NCBI GenBank assembly: GCA_963740415.1
Contig: CAVUEC010000003.1
Span: forward strand, 116,588-180,587
Direction of reading: 5' to 3'
DNA length: 64,000 nt
Source: Candidatus Eiseniibacteriota bacterium
GTDB lineage: Bacteria > Eisenbacteria > RBG-16-71-46 > SZUA-252
Shown: piece by piece, positions 1 through 64,000 of the stretch
How positions within the stretch are numbered: the first letter of the stretch is position 1
Layout: every line of letters starts with the position of its first letter
Notes under the pieces: model-generated
Told to the model about the DNA's origin: nothing
Seen by the model: the letters and a program-made list of their open reading frames with translations, nothing else
Database searches by the model: none
Position numbers and translations under genes: made by a program

Positions 1-143
1 TCCCGAGCTTCTTGATCGGGGACCTGTACCTCAACCCCGCTCGGAGTTGAGGCCGGTTTCCCTTTGCAGGCGCCGAGGCCGAACACGAGGAGCGCCGAAG
101 CTACCACGCGCATTCGAACCCGGTCCAGTCGCCGGATTCGCAT
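1..143 (-). CDS. Lipoprotein (5' end only; gene continues beyond window start)
   Basis: Minus-strand ATG at 143, 4 nt after the kdsD stop. The N-terminus reads MRIRRLDRVRMRVVASALLVFGLGACKGK, i.e. a signal peptide with an LGAC lipobox. Confidence 0.45.
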   Translation of the reverse strand, partial: MRIRRLDRVRMRVVASALLVFGLGACKGKPASTPSGVEVQVPDQEAR

Positions 144-147
144 GGTT

Positions 148-1152
148 TTAGCGATCCCTAAGACCCAGGCAATCGTGAAGGTGCAACACCCCGAGCGGCC
201 GCCTGTCCTCATCGAGCACGACAAGCGAGGTGATGGCGCCCCCCTCGTTCTCCTCCATCTGGCGGACCGCCTGCGCGATCAGCGCGTCGGCCGTGATCGT
301 TCGAGGCGACGCGGTCATCACGTTGGAGACGGGCTGATCCATCCCGGCGTCGCCGCGGAGAAGGATCCGCTTCAGATCGCCGTCGGTGAGGATTCCCGCG
401 AGCACCCCCGCGCCGTCGACGACGGTCGTCATTCCAAGCCGCTTGTTGATGATCTCGAGGAGCGCCTCTCGAAGCGTCGCGCTCGACTCGACCCGGGGAA
501 GGTCCTCCCCTCCGTGCATCCGGTCGGCCACGCGGAGGAGCGCCGCCTGGCCCACGACGCCGCCGGGGTGAAGGACGACAAAGTCCTCCCGGGTGAAACC
601 CTTGAGTCGCATCAGCACGATCGCGAGCGCGTCACCCAGCGCCAGCGCCGCGGTGGTGCTCGACGTGGGGACCAGATCCTCGGGACCCGCCTCGCGCGGA
701 CGGCCGAGATCCAGCACGTGGCGCGCGGCGCGGCCCAGGGAGGAATCCGGATAGCAGGTCATCGTCACCACCGTGACGCCCCTCCGCTCCAGCGCGGGAA
801 GGAGCTGCAGCAGCTCGGCGGTCTCTCCGCTCTTGGAGAGGAGGATCGCGGCGTCCTGGGGCGAGACAATCCCGAGATCGCCGTGGACCGCGTCGACAGG
901 GTGGACAAAGGTCGCGGGCGTCCCGGTGCTGGTGAGCGTCGCCGCGATCTTCTTGGCGACGAGGCCGGACTTCCCCACACCAAGGGTCAGGATCTGACCC
1001 TTGACCTCGGAAAGAGCTAGAACTGTTTCCTCGAATTCCTTGCCAATTCGATCTTTGAGGGCGCGCACGGCGCCCTCCTCCAGGGAAAGCACCTCCCGCC
1101 CCCACGCCACAATCTGGGTCTCGGTGCTGGTCCCGCCTTCCAGGCGGCCCAT
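148..1152 (-). CDS. kdsD: Arabinose-5-phosphate isomerase KdsD/KpsF (SIS + tandem CBS domains)
   Basis: SIS motif GVGKSGLVAKKIAATLTSTGTPATFVHP and a C-terminal CBS pair. Start chosen at the internal Met (MGRLEGG...) to give ~334 aa, E. coli KdsD-like. The longer ORF N-terminus is Ala/Pro-rich. Confidence 0.85.
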   Translation of the reverse strand: MGRLEGGTSTETQIVAWGREVLSLEEGAVRALKDRIGKEFEETVLALSEVKGQILTLGVGKSGLVAKKIAATLTSTGTPATFVHPVDAVHGDLGIVSPQDAAILLSKSGETAELLQLLPALERRGVTVVTMTCYPDSSLGRAARHVLDLGRPREAGPEDLVPTSSTTAALALGDALAIVLMRLKGFTREDFVVLHPGGVVGQAALLRVADRMHGGEDLPRVESSATLREALLEIINKRLGMTTVVDGAGVLAGILTDGDLKRILLRGDAGMDQPVSNVMTASPRTITADALIAQAVRQMEENEGGAITSLVVLDEDRRPLGVLHLHDCLGLRDR

Positions 1153-1172
1153 GGAATCCGGGTATCCGCGCC

Positions 1173-4488
<3,316 letters not shown>

Positions 4489-4533
4489 AAGTCATGCTAC
4501 CAACCACGTCCCGGTGCGTCAAGTCACGGTGTG

Positions 4534-4662
4534 GGGCCGCGGGGGGCAGCGGGGTGTGATGGCCCCCTCGCTCTGTGAGGCGTCGGCCCGACGCAAAAGA
4601 AGAAGCCGCGTCGGGCCTCCAATCGCTCAGGGGCCATCACACCCCGCTGCCCCCCGCGGCCC
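4534..4662. repeat. Large nested palindromic element: 33-bp perfect inverted repeat (4534-4566 / 4630-4662) around a 63-nt spacer that carries its own internal palindrome (~4580-4620)
   Basis: Left arm gggccgcggggggcagcggggtgtgatggcccc is the exact reverse complement of the right arm ggggccatcacaccccgctgccccccgcggccc. The element fills the intergenic space between the kdsB start and the stop of the 4696 gene. Confidence 0.6.
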
Positions 4663-4695
4663 TACGGTCGTGGCTCTAGACACCGCGCGAAGGTT

Positions 4696-5475
4696 CTATT
4701 CATCGCCGTCCTCCAGCGTCTCCCTCGGAAAGGCGCGTTGCAGCACAGCGCCAGTGGCCCTCAGTTTCACGACCTTGCCAGAGAAACCCCACTTGCGCTT
4801 CAGCCCTGGGATCGCACGTGTGGCGTCGTCCTGAACGCAATAGATCCCGCTCATGAGCCACACCTTTCGATCCTTGGTGAGCTCCGGAGGCAGCATGAAA
4901 AGTCTGGCCCTTCTCCACTCGGCAAATTCGTTCTCGAAGGTAACGTCCACCACCACAGTCGAGTCCCGCTCGGTGTCGTTGTCTCCGGGCACCGTGATCG
5001 CGACCGGAAACGAATCCGCCTGGGAGCCCTTGGGGAACGAAGTCAACAGGACGGAATAGATCTCAGCGATCGAATCCGACCGGCTGCCGGCCGCGAGGAC
5101 CCGAAGGGATTCAGCGAGGGCGGAGTTACCTCTCGACGCATAGAAATGCAGTTCCTGCCTTCGAGAATCGAAAAACACGGATGCCTCCGACCCAACGTAC
5201 CGTGCCGCTAACTGAGGGCGCACGTCCAGTTCCCGCTTGCATGTGATTGCCGTGGCAAAGCAGTACGCCAACCTGTCCCACATGCGCGAGAATTCGACAT
5301 CAAGCTCGGCCATTCCTAGGCTGTCTTCGGTTTCGGCAACGGGCTCGGTATCGTAGGCAAAGATCTCGAGACCCTTCGACCGAATGGTGAGCCCAGCCGA
5401 AGAGGATGCAGTGGCGGGGGCCGTCGTAAGGACAAGCACCGCGCCCGCTACGAGCAGCGTGGCGAGAAGCCTCAC
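4696..5475 (-). CDS. Hypothetical secreted protein (signal peptide VRLLATLLVAGAVLVLTTAPATA), lower GC than neighbours
   Basis: GTG start overlapping the TGA of the upstream TonB-C lipoprotein gene (GTGA). Clear signal peptide and no recognised domain. Local GC is visibly lower (~57-58%) than flanking genes. Confidence 0.5.
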   Translation of the reverse strand: MRLLATLLVAGAVLVLTTAPATASSSAGLTIRSKGLEIFAYDTEPVAETEDSLGMAELDVEFSRMWDRLAYCFATAITCKRELDVRPQLAARYVGSEASVFFDSRRQELHFYASRGNSALAESLRVLAAGSRSDSIAEIYSVLLTSFPKGSQADSFPVAITVPGDNDTERDSTVVVDVTFENEFAEWRRARLFMLPPELTKDRKVWLMSGIYCVQDDATRAIPGLKRKWGFSGKVVKLRATGAVLQRAFPRETLEDGDE

Positions 5476-5915
5476 AACTTGAACTCGACCGGGATGTCCA
5501 TCCAGGCGCCGACGGGGTAGCCATTGTGCGTGGCGGGCTTGAACTCGTACTGCTTGACGGCGTCGATCGCGGGCGGCGTGAGCGCGGAGACGCCGCGGAC
5601 GACGCGGATCCAGCAGAGGCGGCCCATGGGATCGATGAAGACGCGGAGAAGCACGGTCCCCTGCACGCCTGCCTTCTTGCTCTGCTCGGGATATTGCGGT
5701 GGGACCTGGGTGGCGATGATCGGGGCGATGTCGTAGGAGGTCGAATCCGGAGGCGTCATCGTGGAGACGCAACCTGGGGTTGGCGGCGGAACGTTCCGCG
5801 ACAACTCCTCGGGATCCGCGACGGTCGACTTCGGCGGCGTCACGTCGGCGTGGGCGCAGCCCATCACCGCGAGGAGACACACTGCGAGGAGCTTCACCTG
5901 AATCTCCACTGGCAC
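5472..5915 (-). CDS. TonB C-terminal domain lipoprotein (energy transducer TonB family)
   Basis: Lipoprotein signal MPVEIQVKLLAVCLLAVMGC, a Pro-rich linker, and a C-terminal TonB_C-like block PQYPEQSKKAGVQGTVLLRVFIDPMGRL...YEFKP. Confidence 0.6.
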   Translation of the reverse strand: MPVEIQVKLLAVCLLAVMGCAHADVTPPKSTVADPEELSRNVPPPTPGCVSTMTPPDSTSYDIAPIIATQVPPQYPEQSKKAGVQGTVLLRVFIDPMGRLCWIRVVRGVSALTPPAIDAVKQYEFKPATHNGYPVGAWMDIPVEFKL

Positions 5916-5929
5916 TCCGCCGTCTTCCA

Positions 5930-6040
5930 GCCCCGGGGACTCAACCGGAGGGACCCTCCGAGCCCGCGCGGCAGATGGTGCCGTCCCGCCCCGGCAGCGC
6001 CGCGGGCGAGTCGGCGTCCCGGAGGTTGAGTCCCCGGGGC
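5930..6040. repeat. Nested palindromic element: 17-bp perfect inverted repeat (5930-5946 / 6024-6040) with a 77-nt spacer containing a small internal hairpin (cggaggg-a-ccctccg)
   Basis: gccccggggactcaacc versus ggttgagtccccggggc. Sits between the mdh stop and the TonB-C lipoprotein start. Same architecture as the 4534-4662 element. Confidence 0.5.
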
Positions 6041-6083
6041 CAATACCGCGTAGCGCTAGTCCAATTACGGTTCCACTGCGTTA

Positions 6084-7022
6084 CTACCGCGCCGCCGGCT
6101 CCAACGCGAGATCGGCGATGCCCTTCTTGACGTCCTCCGCCGACTTCGCGAGCGCCGCCTTCTCGTCCGCGGACAGCTCCAGCTCCACGATCTTCTCCAC
6201 CCCGCGCGAGCCCAGGATCGCGGGCACGCCCAGGTAGAGATCGCGAAGGCCGTACTCGCCGTTCAGGCACGCGGCCACCGGCAGGAGGCGCTTCTTGTCG
6301 CGAAGGATGGACTCGGCCATCTGGACCGCCGACGACGCGGGCGCGTAGAACGCGCTCCCCGTCTGGAGCAGCTTCACGATCTCGGCGCCGCCGTCGCGGG
6401 TTCGCTGGACGATCTCCGCGAGCCGCGCCGGCTTGATGAACCGGTCGACGGGGATGCCCGATACCGTGGAGTAGCTCAAGAGCGGCACCATGGTGTCGCC
6501 GTGGCCGCCGAGCACCATGGCGTGGACGTCCTCCACCGAGACCCCGATCTCCTGCGCGAGAAACGTGCGGAATCGCGAGGAATCGAGCACGCCGGCCATG
6601 CCCATGACCCGCTCGCGCGGGAAGCCGGTGATGCGGTACGTCAGGTACGCCATCACGTCCAAGGGATTCGTGACCATGATGACGTACGCCTTGGGCGCAT
6701 GGTCGCGGATCGCCTCGGCCACGCCGCGGATGATGTCCGCGTTGGCCTTGAGGAGATCCGCCCGCGACATGCCGGGCTTGCGCGGGAGACCCGCGGTCAC
6801 AATGATGAGGTCGCTGCCCTGGACGGCGCGCAGATCGCCGCTTCCCTCGACCATCGAGTCGTAGCCGCGGACCGGCCCCGCTTCGAGGAGATCGAGGGCC
6901 TTTCCCTTGGCGACGCCTTCGAGAATGTCGATGAGGACGACGTCGCCCAGCTCGGCCTCGGCGGCGTAGAGCGCCGCGGAGGCGCCGACGTTCCCGGCGC
7001 CGACGACCGCGATCTTAGGCAT
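6084..7022 (-). CDS. mdh: Malate dehydrogenase (LDH-like NAD-dependent MDH)
   Basis: [15 protein letters not shown] Rossmann motif, [15 protein letters not shown] and GGHGDTMVP motifs. 311 aa. Confidence 0.9.
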
Positions 7023-7296
7023 GGGCCGCCTCGGTCTCCCGAGTCTTGGGATCGATCGAAACCGACATCTTGCTCTTCCCGCGCCTCTTGAAGACCACGA
7101 CCCCGTCCTTCAGCGCGAAGAGGGTGTCGTCCTTGCCCCGTCCCACGTTGAGGCCGGGGGACACCGCGGTGCCGCGCTGGCGGATGATGATGTTGCCCGC
7201 CTTGACCCACTCGCCGCCGAACCGCTTGACGCCCAACCGCTGCGACGAGGAGTCGCGGCCGTTCTTGGAACTGGATACTCCTTTTTTGTGCGCCAT
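7015..7296 (-). CDS. rpmA: 50S ribosomal protein L27
   Basis: [28 protein letters not shown]... is the canonical L27 N-terminus, with a short C-terminal extension. Overlaps the mdh start by 8 bp. Confidence 0.9.
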
Positions 7297-7318
7297 TTCC
7301 GATCAGCTCCTCTTGAGA

Positions 7319-7642
7319 TTATCCGCGGATGTCCAGGATCTTCACCCGCGTCAGGGTGTCCCGGTACCCGATGCGACGGCGGTACTTCTTCCGCCGCTTA
7401 TACACTCCCACCTTGATCTTGGGGCCCCGCTCCGTGCCGAGGACCTGCACCTTAACGGAGGCGCCCTCGACGACGGGGGTCCCAATCTTGACGCCCGTGC
7501 CGTCCGCGATCAAGAGCACACGGTCGAACGTCACCTGCGTGCCCGGCTCCGCCCCCATGTGAGGAAGAACGTGCTCCTCCTCGGCGGCGACCCGGTACTG
7601 GAGGCCCATGGCCTCGATCACTGCATAGCGTGCCGATGTCAT
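7319..7642 (-). CDS. rplU: 50S ribosomal protein L21
   Basis: 107 aa, L21-like (YAVIE..G.QYRV...VLL). Located immediately upstream of rpmA. Confidence 0.88.
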
Positions 7643-7655
7643 TTCATCCCTCGTT

Positions 7656-9209
7656 TCAGTGTTCGAACTGCTTCGTGATCTCCTCGAACGTCTTCCCGCG
7701 GAAAAGCCGGATCTCGTCCCGTCTTAGCGACGGATCGTCCCGGATCTCCACGCGGAACCGGTACTGCTTCTCCAAACGCTCCAGCCGGTCGGCGTTTTGC
7801 TCGACCAGATGAACCGCCACATCCGGATGGACGCGGAGAAGGAGCTGCCGCTCCTTCGCGCGCTGCCCCACCCGTCTCAACATCCGCTCGATCTTGAGCA
7901 TCGCGCTCGAGAGCGAGAGGACGCGGCCCGAGCCCTCGCAGGCCGCGCAATTCTCCGTGAAGAAGTTCGCCAGGCTCGGCCGCTGACGCTGGCGGGTCAT
8001 CTCGACCAACCCCAGATCGCTCACTGCGAACGCCTTTGTCCGGGACCGGTCGCGTTTCAGCCGGTTCCGCAGGGTGTCCACGACCGCCTTCCGATTCGCC
8101 TCGTCCTCCATGTCGATGAAGTCGAGGACGATGATTCCTCCCAGGTCGCGGAGCCGGAGTTGCCGCGCGATTTCCTCCGCGGCTTCCATGTTCGTTTTGA
8201 GAATCGTCTCCTCTTGGCTCTTCTTCCCGGTAAAGCGCCCTGTATTCACGTCGATCGCGACCAACGCCTCCGTCTGATCGATCGTGATGTACCCGCCCTT
8301 CCGCAGCCACACCTTCCGCTCCATCGCCTTCTCGATCTCGCCCTCGATGCCGAAGTGATCGAAGATCGGAGCCTCGCCGCGGTAGAGCTTCACACGCGAT
8401 TTGAGCTGCGTCGCGTAGGTCGTCAGGTACTTGAGTATCTGCTGGTATTCCTCCTTCGAGTCGATCGTGAGCTGGGTGACGTCCTCGGTGAAGATGTCCC
8501 GGATCAGCCCGGTGGTGAATTCCATTTCTTGGTGTAGCAGCGAGGGGGCCTTGGACCTCTGCCCCTGCTTCTCGATCTTGTCCCAGAGCTGCTCCAGATA
8601 CTTGATGTCGCTCTGGAATTCCTTCTTCCCCTGCTCGGCCCCAACCGTCCGGACGATCACGCCCGCGTCGCGAGGGCGGAGCTCCTTGAGCAACGTCTTG
8701 AGCCTCGAACGCTCTCCCCGGTCCTCGATCTTCCGGGAGATCCCCACGTGCTCGTGGCCCGGCATGTACACGAGGTAGCGGCCGGGGAGCGAGACCTGCG
8801 TCGTGACGCGCGGCCCCTTGGTCCCGATCGGCTCCTTGGTGATCTGGACCAGGATCTCCAGGCCCTTCTTGAGAACATCCTCGATTCGGGGCACCGTCTC
8901 GTCACGGCGGCCCCGGCCGCCTCCGCCGCGCTTCCGATCCTCGCCTTCGTCTTCCTCTTCGAAGAGGTCATCGAGATCGGTGTCCGGCTGAAGGTCGGAC
9001 GCGTGAAGAAACGCGCTCTTGTCGAGTCCGAGATCCACGAAGGCCGCCTGCATCCCCGGCAGCACCGCGTTCACCCTTCCCTTGTAGATGTCACCGACGC
9101 GGCGGACCGCCTCGGGGCGCTCCACCATGACCTCGACGAGTTCCTTCTCCTCGAGGATGGCGATCCGCGTTTCGCTGGGACTGGCGTTAATTATTATTTC
9201 TCGGCGCAT
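7656..9209 (-). CDS. rng: Ribonuclease G (RNase E/G family)
   Basis: [27 protein letters not shown]... S1 domain plus the RNase E/G catalytic core (DxxxGxxxVDFIDM). 517 aa. Confidence 0.85.
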
Positions 9210-12189
9210 TCACCTCCAGGGCGGGGTCCGACGGACCCGGATTCTCCGGGTCTACAGGCACAGGTCGCCAGAACGCCGATTCCTCGAGTGCCTCGAGGGG
9301 TGTGCAGAGTTGGCCGCCCCGCTCCACCCACATCGCCTCGCGGCGAACGAGCAGAAGCCGGGGGTCGAAATCGAACGACGGCAGGAGACTCTTGAAGAGC
9401 AGATCCGGCCGCAGGTATCCGGTAGCCTGAAGTCGCGAGGAGAGCCGGATGCCGAGGCGCTCCCCGTCCGAGGCCATTTCGATCGAAGCAACGGCGAGCC
9501 GCGCGTTCACGGTCTTCCCCTTCTGTCCGTGGCTCTGCTTGGCGACGAGCCACTCGCCCGAGACAAGGAAGGCCGCCAAGTTGCGCTCCAGCTCCTGCCG
9601 CAGCAGGTGGACGCTTTCGCCCCGCGCGAGCTGATCCATCAAGTATTGGGTGAGAAAGACCGAGTAGTCGGCGCGTCCGATGGCCGACATCAGCGAATCC
9701 ATCGTCTTGCCGAACGGGCGCCCTTCCACGATTCGAATTCCCTCGGGAAAGACCTCGTTCATCGCCGCGATCACGTCCCAGGAGCACGGCTGCGCCAGGT
9801 CCAGATCGAAGTACTCCGCGGCGCTCGTCGCGCCCAGGGAAAGCGGCGGGCCGTACGCGATCTTGGCGTGGCGGTTGAAGCCCTGCGTGTACGCGATCGG
9901 AATCTTGGCCACGCGGATCGCCCGGTCGAAGATCCGAACCAGGTCGAGGTGGGACGTGAACCGCGCGATTCCCTCTTTGACGTACGCGACCCGGTAGCGG
10001 GTGGCCTGGGGTCCCCGGGTCGTGGTCGGCCACACCCGGCGCCGGCGGCCGTAGGCGCGGGCGTCGCCGTTCGAGTCCGCGCCCGCGTTGCCGTTTCCGT
10101 TCGTTTTCGCGTCGCCGTTTCCATTCGCCTTCGCGTGGCCGTTTCCGTTCCCGTGACCGTTTCCGTTCGGTGCCGTCGCGGCCGCCGGCATTGCCTCGAC
10201 CGCCGGCGCCACTTCGGCCTTCAGCGCCTCGATCGGCTTGGCCTCCAGGTCCCGAACGCGGGACTCAATCTCCGCGGTGGTGACCTCGGGCGGGATCGAA
10301 AAGTCGAGCGTGGCCGGCGTGGCGCCCTGGCCCGGCGCGAGCTGGAGCGAAAGGTGGCGCCCTTCGCGCGCCTTGGGCGCGAAGCAGGGAGCGCCGCAGC
10401 GATAGCACGCGTGGTCGCGGCAATCGGGGGTCAGCGCGGCCGCGTAGGCCTTGCCCCGCTCCGACAACAGAAATTTCTTCACCACCGGGGTCCGGATGTG
10501 GTCCCACGGCAGCTGCTCCTCCAGATCGCGCGGCCTCAGATACACCGCCGGGTCCATGCCGATGCTGTCGAACGCGCGCATCCAGAGATCGAAATCAAAG
10601 CACTCCGACCACCCGTCGAAACGCGCTCCCATCCGCCACGCCGCCTCGAGCGCGTCCGCGGTGCGAACGTCGCCGCGCGCGAACACGCCCTCGAGAAACG
10701 CCGTCTTCGGCTCGCGCCACTTGAGGCGGACGTTGTTCATGCCGCGGAAGCCCAGCTTGAGCCGGTCGATCTTCCGCCGGAGCGTGTCCATGTCGTCCTG
10801 GAGCTCCCACTGGAACGGGGTGTGGGGCTTGGGCACGTGGGGCGAGAGCCCGACATTGAAGTGCATCCGCTTGTTGCCGCCCTTGGCCCATTCCTGCGAC
10901 TTCCGCAAGGTGTCCGCGATTCCGTCGACGTCCGCGTCGGTTTCGGTGGGGAGGCCGATCATGAAGTAGAACTTGATGCCGCCCCAGCCCTGGTCGCGCG
11001 CGAGCTTGACCGAGTACTCGAGCTCGGCCTCGTCGATTCCCTTGTTGATGACGTCGCGCATCCGCTGCGTGCCGGCCTCGGGCGCGAACGTGATGCTCCC
11101 GCGGCGGCCCTGGCCGATCTTCTCGGCCACGGAGGGCGCGAGCGTTCCGACGCGCGTGGAGGGCAGCGAAATCGAGACGCCCTGTTCGTTGGTGAACCGG
11201 TCCAATTCGTGGAGCACCACGGGAAGCTGCTTGTAATCGGTGGTGGAGAGCGACAGGAGCGACACCTCGTCCCACCCCGCGTGGACGATGCCGCACTGAA
11301 CTTCCTTCACGACCTCGTCCGCGCGCTTTTCCCGCAGCGGCCGGTTCATGTACCCCGCGAGGCAGAACCGGCAGCCGCGCGTGCAGCCTCGCATCACCTC
11401 CACGCCCAGACGGTCGTGGGTGATCTCGGTCGGGCTGATCAGCGGCTTCTCGGGGTAGTACTCGGGCAGCAGCGACGCGACGTAGCGAAAGCGCGGCTTG
11501 GCCGAGGGCGCGTCCGGCTTGGGATTTCGCGCCACGTAGCCGAACGGGTTCTTCACCTCGTCGTAGAGCGCCGGAACATAGATCCCTTCCAGGGCCCCCA
11601 TGCGCGCGAGCACCTCGGAGCGCGGCATGCGCGTCGCGCGGCGCTCCGCCATGAGATCGCAGAGCTCCTCGATCACCTCTTCCCCGTCGCCGATCACGAA
11701 CCCGTCGATGAACGGCGCCAGGGGCTCCGGATTCACCGTGCAGAGTCCGCCCGCGATCACGATCGGATCGTCTTCGCGGCGATCCTTGGTGCGAAGGGAC
11801 ATCTGCGCCAGGTCGATCATCGTGAGGACGTTCGTGAAGGACAGCTCGTATTGGAGCGAGAAGCCGATCATGTCGAACTCGCGCGCCGGAGTGCGCGATT
11901 CGAGCGAGTAGAGCGGGATCGATTCCGCCCGCATGAGCCGCTCCATGTCGCTCCACGGCGTGAAGCAAAGCTCGGCCAAGCCGTCCGGCCGGCGGTTCAC
12001 GATGTGGTAGAGGATCTTCAGCCCGAGGTACGACATCCCGATTTCGTAGAGATCCGGGAAGCAGAGAAGCACGCGGGCCTTGGCCTGCGATGGATCTTTG
12101 CGCGCCGCGTGGAGAAAGCTACCCGTGTACCGGCTCGGTTTGGTCACGAGCGGCAGGTATGCCTCGTCCAGAGATCGGAGCTTGTCCAT
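9187..12189 (-). CDS. Fused radical SAM protein: TIGR03960-like B12-binding/radical SAM domain (N-terminal) joined by an Asn/Gly-repeat linker to a TIGR03936/DUF2344-like 'radical SAM-linked' domain (C-terminal)
   Basis: N-terminal half carries the CxxxCxxC cluster (MRGCTRGCRFC) and a FxE/GLPTET-type radical SAM core. The linker reads NGNGHGNGNGHAKANGNGDAKTNGNGNAGADSNGD. The C-terminal ~350 aa (ARFTSHLDLVRIFDRAIRVAKIPIAYTQGFN...) is DUF2344-like. Start taken at the Met of MDKLRSLDEAYLPL (12189). Overlaps the rng start by 23 bp. Confidence 0.75.
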   Translation of the reverse strand: MDKLRSLDEAYLPLVTKPSRYTGSFLHAARKDPSQAKARVLLCFPDLYEIGMSYLGLKILYHIVNRRPDGLAELCFTPWSDMERLMRAESIPLYSLESRTPAREFDMIGFSLQYELSFTNVLTMIDLAQMSLRTKDRREDDPIVIAGGLCTVNPEPLAPFIDGFVIGDGEEVIEELCDLMAERRATRMPRSEVLARMGALEGIYVPALYDEVKNPFGYVARNPKPDAPSAKPRFRYVASLLPEYYPEKPLISPTEITHDRLGVEVMRGCTRGCRFCLAGYMNRPLREKRADEVVKEVQCGIVHAGWDEVSLLSLSTTDYKQLPVVLHELDRFTNEQGVSISLPSTRVGTLAPSVAEKIGQGRRGSITFAPEAGTQRMRDVINKGIDEAELEYSVKLARDQGWGGIKFYFMIGLPTETDADVDGIADTLRKSQEWAKGGNKRMHFNVGLSPHVPKPHTPFQWELQDDMDTLRRKIDRLKLGFRGMNNVRLKWREPKTAFLEGVFARGDVRTADALEAAWRMGARFDGWSECFDFDLWMRAFDSIGMDPAVYLRPRDLEEQLPWDHIRTPVVKKFLLSERGKAYAAALTPDCRDHACYRCGAPCFAPKAREGRHLSLQLAPGQGATPATLDFSIPPEVTTAEIESRVRDLEAKPIEALKAEVAPAVEAMPAAATAPNGNGHGNGNGHAKANGNGDAKTNGNGNAGADSNGDARAYGRRRRVWPTTTRGPQATRYRVAYVKEGIARFTSHLDLVRIFDRAIRVAKIPIAYTQGFNRHAKIAYGPPLSLGATSAAEYFDLDLAQPCSWDVIAAMNEVFPEGIRIVEGRPFGKTMDSLMSAIGRADYSVFLTQYLMDQLARGESVHLLRQELERNLAAFLVSGEWLVAKQSHGQKGKTVNARLAVASIEMASDGERLGIRLSSRLQATGYLRPDLLFKSLLPSFDFDPRLLLVRREAMWVERGGQLCTPLEALEESAFWRPVPVDPENPGPSDPALEVNAPRNNN
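10060..10190. repeat. Imperfect ~18-bp tandem DNA repeats (gccgtttccgttcgc-like) encoding the NG-rich linker of the radical SAM fusion
   Basis: Plus-strand string ...gccgtttccgttcgttttcgcgtcgccgtttccattcgccttcgcgtggccgtttccgttcccgtgaccgtttccgttc... is visible by eye. Confidence 0.5.
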
Positions 12190-12288
12190 CCCAGCCTCCC
12201 CGCTCTTGGGTCCAGCGCAACCCACTGAGATCGTTGGAGATACAGCCGAAACTGATGAGCACGGGCGTTCCGCGCCAAGCGTGAGACC

Positions 12289-13050
12289 TTACCACACGGG
12301 ACCCGCGCCCGCAATCGCCCCCTGGGATTCATGTTCCGGCCCTCCGAACGCCCCTCCGTGGGCGGCCGCGAGACCCAGGATCCACGTCGCGCCGGCGCGC
12401 TCCAAGGCGTCGGCCGCGGCGAGGAGGGTGCTGCCGGTGGTCACGACGTCGTCGACAAGCAGGACCGCCCGCCCGCGGACCAAGGTCGGCGTCGCGCACG
12501 CGAACGCGCCCCTCACGTTGGTCCGGCGGAGGGATGGGTCGAGGCCCGCCTGCGCGTCGTGATCGCGGACGCGGCGGAGCGCCGGAACGAGTGGGATCCC
12601 CCATCTCGCCGAAGCGTCCTCGGCGAGGAGCAGCGCCTGATCGAAGCCCCGGCGCGCCCGGCGCGCCGGATGAAGCGGCACGGGTGTCACAAGCGCCTCG
12701 CGCGCCAGGCCGCCGTCCAGGCCCGGAGGCTCCGGCAGAAGCGACGCGAGCCACGGCCCAATCCTGCGTCCACCTTCGAACTTGAACGCGCGCACGATCC
12801 GATCCAAGGGAGCGGCGTAGCTCGGACCGGCGAGCGCCAGACGTCGGGATCCGTGCTTCGTGCACGCGCCTCCTGCCGCGAGTCGATCGGGAGGATCGCC
12901 GTGCAGGCAGTTGAGGCACAGGGCCGTGCCGCTCCGGGCCACCCGGGCGTCGCACTCCACGCACACGTCACAATCCCGCGCGACGCGGTTAGCACAGCCC
13001 GGACACCGCCGGTCGAGCATCGCGTCCACGAGATCCCGAGCCCACCACAC
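12289..13050 (-). CDS. comF: ComF family protein (phosphoribosyltransferase domain, N-terminal Cys4 zinc finger)
   Basis: CPGCANRV...CDVCVEC zinc ribbon plus the PRTase motif VLLVDDVVTTGSTL. The start could be the second Met (13020). Confidence 0.65.
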   Translation of the reverse strand: MWWARDLVDAMLDRRCPGCANRVARDCDVCVECDARVARSGTALCLNCLHGDPPDRLAAGGACTKHGSRRLALAGPSYAAPLDRIVRAFKFEGGRRIGPWLASLLPEPPGLDGGLAREALVTPVPLHPARRARRGFDQALLLAEDASARWGIPLVPALRRVRDHDAQAGLDPSLRRTNVRGAFACATPTLVRGRAVLLVDDVVTTGSTLLAAADALERAGATWILGLAAAHGGAFGGPEHESQGAIAGAGPVW

Positions 13051-13088
13051 GTCTTAGCCTCCCGCGCCGGGCTCCCCTCCGGCTCCTC

Positions 13089-13940
13089 TCAGCCCGCCGA
13101 CTCGAGCAGCGCCCGCCTCATCGCCTCGATGGGCGCGCGCTCCCCGCGCCAGAACTCGTACGAATGCGCTCCTTGATGAAGAAGCAGCCCGAGACCGTCC
13201 TCGAATCGACGCCCTTCCGACGCGGCCCTGGCTCTTGAAGCGGACGCCCGCGCGCCGTAATTGAGCTCGAGGACAACCGCGCCGGGCCCGAGTCGCTTCC
13301 ACCACGCGCCTTCCGCGTCGTCGATCGCGTCGGACGCGAGCGCGCGGATGAGAAGGTCCCGACCCGGCGAAACCCCCGCTCCCGGCGCGTCCGCCAGCGC
13401 GCGCGCGCTCCAGCCGCCGGCCGCCGGGCCGAACGCCTCGACGAGGCTCGCGGCCCGCGCGCGATCCCGGCTCACCACGTCGACCGACCCGGGCTGGAGC
13501 GATTCGAGCACGGGCGCGAGACTCCGCGCGGCGCCGCCCGCTCCCATTACGATTACGCGCGCTCCGGCCACCGCGATCCCGAGCTCCTGGATCCAGTCGC
13601 GGAACCCCAGCCCGTCCGTGGCGTGGCCGCGCCATCCCCCGGCTTCACGTCGCAGCGTGTTGACCGCCCGGACACGACTCGCCTCCTCCGTCGCTCCCGA
13701 CAAGAACTCCCACGCGGCCTCTTTGTGCGGCGCGGTTAGATTGAGCCCCGCGACGCCGGCGGCGTGGAGCCCGCGCAGCGTGTCGTGGAGCCGCTCGGGC
13801 GGCACGTCGAGCGGGATGTAGACCGCGTGTACGTTCGCCGCCTGGAACGCGGCGTTCTGCATCGGGGGAGAGAGCGAGTGCTGAACGGGGTGCCCGAGCA
13901 GCGCGTAGACGAGGCCCTCCTCGTCGGGTCGCGCGGCCAC
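13089..13940 (-). CDS. aroE: Shikimate dehydrogenase
   Basis: LVYALLGHPVQHSLSPPMQNAAF, NLTAPHK and VMGAGGAARS motifs. GTG start at 13940 chosen 9 nt after the lgt stop. The longer ORF N-terminus is Arg/Pro-rich junk. Confidence 0.8.
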   Translation of the reverse strand: MAARPDEEGLVYALLGHPVQHSLSPPMQNAAFQAANVHAVYIPLDVPPERLHDTLRGLHAAGVAGLNLTAPHKEAAWEFLSGATEEASRVRAVNTLRREAGGWRGHATDGLGFRDWIQELGIAVAGARVIVMGAGGAARSLAPVLESLQPGSVDVVSRDRARAASLVEAFGPAAGGWSARALADAPGAGVSPGRDLLIRALASDAIDDAEGAWWKRLGPGAVVLELNYGARASASRARAASEGRRFEDGLGLLLHQGAHSYEFWRGERAPIEAMRRALLESAG

Positions 13941-13948
13941 GGTAGCGC

Positions 13949-14845
13949 CTAAGTGGAGGAGCGGGGCTCGACCGCTCCCGCCTGCGGTCCTCCGCCGGAG
14001 ACCGACGGGGCCGGCTCGGCGACGCGAGCGGACGGAACTCCTGTGCCGCCCTCGGACGGAGCCGCGGCGGGACGGCGCCGGGAGAGCACGCGCAGCATGA
14101 TGAGCGACACGAGGAGGAGGCCCGCGCTCAGGAGCTGATTGATGTTGAAGGAGAGGCCGCCCAGGCGGCCGAGGTACGACGTCGTGTCGTAGTAGCGCGT
14201 GAAATCGATTCCAAAGCGGAAAACCGAATCCAGCGCGACGCCGGTCCAGAAGATGAACCCGTCGAAGCGCGGCTTTCGGTCGAGCGCGAGCAGAATGCCG
14301 CAGAGGGCGATTCCCGACGCCACGAGGTAGAGCTGGGACGGCTGAAGAGCGGAGCCCGGAAAGACGTACGACGAATAGGAGCCGGGCGGGAATTTCACGC
14401 CCCATGGAGCGTGGGTCGGGAGGCCGAAGCAGCATCCGTTCAGGAAGCACCCGATCCGCCCGATCCCGATGCCGAGGGCCATCGCCGGCGCCACCGCGTC
14501 GCCGGCCCGCCAGAGAGGGATCTTCGCGCGCCGGACGTAGACGATCGTGCCCGCGATCGCGAGGATGTATCCCCCGTAGAGCATCAGGCCGCCTTCCCAA
14601 AGTCTGAAGACACCCAGGGGATCGGCCTGGTAGTCGGCCCAGTGCGTGAGGACGAAAAGGCCCCGCGCGCCGACGATCGCCAGGATCAGGATGACGAGCG
14701 AAATCGTGTGAAGCGAGTCCTCCGAGATCCCGCGCTTCTTGCCGCGGACCAGGAACATCTGGATCGCGACCAGGAACGCGATCGCGAGCATGAGCCCGTA
14801 GCTGTGAATCTCGAAGGAGTGAAACCGGAACAGCGAAGGATGCAA
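13949..14845 (-). CDS. lgt: Prolipoprotein diacylglyceryl transferase
   Basis: HSYGLMLAIAFL..., YGGYILA, and GRIGCFLNGCCFG (the Lgt signature). Confidence 0.9.
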   Translation of the reverse strand: MHPSLFRFHSFEIHSYGLMLAIAFLVAIQMFLVRGKKRGISEDSLHTISLVILILAIVGARGLFVLTHWADYQADPLGVFRLWEGGLMLYGGYILAIAGTIVYVRRAKIPLWRAGDAVAPAMALGIGIGRIGCFLNGCCFGLPTHAPWGVKFPPGSYSSYVFPGSALQPSQLYLVASGIALCGILLALDRKPRFDGFIFWTGVALDSVFRFGIDFTRYYDTTSYLGRLGGLSFNINQLLSAGLLLVSLIMLRVLSRRRPAAAPSEGGTGVPSARVAEPAPSVSGGGPQAGAVEPRSST

Positions 14846-14858
14846 CGGATTCCTCCGG

Positions 14859-16088
14859 TCAGTATTCGCGCCAGCGCATCGCGACGTTCTGCATGAGACC
14901 CACCTGCAGGAAGCTCGTGAGGAGCGATGTGCCGCCGTAGCTGAGAAGCGGCAGCGGCAGACCCGTGACGGGCGCCAACCCCACGGTCATGCAGATGTTC
15001 ACGACGACATGGTACAGAAAGATCGAGGTCATGCCAATGGCCAGGAGGCTTCCGAACCGGTTCCGGGAATGCTGGGCGATGTGCACGCCGCGCAGGATGA
15101 GGATCATGTAGAGAATCGTGACGATTCCCGAACCGAGGAACCCGGTCTCCTCCCCCACCACCGAGAAGATGAAGTCGGTGTGCTGCTCGGGCAGGAACTC
15201 GAGACCCTTTTGCGTGCCGTGGAGAAACCCCTTCCCCGCGACACGCCCCGATCCGATCGCGATCTTGGACTGGATGATCTGGTAGCCGGCGCCGTAGGAG
15301 TCGGCGCTCGGATCCACGAAGGTTGTGATCCGCTGCCGCTGGTACGGCTCGAGGTGCGCCCACACCTGCGGCGTGGCGATGCCCACGGCCAGGTTGATCG
15401 CGACGACGAGGATGAGGGGTACCAATCGGAGCCGCGAACGGTAGAGGACCAGCGCGAGGATGGCCGCGAAGATGATCCAGGCCGGGAAATAGAACGAGGC
15501 GGCCACGTTGATGATCGGAGTGAGGATCAGGAACAGGAACAGCGGCGAGAGGCCCGCCCAGTAGAGCATGGCGATCAGGATCATGATGAAGCAGACCGAC
15601 GTCCCCAGGTCGGGCTGCTTGAGCACGAGCAGGAACGGAACGCCGGCGACCACGATCATCTGCAAGATCGTCCGCACATGGGTGAGGTCGACCCGGCGCT
15701 GGGAGAGCATGCTCGCGAGCGCCATCACCGTCACCACCTTGGCCAGCTCCGAGGGCTGAAACTTGAGCGGACCCCATCCCAGCCACCGCTGGGCGCCGAG
15801 ACCGACGTGGCCGATGAAGAGCGTCAGGAGGAGCGCGGCGATCCCCACCGAGTAGAGGAGCCACGCGGTCTTCCCTTCATAGATCCGGTACGGCACCGCC
15901 GCGGCCAGGGCACCACCGCCGAGGGCGATCAAGAGCCAGAGAAGTTGTTTCAGATACAGGCCGTGCTCGGTCGTCGACGCCGGCATGGCGGTGGCGCTGT
16001 AGACGAACGCGATGCCGATGAGCGCGAGGAGAACGGTCGTGAAGAGAAGCGGCCGGTCGATGTCCTCGGAAAGGCGCGGGGTCAGCAT
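14859..16088 (-). CDS. rodA: Rod shape-determining protein RodA (SEDS family)
   Basis: FtsW/RodA/SpoVE features: PSELAKV, TDFIFSVVGEE and GLPLPLLSYGGTSL. Start at the Met of MLTPRLSEDIDRPLLF. The ATG overlaps the mrdA stop. Confidence 0.88.
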   Translation of the reverse strand: MLTPRLSEDIDRPLLFTTVLLALIGIAFVYSATAMPASTTEHGLYLKQLLWLLIALGGGALAAAVPYRIYEGKTAWLLYSVGIAALLLTLFIGHVGLGAQRWLGWGPLKFQPSELAKVVTVMALASMLSQRRVDLTHVRTILQMIVVAGVPFLLVLKQPDLGTSVCFIMILIAMLYWAGLSPLFLFLILTPIINVAASFYFPAWIIFAAILALVLYRSRLRLVPLILVVAINLAVGIATPQVWAHLEPYQRQRITTFVDPSADSYGAGYQIIQSKIAIGSGRVAGKGFLHGTQKGLEFLPEQHTDFIFSVVGEETGFLGSGIVTILYMILILRGVHIAQHSRNRFGSLLAIGMTSIFLYHVVVNICMTVGLAPVTGLPLPLLSYGGTSLLTSFLQVGLMQNVAMRWREY

Positions 16089-16089
16089 G

Positions 16090-17937
16090 TCAGTGCGCCG
16101 CCGCGACGGCCGCGCTTTCGGCGGCGGCCGGGTGGAAGTAGGCCTGAAGCACACGCTGCGCGAGCGGGGCGGCGGCGCTCCCGCCGTGACCCGCATTCTC
16201 GGCGAGCACGGCGACGACGATCTCCGGCTTGGAAGCCGGGGCGAAGCAGATGAAAAGCGCGTGATCCTCGCCGTGCGGGTTCTGCGCGGTCCCGGTTTTT
16301 CCCGCGACCGTGACCGAGTCCACGCGGGCGGAGCCCCCGGTTCCTCCCTGCTCGTTCACCACCGCGACCATGGCGTTCTTGATCGCCGCGAGGTCCCCCG
16401 GATCCAGCTTCAAGTCCTGCGTCAGGGAGTCCGCGGCCGGCATGGAATTCGCCACCGGAACTCCGTCGCGCGAGATTTCCCTGAGGAGATGCGGCCGGCG
16501 GAGGACGCCGTTGGCGGCGAGGGCCGCGGTGATCTGGGCCAGCTTGATCGGAGTGACCGAGACTTCGCCCTGTCCGATGGCGAGGTTCAAGACGAGTCCC
16601 TTGCTCCACCGCCCGACGCCGAATTTCCGGTCGTACCAGGCGGGATCGGGAAAGAGGCCGCGGCGTTCCTGCGGCAGATCGATGCCGGTGCGCTCGGAGA
16701 GCGCGAATCGCTTCATCATGTCCGACATGCGGTCCAGGCCCGTCCGGAGCCCCAGCTGGTAGAAGTACACGTCGCACGAGCGCGCGATCGCCTCGCGCAG
16801 CACCACCCATCCGTGCCCGTTCTTGTCCCAGCACCCGAACTTCCGGCTCCCAAACTGATAGTAGCCAAAGCACGGTTCCCGGAATGTCGTCGTGCTGGAG
16901 ATCGCGTGCACGGCGAGGCCCGCGAGTGCCACGAACGGCTTGAGGGTGGAGCCCGGAGGGTAGGCCGCCTGGATCGCGCGATTGAAGAGCGGGTAGTTCC
17001 CGCCCGTGCTCAGCTCGTCCCACCGCGCCTGGGTGATGCCCGTGGAGAACTCATTCGGATCGTAGTTGGGCTGGCTCGCCAGCGCGAGCACTTCCCCGGT
17101 CCTTGGATCGATCGCGACGATCGCGCCGCGCGCGCCCGGCTTGAACGCCTGCTCGGCCGCGCGCTGGAGGTCGAGATCGATCGAGAGGGCCACGTCCGCG
17201 CCCCGCTTGGGAACGATGGGACGCTTGTCTCCAAGGAGCTCCGCCTTCCGGCCGAGCGCGTTCACCTCGACGAATCGCTTTCCGTCGACGCCGCGCAGAT
17301 AAGACTCGTACTGCCGCTCGATCCCCATCCGGCCGATCAGGTCCCCGCGCGTGTAGGTCGCCGAGAACTTGGGGTCCTCGAGCTCTTTGTCGGAGACTTC
17401 ACCAACGTACCCGAGCAGGTGGGACGCGAAGGGCCCCAGGGGATACCGCCGTAGGGGCTCCGTTTCCACCTCAACGCCCGCCAGCTCCGATCGATGTTCG
17501 GACACGTACGCGACCGACTTGAGGTCGGCGTTTCGTTTCAAACGGATGACCAGGAAGGACTGTCTCTTCTCCTTCCGCACCTTTTCGATCAGCGTGGGCG
17601 CGTCCATTTCCAAGATTCCGGCCAGCCGGACGATCGTGGAATCGAGCCCCGCCGGGTCGCCGACGTAGGCTTTGTCGTAGGGGTCGATCGTGACCGTGAA
17701 CGAGGGCACGTTGTCCGCGAGAAGGCGGCCCTTTCGGTCGCGGATCTCGCCTCGGGGCGCGGTCAAGACCTCGACGCGGATCCGATTCTCCTCCGAGAGC
17801 TCGCGGTACCGGCTCCCCGCCAGTACCTGTAACGAGAAGAGCCGGAGGAGCACCATTCCGAAGATCGCGAAGACCAGGATCCGGAATACCTGCTCTCTCC
17901 GCTTTCCGTGGGCGTGAGATTCCGGGTCGCGGGCCAC
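16090..17937 (-). CDS. mrdA: Penicillin-binding protein 2 (elongasome transpeptidase)
   Basis: PBP dimerisation domain plus transpeptidase motifs STLKP, SCDVYF and KTGTAQ. 615 aa. Confidence 0.88.
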   Translation of the reverse strand: MARDPESHAHGKRREQVFRILVFAIFGMVLLRLFSLQVLAGSRYRELSEENRIRVEVLTAPRGEIRDRKGRLLADNVPSFTVTIDPYDKAYVGDPAGLDSTIVRLAGILEMDAPTLIEKVRKEKRQSFLVIRLKRNADLKSVAYVSEHRSELAGVEVETEPLRRYPLGPFASHLLGYVGEVSDKELEDPKFSATYTRGDLIGRMGIERQYESYLRGVDGKRFVEVNALGRKAELLGDKRPIVPKRGADVALSIDLDLQRAAEQAFKPGARGAIVAIDPRTGEVLALASQPNYDPNEFSTGITQARWDELSTGGNYPLFNRAIQAAYPPGSTLKPFVALAGLAVHAISSTTTFREPCFGYYQFGSRKFGCWDKNGHGWVVLREAIARSCDVYFYQLGLRTGLDRMSDMMKRFALSERTGIDLPQERRGLFPDPAWYDRKFGVGRWSKGLVLNLAIGQGEVSVTPIKLAQITAALAANGVLRRPHLLREISRDGVPVANSMPAADSLTQDLKLDPGDLAAIKNAMVAVVNEQGGTGGSARVDSVTVAGKTGTAQNPHGEDHALFICFAPASKPEIVVAVLAENAGHGGSAAAPLAQRVLQAYFHPAAAESAAVAAAH

Positions 17938-17941
17938 GGAA

Positions 17942-18436
17942 TCAGGCCTCGTCCGTCAGCAGGTGCCTCTTCGACACGCGCTCGACGACGGCGAGAAGCA
18001 GGATCACGATCCCGCTCGTGTAGAGCGCCGAAGGAAGGGCGATGCGGACCATCTGGAGCAGGAACGCGCCCAGGTCCCCCGCGGTCGTCACCGCGAAGTA
18101 GATCGCGTCGTGCACGAGCATCGCGAAGAAGAAGAATGCGAACCGGACGCCGAGATTGGAGCGGTGCACGCGGAACCCAGCCTTGGCCACCAGGAAGCCG
18201 ACGATCGATTTGCACAGCGCGTTCAGGCCCAGGGGCCCGGGCGCATCCAGGTCCTGGACCAGGCCCACGAGGAATCCCGCCGATGTCCCCGCGATCGGCC
18301 CCCGCATCCACCCGAGGTAGACCACGTACGCCACGAGGAGATCCGGCCGGATGCCCGCGATCTCCATCCGGAAGAGGAGCGTCGCCTGGAGAATGAGGAC
18401 CACGACCAGAACGATCACGTCCCGGGCGCCCTTCAT
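17942..18436 (-). CDS. mreD: Rod shape-determining protein MreD
   Basis: Small polytopic membrane protein MKGARDVIVLVVVLILQATLLF... Its ATG overlaps the stop of the MreC C-terminal frame (ATGA). Position after mreC. Confidence 0.7.
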   Translation of the reverse strand: MKGARDVIVLVVVLILQATLLFRMEIAGIRPDLLVAYVVYLGWMRGPIAGTSAGFLVGLVQDLDAPGPLGLNALCKSIVGFLVAKAGFRVHRSNLGVRFAFFFFAMLVHDAIYFAVTTAGDLGAFLLQMVRIALPSALYTSGIVILLLAVVERVSKRHLLTDEA

Positions 18437-19309
18437 GGCGTGCGCACGCCCTCGGAGTCGGCCGCGGCCGAATCGACTTCCGCCGGCTGGAGGAAGAGGG
18501 ACGCCGGCGAGGATCCGCGAAGCTGGGACGGCAGGTAGACCAGGATCTCCTCGAGCGTCCGGAAGTTCACGGCCGGCTTCACGGAGATTTCCTTCATGAG
18601 GCCGTTGGCCTCCAGGCCGACCTTGGAAACGGTGCCGATCCGGATACCGAGCGGAAAGATCCCGCCGAGGCCGGACGTGACGACGAGATCGCCCGACCTG
18701 GACGTCTTCCTGCGACGAAATGTAGAGCAGGTTGAGCGTCGGTTGCGTGCCGTACTCCCACTGCAGCACGCCGTCGACGCGGCTTCGCTCGACGCGCGCC
18801 GCCACCGCGCAGTCATGGTGGAGCAGCGTGAGGATCCGCGCCTGGTGGATCGTGGCGCGCTCGATGCGGCCCACGAGGCCCTCGGGCGTGAGCACGGCGC
18901 GCCCGGGCTCAACCCCCTCGGCCAGCCCCTTGTCGATGGTCATGCTGCCGCCCAGGCGGTCGAGGCTCCGCCCGATGACGTTCGCCGCGGCGAGGCTATA
19001 CGGGTGGCGCTCCTCCAGCTTCAGAAGCTCGCGCAGCCGGACGTTTTCCTGTCGCTCGCCCCGCAGCGCGTCCGTCTCGATTTGAAGTCTCGCGAGCCGC
19101 TCGCGGAGCCGTTGATTGTCCCAGTAGAGACCCACCGAATGGTCCACCCAGCCGACCGCGGTTTCGAACGGGCCCAGGAGCGTGTGCTGGATGAACCAGG
19201 CCACGCGCGCCTGTTCGTGGCGCTCCAGCAGCATCATGGCGAGCGAGAGGGAACAGGCTACGACGAGGACGGTCCAATCGGTACGGCGGGAGAGCAGATT
19301 TCGGAGCAT
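18433..19309 (-). CDS. mreC: Rod shape-determining protein MreC, interrupted by an apparent +1 frameshift near 18691-18693
   Basis: The N-terminal 205 aa sit in one frame and end ...YISSQEDVQVG. The conserved C-terminal part DLVVTSGLGGIFPLGIRIGTVSKV... continues in the adjacent frame (ORF 18433-18912). One extra G in gtcgggcgat would restore VGDLVVTSG. Confidence 0.75.
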
Positions 19310-19328
19310 GAGGGCTCACGCCCAAGGC

Positions 19329-20366
19329 TCAGTCGCGGACGACCGACATGAGCACCTTTTCGTATTGGGTGGGGTCGTCCAGGATCTTGCCCGTGCCGAG
19401 CACGACGCACGAAAGCGGATCCTCGGCCACGGTGATCGGCAGGTTCGTCGCCTCGCGGAGGAGCATGTCGATGCCGCGAAGGAGCGATCCGCCGCCGGTC
19501 ATCACGATGCCGCGGTCGACGATGTCGGACGCAAGCTCGGGCGGCGTCTTCTCCAGGGATTGCATCAGCGCGTCCACGATCTGCTGTAACGGCTCGCTCA
19601 GGGCCTCGCGCACCTCGACTGAAGAGATCTTCATGGTCTTGGGAATCCCGGCGACGAGGTCGCGGCCCTTGATTTCCATCTCCTCCTCCTGCTCCAGGCG
19701 GAACGCGGAGCCGATCTTGATCTTGATCTGCTCCGCCGTCTGCTCGCCGATGAGGAGGTTATAGGCCTTCTTGACGTACTGGACGATGGCCTCGTCCATC
19801 TCGTCGCCGCCCACTCGGATCGACTGCTGGTTGACGATCGAGTTGAGGGCCATGACCGCGATCTCGGTCGTGCCGCCGCCGATGTCGATGATCATGTTCC
19901 CGGAGGGCTTCCCGACGGGAAGGCCGACGCCGATGGCGGCCGCGATCGGCTCCGGCACGAGCAGCACCTCGCGCGCGCCCGCGTGCTGCGCCGAATCCTG
20001 GACCGCGCGCTTCTCCACCTCGGTGATGCCCGAGGGGACGCAGATGATGATCCGCGGACGCACCCACGTGCGGCGGCGGAGCGCCTTCTGGATAAACTCG
20101 CGCAGGAGGTCTTCGGTCTTCTCGAAGTCGGCGATGACGCCGTCCTTGAGCGGGCGCACCGCGACGATCTCGTCGGGCGTGCGGCCGAGCATGCTCTTCG
20201 CTTCTTTCCCGACGGCGATGACCTTGCCTGTCGTCCGATCCACCGCGACGACGGAGGGCTCGTTCAACACGATCCCCTTCCCTCGAAGGTAGACCAGTGT
20301 GTTCGCCGTTCCCAAGTCGATCGCGACGTCATTCGAAAAGACGCCCATCAACTGGTCGAGAAACAT
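19329..20366 (-). CDS. mreB: Rod shape-determining protein MreB (actin homologue)
   Basis: [26 protein letters not shown]..., with DIGGGTTE and [11 protein letters not shown] motifs. Start at an internal Met with a GGGAGG RBS; the longer ORF N-terminus was rejected. Confidence 0.9.
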
Positions 20367-20514
20367 CCGTGCCTCCCGAAAACCGTGGGTGGACATGGTG
20401 GGCCACTCCTGACTCAACCCCAGGCGGGACTGAGCGTTTCCATGGGTGTGGAGCGCTGGGACCGTAGCAAAGCGACCTCCGGAGGCGCAAGGTGTTTCTC
20501 CTCGGGAAGCGGCG

Positions 20515-20545
20515 TTGACAGGCCGAGATACGGGTAGTAGCGTCG
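20515..20545 (+). promoter_or_regulatory. Putative sigma70-type promoter (TTGACA-17-TAGCGT) for the 20587 gene
   Basis: ttgacaggccgagatacgggtagtagcgt lies upstream of a GGGAGG RBS and the ATG at 20587, in the divergent mreB/20587 intergenic region. Confidence 0.3.
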
Positions 20546-20586
20546 CTCTTGAAAGTTCCTGGACCCGAACATGGGAGGTATCGGCC

Positions 20587-21129
20587 ATGGTTCGTCCGAA
20601 CTTGAGGTTGCTTGGCCTCGTTGCCCTCTTCCTCCTCGTTCCTCACTCTTCCTCGGCAGCTCCGCCCAATTCTTCAGCTGGAAACGAGTCCAGCACCAGT
20701 TCCTCGGGGATTGGCTCGGACGCCAGGGTGGACGAGTATCAATCCTTGGGGATCAGCCGCCGTCTGACGGCTTTCTCGGGCACCGTGCTGGACGTGAACG
20801 ACCACCCGGTGGCCGGCGTGGAGGTGAAGCTCTTCGTGGACGGAACGACGGTCGGATCGGCGGTGACGGAGGGAACCGGCTTCTACGACCTGCGGGCGCC
20901 CTACGACCCCACCGCGGACGCGACGGTGCTCCTGTGGTTCGTGTCCCCCGACCATGCGCTCATGCCGAAGATGCTGGTGCTCCAAGAGAGCCGGGCCTGC
21001 AAGGAGCAGTCGATCATTTCCACCTGCGTCCCGCGGGCCACGGTGACGCCGGGGCATCAGTTCCGCGTGTATCTCTTCGACCCTCAGACCCGGAACAAGG
21101 AGCTGTCCGAGCTGGACTGCCTGCCGTAG
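20587..21129 (+). CDS. Small secreted protein with carboxypeptidase-regulatory-like (CarboxypepD_reg) beta-sandwich domain
   Basis: Signal peptide [62 protein letters not shown] is typical of CarboxypepD_reg. Confidence 0.55.
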
Positions 21130-21145
21130 GGGGCTCCCCCTTCCG

Positions 21146-22399
21146 CTAGGCCAGGGTTTCCTCGCGAGCGGCTGAGGATTCGGCCGGGACGAGGGGCGGC
21201 TCACTCTCTCCGGCACGCTGCTGCACCAGGCGTTCGATCTCCGGGGTCAGCGGCCGTTGCAACAGCTCGTGGTACAGGGACCGCGCCCGCGCCGGATTGT
21301 GGAGCGCGCTGGTCTCGATCTCGGCGCTCTTCAACAACGCCACGGCCGCGCCCGCGCGCTCCGGATACCGCCGGCCGTACTCCTCGTAGGCCCGGCTCGC
21401 GTCGCCCGGACGTCCCAGGACCTCGCACGCCCGGGCCACCCGCAGAAGGTCCTTTGGCGGCAGCGTGACCGCGCCAAAAAGCCTCTTCATTTCGTCGTAC
21501 GCTCCGCAGGCCCTGCGCAGATCGGGCTCCCGAAGCCATAGATGAATGGCGAGCTGGAAGTGCTCGATCGCGGAGGGCTCATGGTGGAGCACCCGCTCGA
21601 TCCGCGCCGCCTGGACGAGCACCTCCGGATGGTCGGGAACAGCCGCGAGGTACGCGTCGTACTCCCGCAGGGCCGCGAACCAATCTCCCCCGGCGGCGAG
21701 CCGCCTTCCGGAGGCCAAGAGGCTTTCCACCCGACCCTCAGGCGCCAGCCCCATGCCCCATGCCAGGAGCATCCCCATCGTGAGGGCGGCCAGATGGCCC
21801 AGCAGGGCCGCTTCCGGAACGGGGTCGTGAAGGCTGATCCAACCCTGAAGTCCGAACCACACGAATACAGCCGCCACGCCCGGAAACGTCCGGCGCCCGG
21901 GACGGAACACCCCCTGCGTGAAGAGGAGGCGGAGCGAGGCGAGTTGGATGTGCGCGAAGGAGAGGCGCACCAGAAACACTCCCATCAGCCCGGAGATGGC
22001 CCCGGCCGCGCCGACGATGGGAAGCATGCCCATGTCCGGTGTGAAATACGCGATCCATGCCGCGTGCGCGAGATTCGAGAGCCAGCCCAGGGTCACGAAC
22101 CCGATCAGGAAGCGCGCTGGGCCCACCCTGGACTCGAGGGGCGGCCCGAAGCAGGCCAGGAAGAGGACGTTGGTCAGGAATTCGAACGAGCCCGCGTGCA
22201 GGAACAGGGACGCGATGGCGGTCTGGATGGTCGGCTGGCCCGCCTTGAACGCGAAGCGGTACGCCGCAACCTCGGCCCCAGGGAGGGCGTGGAGCGCCGC
22301 GAACACGAGGACGTTGGCGACCAAAATCAGCCACGTGATCCAGGGCACCCCCCGGACCTTGGCGTCGGTCCCCATCGGCAGCCAGTAGAAGTAGTACAT
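21146..22399 (-). CDS. Rhomboid family intramembrane serine protease with C-terminal TPR-like domain
   Basis: Rhomboid motifs HxxxN (LHAGSFEFLTN), GAAGAISGLMG (GxSG) and a histidine in a late TM segment (GHLAALTMG). C-terminal ~170 aa is helical and TPR-like. Confidence 0.8.
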   Translation of the reverse strand: MYYFYWLPMGTDAKVRGVPWITWLILVANVLVFAALHALPGAEVAAYRFAFKAGQPTIQTAIASLFLHAGSFEFLTNVLFLACFGPPLESRVGPARFLIGFVTLGWLSNLAHAAWIAYFTPDMGMLPIVGAAGAISGLMGVFLVRLSFAHIQLASLRLLFTQGVFRPGRRTFPGVAAVFVWFGLQGWISLHDPVPEAALLGHLAALTMGMLLAWGMGLAPEGRVESLLASGRRLAAGGDWFAALREYDAYLAAVPDHPEVLVQAARIERVLHHEPSAIEHFQLAIHLWLREPDLRRACGAYDEMKRLFGAVTLPPKDLLRVARACEVLGRPGDASRAYEEYGRRYPERAGAAVALLKSAEIETSALHNPARARSLYHELLQRPLTPEIERLVQQRAGESEPPLVPAESSAAREETLA

Positions 22400-22501
22400 G
22401 CTTGCGTGGTCCCCCCGCCTTCTCTACACTACTCCGGCCCTAAAAGCGAAGCATTTTCGTCACTTACAGAGGGATAGCAGTCCCCCTGGGAAGGAATTTC
22501 C

Positions 22502-23791
22502 ATGGAATCCTCCAGCCAATCCTCGGGCATGGACATGGGGAGTCAAAAGGAGCTGGATCCCCTCGAGAACGCCCGCCTCCAGTTCGAGGAAGCCGCAGCC
22601 CGCTTGAAGCTCGACCCGTCCTTCGTCCAGATCATCAAGGAGCCACGCCGCGCGACCATCGTCAAGCTCCCCGTCCAGATGGACGACGGGAGCTTCCGCG
22701 TGTTCACCGGATACCGCGTCCAGCACTCGATCATCCGGGGGCCCGCCAAGGGAGGCATCCGCTACCACCCGGACGTGAATCTGGAAGAGGTGATGGCGCT
22801 CGCGGCCTGGATGACCTGGAAGTGCGCCGTGGTGGGAATCCCCTTCGGCGGCGGCAAAGGCGGCATCGCGTGCGACCCGTCCAAGATGTCGAAAGCGGAA
22901 CTCGAGCGCCTCACCCGGCGCTACGTGGCCGACCTGATCGACGTGATCGGACCGGAATCAGACGTTCCCGCGCCCGACGTGAACACCAACGAACAGACCA
23001 TGGCCTGGATCATGGACACCTATTCCATGCACGCCCGCCACACGGTCACCTCGGTGGTCACGGGAAAGCCGCTCGCCCTGGGCGGCTCGGCGGGTCGCCG
23101 GGAAGCAACCGGCCGCGGCGTTCTGATCGTGGTGCGCGAGATCGCCAAGAAGATCGGGCTTTCGCTGAAGGGCGCCCGCGTGGTGGTCCAGGGCTTTGGC
23201 AACGTGGGCTCCGTGGCGGCGACTCTCCTCGCGAAGGAGGGCGCGCTCATCACCGGCGTCTCCGACGTTCAGGGCGGGATCACGGACCCCAAGGGTCTCG
23301 ACATCGACGCCCTCCTCGCCCACGTGGCGCAGAAGAAGACGGTGGTCGGCTTCCCCGGCTCCACGCCAATCGACGGGAAGAAGCTCCTCGAGCTGCCCTG
23401 CGACATTCTGATCCCCGCCGCGCTCGAGAATCAGATCACGCACGCCAACGCGGGGCGGATTCAAGCCCGCATCATCGCCGAGGGTGCCAACGGCCCGACG
23501 ACCACGAAGGCCGACAAGATCTTGAACAAAGCCGGAGTGCTGGTGATCCCGGACATCCTGGCCAACAGCGGCGGGGTGACCGTTTCGTACTTCGAGTGGG
23601 TCCAGGACCGGCAAGGGCTCTTCTGGCGCGAATCGGAAGTGAACGAGCGGCTCGAGCACATCATGGTGAACGCGATCCAGGACGTGGCCAAGATGGCGGA
23701 CGAGAACAATGTCTCGCTCCGGGTCGCCGCGTTCATGCTCGCGATCAAGCGCGTGGTCGACTGCATCACGCTGCGCGGGGTCTACGCCTAG
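22502..23791 (+). CDS. gdhA: NAD(P)-specific glutamate dehydrogenase
   Basis: [30 protein letters not shown] and GFGNVG motifs. 429 aa. Confidence 0.9.
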
Positions 23792-23795
23792 GCCG

Positions 23796-24710
23796 CTAGG
23801 AAACGAGCCCCTGTTCGTAGACAAGCCGCCCCGCTCGGCCGTCCAGGCGCGCGCGCGCGCCTAGAGGCAGCGGGAGGTTCCGGCGGGCGTGGCCGGCCGG
23901 AATGCCGCCGAGGCAAGGAACGCCGAGGGGCCGGAGATGGTCCTCGAGCACCTGCTTAGCCCGGAGCTCGCGGCGCCCGGGACGCGGCTTGCAGTGGAGA
24001 AAATCCCCCAGCGCCACGCCGCGAATGCCCGTGAGCGACCCCGCGAGGATGAGCTGGCGCAGCATGCCGTCGAGCTTGTAGGGCGGCTCGTTCACCTCTT
24101 CCAGGAAGAGAATCGCTCCCCGTAGATTCGGCATCACCTCGGTGCCGACCGCGTAGTCCACCAGCTTGAGATTCCCGCCCAGGACGATTCCGCGGGCCGA
24201 TCCCCTTCCCGAGCCGAGGCGAGACCGGGCCCGGAGCGTGCGCACGCTCTCCGACGGCCGTGGATCGGTCACCCACGCCATCCATCGTTGAAGCGACGCT
24301 CCCATCAGCCCCTGGAGGTTGGGCCCGTGGAGCGTCCGCACGCCGGCCTGCCGGGCGAACCCGAGATGGAGGAACGTCGCGTCCGAGAAACCGGCGAATA
24401 TCTTCGGGTCGCGCTTCATGGCACCCCAATCGACGGCGTCGGCGATCCGCATGGTCCCGTAGCCGCCGCGGGCCATCAGCACGCACCGGATGTCCGGATC
24501 GCGAAGCATTCGGTTCAAATCCGACGCCCGGGCCGCGTCCGTGCCCGCCAGATGTCCGCGCCGGTCGAAGACGTGTTTCGCCAGCACGACCCGGAGTCCT
24601 TCGCGCTCGAGCGCCCGGGCGCCGGCCAGGACGTGGCGCCGATCGACCGGGCCCGAGGGCGCGACCACGCCGATCCGGTCGCCGCGCCGAAGCCTTGGCG
24701 GAGCGATCAA
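23796..24710 (-). CDS. ldcA: LD-carboxypeptidase (muramoyltetrapeptide carboxypeptidase, peptidase S66)
   Basis: GDRIGVVAPSG, GFSDATFLH (Ser nucleophile) and a C-terminal His/Glu region. Convergent with gdhA with only a 4-nt gap. Confidence 0.8.
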   Translation of the reverse strand: MIAPPRLRRGDRIGVVAPSGPVDRRHVLAGARALEREGLRVVLAKHVFDRRGHLAGTDAARASDLNRMLRDPDIRCVLMARGGYGTMRIADAVDWGAMKRDPKIFAGFSDATFLHLGFARQAGVRTLHGPNLQGLMGASLQRWMAWVTDPRPSESVRTLRARSRLGSGRGSARGIVLGGNLKLVDYAVGTEVMPNLRGAILFLEEVNEPPYKLDGMLRQLILAGSLTGIRGVALGDFLHCKPRPGRRELRAKQVLEDHLRPLGVPCLGGIPAGHARRNLPLPLGARARLDGRAGRLVYEQGLVS

Positions 24711-26371
24711 CGCGGAATTCCCGGAGGCGGGGACGTGGGCGTGGCCGGAACCGTGGGCCCGGTGCGCGCGAGAAGCGATACCAGCTTCTCCTCGGCCTCC
24801 CGCGCCGCGGCCACGGAGTTCCGGTTTCCGTTGCTCAAGATGGAGAAGATGCTGCGCTCACCGTTCGCGCGGGTCACGAAGCCGGAGAGCGCGCTCACGT
24901 TGGTCAAGGTCCCGCTCTTCCCCCGGAGCGCCGCCGTCGAGTCGAGCGCCCCGAACCGGTTCTTGAACGTTCCCAGAGCGCCGGGGCGCGCCAGGCCGTC
25001 CCGGAACGCCGCCCCGATCGCGGGATCGCGGTCGAGCGACGTGAGCCAGGACACAATCGCCCGCGGCGTCGCGAGGTCCTGGGGTGAGAGCCCCGATCCG
25101 TCCACCAGCGAGAGATCGAACGTGTCGATCCCCGACTCGCCGACGATCCGCATCAGCTCGACGAGGCCCTGCTCGCGCCGCTTCCCGATCGGCGCGGGGT
25201 CCAGAAGCCGGAGGATGGCTTCGGCCTCGGCGTTCAAGCTCATCGCGTTGACGATTCCCACGACTTCCGCTGCCGGAGGTGAGAGCAGAGAGGTCACGCC
25301 GGTCGCGCGCCGGGAGTCGACCAAGGTCCAGCCCCATGCCGAGGCCGAGGCGGCGCTGTCGGCCGGAGTCGAAGCCGCGAGTCCCTCGATCCGTTCCGCG
25401 TCCACGCCCGTGGCGCTCCCGGGCTTCAGCACGCGCACCGACGCGTCGACCTCGATCCCGGCCCTTCGCATCGCGCCGAGCAGCATCAGCCCCGCCGTCG
25501 AGTCCGGATCGAACACCGCGACCTGGCGCTTCACCATTCCTCCGCGCGGGACCCTTCCGGTCACTTCGACCACCCGCGAGCCCGGGGCCCGGAAGACGTC
25601 GATGTGGCCGGATGATCCGGTGTCGCCGACGGCGGGCCTTCCCCGCGCCACGAGCGAAACCTCAGGCGGATCGAACTGATACGTCACCCCTCTCGACGTG
25701 GACGTCGCGATCAGGGTCACGGCGTTGCCGTTCGCGAGGACCGCGTTGACGGGCGCCCCGTAGGCATACGCGAAATCGTCATGCGCCCAGCCCGGTCCGT
25801 AGGACTCCGGCGCGAACACGGAGCCGTCGATCCAGAGCGTTCCCTGGAAGCGCGCCAAACCGCCCGCGTGGAGCAAGAATGCGAGCGAGTCGAGGAGCCC
25901 GCGCGATCCGGGCGCGATCAGCTGGTAGACGTCGGGCATTCCGCTGGCCCGCAGGACGAGATCTCCTTTGAACCGGACGTCCGTCCCGTCCTTTCGCTGA
26001 GAGGCCTTCCCCTTGGCCAGGAGAAGGGTCGGACGGCGGTAGTCGATCCCGTAGCGCCGGAGAAAGCATCCGGTCGTGAAGAGCTTGACGTTGCTACCGG
26101 GAATGAGCCGGCGCGCGGGCTGGATCGACACCAGGGTGTCGCCCTGGTCGAGCGAGGTGACCAGGGCGGCCACCTCAGCCTGGCCCAGCACACCCGCTCC
26201 GAGGAAGTCGAGGGAATCCGAGAGCGAGCCCGAGAGACAGCCCGGAAAGCAGGCCGAGGCGTTGGCCGAGGCGGCCGGGATCGTAAGGGCCACCCAGGCC
26301 GCCAGAATGAGTTCGGGGCGGATCCGTGAGGATCCACCCCGAATGGGGTCGCCCGATCTACGTCGGATCAA
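24707..26371 (-). CDS. dacB: D-alanyl-D-alanine carboxypeptidase/endopeptidase (PBP4 family, peptidase S13)
   Basis: SxxK (GSNVKLFTTG), SGN-like and KSGT motifs, with signal peptide ILAAWVALTIPAASANA. No ATG is present, so a TTG at 26371 is proposed and the start is uncertain. Confidence 0.7.
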   Translation of the reverse strand: MIRRRSGDPIRGGSSRIRPELILAAWVALTIPAASANASACFPGCLSGSLSDSLDFLGAGVLGQAEVAALVTSLDQGDTLVSIQPARRLIPGSNVKLFTTGCFLRRYGIDYRRPTLLLAKGKASQRKDGTDVRFKGDLVLRASGMPDVYQLIAPGSRGLLDSLAFLLHAGGLARFQGTLWIDGSVFAPESYGPGWAHDDFAYAYGAPVNAVLANGNAVTLIATSTSRGVTYQFDPPEVSLVARGRPAVGDTGSSGHIDVFRAPGSRVVEVTGRVPRGGMVKRQVAVFDPDSTAGLMLLGAMRRAGIEVDASVRVLKPGSATGVDAERIEGLAASTPADSAASASAWGWTLVDSRRATGVTSLLSPPAAEVVGIVNAMSLNAEAEAILRLLDPAPIGKRREQGLVELMRIVGESGIDTFDLSLVDGSGLSPQDLATPRAIVSWLTSLDRDPAIGAAFRDGLARPGALGTFKNRFGALDSTAALRGKSGTLTNVSALSGFVTRANGERSIFSILSNGNRNSVAAAREAEEKLVSLLARTGPTVPATPTSPPPGIPR

Positions 26372-27408
26372 AACGCGACGCTGAGCGAAAGCTGCTGATT
26401 GTCGTTGAAGAACTGGCCCACCGCGGTTCCCGCCCAATCGACGTGGAACGGAGTGTCGCCGAGCTTGAATCCGAAGCCGGCGCCGTAGCTCCAATTGTAC
26501 AGATAGTCCTGCTGGCGGTCTTCTTCGTTGAGCGGGAACTGTCCGGTGAACCCGGCGCGAAGGGCCAGCCACTCACTGAAGTTGAACTCACCTCCAAGTC
26601 GATACTCGTCGGTCGAGAAGTTGTTTCCCTGGAACGTTCCCATGACCGTGAGGTTGCGCTTTTCGCCCATCTTGAAGTCGTAGGTCAGCCCCATCTGAAG
26701 ATACGACGGAAGCTCGAACGAAGCCGCCTGGAGCCGCACGACGTGGGGCTGCGCCGCGGGATCGCCCGGCAGCGCCAGCCGCTGTTCAAAGCTGGGCCCT
26801 CCGTAGCGCATGGTCGGCCCGACGTTCTTCATGCAGAACCCGAACCGCAGGCCCCGCCAGCCGGTGTCGTACTGGACGCCAAGATCGACGGCGAAGCCGC
26901 TCGCCGTCGCGTCGGCCACCTTCTCGTTGATGAAGGAGCCGGTGAGGCCGACCAGCACCCGGTCCGTCATTCTACGACCGTAGGTCAATCCGACCACCGC
27001 GAAATTTGGCGTCAGGATTTGTCCGGTGCCCTCCGGAGCATCCTCCGTGGTCACCGTGATGTCCCCGACGTTCAGAACCTTGACCGTCACTCCAACGTTT
27101 CCCTGGGAACCCAGTCCCGTCGAGAACCCGGCGTAGTTCACGTCCGCGTCCGCGAGGTACGAGCTCCACGATGCCATCGCCTCCGATTGATCGGTCGACG
27201 CGATCGAGGCGGGATTGTAGAAGACGTTGCCGAGCCCGCTGCCCATTGCGACCGAGGACCCGCCCAGCGCGACCGAAGCCGCGCCCACCGGAACGCGGAG
27301 CTCCTGCGCGCCGGCCGTTCCCACCCGATCCAATCCGCCCGCCCAGGCCGTGCCCGCGACCAGAAGCGTCGCGACGGGCAGAACGAGTGTCACCACGAAC
27401 CGCTTCAT
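26368..27408 (-). CDS. Outer-membrane beta-barrel protein (possible PorV/FadL-like; family unverified)
   Basis: Signal peptide MKRFVVTLVLPVATLLVAGTAWA, alternating beta-strand pattern, aromatic-rich, and a C-terminal ...LSLSVAF ending in Phe. Confidence 0.55.
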   Translation of the reverse strand: MKRFVVTLVLPVATLLVAGTAWAGGLDRVGTAGAQELRVPVGAASVALGGSSVAMGSGLGNVFYNPASIASTDQSEAMASWSSYLADADVNYAGFSTGLGSQGNVGVTVKVLNVGDITVTTEDAPEGTGQILTPNFAVVGLTYGRRMTDRVLVGLTGSFINEKVADATASGFAVDLGVQYDTGWRGLRFGFCMKNVGPTMRYGGPSFEQRLALPGDPAAQPHVVRLQAASFELPSYLQMGLTYDFKMGEKRNLTVMGTFQGNNFSTDEYRLGGEFNFSEWLALRAGFTGQFPLNEEDRQQDYLYNWSYGAGFGFKLGDTPFHVDWAGTAVGQFFNDNQQLSLSVAF

Positions 27409-27468
27409 ATGTCCTACCCTCCGTCCGTTGGAAGGAATCATCCTTCGTGGCATTCCGTTCATACCGGC

Positions 27469-30444
27469 CTAGAAGTTATCGAGCCGCTCTTCTTCGACGA
27501 AGACGGCGACCCGATCGGTTTTGTTGCCCACCCCGTCCACGTCCAGCCGCCAGATGTAGACCCCGCTGGCGACCGGGAGATTGCGGTCCGTGTTCAGGTC
27601 CCAGTTGATGGTGGCGACCGACGCCTGGTCGGACGTCGTCGCCTCCCGCGAAATCGTTCTCACCAGGTCGCCGCCCAGGTTGAAGATCCGGATCGTCACC
27701 TTGTGCGACGCCGGAATGTTCGTGAACTTGAGCACCCGGTCGAACTGGGTCAGCTCGTACTGCGAGTGCGCGTAGTAGGGATTCGGCACCGCGAGGCACT
27801 TCTTCAAGTCGTTCCCCACCACCGTTCCGGCCGCCGTCCCGGCGATCACCGTCCGGAACTGATACGCGTCGGCGGACGTGAACCGCTGGCTGATGATCCG
27901 GATTGTGGTCGGCGGCGGGATGTCTCCGACGAAGTTGGTGTCCGCCAGCTCGAAGTCGAACCGGCCCAGGGTCTGATCCGAACCGTCCGGAACGTAGTCG
28001 GTCGATTTGGTGCCCGGGGTCGTCCAGGCGATCGAGGCGTACGGGATCTCCCGGAAGTAGAGCCGGTCGCCCCAGGTCCAAGACCCGCTCAGATCGATAT
28101 CCCGCACCATCGCCGACAGCTTGACGTCGTCGGACGCGTCGGAGAGCGAGTTGAAGCCCAGGTCCCATACCTCGAAGGGTTGCTTGAAGGTCGAGACGAA
28201 CGACACCTCGCCGCTCGCGTAGTTCCAGCAGTAGTCGGTGGTGTCTGGGAGAACGCGGATCTCATAGTCGTGGTTCGTCGCCCCCAGGAACGTGAAGGGC
28301 CCCAGCCCGCCAAAATCCAAGAAGAACCACGTCCCCGTCGAATCCGGGTTCTCCGGCGTTAGATCGGTGATCGTGCTGTCGGCCCGGAGCTCGCCCAGCG
28401 CGGCGACGCCGCGCGGCGCGGTCACGCGCGGCATGAAGCCTTCCACCACCGGGCTGTCAAATCCGCCCCCGATGTTCGACTGATCCGCCAGAAGCGTGTC
28501 GCCGGTGGTGGTGTTCGTCAGCCACCAGTGCTCCAGGTCGTCGAACGTGACGTTGTAGGTATTCCCCGTGATCGCGTTCTGCGTCACCTGCTCCACGTCC
28601 ACGGCTCCATCGATGTTCAAAGGTCCGGCCGAGATCGGTGTGGCCGAGGTGCTGAAGACGGCGCTGCTCGTACCGGGCGACGCGCGGATGGGTGTTCGGG
28701 CGCTCTCCAAGATCTCGGAAATAGTGCCGATGTCGTTTCCGCCAACGGTGTAAGGGTTGACGTTGTTCACGTCGTACGAGTACGCGGTGACGGCGAAGTA
28801 GTAATCCTTGTTGTTGACCAGCTTGCCGCCTTTGATCTTGTCGTCGGTGATGTCGATCTGGAACTGGACCCCACCGTCGTTCCCCGCGGCCTTGAGGACG
28901 CGCTCCACGACCCCGCTGCTAGGCACGAACTCGTCCGAGTAGATGTTCGTGACGCCGTTCGGCTCGTCGTAGGTCGCGAGCACCGTGGGGCTCGCATCCG
29001 AGCTGTTCGAGGACATCTGCCACACCCGGATGCCCTCGAAGTGGAACTCCTGGTTGAGCTGCGTGCTGATCTGGACGTCGCCCACCGGCTCGGAGCCCCA
29101 GATCAGCCGGACGCCCTTGTCCATCGGCTGGACGTACACGGTGGGGGAAGGCGGCGGGGGCGGGATGTCAAAATTGAGATCGAAGACCACCTGCGCCGTC
29201 TGGTCCTTGCTCTTCATGTCGGCGACCGAGGCGACCCGGTCGTTCCCCTGGCCCACGATGATCGCCGTCACCACCTCCTGCGAATCCCCCGGCATCATCG
29301 TGAAGGGGCCCGAGGAGAGGAAGAGGCGGCGGTCGGCCGGGTTCGAGTCGAGCCAGTTCGTCGGGCCGTTGGTCCCGCCCACGTTCAGTCCCGAAACCTG
29401 GAAGCTCGTGATCGGCTGCAGCAGGTCGTCCTGGACGTGAATGGGCGAGCCGTCCGCCTTGAGGCCGCTCATGTAGTTGTAGGTCTCGTTGGCCGAGGCG
29501 GGATCGGTCCCGTTGATGTACTTGTTGAACGAGGTCATGCCCAGGGTGTCGATGACGACGCCCAGGGTGTCCCGAACGATCGGCCCCCGGAAGAAGTCAT
29601 ATCCGACCGCGGGAGGCTTGGAGCCGTACTGCGCGTCCTGGTTGGTCGCGTTGTAGACGAATCCGACGCTGAGCGTGGTGTCGCAACCCACCACGTCGTC
29701 CGTGAAGCCGCCGAGGTCGGGGTCGCTCCAGACCGAGACGTACGTGCTGTCGAGCTGGTTCCCGCCCTTGTTCAGCACCTTCCATTTGACGAAGATGATG
29801 TTCCCGAGGGGCCCGGATCGATTGAACGCGAACACCGTCTGCTGAACTTCGATCCCCAGCGGCGCGGTGCTGCCCGCGTCATTCGTATGCACACCGGGAT
29901 CGGCGTCGTTGAACACGCTCCAGATGGTGGCGTCCCCTAAGAGGAGCGGATTGCCGAGGGAGTCGAGCGGCGCACCCTGGCTCACCGGCCAGTTCAGGTA
30001 ATCGCTGCTGGTCGTGTTCCCCCGGTCGATCCGGTAGTTGCGGAACTCCGGCGCGTCGGGCTGGAAGGTCCCGCCGGCCATCGGCCCGGGGACGAATTCC
30101 TGCGAATACTCGCCGATGGCGGTGCGGACCGAGCCGTTGACCTTGGCACCCACCCAGAGTCCCGAGGCGAACACCGCCGTGTGCGTGCTCCCCTTGGGGT
30201 AGATGAACCCGGCGTTCCCGGTTTCGAGGTCGTAGGCCAGGGACCCATGGTTCGTCACAACCATGTCGAGGTTGTTGACGTCCATGTGGTTGTTGTTGTC
30301 GATGATCGCGGCCGCGCGGCGGACCGGCGACGGCCGTGACTTGACAGCCTTGTGCTTGAATCCCGTCCTCGGCGCGCCCACCGCGTTCGGGGCGGCCAGG
30401 AGCAGCAGCAGGGTCGCCACTCCGACCCATCGCAGCGTTCGCAT
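27469..30444 (-). CDS. Large secreted protein (~990 aa) with T9SS-type C-terminal sorting domain (Por_Secre_tail/FlgD-Ig-like)
   Basis: Signal peptide MRTLRWVGVATLLLLLAAPNAVGA. The C-terminal ~100 aa (AVPNPYYAHSQ...VTIRIFNLGGDLVRTI...WDLNTDRNLPVASGVYIWRL...) matches the C-terminal domains of three other proteins in the window. Confidence 0.6.
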   Translation of the reverse strand: MRTLRWVGVATLLLLLAAPNAVGAPRTGFKHKAVKSRPSPVRRAAAIIDNNNHMDVNNLDMVVTNHGSLAYDLETGNAGFIYPKGSTHTAVFASGLWVGAKVNGSVRTAIGEYSQEFVPGPMAGGTFQPDAPEFRNYRIDRGNTTSSDYLNWPVSQGAPLDSLGNPLLLGDATIWSVFNDADPGVHTNDAGSTAPLGIEVQQTVFAFNRSGPLGNIIFVKWKVLNKGGNQLDSTYVSVWSDPDLGGFTDDVVGCDTTLSVGFVYNATNQDAQYGSKPPAVGYDFFRGPIVRDTLGVVIDTLGMTSFNKYINGTDPASANETYNYMSGLKADGSPIHVQDDLLQPITSFQVSGLNVGGTNGPTNWLDSNPADRRLFLSSGPFTMMPGDSQEVVTAIIVGQGNDRVASVADMKSKDQTAQVVFDLNFDIPPPPPSPTVYVQPMDKGVRLIWGSEPVGDVQISTQLNQEFHFEGIRVWQMSSNSSDASPTVLATYDEPNGVTNIYSDEFVPSSGVVERVLKAAGNDGGVQFQIDITDDKIKGGKLVNNKDYYFAVTAYSYDVNNVNPYTVGGNDIGTISEILESARTPIRASPGTSSAVFSTSATPISAGPLNIDGAVDVEQVTQNAITGNTYNVTFDDLEHWWLTNTTTGDTLLADQSNIGGGFDSPVVEGFMPRVTAPRGVAALGELRADSTITDLTPENPDSTGTWFFLDFGGLGPFTFLGATNHDYEIRVLPDTTDYCWNYASGEVSFVSTFKQPFEVWDLGFNSLSDASDDVKLSAMVRDIDLSGSWTWGDRLYFREIPYASIAWTTPGTKSTDYVPDGSDQTLGRFDFELADTNFVGDIPPPTTIRIISQRFTSADAYQFRTVIAGTAAGTVVGNDLKKCLAVPNPYYAHSQYELTQFDRVLKFTNIPASHKVTIRIFNLGGDLVRTISREATTSDQASVATINWDLNTDRNLPVASGVYIWRLDVDGVGNKTDRVAVFVEEERLDNF

Positions 30445-30477
30445 CCTTAGGCCCTCCTTAGCCCTCGGCATTCGTTC

Positions 30478-33400
30478 CTAGAAGCTCAGCCGGGCGCCGA
30501 AACGCACCTGGCGTGGAATTCCGTGCAGCGTGGGATCGAGCTCGCCCAGCTGGTAACGCCGGAGCGCCCCGTCCTCCCCGTAAGTCCCCGCGTTGGTCGC
30601 CAGGTAGGCCTGACCGTCGGGGGTGTTCAAGAAGTTGGTCGTGGTAGCACTGCCGGTCGACGTGTAGACGGCGTTGATGTTGTCCCGGTCGAGGATGTTG
30701 AGCACCCAGACGTACAGATCCAGGTTCTGCCCTTTCACTCCCACCGTCTTGCCGAGCTTGGCGTCCACCTGGTAGGTCCACGGACCGTACCGGGAGTTCA
30801 GCTGCCCCGTCGGCTCCACGGCGACCGCCGCGAGCGTGACCTCGTTGTAGACCTTGGTCGGCGTGTACGGCGTGCCGCTGGCCAGGTTGAAGAGCACGTT
30901 GAGCCCGGCGTTCTCGAGCATCTTCGAGCCCCACCACGTCGGACCCTGCCCCTTGCCGTACCGGAAGTCGAAGTTCATCGACAGCTTGTGCCGCTGATCG
31001 AACGCCAGCGGCGACGACATCTTCGGAGGCTCCGACGCGGTCCAGGCGATGTTCCGCTGCGACTGGGACACCGAGCCGGTGCCGTTGGCCCACGAGAGGC
31101 TGTAGTTGGCGCTCATCGAGATGTAGCCCGAGCGCCGCATCGTGTAGCCGAGGTCCACGCCCTTGATGGTGGCGAAGTCACGATTCTGATAGGACGAGAA
31201 GCTGTTCGGCGTGGAGGGAATGTTCGTGATCTCGACGAGATCCTTCACGTCCTTGTAGTACGCGACGACCTCGATCTTCGAGCGTTCCGTCGGCGTGTGC
31301 TGGATGCCCAGCTCGTACGCCGTCGTCTGCTCCGGCTTCAGGTTGGGATTGCCGAACCCCACGAAGTAACCGCCCGTCCGGATCTTGTGCTCCAGGAAGG
31401 CGTAGCTCACGTAGAGGTCTTGAAGATTGGGCTGCTGGAAGAACTTCCCGTAGTTGACGTGAACCAGAGTCTGGTCGCTGACCGGGAATCCGACGCCCAG
31501 ACGCGGACTGATCTTGTTGTAGACCTTGGACTCCTCCAGGTCGCCTTCCTGAAGCCGCGAGTCGTTCACGCCGTCCGGATCGAGCGGCCGCGTGTCGCTC
31601 CGCAGCGCCTCGGTCGCGGGCGTCAGGTAGTCCCAGCGAAGGCCCCCGTTGATCACCAGTCCGAGATTTTCGTACTTGCCCTGGACGTAGAGGGACGCGG
31701 CCTTGGGGTGCTTGGGTCCGTCGAGCGGGTCGTCGTAGATCCCGTTCCCGTTGCTGTCCGTGAACGGTTCCCCCGCGTCGTAGCTTCCGTTGCCGTTCAG
31801 ATCTTGAAACGAGTCGCCGCCGTCCAGCTTGTTGCCGAGGGCGTCGTACCCGTAATGGTCGACGTCCCGCGTGTTCGAGACGTAGTCGGCGTCCCACTGG
31901 CCGTTTCCGTTAGCGTCCGTGAACGGCTCGCCCGCCGTGTAGGCGTGGTTTCCGTCGTCGTCGCTGAACTCCTCGCCATAGAGCTGGGTCGGGAAGTAAT
32001 GGTCGTAGTAGCGAAGCGTGTGGCGCTGGTAGTCGCCGCCCGCCTTGAGCTGGAGCGACTTCGAGAGCTGCGTCGCGTAGTCGGCCGCAAAGCCGACGTA
32101 GTTCGAGCTTCTCTTCAAGAAGTCGTCGAAGACGTGGGCCGTCTGGGGGTCCTGATCCCCGTACCAGAAGATGGCTTCGTTCTGGTCGAAGAGCGGGTTT
32201 CCGTTGGGCCTCGAGTACCCGAGCAGATTGTCGAAGTAGACGCCGTCCCCGCGCGTGCGCTCCGTGGTGAATACGTTCGCCTTGAGCTCGTAGTAGGAGC
32301 GGTCGTTCAGGCTGTGGTTCCAGTTCCCGTAGACCGACCAGTTCTTGTCCTGATAGCGCGGAGCGTGATTCAAGTCGAACCGGTAGGCGTTGACGTATTG
32401 CTGCCAGTTGTCCGTGTTGTACGTGCCTCCCAGCTTGAACGTCTTGAGGGGCGACGGCTTCCAGGAGATCTTTCCGATTCCGGACCACGAATCCGAGCTG
32501 TTGGACGGCAGAATCCCGTTTTCGTAGAGCCCGGGCTGGGACGGGTCGGCAATGTCCTGGGTGATGGTGCTGGCCTGGCGGTCCCGGTTGTACTGGCGCT
32601 CGCCGGAGAGGTAAAAGGTGATGTTCTTCATGTTCGGGGTCAGGGGCCCGCCCACGGAGAGCGCGTAGATGTTGTTGTCCAGGGCCGGGGCGTTGTTCCA
32701 GTCGCCCGAAAGGTTGTCGGTGACGCCCTCGATCGAACCGAAGTAGCGGTCCGCTCCTTCGCGGGTTACCACGTTGATCACGCCCGAGTTGATGCGGCCG
32801 TATTCGGCGTTGAACCCGCCCGCCTGAACGACCACCTCGTCCACCGCGTCGTTGTTGATCGCGGTCGTCGAGACGCCGGTCAGCGGATCCTGCTGCGAGA
32901 AGCCGTCGACGTAGTACGCCACCTCGTTGGGCCGCCCGCCGCGGATGATCAGCGTGTTGTTGTTCTGCGCTTCGTTATCGATGTTCAGCTTGAAGTTGAC
33001 CACGCCCGACTGCTGGGCGACGGCGTCCTGATAGCCGCGGAGGGGTTGATTCTTGATCTCCTCGCCCGCCAGGAACTTCGTGGTGGTGGTCACATCCTTC
33101 TGGATGAGAGGCCGTTCCGCGGTGATCTCCACCGGCGCGACGTCGGTCAGGACCGTCGGCTGCATGGAGAACTCAAGCTTGCTGTTGAAGTCGGGGAAGA
33201 CCTCGATCCCTTCCCTCACCTGGGGCACGTACCCCAGCAGCGCCACGCGGACGGTGTACTTCCCAGGGGGAAGGTTGAGAATGAAGTAATTCCCCTTGTC
33301 GTCGGTCGTGGCCCCCCGCTTCAGCTCCGGAATCGTGACCGACGCGAGCCCGATCGGCTCGCTGGTCGCGGCGTCGTGGATCGTGCCGCTGATTCCGCCG

Positions 33401-33498
33401 GTCGTTCCCGCCCAGGCCTTGCCCGAGAAAATAAAAAAGGCGCTCGCCACGAATAAAGTGGCGACGCCAAACCCCCGCCGCATCCGAGGTCGCGTCAT
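30478..33498 (-). CDS. TonB-dependent outer-membrane receptor with N-terminal carboxypeptidase-regulatory-like domain
   Basis: Signal peptide, a CarboxypepD_reg block (GISGTIHDAATSEPIGLASVTI...GKYTVRVALLGYVPQ), a plug domain, a 22-strand barrel, and the C-terminal RFGARLSF. Confidence 0.8.
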   Translation of the reverse strand: MTRPRMRRGFGVATLFVASAFFIFSGKAWAGTTGGISGTIHDAATSEPIGLASVTIPELKRGATTDDKGNYFILNLPPGKYTVRVALLGYVPQVREGIEVFPDFNSKLEFSMQPTVLTDVAPVEITAERPLIQKDVTTTTKFLAGEEIKNQPLRGYQDAVAQQSGVVNFKLNIDNEAQNNNTLIIRGGRPNEVAYYVDGFSQQDPLTGVSTTAINNDAVDEVVVQAGGFNAEYGRINSGVINVVTREGADRYFGSIEGVTDNLSGDWNNAPALDNNIYALSVGGPLTPNMKNITFYLSGERQYNRDRQASTITQDIADPSQPGLYENGILPSNSSDSWSGIGKISWKPSPLKTFKLGGTYNTDNWQQYVNAYRFDLNHAPRYQDKNWSVYGNWNHSLNDRSYYELKANVFTTERTRGDGVYFDNLLGYSRPNGNPLFDQNEAIFWYGDQDPQTAHVFDDFLKRSSNYVGFAADYATQLSKSLQLKAGGDYQRHTLRYYDHYFPTQLYGEEFSDDDGNHAYTAGEPFTDANGNGQWDADYVSNTRDVDHYGYDALGNKLDGGDSFQDLNGNGSYDAGEPFTDSNGNGIYDDPLDGPKHPKAASLYVQGKYENLGLVINGGLRWDYLTPATEALRSDTRPLDPDGVNDSRLQEGDLEESKVYNKISPRLGVGFPVSDQTLVHVNYGKFFQQPNLQDLYVSYAFLEHKIRTGGYFVGFGNPNLKPEQTTAYELGIQHTPTERSKIEVVAYYKDVKDLVEITNIPSTPNSFSSYQNRDFATIKGVDLGYTMRRSGYISMSANYSLSWANGTGSVSQSQRNIAWTASEPPKMSSPLAFDQRHKLSMNFDFRYGKGQGPTWWGSKMLENAGLNVLFNLASGTPYTPTKVYNEVTLAAVAVEPTGQLNSRYGPWTYQVDAKLGKTVGVKGQNLDLYVWVLNILDRDNINAVYTSTGSATTTNFLNTPDGQAYLATNAGTYGEDGALRRYQLGELDPTLHGIPRQVRFGARLSF

Positions 33499-33782
33499 GA
33501 TCCGCTCTCCCATCCTCTGCTGTGGAAGCGCCATTTTGAGGGTCACTCCATCCATGAGTGATCGTGCCCAAGCATCCCGTCGCCCCTTGCCGGCTCATCC
33601 TGACCCGGCCCCTGCGGGCTGGTTCTTGGTCCCTCTATCGGCGGCTCTCCACGCGTTCCGGCTTTATTTCTTTAGTTCGTCCCCCATCACTGGCCCACAC
33701 CGTTTCGCGGCCATCTGGCCGCGACGCCTCTACTCCATTAACGCTAGAAGGGTCCCAACCGGGCTGTCAACTGTTTTTGGCG

Positions 33783-33820
33783 GAAAAAATGGGCCGCCCG
33801 GCGGAGTCGCCGGACGGCCC
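33783..33820 (-). terminator. Rho-independent terminator downstream of the 33868 beta-barrel gene
   Basis: On the minus strand, a 13-bp GC-rich stem (gggccgtccggcg/cgccgggcggccc, one mismatch) with a 4-nt loop, followed immediately by AUUUUUUCC. Confidence 0.5.
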
Positions 33821-33867
33821 GGAGGCCTGGTAGGGAACCCCCGATGGGGCCCCCTATCGCCTTGGTT

Positions 33868-35181
33868 TTAGAAGTGGTACGTGCCCGAGACGCGCGTGAA
33901 GGGCGTCGCCGGGTCGCCCGACATGAGCCAGCCGCCCGAAAGCGGGAAGGCCTCGTTGAGCGTCATGTCGATGTCCAGATTGTGGAACTTGATCCCCGAC
34001 CCCAGGCTGAACTGGAAGTCCGAGGTCTTTTCCTTCTCCGTCACGTTGAACGCCGGCGCGCCGAAGTCGTCCTGCTTTTCCTCCGTGTTAAACATGGCCT
34101 TGGTCGCGCCCATGCGAATCGTGAGCCACGACGTGGCGTCCGTCTCCAGCGAGAGGAGGAAGAGCGGGAACATCGTGTTCGTGAACTCGTCCTTCTTGAT
34201 GTCCGTCACGGCGCCGCCGGTGTTGGCGTCCGTGCGCTCGAACGAGCTCTTCTGCTGCCAGGCGGCCACGCCGAAAATCAACAAATTGTTGTCGTTCACC
34301 CGCATGTTGTGCGAGATCCCGAGGCCGATGTTCTTGTAGGTCTCGTCGACGGCGCGGGGTCCCAGACCGGCGACGTTGTTGACTTCATAGCTGAGATCGT
34401 CGTTCACGTACCAGAATGCGGGGACCCAGGTCGCGCGATCGCCATCGTGGAGAAACGCGCGCGCCGAGATCCCGTACGACGGGTTGCCCTGGTCCTTCCA
34501 CTCCTCGCCCGCCACGCCGCCCGTCGAGGTGTTTCGGTCGAGCGAGTAGGTCCGGAATGTGAGGGCCGCTTCGATGCGGTTGTCGTTCTTCATGTGGAGC
34601 GCCACCGCGGGGGTGATCCCCATGGTGTTGATCTCCACGCCGGTCCCGGCGATCGCGTTGGCGCCGAACACGCCGAACGGATACGGATCGGCCGGGAGGA
34701 ATCCGGAGCCGTGGGCCTCGAAGTGAAGAGGCGTGCTGTCGTCGTGCTCGAACGACGAGTTGGTCATGTCAAAGCGGATCGCGAGGTCCAGCTTCGAAAG
34801 CGCACGACCGTAGATGATGTCGATCTGCTCGTGGGTCAGATTGTTCGGAAATTGGGAATTGAGCGCGTTCTGCTTCATCTGATAGGCGATGGAGCCGAAC
34901 TTGGGGAAATTCTTGATGATGGTGAGGCTTTGGTCAGCGAACGTCACCGGGTCCACGGCCCCGCCGGGGTTGTTCCCCACTTCGGCAAGGACGAGGTTGT
35001 TCTGGCGGACGACCGACGTCGGGAAGAAGAAGATGTTGGCGTAGTCATCCGTGAACTGGCTCAGGGTGGGCGTACCCAGCCCCATGCCCTCGACGCGGGA
35101 CAACGAAGCCTGGCTCACGCCGGCCGAAACGGCCAGGAGAGCCACCACACCGAAAACAGCAATCAGCTTGCGCTGAAACAT
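33868..35181 (-). CDS. Hypothetical outer-membrane beta-barrel protein
   Basis: Signal peptide MFQRKLIAVFGVVALLAVSAGVSQA, amphipathic strand pattern, and a C-terminal ...RVSGTYHF (terminal Phe). Located between fur and the TonB-dependent receptor. Confidence 0.5.
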   Translation of the reverse strand: MFQRKLIAVFGVVALLAVSAGVSQASLSRVEGMGLGTPTLSQFTDDYANIFFFPTSVVRQNNLVLAEVGNNPGGAVDPVTFADQSLTIIKNFPKFGSIAYQMKQNALNSQFPNNLTHEQIDIIYGRALSKLDLAIRFDMTNSSFEHDDSTPLHFEAHGSGFLPADPYPFGVFGANAIAGTGVEINTMGITPAVALHMKNDNRIEAALTFRTYSLDRNTSTGGVAGEEWKDQGNPSYGISARAFLHDGDRATWVPAFWYVNDDLSYEVNNVAGLGPRAVDETYKNIGLGISHNMRVNDNNLLIFGVAAWQQKSSFERTDANTGGAVTDIKKDEFTNTMFPLFLLSLETDATSWLTIRMGATKAMFNTEEKQDDFGAPAFNVTEKEKTSDFQFSLGSGIKFHNLDIDMTLNEAFPLSGGWLMSGDPATPFTRVSGTYHF

Positions 35182-35467
35182 CTGGTTTTGCCTCCTTGTT
35201 TTGGACCCCGGACCATCCAGGGTCCGATGCCCGAGTCGTCTGCGCACTATGTTGGATACCGACTCGGGGAGATCCTATGGAGCAGCTCCTGCTCTTTGGA
35301 CCTGGTTCCCCACCCCCTTTCAGTTGAATTCCTGTCGGAATCGACCGTTCAAGGCCAAGCCGTACAACTCGTTTCGTCGTAACATTTGGGTTGGGCACTC
35401 CCCAAAATTCCGGCGCAACATAGGCGTCCGATTTGGGGTGTGTCAAACAAAAATTTCGAGGATCAGC

Positions 35468-35492
35468 TGTAAGTTAATTGGTTACAGCTACT
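35468..35492. promoter_or_regulatory. 8-bp perfect inverted repeat AGCTGTAA-N9-TTACAGCT, 25 nt downstream of the fur stop; it may be a weak terminator or a regulator binding site
   Basis: Direct reading of agctgtaagttaattggttacagct. An AT-rich stretch and U-rich tract follow on the minus strand. Confidence 0.3.
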
Positions 35493-35516
35493 TATGAGGA
35501 CGGACCCCGGAAGGAT

Positions 35517-35987
35517 CTAGCTTCGGCGGCCGGACCGGCATCGGGCGCAGAGTCCCCGGATCCGCAAAACGAACTCTTCAGGGGTAAACGAGGCCTTTCC
35601 GGCCGCGTCCGCGAGCGCCCGCGTCAGCGCGGCATCGGTAACCTCTTGAACGGAGCCACATCGCCGGCAGACAAGGTGGTGGTGCGGATCGTTGGGGCGG
35701 GCCAGCTCGTAATGGAGAGTGCCCTCGACCAGCTGGACCCGGCGCAGGATTCCGCCACCCTGAAGAAGGGCGAGCGTGCGGTAAATCGTGGCCCTGGACA
35801 GCCTCCGCCCCTGCCCCTTCAAGCGAAGTCGGAGCGTCTCCGCGTCAAAGTGGCCTGGCGCATCGAGTATCGCCTGCACGATCACTTTGCGGGGTCCGGT
35901 GGCCCGGAGCTTGTGCGTGGCGAGGAAATCGGACCAGCGCGTCAGCGCGCCGGCCGGCTCACTCGGATTGGGTGCGGTTGGGGTCAA
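35517..35987 (-). CDS. fur: Fur family transcriptional regulator (ferric/zinc uptake regulator)
   Basis: Winged-helix N-terminus, metal-site motifs HHHLVCRRCGSVQEV and C..C. 156 aa. Confidence 0.8.
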   Translation of the reverse strand: MTPTAPNPSEPAGALTRWSDFLATHKLRATGPRKVIVQAILDAPGHFDAETLRLRLKGQGRRLSRATIYRTLALLQGGGILRRVQLVEGTLHYELARPNDPHHHLVCRRCGSVQEVTDAALTRALADAAGKASFTPEEFVLRIRGLCARCRSGRRS

Positions 35988-37332
35988 GCTCGTAGCGGCC
36001 GAAGCCGTCCCGGTCCACGAAGTAGTAGGTCTTGCGATCTTGATAGTAGTACCAGATCTCCTCCGGTGGGCCGTCGAACCGGAACGGGTTGCGGACGACC
36101 TCGTCGGGCTGCCCGTTCTGGATGTAGATGCGCCCCATGTCGGTCTTCCACCCCGCGCTGCCGGACGAGAAGTGCTGATCGGCGTAGCGAACCCTCTGGT
36201 AGAACTTGTCCCTCAACTCGTTCTCGGGCGTCTCGGGGCTGGGATCCCGCCGCTTCCAGAATGTATCCCAGAAGTCCCGCTTCTCCTCCTCGGTCTTGAG
36301 ATGATCCATCTGGTCCTTCTCCGAATCGGTCGCGATGTACCGGAGAACTTCCAGTGTGGTCCGGGGGTCGATGGCCGCCGTTGCGGCGCTCTGCTCCACC
36401 GTGAATTCCTTTTCGCGGCGAATCGGGGCGGCCTTCTTCTTTCCCTTCGAGGGCGAGAGTGGGCTCAGGAGATCGAGGATGAAACGGTACGTGCCGGCGT
36501 TGAGCGTTCCGGCCTTGGGCCGGATCACGAAGCGGGTCCGGGTTCCGAGCCGCGCGATCGTCGTATCGGCCACGAAGACGTTGGGCTCGTAGTCGCTCGC
36601 GATGCGGTACCGAAGGGCGTAGGTCGAATCGGGGGCGCCCGACTTCCGGTTGTCCACGATCTCTCCCATGGCCACCAGCCTCACGACGTCGTCCGCGAAC
36701 TGGCGGGACGGCCTGGACTCGATTGCCGTGGTGTCCTGAGGGCTCAGCAAAGAATCCGGACGCAGCGCTCCCAGAGTGAGGTCCGTGATCCAGACATCCC
36801 CCGCGACCCCCGGAACTTCGACGACGACCATGGTCCCGGAGGTTCGCTCCGCCGTCAGATCGGTGAGCAGAATCTCGGCGTGGTACCTCCCCGCCGGCAG
36901 CCGGAACGAGATGTGATCGAACAGATCGATGCCCTGGACGTGCGTGTCGCCGTAGCGCGGAACTTGAAGCTCCTTTGAGACGGCGTCCCCCGCCACCTGC
37001 TGTTTCCCCTTTTCCTTGGTGAAGATGACGCGGATCTCGTAGGCGGCGTGGTAGCCGTCGGGCCTCCGCTCGAAGAGAAGCTCGCTCCGGGGGAAGCGAT
37101 AGTCCACCCGGACCTCGGGTGCGCCCGAGTCCCCGGGCTGAATCGTGGCGTCCGAGGAGAAGCGGGGGCGCGAAACGCTGATGCCCGGCGTCGGGACCTC
37201 GGGTTGCGAAGGCGGATTGGGGCTCGGGTACTGCGCCCTCGCGGCGGGCCCCATGAAGAGGACCGCCGCCGTGAAGACAGCGAACGCCGGGCGGAGAACC
37301 GCCTTACCGAACAAGAACGATCTGGCGCGCAT
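35959..37332 (-). CDS. GWxTD domain-containing secreted protein
   Basis: Signal peptide MRARSFLFGKAVLRPAFAVFTAAVLFMGPAARA. C-terminal GWKTDMGRIYIQNGQPDEV...YYFVDRDGFGRY matches the GWxTD signature. Confidence 0.7.
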   Translation of the reverse strand: MRARSFLFGKAVLRPAFAVFTAAVLFMGPAARAQYPSPNPPSQPEVPTPGISVSRPRFSSDATIQPGDSGAPEVRVDYRFPRSELLFERRPDGYHAAYEIRVIFTKEKGKQQVAGDAVSKELQVPRYGDTHVQGIDLFDHISFRLPAGRYHAEILLTDLTAERTSGTMVVVEVPGVAGDVWITDLTLGALRPDSLLSPQDTTAIESRPSRQFADDVVRLVAMGEIVDNRKSGAPDSTYALRYRIASDYEPNVFVADTTIARLGTRTRFVIRPKAGTLNAGTYRFILDLLSPLSPSKGKKKAAPIRREKEFTVEQSAATAAIDPRTTLEVLRYIATDSEKDQMDHLKTEEEKRDFWDTFWKRRDPSPETPENELRDKFYQRVRYADQHFSSGSAGWKTDMGRIYIQNGQPDEVVRNPFRFDGPPEEIWYYYQDRKTYYFVDRDGFGRYELDPNRTQSE

Positions 37333-39856
37333 CGTCGATTCCCAGTCCGTTGATCCTGACGAAATAAACACCGGTTGCCGCGGGTCGTCCCCGCGCGTCG
37401 CGCCCGTCCCAGGAGACGCTCCCGAACCCGCCGCCCGCCGGCGCGGCTACAGCCGTACGGAAGACCAGCCTCCCCGAGACGTCGTGCACGGTCACGTCGA
37501 TCGATCCGCCGGTGCCCCCGATCACGCGAAACGGAATGGTGAGGAGGAGCCCCGTCTGCGGCGTGTAGGGGTTGGGGTACGCGCGGCCCACGTCGCCGGT
37601 CGACGGCACGAAGAGCGAGCCCTCGGCCACCTTGATTTCGCTGCCGTCGGCGAGAAACGCCTCGAGCCGGTACCGGTACGTCGCCCCCGGAGTCAGCGCC
37701 GCATCGGTCGTCCCGGTCGCGCTCGCGGGCAGGAGCGCGCCGTTGATGCGGGTTCCGGTGGGGTCTGTCGTCCCCGGCGGCACCGGCATCAGATCCCTGT
37801 AGAGATTAAGCCCCACAAGCCCGGGAAGGGAGACGGCGCTCCACTGAATGTTGGCGAGCGGCGCCACGAGGCCGGGGTCGTACTGAACGGTCAGGGCGGG
37901 AACCGTGGTCGCCGCCGGACTCACTGTGTATCGCTCGAGCGCGAGCCCCGTCGCGACGAGCAGCGTGTCGCCGATCCAGGCTCCGTCGCGACACGAGCCC
38001 GCCACGCCGATCGGCCCTCGAAGCTGGGGCGAGGACGGATTGGCGAGATCCACGACGAGCGCTCCCAGGTCTCCGGCGAAGAGGATGGCCGAATTCCCCG
38101 AATGGGCGACGCCCAAAGGCACCGGCGTGGCCACCTGGGACGCGAGGACGGGGGTCGCGGGCCGGAAGATGTCGACCACCTGAAGCCCGGTGGACGCCGC
38201 GATCAGGAGCAGATCGCCGGAGCGGTCGAGATCCTGCGCCGGCGTGCCGGAGAAGGTCCCGATGATCGTCGGCGCGTCCGGATTGCCGAAGCCGATCGAG
38301 AGAAGGCCGACCGAGGCGTCGGCAACGTAGGCGACCGTATCCTTGACCGCGAGGGCCCGCGGATCCACAACCGGATTCCCGATCTGACCGCGCGCCGCGG
38401 GAAGGGACGGTGCTGCCACATCGACGAACGTGATGCCGGCCCCCACGTTTCCGCGCCGCGCGACCACCACGAGGCTGGAATCGACAACCGCAACGGCGCT
38501 GGTCAACCCGGGCAGGGCGAGCGAGCCCAGGAGCGAGGGCGCCGCGGGATTCGAGACGTCGACGATCTGGAGGCCCTGGCTGCCCGCAGCGAGGTACGCC
38601 CGACCGTGCGCGGCGTCGATGGCGACGTCGACCACCGCGGTGTTCGGCCCGAACGCCAGGGCGCCAACGAGGCTGCTGTCCGCGCCCCCGGCCCGGTAGA
38701 TCCGGAGCCCGCCCGTGTAGTCGGCGACGTAGGCGTAGCCGCCGCTCCACGCGGCGCGCCGCGTGCGTCCCGTGCCCCCCAGGTCCGAAATCGGGAGCGT
38801 CGCGTTCAGATCCCGAAGCTCGATCGCGCCCTGCGCCACCTCGTCCGGCTCTTGCGCCGAGGCGACGTCCTGCACGGAGATCACCACCCGGCTTCCCGAG
38901 AGCGCGACGTGGATCGGCTCCAGCGGGAGCGATTCGAACGTGGGATTCCCGAGGAGCTCGCCCGAGGCGCCCGATCGCCGGATCTTCGCGTAGGTGCCCG
39001 CCTGCGCCGCGGCGACCACGAGCGAGTCGTCGGCGTCGACCGAGCGCACGAACTTCCCGAAACCGAACGTGTCGGTGACCACGGCGCCAGGCACGTTGGC
39101 CGCCAGGACCCCGGCGTTTCCGATGGCGATGAACGCGTAGTCGCCGACCCATGCCAGCCCGGTGGGCGTTTGGAGTGGGACCTGAAGCTCGCGGAGCGAC
39201 TCCGGCTGGGACGAGTTTGCCCGAAGCCGGTAGAGCGTGAGGAAGAGCCTTGGCACCGGATTCGCGCGGGCGCTCACGACCAGGAACGAGTCCGAGCGCG
39301 CGACGATCCCGCGCACCTCGCGCGCGTCCGCGAAGTGGATCGTGGAGACCAGCGACATCGCGCCCGGCGCCGAGCGGGCGAGGAAGTGGAGTTCCGACCC
39401 GGACGCCGCGACCAACCCGTACCCGTTCGGGGACGCGGCGCCGAGGGTCACGTCACCCAGGCCGTCGAACGAGCCGATGGCCGAGGGTGCCGTGGGGTTG
39501 GTGATGTCGACGGCCACGATCCCTCGCGTGCCCGCGAAGAGGTACGCGGTCGAGGCGTCCACCGTCATCGCGTTCACGACGCCCGAAGTTCGGAAGGAAC
39601 CGGTGGGCTGGCTTCCGCCCAGCGCCGCGTCGCGGATCTCGAAACCCGAGCCCGTCGGAATCGCGTACGGCCCGGCGACGCCCGGAGGCGCGAGGCGGAC
39701 GGCCGCGCCATAGTTGGCCGAGATCGACGAAGGAATCCCGCGGGTCGCCACCACGTTGGGTCGGAGGGGCGCGGCGAACAGGATGGCGGGGAGGAGGCAG
39801 CCCCAGGCGAGGACCAGCGCCTGGATGCGCCCTCGCGTGGCGAAGGGGGAATTCAT
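37304..39856 (-). CDS. LVIVD-repeat beta-propeller surface protein with T9SS-type C-terminal sorting domain
   Basis: At least six LVIVD-like repeats (GLQIVDVSNPAAP, GLRIYRAGGADS, GLLSIGFGNPDAP, ...). C-terminus reads YPNPYTPQTGLLLTIPFRV...VTVHDVSGRLVFRT...WDGRDARGRPAATGVYFVRI. Confidence 0.7.
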   Translation of the reverse strand: MNSPFATRGRIQALVLAWGCLLPAILFAAPLRPNVVATRGIPSSISANYGAAVRLAPPGVAGPYAIPTGSGFEIRDAALGGSQPTGSFRTSGVVNAMTVDASTAYLFAGTRGIVAVDITNPTAPSAIGSFDGLGDVTLGAASPNGYGLVAASGSELHFLARSAPGAMSLVSTIHFADAREVRGIVARSDSFLVVSARANPVPRLFLTLYRLRANSSQPESLRELQVPLQTPTGLAWVGDYAFIAIGNAGVLAANVPGAVVTDTFGFGKFVRSVDADDSLVVAAAQAGTYAKIRRSGASGELLGNPTFESLPLEPIHVALSGSRVVISVQDVASAQEPDEVAQGAIELRDLNATLPISDLGGTGRTRRAAWSGGYAYVADYTGGLRIYRAGGADSSLVGALAFGPNTAVVDVAIDAAHGRAYLAAGSQGLQIVDVSNPAAPSLLGSLALPGLTSAVAVVDSSLVVVARRGNVGAGITFVDVAAPSLPAARGQIGNPVVDPRALAVKDTVAYVADASVGLLSIGFGNPDAPTIIGTFSGTPAQDLDRSGDLLLIAASTGLQVVDIFRPATPVLASQVATPVPLGVAHSGNSAILFAGDLGALVVDLANPSSPQLRGPIGVAGSCRDGAWIGDTLLVATGLALERYTVSPAATTVPALTVQYDPGLVAPLANIQWSAVSLPGLVGLNLYRDLMPVPPGTTDPTGTRINGALLPASATGTTDAALTPGATYRYRLEAFLADGSEIKVAEGSLFVPSTGDVGRAYPNPYTPQTGLLLTIPFRVIGGTGGSIDVTVHDVSGRLVFRTAVAAPAGGGFGSVSWDGRDARGRPAATGVYFVRINGLGIDDARQIVLVR

Positions 39857-39947
39857 CTAGGAGAACGCTATCACGCGGCGACGGAACCCCTCAAGGCGTA
39901 AGTCTTTCCGCTTGTTCGCGGTCGAGCCCCTCGCGTAGGTTCTGCCG

Positions 39948-40598
39948 GTGAATCTCCTGGACCGAATCGTCGCTCCCCTCGCCGCGTTCATCCTCGGAAC
40001 GATCTCCGCCCTGGGCTACGCCGGAATCGTGCTCTGCATGACGATCGAGAGCGCGTGCATCCCGCTCCCCAGCGAGATCATCATGCCCTTCTCCGGTTAC
40101 CTGGTGACGACCGGGCGTTTCACGCTCTGGGGCGTGGTCCTCGCCGGCGCGGTCGGAAACGTGCTCGGCTCGTGGATCGCCTATTGGCTGGGAATGAAGG
40201 GCGGGCGCCCGATGGCGGCGCAACTCGCCCGCTGGCGGATCATCCGCATCGAGGAATACGACCGGGCGGACGGGTGGCTGAAGCGGCACGGACTTCAGGT
40301 CGCGTTCTGGTCGCGGCTTGTCCCGATCGTGCGGACCTTCATTTCGTTCCCCGCAGGCGCGGCCCGGGTCCCCTTTGGGCGATTCACGCTGTACACGTTT
40401 CTCGGGTCTTTGCTCTGGACGCTGGCGCTCGCGTACGTGGGCGTCCTCTTCCGCGAACACTGGGAGAACATCCGTCACTACTGGCGGGGGCTGGACCTGG
40501 TGGTGGTCCTGGCACTCGTCGCGCTCTTCGCGGTTTGGCTCTACCATCACCTGCGCCCCGAACGCAGCACCCCGCCGGACGCGCCCAGTCACTCGTAG
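39948..40598 (+). CDS. dedA: DedA family membrane protein (VTT/SNARE-associated domain)
   Basis: ESACIPLPSEIIMPFSGYL...LVPIVRTFISFPAGAARVPFGRFTLYTFLGSLLW is the typical DedA core. Confidence 0.8.
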   Translation: MNLLDRIVAPLAAFILGTISALGYAGIVLCMTIESACIPLPSEIIMPFSGYLVTTGRFTLWGVVLAGAVGNVLGSWIAYWLGMKGGRPMAAQLARWRIIRIEEYDRADGWLKRHGLQVAFWSRLVPIVRTFISFPAGAARVPFGRFTLYTFLGSLLWTLALAYVGVLFREHWENIRHYWRGLDLVVVLALVALFAVWLYHHLRPERSTPPDAPSHS

Positions 40599-40629
40599 CG
40601 GCCCGCGGCGCACGCGCATCCTCCGAGCG

Positions 40630-40659
40630 TTGACGCTCGTGCGTTTGCAATGCTAGACT
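40630..40659 (+). promoter_or_regulatory. Putative promoter for the tRNA-Gln/tRNA-Glu pair (TTGACG-18-TAGACT)
   Basis: ttgacgctcgtgcgtttgcaatgctagact ends 11 nt before the tRNA-Gln 5' end. Confidence 0.3.
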
Positions 40660-40670
40660 CCGCAGCCCTT

Positions 40671-40744
40671 TGGGGGATCGTCCAGTGGTAGGACACGTGG
40701 CTCTGGACCACGGTACAGGGGTTCGAATCCTCTTCCCCCAGCCA
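40671..40744 (+). tRNA. tRNA-Gln (anticodon CUG), CCA encoded
   Basis: Hand-folded cloverleaf. The acceptor stem UGGGGGA/UCCCCCA is like E. coli tRNA-Gln. D-stem GUCC/GGAC, anticodon stem CGUGG/CCACG with loop CUCUGGA, T-arm AGGGG-UUCGAAU-CCUCU, discriminator G, then CCA. Confidence 0.85.
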
Positions 40745-40780
40745 ACAAACCAGCGTGCCACCACATAAAGCCGGCGGCGT

Positions 40781-40855
40781 GGCGCTATCGTCTAGGGGTC
40801 AGGACGGGTGGTTCTCAGCCATCAAACCGGGGTTCGAATCCCCGTAGCGCTACCA
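40781..40855 (+). tRNA. tRNA-Glu (anticodon CUC), CCA encoded
   Basis: Hand-folded. Acceptor stem GGCGCUA/UAGCGCU, D-arm UCGUCUAGGGGUCAGGAC like E. coli tRNA-Glu, anticodon loop UUCUCAG, T-arm CGGGG-UUCGAAU-CCCCG, discriminator A, then CCA. Confidence 0.85.
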
Positions 40856-43651
40856 CTTCCGCCGAGGCTCAGGGCGGCGGCCGGATCGGCCCTCGCCCTC
40901 TTTGCCGCCTGCGTCTTCGCCGCATCCGCGTCGTTCGCTCAGTCGCCCTCCGCATCGGCCAAGCCCGGGTCCATCCCCGCCAACGTCGAGCGCGTCGATT
41001 CCCTGGGCGGCATCGCCCAGTACCGCCTCCGTTCCAACGGAATGAAGATCCTCCTGTCCCAGAACCACGCCGCTCCGGTCATCACGTTCCTGGTGGTCTA
41101 TCACGTCGGATCCAGGAATGAAGCGCCCGGGAACACCGGCTCCGCGCACCTCCTCGAACACATGCTCTTCAACAAGAGCACGGCGAGCTTCGGAAAGGCG
41201 AACGGTCACAAGACGTTCCAGGAAGTGCTCTACGAAGCGGGGGCGGACTTCTCCAGCACGAACATGACCACGTGGTACGACCGGATGACCGGCTACTCCA
41301 CCGTCCCGGCCACCGACCTCGATCTCGCGATGCGAATCGAGGCGGACCGGATGAGCCGCGCCCTGATCCTCGACGAGGAGCGGCGCCCGGAAATGTCCGT
41401 CGTCCGAAACGAATATGAGATCGGCGAGAACAACCCGTACCGGGCCCTGGAGAAATCGCTGGTGGCCGCCTGCATCGTGGCGCATCCCTACCACTGGGAC
41501 ACGATCGGGTACCGATCCGACATCGAGGGCGTCTCCACCGAGAAGCTGCGCGATCACTACCACAACTTCTTCTATCCGGATAACGCGGAGGCGATCCTCG
41601 TGGGCGACTTCGACCGCGCGGAGGCCCTGCGGCTCTTCGACCGGGAATTCGGAAGCCTGGCCAAATCCACGAACCCCATCCCAAGCGTGATCACGGTCGA
41701 GCCGCCCCAGGAGGGCGAGCGGCGCGTCGTCGTGAGCCGTCCGGGAGAGGTGGGCATCGTCGAGCTCGCCTACATCCGGCCGGGCGCCCTCGACCACGAC
41801 TTCATCGCCCTCGACGTCCTGGCGACCATCCTCTCCGGCGGTGTGAACTCGAGGCTCTATCAGGGTCTGGTCGAGACCGGGCTCGCGACCGACGTGGACG
41901 CGTCCAACTACACGCTCCGGGATCCATTCCCGATCCTCGTGACCGCGACCGTCTCCCCCACCTCGACGCACGAACGCGTGGAGGCGGCCATGAAGGGCGT
42001 GCTGCGCGAGATTGCGGAGAAGGGCGTCACCGCCGGCGAATTGGCGAGGGCCAAGAGCCGCGTCGAAGTCTCCGTCGTCCGCGGCCGCGATGGAACCTAC
42101 GAGCTCGCGTCCTCGCTGGGCGAGGCCGTCGCGTCGGCGGACTGGAAGTGGTTCGTCACGTATCTGGATTCGATGAGCGTCGTGACGACCGCGGACATCC
42201 AGCGGGTGGCGCGGACCTACTTCGTGCCCGAGCATGCGACGGTCGGATGGTTCGTTCCAATCCGGAGCCAGAAGGAGCCCGCCAAACCCTCGGCGGGGGC
42301 GAAATCCAAGACTCCCCCCAAATCCAAGCGGCCGGGCGCGGGCGGAGCGTCGGATGACGCGGAGGCCGCGGGCGCGACCTTCGCAAGCCGCACCCTCCAC
42401 CGGGTGCTCCCGAACGGCGTCATCTTGAACGTGCTCCAGAACCGCGCGGTCCCGACGGTCGCCGTGCACGGCGTGGCGTTCGCGGGGCGGCAGGAGGCGC
42501 CCGCCGGAAAGCCCGCGATTCCCCAGCTGACCGCCGCGATGCTGACCCGCGGCACCATGACCCGCGACAAGCGGACGCTCGCGAGGCTGCTCGACGACGT
42601 CGGCGCGAGCATTTCGATCAACGCGGAGCTGAACGACGCGCCGTTCGTCGCGTCGGCGCTTTCCAAGGACACGCGGCTTCTGCTCTCGATCCTCGCGGAC
42701 GAGCTTCGAAATCCCGCCTTCGATCCCAAGGAATTGACCAAGGCCAAGAGCGAGCTCAAGGCGGATCTCCTGCGCGGCTACGAGAGCACGGGCCTGAGGG
42801 CCCGGGATGGCCTGTCCCGTCTCGTCTACCCGAAGGGGCATCCCCTTCGCGCGGCGGACAGGGTTGAGATGCTCGCGAGCCTCGACGCGGCCACCGCGGC
42901 GGACCTGCGCGCGTTTCACAGGGCCCGCTACGCGGGATCGGGGATCATTCTCTCCGTGGTCGGGGACGTCGATCCACCCGCGGTCGCGGCGCTGGTCGAT
43001 TCCCTCTTCTCTCCGATACCCGCGGGCGAGCGCCCCAAGTACGGCGAGGCGCGGACCGAGCCCAACCCGGCCCAGCGCGCCGTCGAGACCATGCGCGGAA
43101 AGGCGAACATGGATTTCGTGTTCGGAGGGGCGAGTGGACTCAAGCGGACCGATCCGGATTGGGAGGCATCGATTGTCGCCAACGCGGCGCTCGGCCAGAG
43201 CTCGTTGACGTCACGGATCGGGAAGCGGGTTCGCGACACCGAAGGGTTGAGCTATACCCTCTTCTCGCGGTTCCTCTGGTCCGACTACCTGGACGGCGTC
43301 TGGGCGGTGGACGTGGCCGTGGCGCCCAAGAACCTCGCCAAGGCGCTCCACTCCACGCGCGATGAGATCGTCGGGTATTGCAAGGATGGGATCACCGAGG
43401 ACGAGGTGGCGGTCCAGAAGCGGTTCTTCAGCGGCAACTATCGCGTGCGACTCGGGACCAACGCCGGGGTCGCCTTCGCGCTCACCTACGCGGAGAAGTT
43501 CGGATTCGGCCCCTCCTACCTGGACCAATTCCCGTCACGGGTGGAGGCGGTCACGCGGGATCAGGTGAACCAGGCGATCCGAGCGCACCTGCACCCGGAT
43601 CGCCTTCACCTGGTCGTGGCCGGGGATCTCGACTCAATCCCGGCGTTCTAA
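40856..43651 (+). CDS. Secreted zinc metallopeptidase, M16 (pitrilysin/PqqL-like) family, two M16 units (~930 aa)
   Basis: HxxEH zinc motif in GSAHLLEHMLFN, NGMKILL... mature N-terminus, and a second inactive M16 half. Signal peptide AAAGSALALFAACVFAASASFA is present. No canonical start codon lies between the tRNA-Glu 3' end and the signal peptide (the ORF-track GTG at 40808 is inside the tRNA), so the 5' end is unresolved. Confidence 0.72.
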   Translation, partial: LPPRLRAAAGSALALFAACVFAASASFAQSPSASAKPGSIPANVERVDSLGGIAQYRLRSNGMKILLSQNHAAPVITFLVVYHVGSRNEAPGNTGSAHLLEHMLFNKSTASFGKANGHKTFQEVLYEAGADFSSTNMTTWYDRMTGYSTVPATDLDLAMRIEADRMSRALILDEERRPEMSVVRNEYEIGENNPYRALEKSLVAACIVAHPYHWDTIGYRSDIEGVSTEKLRDHYHNFFYPDNAEAILVGDFDRAEALRLFDREFGSLAKSTNPIPSVITVEPPQEGERRVVVSRPGEVGIVELAYIRPGALDHDFIALDVLATILSGGVNSRLYQGLVETGLATDVDASNYTLRDPFPILVTATVSPTSTHERVEAAMKGVLREIAEKGVTAGELARAKSRVEVSVVRGRDGTYELASSLGEAVASADWKWFVTYLDSMSVVTTADIQRVARTYFVPEHATVGWFVPIRSQKEPAKPSAGAKSKTPPKSKRPGAGGASDDAEAAGATFASRTLHRVLPNGVILNVLQNRAVPTVAVHGVAFAGRQEAPAGKPAIPQLTAAMLTRGTMTRDKRTLARLLDDVGASISINAELNDAPFVASALSKDTRLLLSILADELRNPAFDPKELTKAKSELKADLLRGYESTGLRARDGLSRLVYPKGHPLRAADRVEMLASLDAATAADLRAFHRARYAGSGIILSVVGDVDPPAVAALVDSLFSPIPAGERPKYGEARTEPNPAQRAVETMRGKANMDFVFGGASGLKRTDPDWEASIVANAALGQSSLTSRIGKRVRDTEGLSYTLFSRFLWSDYLDGVWAVDVAVAPKNLAKALHSTRDEIVGYCKDGITEDEVAVQKRFFSGNYRVRLGTNAGVAFALTYAEKFGFGPSYLDQFPSRVEAVTRDQVNQAIRAHLHPDRLHLVVAGDLDSIPAF

Positions 43652-43652
43652 C

Positions 43653-43676
43653 CTCCTCAACGCTACTTGAGGAGGG
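43653..43676. terminator. Shared hairpin between convergent genes (cctcctcaa-cgctac-ttgaggagg), overlapping the last codons of the 43663 gene
   Basis: 9-bp perfect stem with a 6-nt loop in the 11-nt gap between the M16 stop (43649-43651) and the minus-strand stop (43663-43665). Confidence 0.4.
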
Positions 43677-46506
43677 TCATGTCCCTCGTCAAAACCTTGT
43701 CGGCGACGCGGAGGCGGTAGAAGTAGCGGCCGCTCGCGACCGCGTTGCCGCGATCGTCCCGTCCGTCCCACTTCACCACGTGCTTGCCGGCGGGCTGTAG
43801 GCCGTCCACCAGCGCGCGGACCAGCCGGCCCGACACGTCGAACACATGCAGCTTCACCGGTCCGGTCCGTCCGACTTCATAGGCGATCGACGTCATCGGA
43901 TTGAACGGGTTGGGCGCGTTCTGCAGAAGGCGCGCCGCCGGCGCCGCCGGAGACTCCGCGACCGCGCTCACCGACGGAATCGAGAGCGGATTGGCCGGAT
44001 CGGATCCCATCAGCACTTCCAGCCGGTCCCGGTAGCCGTCCCGGTCGCGGTCGAGGCCCATGCGCGTGCCGTCTCCCGGCGGAACTCCCAGGTACGTGAC
44101 CGCCTCGCCGGGGTCCGAAGGAAGCGCGCGCAGCGCGTCGGCGGTGATCGGCCCTTCGGGATCGAAATCGGTGGTGAAGGTGTTTCCGCCCGTATAGAGG
44201 TAACCCCGGTTCTGCCCCCCGATGAACGCGTGGGCCACGAGGTCGCAGTTGCCGAGATCCGCCTGAGCGTAAAGCGAGTCGAGCTGGGCCGCGAGCGAGC
44301 CCGAGCCTTTGGTCAGCGGCGTGATCGTCAACTCGCGGCCGACCGACGGGGCCAGCCCCGTGTCGAACGAGAGGAGGAACGAAGCGAGGTCGATCCGCTG
44401 CTGCTCGTTGTTGAAATTGAAGACGGGCAGATGGAGGAACGTGACGAGGTTGTCGATCGACCCGTCGTGGATGAATCCGAACCCGCGCGCCTGCATTCCC
44501 GCGCCGTTCGTGAATCCGGTCTTCTCGTACATGTTCCGAAGCTGCGGCACCTTGATCCCCTGGCTTTCTTGAAGCAGCACGCCGGGAATGATCGTCCCGT
44601 TGGTGCCGGTCGGGAGCGAGTGGCAGCCGCTGCACGCGACCACGTCGTGGGTCGCCTGGAACTGCGCCAGACCGCGGGTGGGGCTCGGCGTGGGCGCCGG
44701 CGGATTGGGCCACGTCCGGTCCAGGTTCTGGTTCGGGTTCGGCGGGTAGACCATCGTCATGATGAAGTCGTTGTACTTCTGCATGTCGGACGTGGAGAGC
44801 TGCGTCCGGTTCCCCATCAGGCTCACGAACGCCGGATTGAATTTGGTGAAATCCTGCCGGTCGCCGCGCCAGTGAAACGGCGTCGTCGTGTTGAGCCCGC
44901 GCAACGACTGCGTGGTCATCGGCCCCTTCATCGGATCGAAGTCGGCCACGAGCGGTTGACCCGGCGGAGCCGGGTCCTTATCGCCCAGGGGATTCCCCAG
45001 ATCCCACGCGATGTTGTCGAAGTTGCCCGCGATGTGGCACGAGGAGCAGGCCAGATCGCCGTGGTCCGAAATCGTGGCGTCGTAGAGGAACCGCCGGCCC
45101 TCGATGACTTCCCTGGGGCTCGGATCGAAGCGGAGGAACACCTCGCCCACGTTGCTTTCGGTGTTCACGTCCAGGATCCCGACCGAGTTGGCAAACCGGT
45201 TGAGCACGTAGAGCTGCCCGCGCGCCGCGTCCAGGGCCAGGCCCGTCGGGCCGCCGCGCCGTGGCGCGGGCGACAACGACGACGGAATTCGGTTGAGGAC
45301 GAGCCCGCTCGCCGCTTCCACCACGCCGACCTTGTCCGAGCCGAGGGCCGCGACGTAGAGGCGCGTCTCGGACGAATTGATCGCGATGTCGATCGGCTGG
45401 GAGAGGCTCAGATCCTTCTCGAAATCCGGACCCGGGATCGTGTCGTACGTGATGTGGGTGTTGAGGTGCCAGATCGCCGACGGCGTCAGGCCGCCGGGTC
45501 CGACCCGCGAGATCCGGTTCTGAACGAACCGGCCCCTGAGATTTGGCTCGAAGCGCGTGCGGTTGAACGCCTCGGTATTGGTGACGTAGATGTTGCCGCT
45601 ACCCGGCGCCACCGCGAGATTCAAGAGGTTGGTGCCGACGTCGGACACCGTGCGCAGGAGCGAGCCCGTGTTGGCGTCGAGCACGGAGATGTCGCGGTCC
45701 GGCAGGTCGTACGGGATGACCGAATTCCAGGTCTTCTGGGACGCGGGCCTCTCGTCCACCCAGTTGTTCCCCACCTTCTGGACGATCAGTCCAACGTTGG
45801 GGGCCGCGCTCGTCAGCTTCCGAGGCGGACTCGGGGGAGCGGGACCGCCTCCGTCTTCCACGGTGTTCTGGCCGAGAATGGTGGTCCGGTTCCCGGCGTC
45901 GAGAATGCTCACGTAGACTTCGTTCCCTCTCGCCGCGAGCGAGCGCGGGTGGCGGCCGAAGATGGGCTGCACCGTGTTGAGCGTCGGCGCCGTGGGATCG
46001 GTGAGGTTGTAGAGCTTCACGGCATCCTCGCCGCTCACGCAGACGAACGCCCGCTTCGGGCTTCCCGCGAACACGACGTCCGTGGGCTCGTCACCGACGC
46101 GCAGTGTGCCCACCACGCTCCGCGTCGAGAGGTTCACGATGCTCACGTCGTCGGAGACGTTGTTCACGACCCACGCGTAGGTGTCGTCGAACGCGGTCAC
46201 CGACACGGGCTCGATCCCGACCGGGATGTCCCCGGCCCGGGTGAGCGTGTGGTTTCCAATCGTGAAAATCTCCAGCCGCGCGTCCGGCGTGTTCACGGCG
46301 AGGAGCCGGGTCCCATCCGGGGTGATGGCGAGCGGACGGATCTGGAGCGCCTCAAAGTTCGTGTAGTCGCCGAGGGCTGGGGTGGCGGAGTGAAGCGACG
46401 GGGGTTTGACGACGAGCGATGTGATCGAGATGAGCGCCGCGAGGCCAACGAGTCCGAGTGCTGCCTTGACCCACGGCTTTCGGCTGGGGAGCGGACCTAC
46501 CGGCAT
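43663..46506 (-). CDS. Secreted YVTN-type beta-propeller / di-haem cytochrome c (CCP/MauG-like, two CxxCH) fusion protein with T9SS-type C-terminal sorting domain
   Basis: Signal/TM MPVGPLPSRKPWVKAALGLVGLAALISITSLVV, propeller-like repeats in the N-terminal half, haem motifs LACSSCH and VACSGCH, and the C-terminus NAPNPFNPMTSIAYEV...LHVFDVSGRLVRAL...WDGRDDRGNAVASGRYFYRL. Confidence 0.7.
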   Translation of the reverse strand: MPVGPLPSRKPWVKAALGLVGLAALISITSLVVKPPSLHSATPALGDYTNFEALQIRPLAITPDGTRLLAVNTPDARLEIFTIGNHTLTRAGDIPVGIEPVSVTAFDDTYAWVVNNVSDDVSIVNLSTRSVVGTLRVGDEPTDVVFAGSPKRAFVCVSGEDAVKLYNLTDPTAPTLNTVQPIFGRHPRSLAARGNEVYVSILDAGNRTTILGQNTVEDGGGPAPPSPPRKLTSAAPNVGLIVQKVGNNWVDERPASQKTWNSVIPYDLPDRDISVLDANTGSLLRTVSDVGTNLLNLAVAPGSGNIYVTNTEAFNRTRFEPNLRGRFVQNRISRVGPGGLTPSAIWHLNTHITYDTIPGPDFEKDLSLSQPIDIAINSSETRLYVAALGSDKVGVVEAASGLVLNRIPSSLSPAPRRGGPTGLALDAARGQLYVLNRFANSVGILDVNTESNVGEVFLRFDPSPREVIEGRRFLYDATISDHGDLACSSCHIAGNFDNIAWDLGNPLGDKDPAPPGQPLVADFDPMKGPMTTQSLRGLNTTTPFHWRGDRQDFTKFNPAFVSLMGNRTQLSTSDMQKYNDFIMTMVYPPNPNQNLDRTWPNPPAPTPSPTRGLAQFQATHDVVACSGCHSLPTGTNGTIIPGVLLQESQGIKVPQLRNMYEKTGFTNGAGMQARGFGFIHDGSIDNLVTFLHLPVFNFNNEQQRIDLASFLLSFDTGLAPSVGRELTITPLTKGSGSLAAQLDSLYAQADLGNCDLVAHAFIGGQNRGYLYTGGNTFTTDFDPEGPITADALRALPSDPGEAVTYLGVPPGDGTRMGLDRDRDGYRDRLEVLMGSDPANPLSIPSVSAVAESPAAPAARLLQNAPNPFNPMTSIAYEVGRTGPVKLHVFDVSGRLVRALVDGLQPAGKHVVKWDGRDDRGNAVASGRYFYRLRVADKVLTRDMTLLK

Positions 46507-46559
46507 AGGACCTCCTGAGCAATGCCCCCTACTTCGCACGAAGCAGTTTAGGTAACTAA

Positions 46560-47792
46560 TTATAACATATTTGTTTGCTCCATGCAAGCCTCGGCTGCCC
46601 GCTCCACCCCGAGCGGGTCGATGTGACGATTCTGAAACGCCTCGAGGGCGTCCCGCAGGGTCTCCTCCATGCGCTCCCGGTAGACGGCCCGGTCGAACGT
46701 CTGGGCGTGACGGCGCAGCCGCTCCGGATCGAAGCGAAGCCTCGTGAACTCCTCGATCGCCCCTTCGAGCCCCGATTCGGACTCATCGTCGAACAGGATC
46801 CCGGTCCCGGGCGCCACGACCTCGGCCGCGCCGCCGCGCCGAAGTGCTACGACCGGACGCCCGCAGGCCATCGCTTCGAGCGGGGCGATTCCAAAGTCCT
46901 CCTCGTGGGCCTGGATGAGCGCCCGGCATCCGCGATAGGCGTCGCGCAGCGCCTCCATCGAGAGCCAGTCGTCGAAGCGGACCGTTGGACCCGCGATCGA
47001 GCGGAGACGCTTCCCTTCCGGTCCGGTGCCGACCACCCGCAGCGGAAACCCGCGGCGATTGGCGACTCGGATGGCAAGCTCGGTCCCCTTGTAAGGAACA
47101 AGCGCCGATACCACCAGAAACGGGCTGTCATCGGCGCCCGCGGGCGCCGCGGAAGCCGGCGGCCCGTCCGGCTCCTCCCCCGGGGTGAAGTACTCCGCGT
47201 CCACCGGCGGGTAGACGACCTTCGACGGGCGGCGGTAGTGCTTTGCGATCCGGTCGCGGACGTGTTTGGAGTCCGCGATAAAGAGATCCACGCGGTCCGA
47301 GCTCACGCGGTCCCAGATTCGAAACCGGTGCGCCACCCATGGACCCACCAGCCGGCTCACCGCGTTCCCCTTTCCGGGGCCGAAGTACCGCGGGTAGAGG
47401 TCCCAAAAGTACCGGACCGGCGTGAAGCAGTAGCAGACGTGGAGCGCGTCGGAGCGGGTGAGCGCTCCCTTGGCGACGCAGTGGCTTAAGGAGACAACGA
47501 GATCGTAGTCGCTCAGGTCGAACGACTCGACCGCGAGCGGATAGAGCGGAACGTACCAGCGGTAGTGACTGCGCCCGCCCGGCATGCGGGCGATCCACGA
47601 CTCGTGGATCCGGCGGGCCTCGATGGCGCGGCTCACGCTCCCGCGCCGGTGCACCAGCGTGTAGAGATCCGCCTGCGGAAACATCTCGCAGAGCACCTCG
47701 AGACATTTTTCCCCGCCGCGCATTCCCGTGAGCCAGTCGTGCACCAGCGCGACGCGGAGAGACGAAAGGGATTGCTCCACGAGTCGCGTCAC
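46560..47792 (-). CDS. Glycosyltransferase family 4 (GT-B fold)
   Basis: EEDFGIAPLEAMACGRPVVA (EX7E-type) motif. GTG start overlaps the gltX TGA (GTGA). The upstream Arg-rich part of the 796-aa ORF is a shadow of gltX and was rejected. Confidence 0.75.
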   Translation of the reverse strand: MTRLVEQSLSSLRVALVHDWLTGMRGGEKCLEVLCEMFPQADLYTLVHRRGSVSRAIEARRIHESWIARMPGGRSHYRWYVPLYPLAVESFDLSDYDLVVSLSHCVAKGALTRSDALHVCYCFTPVRYFWDLYPRYFGPGKGNAVSRLVGPWVAHRFRIWDRVSSDRVDLFIADSKHVRDRIAKHYRRPSKVVYPPVDAEYFTPGEEPDGPPASAAPAGADDSPFLVVSALVPYKGTELAIRVANRRGFPLRVVGTGPEGKRLRSIAGPTVRFDDWLSMEALRDAYRGCRALIQAHEEDFGIAPLEAMACGRPVVALRRGGAAEVVAPGTGILFDDESESGLEGAIEEFTRLRFDPERLRRHAQTFDRAVYRERMEETLRDALEAFQNRHIDPLGVERAAEACMEQTNML

Positions 47793-49270
47793 CCGGCCGT
47801 CGCCGGGGACGCCGCCTCGAGATGATCCGCGGCGTCGCGCAGGCGCTTCACGGTGCGCTCGGCTCCGAGAAGGAGCATCACGTCGAAGATTCCGGGCGTG
47901 ACCTTCTTCCCGGTCAACGCGATCCGGGCGGGCATGATCACGTCGCCGGCCTTCACTCCCAGCTCCGCCGCGACGCCGCGCGTCGCCTTCTCCAATGGAT
48001 CGTGCTCGAACGGCGACACGGTTTCCAGCGCGCCGGCGAGCCGACGCAGCCGCTCGGGCGTTCCCGGCTTGGCCTGAAGCTCGGCCCACAGCACGGGGTC
48101 CGGCGCCACGCGGTCGACGAAGAGGTAGGCCGAGTATCCGAGGAACTGCTGCGGCCGCTTGACCCGGTCGCCCGCGGCCTCGACCGCCCGCGTCAGGAAG
48201 GACCGGTCTTGCAATGCCCCCGCGGGGAGCTCGCCCGTCGCGCGGAGGTGCTCGACGATGAGATCGACGCGGCGTTCCAGCGGCAGGGCCCGGAAATACT
48301 CGCCGTTCATCCACTCGAGCTTTTCGTAGTTGAAGATCGCGGGATTCCGCGACACGCGGTCGAGGGTGAAGAATTGAATCAGCTCCTCCATCGAGAACAT
48401 CTCGCGCTCGCCGTCGTACGCCCAGCCCAGAAGCGCGAGGAAGTTCACCATCGCCTCGGGCAGGATTCCCTCGTCCCGAAACGCGGTCACGGAGGTGGCG
48501 CCGTGGCGCTTGGAGAGCCGGGTCCCGTCGGGGCCCAGGATCATCGGAAAGTGCGCGAACCGCGGATGCGCCAGGCCGAGCGCCCGGAAGATCTGGATCT
48601 GGCGCGGCGTGTTGGAGATGTGGTCGTCGCCGCGGAGCACGTCGGTGATCTCCATGGCGTGGTCGTCGATCACCACCGCGAAATTGTACGTCGGGTGGCC
48701 GTCCGATCGGGCGATGACCAGATCGTCGAGGGCGGTGTTCTGGAACGTGACGTCTCCCCGAACGCCGTCGTCCCACCTGGTCTCGCCGTCGGGCATGAAG
48801 AACCGGATGGCGTGGCGCTCGCCCTTCGCGGCCCGCGCCTCGGACTCGGCGGCCGGAATCCGGTGGCACAGCCGGTCGTACTTGGGCTGATCCCCGCGCT
48901 TCAGCGCTTCCTCCCGCCGGCGCTGCAGATCCTCCGGCGAGCAGAAGCACCGGTACGCCTTGCCCTCACCGAGCAGGCGCGCGACGGCCTCGGCGTAGAG
49001 CGGCAGGCGCTCGCTCTGGTGATAGGGTCCCTTGGCGCCCCCGGCCCCCGGTCCCTCGTCCCAGTTCAGGCCGAGCCACTTCAAGCCCTCGTAGATGGCC
49101 GTGACCGAGTCTTCGGTCGACCGTTCCTGGTCGGTGTCCTCAATTCGAAGCACGAATACGCCGCCGTGATGGCGCGCGTAGAGGAAATTGAACAGCGCCG
49201 TTCGGGCGCCGCCGACGTGCAAGAAACCGCTCGGGCTCGGCGCGAAGCGCACCCGGACCGGTGACGACAT
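47789..49270 (-). CDS. gltX: Glutamyl-tRNA synthetase
   Basis: HVGGARTALFN (HIGH), KLSKRHG (KMSKS), and the anticodon-binding C-terminal domain. 493 aa. Confidence 0.92.
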   Translation of the reverse strand: MSSPVRVRFAPSPSGFLHVGGARTALFNFLYARHHGGVFVLRIEDTDQERSTEDSVTAIYEGLKWLGLNWDEGPGAGGAKGPYHQSERLPLYAEAVARLLGEGKAYRCFCSPEDLQRRREEALKRGDQPKYDRLCHRIPAAESEARAAKGERHAIRFFMPDGETRWDDGVRGDVTFQNTALDDLVIARSDGHPTYNFAVVIDDHAMEITDVLRGDDHISNTPRQIQIFRALGLAHPRFAHFPMILGPDGTRLSKRHGATSVTAFRDEGILPEAMVNFLALLGWAYDGEREMFSMEELIQFFTLDRVSRNPAIFNYEKLEWMNGEYFRALPLERRVDLIVEHLRATGELPAGALQDRSFLTRAVEAAGDRVKRPQQFLGYSAYLFVDRVAPDPVLWAELQAKPGTPERLRRLAGALETVSPFEHDPLEKATRGVAAELGVKAGDVIMPARIALTGKKVTPGIFDVMLLLGAERTVKRLRDAADHLEAASPATAG

Positions 49271-49313
49271 GAACGCTCCTTGTGGTGGATCGGGAAATCC
49301 GCCGGCGCGGCGG

Positions 49314-64000: not shown

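Follow-up and report, generated by a model that had tools for sequence, protein, structure and literature searches.

A long intergenic hairpin of REPIN/ERIC-like architecture upstream of kdsB in a Candidatus Eisenbacteria sub-lineage

The window, that is, the whole 64-kb stretch of DNA that was analysed, belongs to an uncultured soil bacterium, has Candidatus Eisenbacteria MAGs as its closest named genomes, and is 99.6% identical to contig_9347 of ENA ERZ25039492 (L001). The palindromic element under study (E1; 4531..4665, read on the minus strand) is flanked by genes that are all encoded on the minus strand and are co-directional. In the direction of these genes, mdh (malate/lactate dehydrogenase; 6084..7022) is followed by a second palindrome (E2; 5930..6040), a gene for a lipoprotein with a TonB_C domain (5472..5915; PF03544, E = 2.1e-16), a gene for a hypothetical secreted protein of 259 aa without Pfam match (4696..5475), E1 itself, and kdsB (CMP-KDO synthetase; 3685..4488; PF02348, E = 1.7e-54), 3′ of which lie pyrG and then kdsA, kdsD, lptC, lptB, and rpoN. 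The GTG start of the hypothetical gene overlaps the stop codon of the TonB_C gene, and the two are predicted to be translationally coupled. The comparison set consisted of ten related loci, labelled among L002, L003, and L083-L091, in addition to the near-identical assembly L001. Between the window (5600-5660) and L001 (10905-10963), paired compensating 1-nt indels were observed inside the TonB_C gene, which may represent a brief frame shift or a homopolymer error of long-read sequencing.

The hypothetical protein evolves fast, with 49% identity in L086, where TonB_C reaches 88% and mdh 98% (neighbours 87-98%), and 36-40% in L002 and L084, where mdh is 94-95% identical. A search of 5.8 billion proteins returned one other homologue only, and no relatives were found in the JGI metagenomes. 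The gene has a GC content of about 0.59 versus 0.67 for the window. An earlier note, made from the letters of this DNA, had described it as a lower-GC accessory gene; the lower GC content was borne out, and the accessory character was not, the gene being conserved at this locus across the clade.

The interval between mdh and kdsB varies among the relatives. Both the tonB_C and the hypothetical gene are found there in the window, L086, L084, and L002, tonB_C alone in L085 and L091, the hypothetical gene alone in L003 and, together with a tonB_C remnant, in L089, and neither gene in L088. Since the hypothetical gene is already present in the outgroup L003, these differences are read as losses and not as cassette insertions. 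On the same grounds, together with the decayed tonB_C of L089, the idea of a two-gene cassette inserted between palindromes was rejected. In L088 (427-600), mdh is directly followed by kdsB, with one minimal hairpin in between, GCCCCGGAGATTGATCCCCGGGG, composed of arm ends of the E2 type; a deletion between the two elements, with loss of both genes, could account for this arrangement.

The promoter of kdsB is placed at 4494..4522 on the minus strand and consists of TTGACG and TAGCAT separated by 17 bp, with a TG upstream of the –10 hexamer (TTGG precedes it); as sequence it reads GCTTGACG-N-TTGGTAGCAT-N5-GTG. It was found in all 11 Eisenbacteria loci, in the presence or absence of E1 (promoter and start region at window 4486-4522 (-), L002 9968-10003, L003 3005-3041, and upstream of kdsB in L083-L091). 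Hexamers and spacing were invariant across the six loci of alignment A1, and L087-L091 carry TTGAC(G/C)-17-TAGCAT. Its occurrence in every related locus led to its being taken as the real kdsB promoter, and its retention with or without E1 indicates that kdsB is a separate transcription unit, which would benefit from insulation. The GTG start of kdsB follows the –10 hexamer by 5 nt, a spacing preserved in the 11 loci, and this proximity suggests that the kdsB mRNA is leaderless or, should translation actually begin at a codon further downstream, that it has a conserved 5′ leader.

The intergenic gap that holds E1 spans 207 nt (4489-4695), of which E1 fills about two thirds and not, as had been stated earlier, nearly the whole. 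The stop codon of the hypothetical gene is separated from the E1 arm by 33 nt, and the 3′ arm of E1 from the –35 hexamer by 11 nt, so that E1 is placed as a 3′-UTR or intergenic element of the upstream gene pair, outside the kdsB leader. Moreover, the sole promoter-like site lies 3′ of E1 and is directed away from the element, which likewise leaves E1 out of that leader.

E1 is built on a 33-nt arm, GGGCCGCGGGGGGCAGCGGGGTGTGATGGCCCC, at 4534-4566 (+), which is repeated as its exact reverse complement at 4630-4662, 63 nt away, as originally reported. On the sense strand of the flanking genes, 4630..4662 (-) is the 5′ arm, preceded by GTAG and homologous to L086 1820-1854, and 4534..4566 (-) is the 3′ arm, homologous to L083 1-44 and to the 3′ half of L087. 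The arm has no third site in the 64-kb window when up to 3 mismatches are allowed, and none is expected by chance. The inverted repeat runs on imperfectly into 51-nt arms (4531-4581 and 4615-4665, 84% complementary), so that the element measures from 129 bp (perfect arms) to 135 bp (4531-4665). The palindrome noticed earlier within the spacer was recovered at 4585..4617 (-), where GGCCCGACGC (4585-4594) and GCGTCGGGCC (4608-4617) form a 10-bp stem closing a 13-nt apical loop, AAAAGAAGAAGCC, that is pyrimidine-rich on the sense strand (GGCUUCUUCUUUU). The arm sequences of the palindromes are GGGCCGCGGGGGGCAGCGGGGTGTGATGGCCCC and GCCCCGGGGNNTCARCCGGAGGG.

The fold is exceptionally stable on both strands. 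The RNA of 4525-4672 was predicted to fold at -126 kcal/mol (z = -11.9) on the plus strand and at -123.3 kcal/mol (z = -13.9) on the minus strand, and none of 200 shuffles folded as well. When the whole window was folded in sliding 130-nt segments (mean -50.9, sd 8.5), E1 was the top outlier at -107.9 and E2 the second at -85.6, the remainder behaving as a normal tail, which indicates that the window holds only two exceptional hairpins and not many. On either strand E1 folds as a single long hairpin (about 53 bp) whose interior is branched and whose apical loop holds the sole U-rich run. Its sense and antisense folds are practically equal (-119.2 versus -119.8 kcal/mol), and the RNA strand is therefore not marked as the selected one. 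The count of G-U pairs was also tried as a strand indicator and dropped as undecisive, being equal on both strands for E1 and slightly favouring the sense strand for E2 in two of three genomes. When folding of the nascent transcript was modelled, a GCCGCG/CGCGGC closing stem appeared just before the U/C-rich centre; any role of this stem would be speculation.

Homologous pieces of E1 were found at the same site in three relatives, so that the element is not a singular palindrome devoid of structural conservation, which the earlier note had named as an outcome that would refute it. The L083 contig (kdsB 87% identical) starts inside E1 and carries a homologous 3′ arm, GAGCGACGGGGCTATCAACCCCTCCGGCTGAACCCCGGGCCCC, that no shuffle of 1000 aligned as well. 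Similarly, the L086 contig (TonB_C 88%) ends within E1, 44 nt past the stop codon of the hypothetical gene, with a homologous 5′ part (0/1000 shuffles), and the L087 contig (kdsB 80%) starts in the apical loop. All three short-read contigs that reach E1 (one NCBI MAG contig and two Logan contigs) thus break inside it, at L083 1-45, L086 1780-1854, and L087 1-30, which indicates that such palindromes fragment the assemblies and MAGs of this group. Conversely, the sister genomes L002 and L084, together with L089, have the same genes and promoter with 20-60 nt in place of E1, and the element is therefore dispensable. The kdsB tree, in which the window and L083 are sister to ((L002, L084), L087), fits equally well an E1 older than the whole group with one loss, or two gains; the shared site and sequence of the homologues favour inheritance with loss.

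Between relatives the arms of E1 are 65-78% identical, compared with 60-74% at 4-fold sites, which corresponds to an approximately neutral rate, and their complementarity is kept. The L087 arm, for example, is about 65% identical to that of the window, where the 5′ arm has changed from GG to TT the 3′ arm shows the matching change from CC to AA, and both arms carry a 4-nt indel (CGGA/TCCG). At 20 of 20 positions, the outer 5′ arm in L086 is complementary to the 3′ arm of L083, the two halves in this covariation analysis coming from two different assemblies. The arms of quasi-palindromes can stay or become complementary through template-switch correction, without selection. The first 28 nt of L087, which cover the central and apical region, are identical to the centre of the window element at 24 positions, versus 60% at the 4-fold degenerate sites of kdsB; on this alignment, the apical loop region accordingly appears more conserved than silent sites.

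E2, the second element pointed out earlier, is a 111-nt hairpin (5930..6040, minus strand) located 44 nt past the mdh stop and 15 nt before the start codon of the TonB_C gene, with arms (5930-5954 and 6016-6040) that are 88% complementary. It is kept after mdh in L086 (353-471) and L002 (8551-8640), the outer stem nearly unchanged and the interior variable, and 6 of the 33 consensus pairs show compensatory changes in the three sequences. In L002, E2 is followed by UUUGUUUUG and, with this U-tract, has the look of a canonical intrinsic terminator. A symmetric TCC/TCC internal mismatch is conserved in E2. The arm motifs ACTCAAC and GTTGAGT of E2, which enclose an unpaired spacer, match the attC core consensus RYYYAAC/GTTRRRY, probably by coincidence, no integrase being near.

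Direct similarity between the E1 and E2 copies of the window was not significant, 958 of 1000 shuffles scoring as well. The kinship of the two elements was instead supported by the L086/L083 version of E1, whose outer arms (GCCCCGGGGTTCAGCCGGAGGG) match the E2 arms at 27 of 31 positions, with one shuffle in 1000 as good; GGGTGAATCCCCGGGGCC is retained at the E1 position in L085. With E1 arms of the E2 type in these relatives, E1 and E2, which are 1.3 kb apart, look like diverged paralogues, and judged by these alignments E1 is probably a paralogue of E2.

Outside these two loci, the searches for copies gave no matches. Fuzzy matching of three arm types with up to 5 errors over about 154 kb of Eisenbacteria DNA (the 64-kb window and about 90 kb from relatives) revealed no further copy of E1 or E2, and a covariance model built from E2 and run over the same DNA matched E1 and E2 positions only, the window E1 itself being unmatched. 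An exact 22-mer of the E1 arm had no match in the JGI metagenomes, and blastn of E1 against plasmids and phages returned none. A candidate copy on a viral contig (L082) was dismissed as a chance occurrence, consisting of one single, non-palindromic 20-mer match. For the 154 kb searched, a high-copy REP-like family with about one copy per 10 kb is unlikely, and a low-copy family may exist. No mobile-element, transposase, integrase, or recombinase gene was found within 10 kb of E1, and no transposase in the gene table of L001.

The immediate flanks of E1 offer weak signs of mobility. A candidate direct repeat, ACGGT(C)GTG, brackets the element on the plus strand, with a left copy ACGGTGTG at 4526..4533 and a right copy ACGGTCGTG at 4664..4672; its 8 matches and 1 gap had an empirical p of about 0.018 in a post hoc calculation, and it is absent from L086 and L083. 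In addition, the arms are preceded by the tetranucleotides GTAG (sense strand) and GTGG (other strand), where L086 has TTAGAG and ATGTC. A GTAG or GTGG before the arms resembles the REP units of the REP/RAYT literature. Of the idea that E1 is a REP- or MITE-like mobile palindrome, advanced at the outset, the architecture is borne out and the mobility remains putative, given that no other copy was found in the roughly 154 kb, the JGI metagenomes, plasmids, or phages and that the direct repeat is only suggestive.

E1 does not have the form of a canonical intrinsic terminator. Its stem of 33-53 bp is, as noted at first sight, far longer than that of a terminator, and no U-tract follows it on either strand, CACACCGUGAC being what comes after the stem. 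The one structure flagged inside E1 by a terminator scanner was a weak inner hairpin of 7 bp (4620..4601), at the rate expected by chance. Elsewhere in the window, at 33791-33820 (-), there is an intrinsic terminator made of a 13-bp stem, GGGCCGTCCGGCG-ACTC-CGCCGGGCGGCCC, followed by ATTTTTT with six Ts; this canonical terminator (33820..33791) indicates that the organism does use hairpin-plus-U terminators.

Comparison with Rfam at the gathering threshold over the whole window gave nothing for E1 or E2, and two tRNAs elsewhere. In a permissive scan of 3500-7500, E1 matched only sub-threshold models of microRNA-precursor hairpins (24-38 bits versus thresholds of 61-90), and E2 had no match. 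At 40630-40855 (+), genes for tRNA-Gln(CTG) and tRNA-Glu(CTC) lie directly behind a promoter-like site, TTGACG-18-TAGACT. A 99-nt tRNA-Gly called by ARAGORN at 9994-10092 (+), inside a radical-SAM coding region and without Rfam support, is probably a false positive. The reading of E1 as an integron attC site was rejected, since its arms are devoid of GTT or AAC and of extrahelical bases and no integrase is encoded within 10 kb, and with it the earlier proposal of a recombination site lost its footing; the genes next to E1 are housekeeping genes.

Taken as a whole, E1 is a genuine, inherited, lineage-restricted intergenic hairpin of one Candidatus Eisenbacteria sub-lineage, with a REPIN/ERIC-like architecture. 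Of the natures once proposed for it, that of a structured RNA, a hairpin in a transcribed 3′ UTR, became the best-supported reading, with transcription, termination, and mRNA stabilisation all being things that we infer. It is tentatively suggested, as a plausible account falling somewhat short of an even balance of belief, that this hairpin serves to insulate the promoter of kdsB and to stabilise the mRNA of the genes upstream. Its position points strongly to a role at the RNA level. E1 would lie in the 3′ UTR of the tonB_C-hypothetical gene pair, directly upstream of the separately promoted kdsB-pyrG-kdsA cluster. A transcript reading through from the upstream genes would fold into the hairpin of about 53 bp with its perfect 33-bp outer stem, which could block 3′-to-5′ exonucleases and so stabilise the upstream mRNA. 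The same hairpin might hinder or end read-through, possibly helped by the U/C-rich centre, by Rho, or by RNase III cleavage (RNase III would, by inference, accept the perfect 33-bp RNA duplex as a substrate), and initiation at the conserved promoter of kdsB, 11 nt further on, would be independent. The position of E1, the co-directional genes, the conserved promoter, the arms kept complementary, and the constrained centre were counted in favour of this insulating and stabilising role, together with E2 at the equivalent spot after mdh and its terminator-like form in L002; the missing U-tract, the canonical terminators used elsewhere, the strand-equal folds, and the relatives without E1 were counted against it. 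REP, ERIC, and Correia elements are known to act as 3′ hairpins of the kind proposed here for E1.

The main alternative, unlikely but compatible with an insulating and stabilising hairpin, is that E1 and E2 are selfish, non-autonomous mobile palindromes of the MITE or REPIN type, E1 having inserted upstream of kdsB, with any effect on transcription being incidental. Terminal inverted repeats on an element of 129-135 bp that forms one long hairpin recall ERIC and Correia; the GTAG or GTGG before the arms, the direct repeat ACGGT(C)GTG (p ~0.018), and the empty sites of L002, L084, and L089 point the same way, as do the near-identity of the L086/L083 arms of E1 to those of E2 (27/31), which suggests a repeat family, and the perfect 33/33 arms, which suggest a recent event. 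However, the 154 kb of related DNA, the JGI metagenomes, and the plasmid and phage sequences yielded no further copy, no transposase lies within 10 kb, every homologue occupies the same site, neither GTAG nor the direct repeat is kept in L086/L083, and the kdsB tree accommodates inheritance with one loss as well as two gains. More doubtful still is the wider proposal that E1 and E2 are the visible members of an undescribed, lineage-specific REPIN-like family with the arm motif GCCCCGGGG-NN-TCARCC-GGAGGG, which would be mobilised by an enzyme not yet known or would bring about the gain and loss of the fast-evolving module of surface-protein genes (tonB_C and hypothetical) that separates mdh from kdsB, the conserved pyrimidine-rich apical loop being a candidate protein-binding RNA motif.

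The remaining explanations were considered improbable in varying degrees. An action of E1 as DNA, namely as a cruciform, a protein-binding site, or a recombination boundary of the mdh-kdsB interval, would agree with a symmetry equal on both strands, with the variable gene content of that interval and the one minimal hairpin of E2-type arm ends in L088, and with the attC-like core and conserved TCC/TCC mismatch of E2; it was judged improbable, because the arms of E1 itself have neither a GTT or AAC core nor extrahelical bases, no integrase or recombinase is nearby, an element of 135 bp is far longer than any operator, and the hypothetical gene in L003 makes gene decay and deletion a better explanation of the variation than cassette insertion. 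That E1 encodes a small RNA of its own, or acts as a cis-regulatory leader for kdsB, was held to be very improbable: it has a very stable fold and a conserved apical loop, but no Rfam family exceeds its threshold, and in L002 and L084 kdsB and its promoter are retained in the absence of E1. Hardly any credence was given to an assembly artefact or a chance palindrome, for although long-read assemblies can create foldbacks, and the E1 of L001 has one C fewer in a homopolymer run of one arm, two assemblies with 99.6% identity both contain the element, three independent short-read assemblies carry homologous halves of it, and zero such palindromes are expected by chance.

To our knowledge, nothing is known of gene-expression signals in the uncultured phylum Eisenbacteria. 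The locus described here yields a clearly conserved promoter of the sigma-70 type and a probably leaderless kdsB message, provides an example of a long 3′-UTR palindrome kept over about 20% protein divergence, and gives evidence for two paralogous palindromes. In practical terms, palindromes of this sort break MAG assemblies in the group. As it stands, E1 is an ordinary kind of bacterial intergenic element; should the genome prove to hold many copies, they would form the first repeat family described for the phylum.

In comparison with known systems, E1 shares with intrinsic terminators a GC-rich hairpin lying directly 3′ of a stop codon and ahead of the next promoter, and differs from them by its stem of 33-53 bp (versus 5-15 bp), its branched interior, and the lack of a U-tract. 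Likewise, attC sites are imperfect palindromes of 57-141 nt placed after an ORF, but E1 has neither their core motifs nor their extrahelical bases, no integrase is near, and the genes it flanks belong to the ancestral state of the locus. ERIC (~127 bp) and Correia elements (104-157 bp) are co-transcribed 3′ elements that affect mRNA stability (PMC3184786). E1 resembles these MITEs in size, in its terminal inverted repeats and single long hairpin, in its location at a gene 3′ end, and in the empty sites of relatives (PMC3184786), and by analogy it is probably co-transcribed with the upstream gene. Unlike them, it has no sequence similarity to any known MITE, no copy beyond the E1 and E2 positions was found in 154 kb, with homologues all at one conserved site, and its candidate target-site duplication is only suggestive (p about 0.02).

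REPINs, which are inverted doublets of REP sequences (Pseudomonas and E. coli REP/BIME), are likewise composed of two inverted GC-rich units (in E1, 33 nt long and 63 nt apart) that form one hairpin, and E1 is similarly intergenic, 3′ of a gene in a co-directional cluster; the GT(A/G)G just outside each arm of E1 is a possible further likeness. REP and REPIN elements number tens to hundreds of copies and are associated with a RAYT (Y1) transposase, whereas E1 and E2 are two related loci in about 154 kb; moreover, the arms of E1 are longer than typical REP units and its GTAG is not kept in L086. REP325 of E. coli has a dual role, terminating transcription in part and also stabilising the mRNA upstream of it (bioRxiv 10.64898/2026.03.23.713779), and, by analogy, the effect to be expected of E1 would be the same as that of REP325 (10.64898/2026.03.23.713779).

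Follow-up and report, generated by a model that had tools for sequence, protein, structure and literature searches.

The window, a stretch of 64,000 nucleotides, carries on its minus strand, to which all the features described below belong, a gene (9187..12189) that was delimited by its open reading frame, its start context and HMM matches. It encodes a fusion of two protein families: TIGR03960, a B12-binding radical SAM protein ('rSAM_fuse_unch'), and TIGR03936/DUF2344, a 'radical SAM-associated' or 'radical SAM-linked' protein. The gene starts with an ATG at 12189, which is preceded by GGGGAGG, and its stop codon ends at 9187. Both the list of open reading frames and direct reading give 1001 codons including the stop, so that the product has 1000 residues and not 1001 as stated in an earlier note on this DNA. 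Gene calling on the source contig, done independently, yields the identical 1000-residue protein. The union of two domain families in one polypeptide, which that note had proposed, is borne out by scores far above the curated NCBIfam cut-offs: 660.8 bits against 462.3 for TIGR03960 (profile positions 4-600 of 605) and 154.7 against 71.9 for TIGR03936 (residues 731-953). The Pfam models DUF2344 (PF10105; 143.8 against 23.8 bits) and Radical_SAM_N2 (201.6 bits) also match, and the radical SAM core that had been claimed is found with Radical_SAM (PF04055) at 65.5 bits against a gathering score of 29.5.

The next gene encodes a Rne/Rng-family ribonuclease of 517 residues (7656..9209), recognized by NCBIfam and Pfam models and by its motifs. 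Its ATG, at 9209, lies 23 nucleotides ahead of the end of the fusion stop codon. The resulting 23-nucleotide overlap of the fusion 3' end with the start of this rng gene (9187..9209), already described in the earlier note, is read directly in the sequence and has the same length in an 88%-identical relative (L081). With GGAGGTG standing shortly before the rng ATG, translational coupling of the two genes is plausible. The S1 domain of the ribonuclease carries an acidic/Gly-Arg insert, and the protein further has a catalytic core and a Zn-link-like motif, CAACEGSG, at 421. The motifs IDVNTG at 319 and LDFIDM at 362 are those that we take to be equivalent to the regions of D303 and D346 of E. coli RNase E. 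The name 'RNase G' given to this protein holds for the family but not for the subgroup: the Rne/Rng model TIGR00757 scores 520.1 bits against 325.95 and RNase_E_G (PF10150) 367 bits, whereas the RNase G equivalog NF008689 reaches 469.2 bits, under its cut-off of 594. The accurate name is therefore 'Rne/Rng-family, RNase G-sized'. The pair is, as claimed, directly upstream of rplU and rpmA. The gene of ribosomal protein L21, rplU (7319..7642), begins 13 nucleotides past the rng stop and is followed by that of L27, rpmA (7015..7296), the end of which overlaps the mdh start by 8 nucleotides. On its other side, the fusion gene is separated from comF by a spacer of 99 nucleotides (12190..12288). 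Two blocks of the spacer are conserved in the alignment with the 88%-identical relative; neither a σ70-like site nor an Rfam match was found in it. The spacer may be a promoter or a leader.

The TIGR03960 region (residues 12-603; 10381..12156), defined by NCBIfam and Pfam profiles, Foldseek and sequence profiles, has a B12-binding-like Rossmann domain at its N-terminus, then the radical SAM core (263-427), and a conserved extension at its C-terminus. The Radical_SAM_N2 match (residues 56-206) falls in the Rossmann domain, where D46-x-Y-x-x-G51 is found at the place at which a DxHxxG motif would be expected. The Pfam B12-binding model (PF02310) scores 25.1 bits on the fusion, under the cut-off of 32.1, and only the related PF19864 model is matched. 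Re-translation gave, as the earlier note had it, CTRGCRFC at residues 269-276 (11362..11385) as the CxxxCxxC motif for the radical SAM [4Fe-4S] cluster; its cysteines C269, C273 and C276 are conserved in 100% of 79 family members. The family alignment also revealed a second cysteine cluster, CRDHACYRCGAPC (C590, C595, C598 and C602; 10384..10422). The first three of these residues are present in 100% of the 79 sequences, most of which have the fourth cysteine 2-10 residues further on. This cluster may form an auxiliary Fe-S or Zn site.

MgmA is the best match of the radical SAM part both by sequence and by structure. The profile matches of the core are MgmA (E 4e-13), RimO (5e-9; aligned to residues 262-529 of the fusion) and MiaB (2e-3). 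Foldseek searches with the predicted model of the fusion, which is of moderate confidence only, returned MgmA (1.3e-14), TsrM (3.3e-10), TokK (1.2e-9), AprD4 (2.3e-9), OxsB (9.0e-9) and CysS (2.3e-8). MgmA is a protein glutamine C-methylase that acts on methyl-coenzyme M reductase, and RimO acts on ribosomal protein S12. That the closest solved radical SAM relative modifies a protein, and that small molecules are the substrates of several structural neighbours, counts against RNA as the substrate of the fusion. Assignment of the fusion as a methylthiotransferase was rejected, the scores being 25.5 bits against 251 for TIGR00089, 21.7 against 357 for RimO and 18.5 against 357 for MtaB. Neither a TRAM domain nor the UPF0004 N-terminal cysteine triad was found in the fusion with Pfam.

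The two parts are joined by a linker (residues 604-730; 10000..10380), which was examined by alignment, TRF and model pLDDT. According to the family alignment it contains a lineage-specific insert of about 50 residues. An Asn/Gly-rich low-complexity stretch of the linker stems from an imperfect 24-nucleotide tandem repeat detected by TRF and is followed by a conserved [YF]GRR motif. Residues 599-725 have a pLDDT below 50 in the predicted model, which at full length has a pLDDT of 69 and is of low confidence, the geometry between the domains included. The longer linker is the window's own peculiarity; nothing else in it is unusual.

The DUF2344 domain (residues 731-953; 9331..9999) has the complete two-lobed, TruA-like fold of pseudouridine synthases, which Foldseek, run on the full-length model, confirmed independently. 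Its placement in Pfam clans is consistent with this fold (PMC7955657). Sequence searches of the PDB matched TruA only, and weakly (E=0.29). The structure matches include inactive pseudouridine-synthase-like ribosome assembly factors (9hny_FB and 6yxx_ED). In the hhalign registers, the loop GPPLSLG (residues 780-786; 9832..9852) is opposite the TruA loop GRTD60AGV, with a serine at the position of the catalytic aspartate. Family-wide this residue is Ser, Ala, Pro or Gly, and column composition showed no conserved acidic residue anywhere in the aligned loop, [GA]x[PA]L[SAPG][VL]G, in 56 sequences. Because the hhalign registers have a low probability (about 3%, with P about 0.013), the loss of the aspartate is a moderately confident negative, which we infer from the register. 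The tyrosine of the TruA active-site cleft is kept in the profile alignment. With this tyrosine but with its catalytic aspartate lost, DUF2344 would therefore no longer form pseudouridine. That it is instead a genuine, very divergent pseudouridine synthase, working independently of the radical SAM domain, is highly improbable: the full fold and the retained tyrosine would suit such an enzyme, but no Asp or Glu is conserved in the segment opposite the catalytic loop, none of 44 DUF2344 members matches the Pfam PseudoU_synth or TruB/TruD models at E up to 10, and in none of the 77 loci in which both parts were detected does DUF2344 occur without the radical SAM partner. Standalone DUF2344 proteins have a median pI of 7.9 and are not markedly basic, which counts against an RNA substrate.

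Among representative protein clusters (at 50% identity), 13,263 match DUF2344, and annotation pipelines already have a name for the fusion. Being common and named, it is therefore no peculiarity of the window. In 80 genome loci, drawn from many phyla, the pair was again associated with RNase E/G, a link that the earlier note gives as known from comparative genomics, and with rplU-rpmA. The radical SAM part comes first and DUF2344 directly after it in all 77 loci with both parts, 24 of them fused and 53 split. Among the 65 loci informative for the downstream context, rng is next after the pair in 39 and missing in 26; the gap is 30 nucleotides or less in 18 of the 38 measured, and tight or overlapping in many phyla. 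The rplU-rpmA genes occur in 23 loci. Pairs that lack rng are often ahead of rplU-rpmA, of rplS with an RbgA-like GTPase, or of rsmB. A gene related to RNA or the ribosome is found within 6 kb downstream in 48 of the 65 loci. The other 17 have no RNA-related neighbour (unrelated ones are, for example, ligA, mfd, SDR and proB), which also counts against an RNA substrate. No neighbouring protein is common to all loci.

The gene order mre-rodA...rplU-rpmA is conserved across phyla. Because mreBCD-pbp2-rodA ... rng-rplU-rpmA is an ancient arrangement, the adjacency may be partly inherited and not functional. If it were entirely a relic, the fusion could act on a small molecule or a free nucleotide, as TokK, OxsB, AprD4 and CysS act on small molecules, and the 26 loci lacking rng and the 17 with only unrelated neighbours would be readily understood. 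We consider this unlikely, as the tight or overlapping spacing to rng in many phyla, the return of relocated pairs to the side of ribosome genes, the partner with a pseudouridine-synthase fold and the sequence kinship of the core to RimO and MiaB all speak against it.

That the fusion gene overlaps rng suggests that the two proteins are made in stoichiometric amounts, and inactive pseudouridine-synthase-like proteins such as 9hny_FB and 6yxx_ED are known as RNA-binding assembly factors. Both observations would fit a pair that assists or regulates the Rne/Rng ribonuclease without covalent modification of RNA, for example as an Fe-S or SAM-sensing RNA chaperone that feeds it substrates or tunes its activity. 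Such a role is quite improbable: a substantial share of the loci lack an adjacent rng, and the family-wide invariance of the cluster cysteines and of many core residues speaks for genuine radical chemistry.

The target might also be a protein that takes part in translation or RNA decay, for example L21, L27 or some other ribosomal protein, or the Rne/Rng ribonuclease itself; DUF2344 would then be a protein-docking scaffold. MgmA and RimO, the two best sequence matches, both modify proteins, and rplU-rpmA or rplS adjoins the gene in many loci. The probability of this alternative is nevertheless low, since the characterized proteins with a DUF2344-type fold all bind RNA, the conserved cleft tyrosine suits a nucleotide pocket, and no neighbouring protein is conserved in all loci.

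The chances are about even that the fusion is a radical SAM enzyme directed at RNA or the ribosome, with its pseudouridine-synthase-like module docking the RNA. This direction was suggested in the earlier note, and the fold of DUF2344 lends it independent support. The protein would be a three-module enzyme with its target in the translation apparatus, RNA being the most probable one, either an rRNA precursor or a tRNA. DUF2344 would dock the RNA, probably flip out a nucleotide and hand it to the radical SAM active site, where reductive cleavage of SAM would produce a 5'-deoxyadenosyl radical and hydrogen abstraction would begin the modification. Provided that cobalamin binds to the Rossmann domain, the modification would be a C-methylation. 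Co-translation with the ribonuclease and L21/L27 would couple it to rRNA processing and large-subunit assembly. A bolder proposal, to which we give somewhat less than even odds, is that this family would be the first among radical SAM enzymes in which a catalytically dead pseudouridine-synthase fold serves base-flipping recognition of RNA, and that it gives rRNA or tRNA an as yet unassigned modification, possibly a cobalamin-dependent C-methylation, during ribosome maturation, in coordination with processing by the co-translated Rne/Rng ribonuclease.

The fusion belongs to protein families that are already known. The earlier note held that their chemistry and substrate are undescribed, and a literature search found no publication on the function of the family, which is very large, occurs in many bacterial phyla and belongs to one of the most conserved bacterial gene neighbourhoods. 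Should it modify RNA, it would be a new class of enzyme for rRNA or tRNA modification and for radical SAM chemistry, would put the pseudouridine-synthase fold to a new use and might account for an orphan modification. More than in the window itself, the value of the analysis is in giving the whole family a concrete hypothesis that can be tested.

Compared with the rest of the TIGR03960 and TIGR03936 families, the window protein is typical in the order of its parts, their fusion and the adjacency to Rne/Rng, but in its lineage, the closest named relatives of which are Candidatus Eisenbacteria MAGs, the linker is longer. The arrangement of a Rossmann domain followed by a radical SAM domain is common to the fusion, the class B enzymes MgmA, TsrM, TokK, OxsB and CysS, and the B12-free AprD4. 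AprD4 has the same fold as class B without B12, and cobalamin in the Rossmann domain of the fusion is only putative. Unlike the fusion, none of these enzymes has a pseudouridine-synthase-like partner. TruA, Pus1, Pus3 and the inactive pseudouridine-synthase-like assembly factors are 8-14% identical to DUF2344, which differs from them in always being coupled to a radical SAM enzyme and in having no acidic residue at the aspartate position. The layout of the fusion, by analogy, appears to parallel that of MiaB and RimO, with a Rossmann-like domain, a radical SAM core and a C-terminal RNA-binding domain. MiaB, RimO and MtaB likewise have a Rossmann-like N-terminal domain, a core related in sequence and a C-terminal domain of nucleic-acid-binding type, and a second cysteine cluster is present in the fusion too. 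In the fusion, however, that cluster is placed after the core (590-602) and the C-terminal module is pseudouridine-synthase-like. The substrates of MiaB, RimO and MtaB are parts of the translation machinery.

The fusion gene lies on the minus strand at 9187-12189 of the window, the GC content of which is about 67%. It starts with an ATG at 12189, immediately preceded by GGGGAGG, and its stop codon ends at 9187; an identical 1000-aa product was called on the contig of origin (ENA ERZ25039492 contig_9347, 2.16 Mb). The earlier note had described a radical SAM protein fused to DUF2344, and this description is borne out by the family models. TIGR03960 covers residues 12-603 with 660.8 bits against a cut-off of 462.3, and TIGR03936 covers residues 731-953 with 154.7 bits against 71.9 (both NCBIfam), while the Pfam models Radical_SAM_N2 (201.6 bits), Radical_SAM (65.5 bits) and DUF2344 (143.8 bits) also score above their cut-offs. 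The Pfam B12-binding model reaches 25.1 bits, which is below its cut-off of 32.1. The CxxxCxxC motif was recovered on re-translation as CTRGCRFC (11362-11385), as had been claimed. The Asn/Gly-rich linker (NGNGHGNGNGHAKANGNGDAKTNGNGN; residues about 675-702, window 10084-10168, minus-strand coding) is encoded by an imperfect 24-nt tandem repeat of 2.8 copies with 86% matches. Its length and sequence vary even between relatives at 76-81% identity, which suggests that the linker has expanded by means of the repeat; the lineage is set apart only by this longer, partly repetitive linker.

A whole-protein search returned at least 8000 candidates. Both domains are present in all 120 matches listed, which already carry the JGI name 'radical SAM family uncharacterized protein/radical SAM-linked protein' and among which the closest named relatives are Candidatus Eisenbacteria MAGs. 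Among 1.84 billion proteins, the DUF2344 profile matched 13,263 representative clusters at 50% identity; nearly all of the best 150 of these 13,263 matches are standalone proteins of about 210-290 aa, and a few are fusions of 850-1000 aa. No alternative DUF2344 architecture, such as a fusion to an RNase, was found among these matches, the longer of which are gene fragments or carry low-complexity extensions. Eighty genome loci from Bacillota, Calditrichota, Ignavibacteria, Desulfobacterota, Myxococcota, Planctomycetota, Methylomirabilota, Chloroflexota and Fibrobacterota were then compared. Both parts were detected in 77 of them (24 fused, 53 split), and in every one of the 77 the radical SAM part comes first and DUF2344 follows immediately. 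Because the two parts are always adjacent, whether fused or split, the fusion is one of the forms in which a well-known gene pair occurs and is not peculiar to this window. Both families are known and catalogued, so that this further member is nothing unusual at the level of the window; what is of interest is what the very widespread family does, and full-text searches on DUF2344, TIGR03960 and TIGR03936 found nothing on its function in the literature.

The rng gene (7656-9209, minus strand, 517 aa) has GGAGGTG just upstream of its ATG, which is located 23 nt before the end of the stop codon of the fusion; rplU (7319-7642) follows after 13 nt and rpmA (7015-7296) is next. Both the overlap and this gene order agree with the earlier note. 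Its designation of the product as RNase G stood at the level of the Rne/Rng family (520 bits against 326) and not at that of the RNase G equivalog (469 against 594). The protein contains IDVNTG and LDFIDM, which we take, by E. coli RNase E, to be the two catalytic Asp motifs, and CAACEGSG, presumably the Zn-link. Its S1 domain is broken at Rng residues 73-105 (window 8895-8993, minus strand), where an acidic stretch precedes a low-complexity insert rich in Gly and Arg. The malate dehydrogenase gene mdh (6084-7022) overlaps the end of rpmA by 8 nt and occupies the place usually held by obg; the order rpmA-mdh is also found in L081, the 88%-identical relative, and in the unrelated locus L064.

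Upstream of the fusion, on the same strand, are mreB, mreC/D, pbp2, rodA, lgt, aroE and comF. MreC (residues 111-207) and MreD (299-441) are matched by Pfam within a single 455-aa ORF (17942-19309, minus strand), which is either an MreC-MreD fusion or two same-frame genes without an intervening stop; a separate 164-aa MreD is called in L081. The spacer of 99 nt between comF and the fusion contains two blocks (12218-12242 and 12269-12287, minus strand) that are kept in the 88%-identical relative, the remainder having diverged. One block, TATCTCCAACGATCTCAGTGGGTTG, is identical in the two, and the other, GTCTCxCGCTTGGCGCGGA, has one variable position. Neither block has an Rfam or a σ70-like match, and they may represent a leader element or a promoter that is not of the σ70 type. 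Neither an Rfam family nor a σ70-like promoter nor a convincing terminator was found in or around the operon as a whole. The sole Rfam matches in the window are two plus-strand tRNA genes 40 nt apart (40671-40741 and 40781-40852), the second of which overlaps the listed start of a 947-aa ORF (40808-43651), so that the true start of this ORF is probably further downstream. A TonB-dependent receptor-like gene (30478-33555) is followed directly by two minus-strand ORFs of 1000 aa (27469-30471, GC3 0.90) and 364 aa (26368-27462, GC3 0.81), which have a strong coding signal and no Pfam match.

The gene order around the fusion is identical in the 88%-identical relative, in which the 23-nt overlap is also kept. 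The arrangement proposed in the earlier note recurs more widely. Downstream sequence of 2 kb or more is available in 65 loci: rng follows in 39 of them, rplU and rpmA are present in 23, and 48 contain one or more same-strand genes for RNA or ribosome functions within 6 kb. The distance between DUF2344 and rng, measurable in 38 cases, is an overlap in five and 0-30 nt in 13. Given this packing, the pair could be a non-catalytic accessory of the RNase, which we consider quite improbable; the pair also occurs without rng, often directly before rplU-rpmA (L054, L061), before rsmB (the Ignavibacteria loci L006 and L010) or, in several loci of Oscillospiraceae and Acutalibacteraceae, before rplS, after which come lepB and the gene for an RbgA-like GTPase. 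The gene rsmB, for a 16S rRNA m5C methyltransferase, is also found upstream on the opposite strand in three Geobacteraceae/Desulfuromonadaceae loci (L039, L062, L077). Other loci have unrelated neighbours (ligA, mfd, proB). Since mreCD-pbp2-rodA are located upstream in many Clostridia as well, the arrangement is in part a conserved gene order of ancient origin. A small-molecule substrate, with the synteny merely inherited, would fit that part and is of low probability beside the ribosome neighbours that recur after rearrangement.

Structure prediction connects the partner domain with pseudouridine (Ψ) synthases. Residues 716-1000 were modelled with AlphaFold2 from 44 sequences (mean pLDDT 87), and in a Foldseek search with an independent full-length model the C-terminal part matched PUS3, TruA and PUS1. 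Against the whole PDB, the DUF2344 sequence profile gave one match, T. thermophilus TruA, at a non-significant E=0.29, and no family member matched the Pfam Ψ-synthase models even at E=10. According to a 2021 paper (PMC7955657), Pfam places DUF2344 among the pseudouridine-synthase domain families, so that the relationship is already implicit in the database; no discussion of its meaning for function was found in the literature. Two hhalign runs against TruA gave the same register with a low probability (about 3%, P about 0.013). The TruA profile was shallow because the homologues found were from Enterobacterales only, at 81% identity or more; neither the window nor the loci contain a truA gene. 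In this register the TruA loop GRTD60AGV, with the catalytic Asp60, corresponds to GPPLSLG (residues 780-786); the loop reads [GA]x[PA]L[SAPG][VL]G in 56 family members and contains no acidic residue. Y842, aligned to TruA Tyr118, is kept in 52 of the 56, and its register is also backed by a HMMER alignment. We infer with moderate confidence, from fold and alignment, that DUF2344 keeps a cleft for RNA or a nucleotide and not the chemistry of pseudouridylation. That DUF2344 is an independent, true Ψ synthase would agree with the fold and is, given the loop, highly improbable. Further polar residues with strong conservation (S746-H747-L748-D749, H774, E792, D795, R950), together with four Arg on helix 1, may line the predicted cleft. 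Standalone DUF2344 proteins, with a median pI of 7.9, are not strongly basic. The reading of the domain as a Ψ-synthase fold without the Asp makes the function of the family experimentally testable.

With a pLDDT of 69, and below 50 in the linker and the cluster loop, the full-length model is moderate in quality. The best structural matches of the radical SAM part are the B12-type radical SAM enzymes MgmA, TsrM, TokK, OxsB and CysS; a further match, AprD4, shares their fold and lacks cobalamin. By sequence profile the core matches MgmA (4e-13), RimO (5e-9 and 1e-8, the alignment spanning residues 262-529) and MiaB (2e-3). D46-x-Y-x-x-G51 sits at the position of the DxHxxG motif, and 'GG' and 'GDGEE' are invariant in the family. 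The radical SAM part resembles B12-type enzymes in fold and may bind cobalamin. A second cluster, C590-x4-C595-x2-C598, is invariant in 79 sequences, with a fourth Cys usually 2-10 residues later (C602 in the fusion), and may bind an auxiliary Fe-S cluster or zinc. Membership of the fusion in MiaB/RimO was rejected on the scores and the missing domains (NCBIfam, Pfam).

The MiaB/RimO-like layout, the obligate pairing, the tight packing with Rne/Rng and large-subunit genes and the ribosome neighbours recurring after rearrangement make RNA modification the most likely function, and the RNA- or ribosome-directed role suggested in the earlier note holds. An RNA of the translation apparatus would be docked by the Ψ-synthase-like module, which would probably also turn the target nucleotide outwards for the radical SAM core to modify, by methylation if B12 is bound; we give this reading about an even chance. 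The substrates of MiaB and RimO are tRNA and ribosomal protein S12, respectively, and a protein substrate, as for RimO, is unlikely for the fusion with its Ψ-synthase-like module. Like these two enzymes, the fusion joins a Rossmann-like domain to a radical SAM core and carries a further domain at its C-terminus, which in the fusion has the fold of an RNA enzyme.
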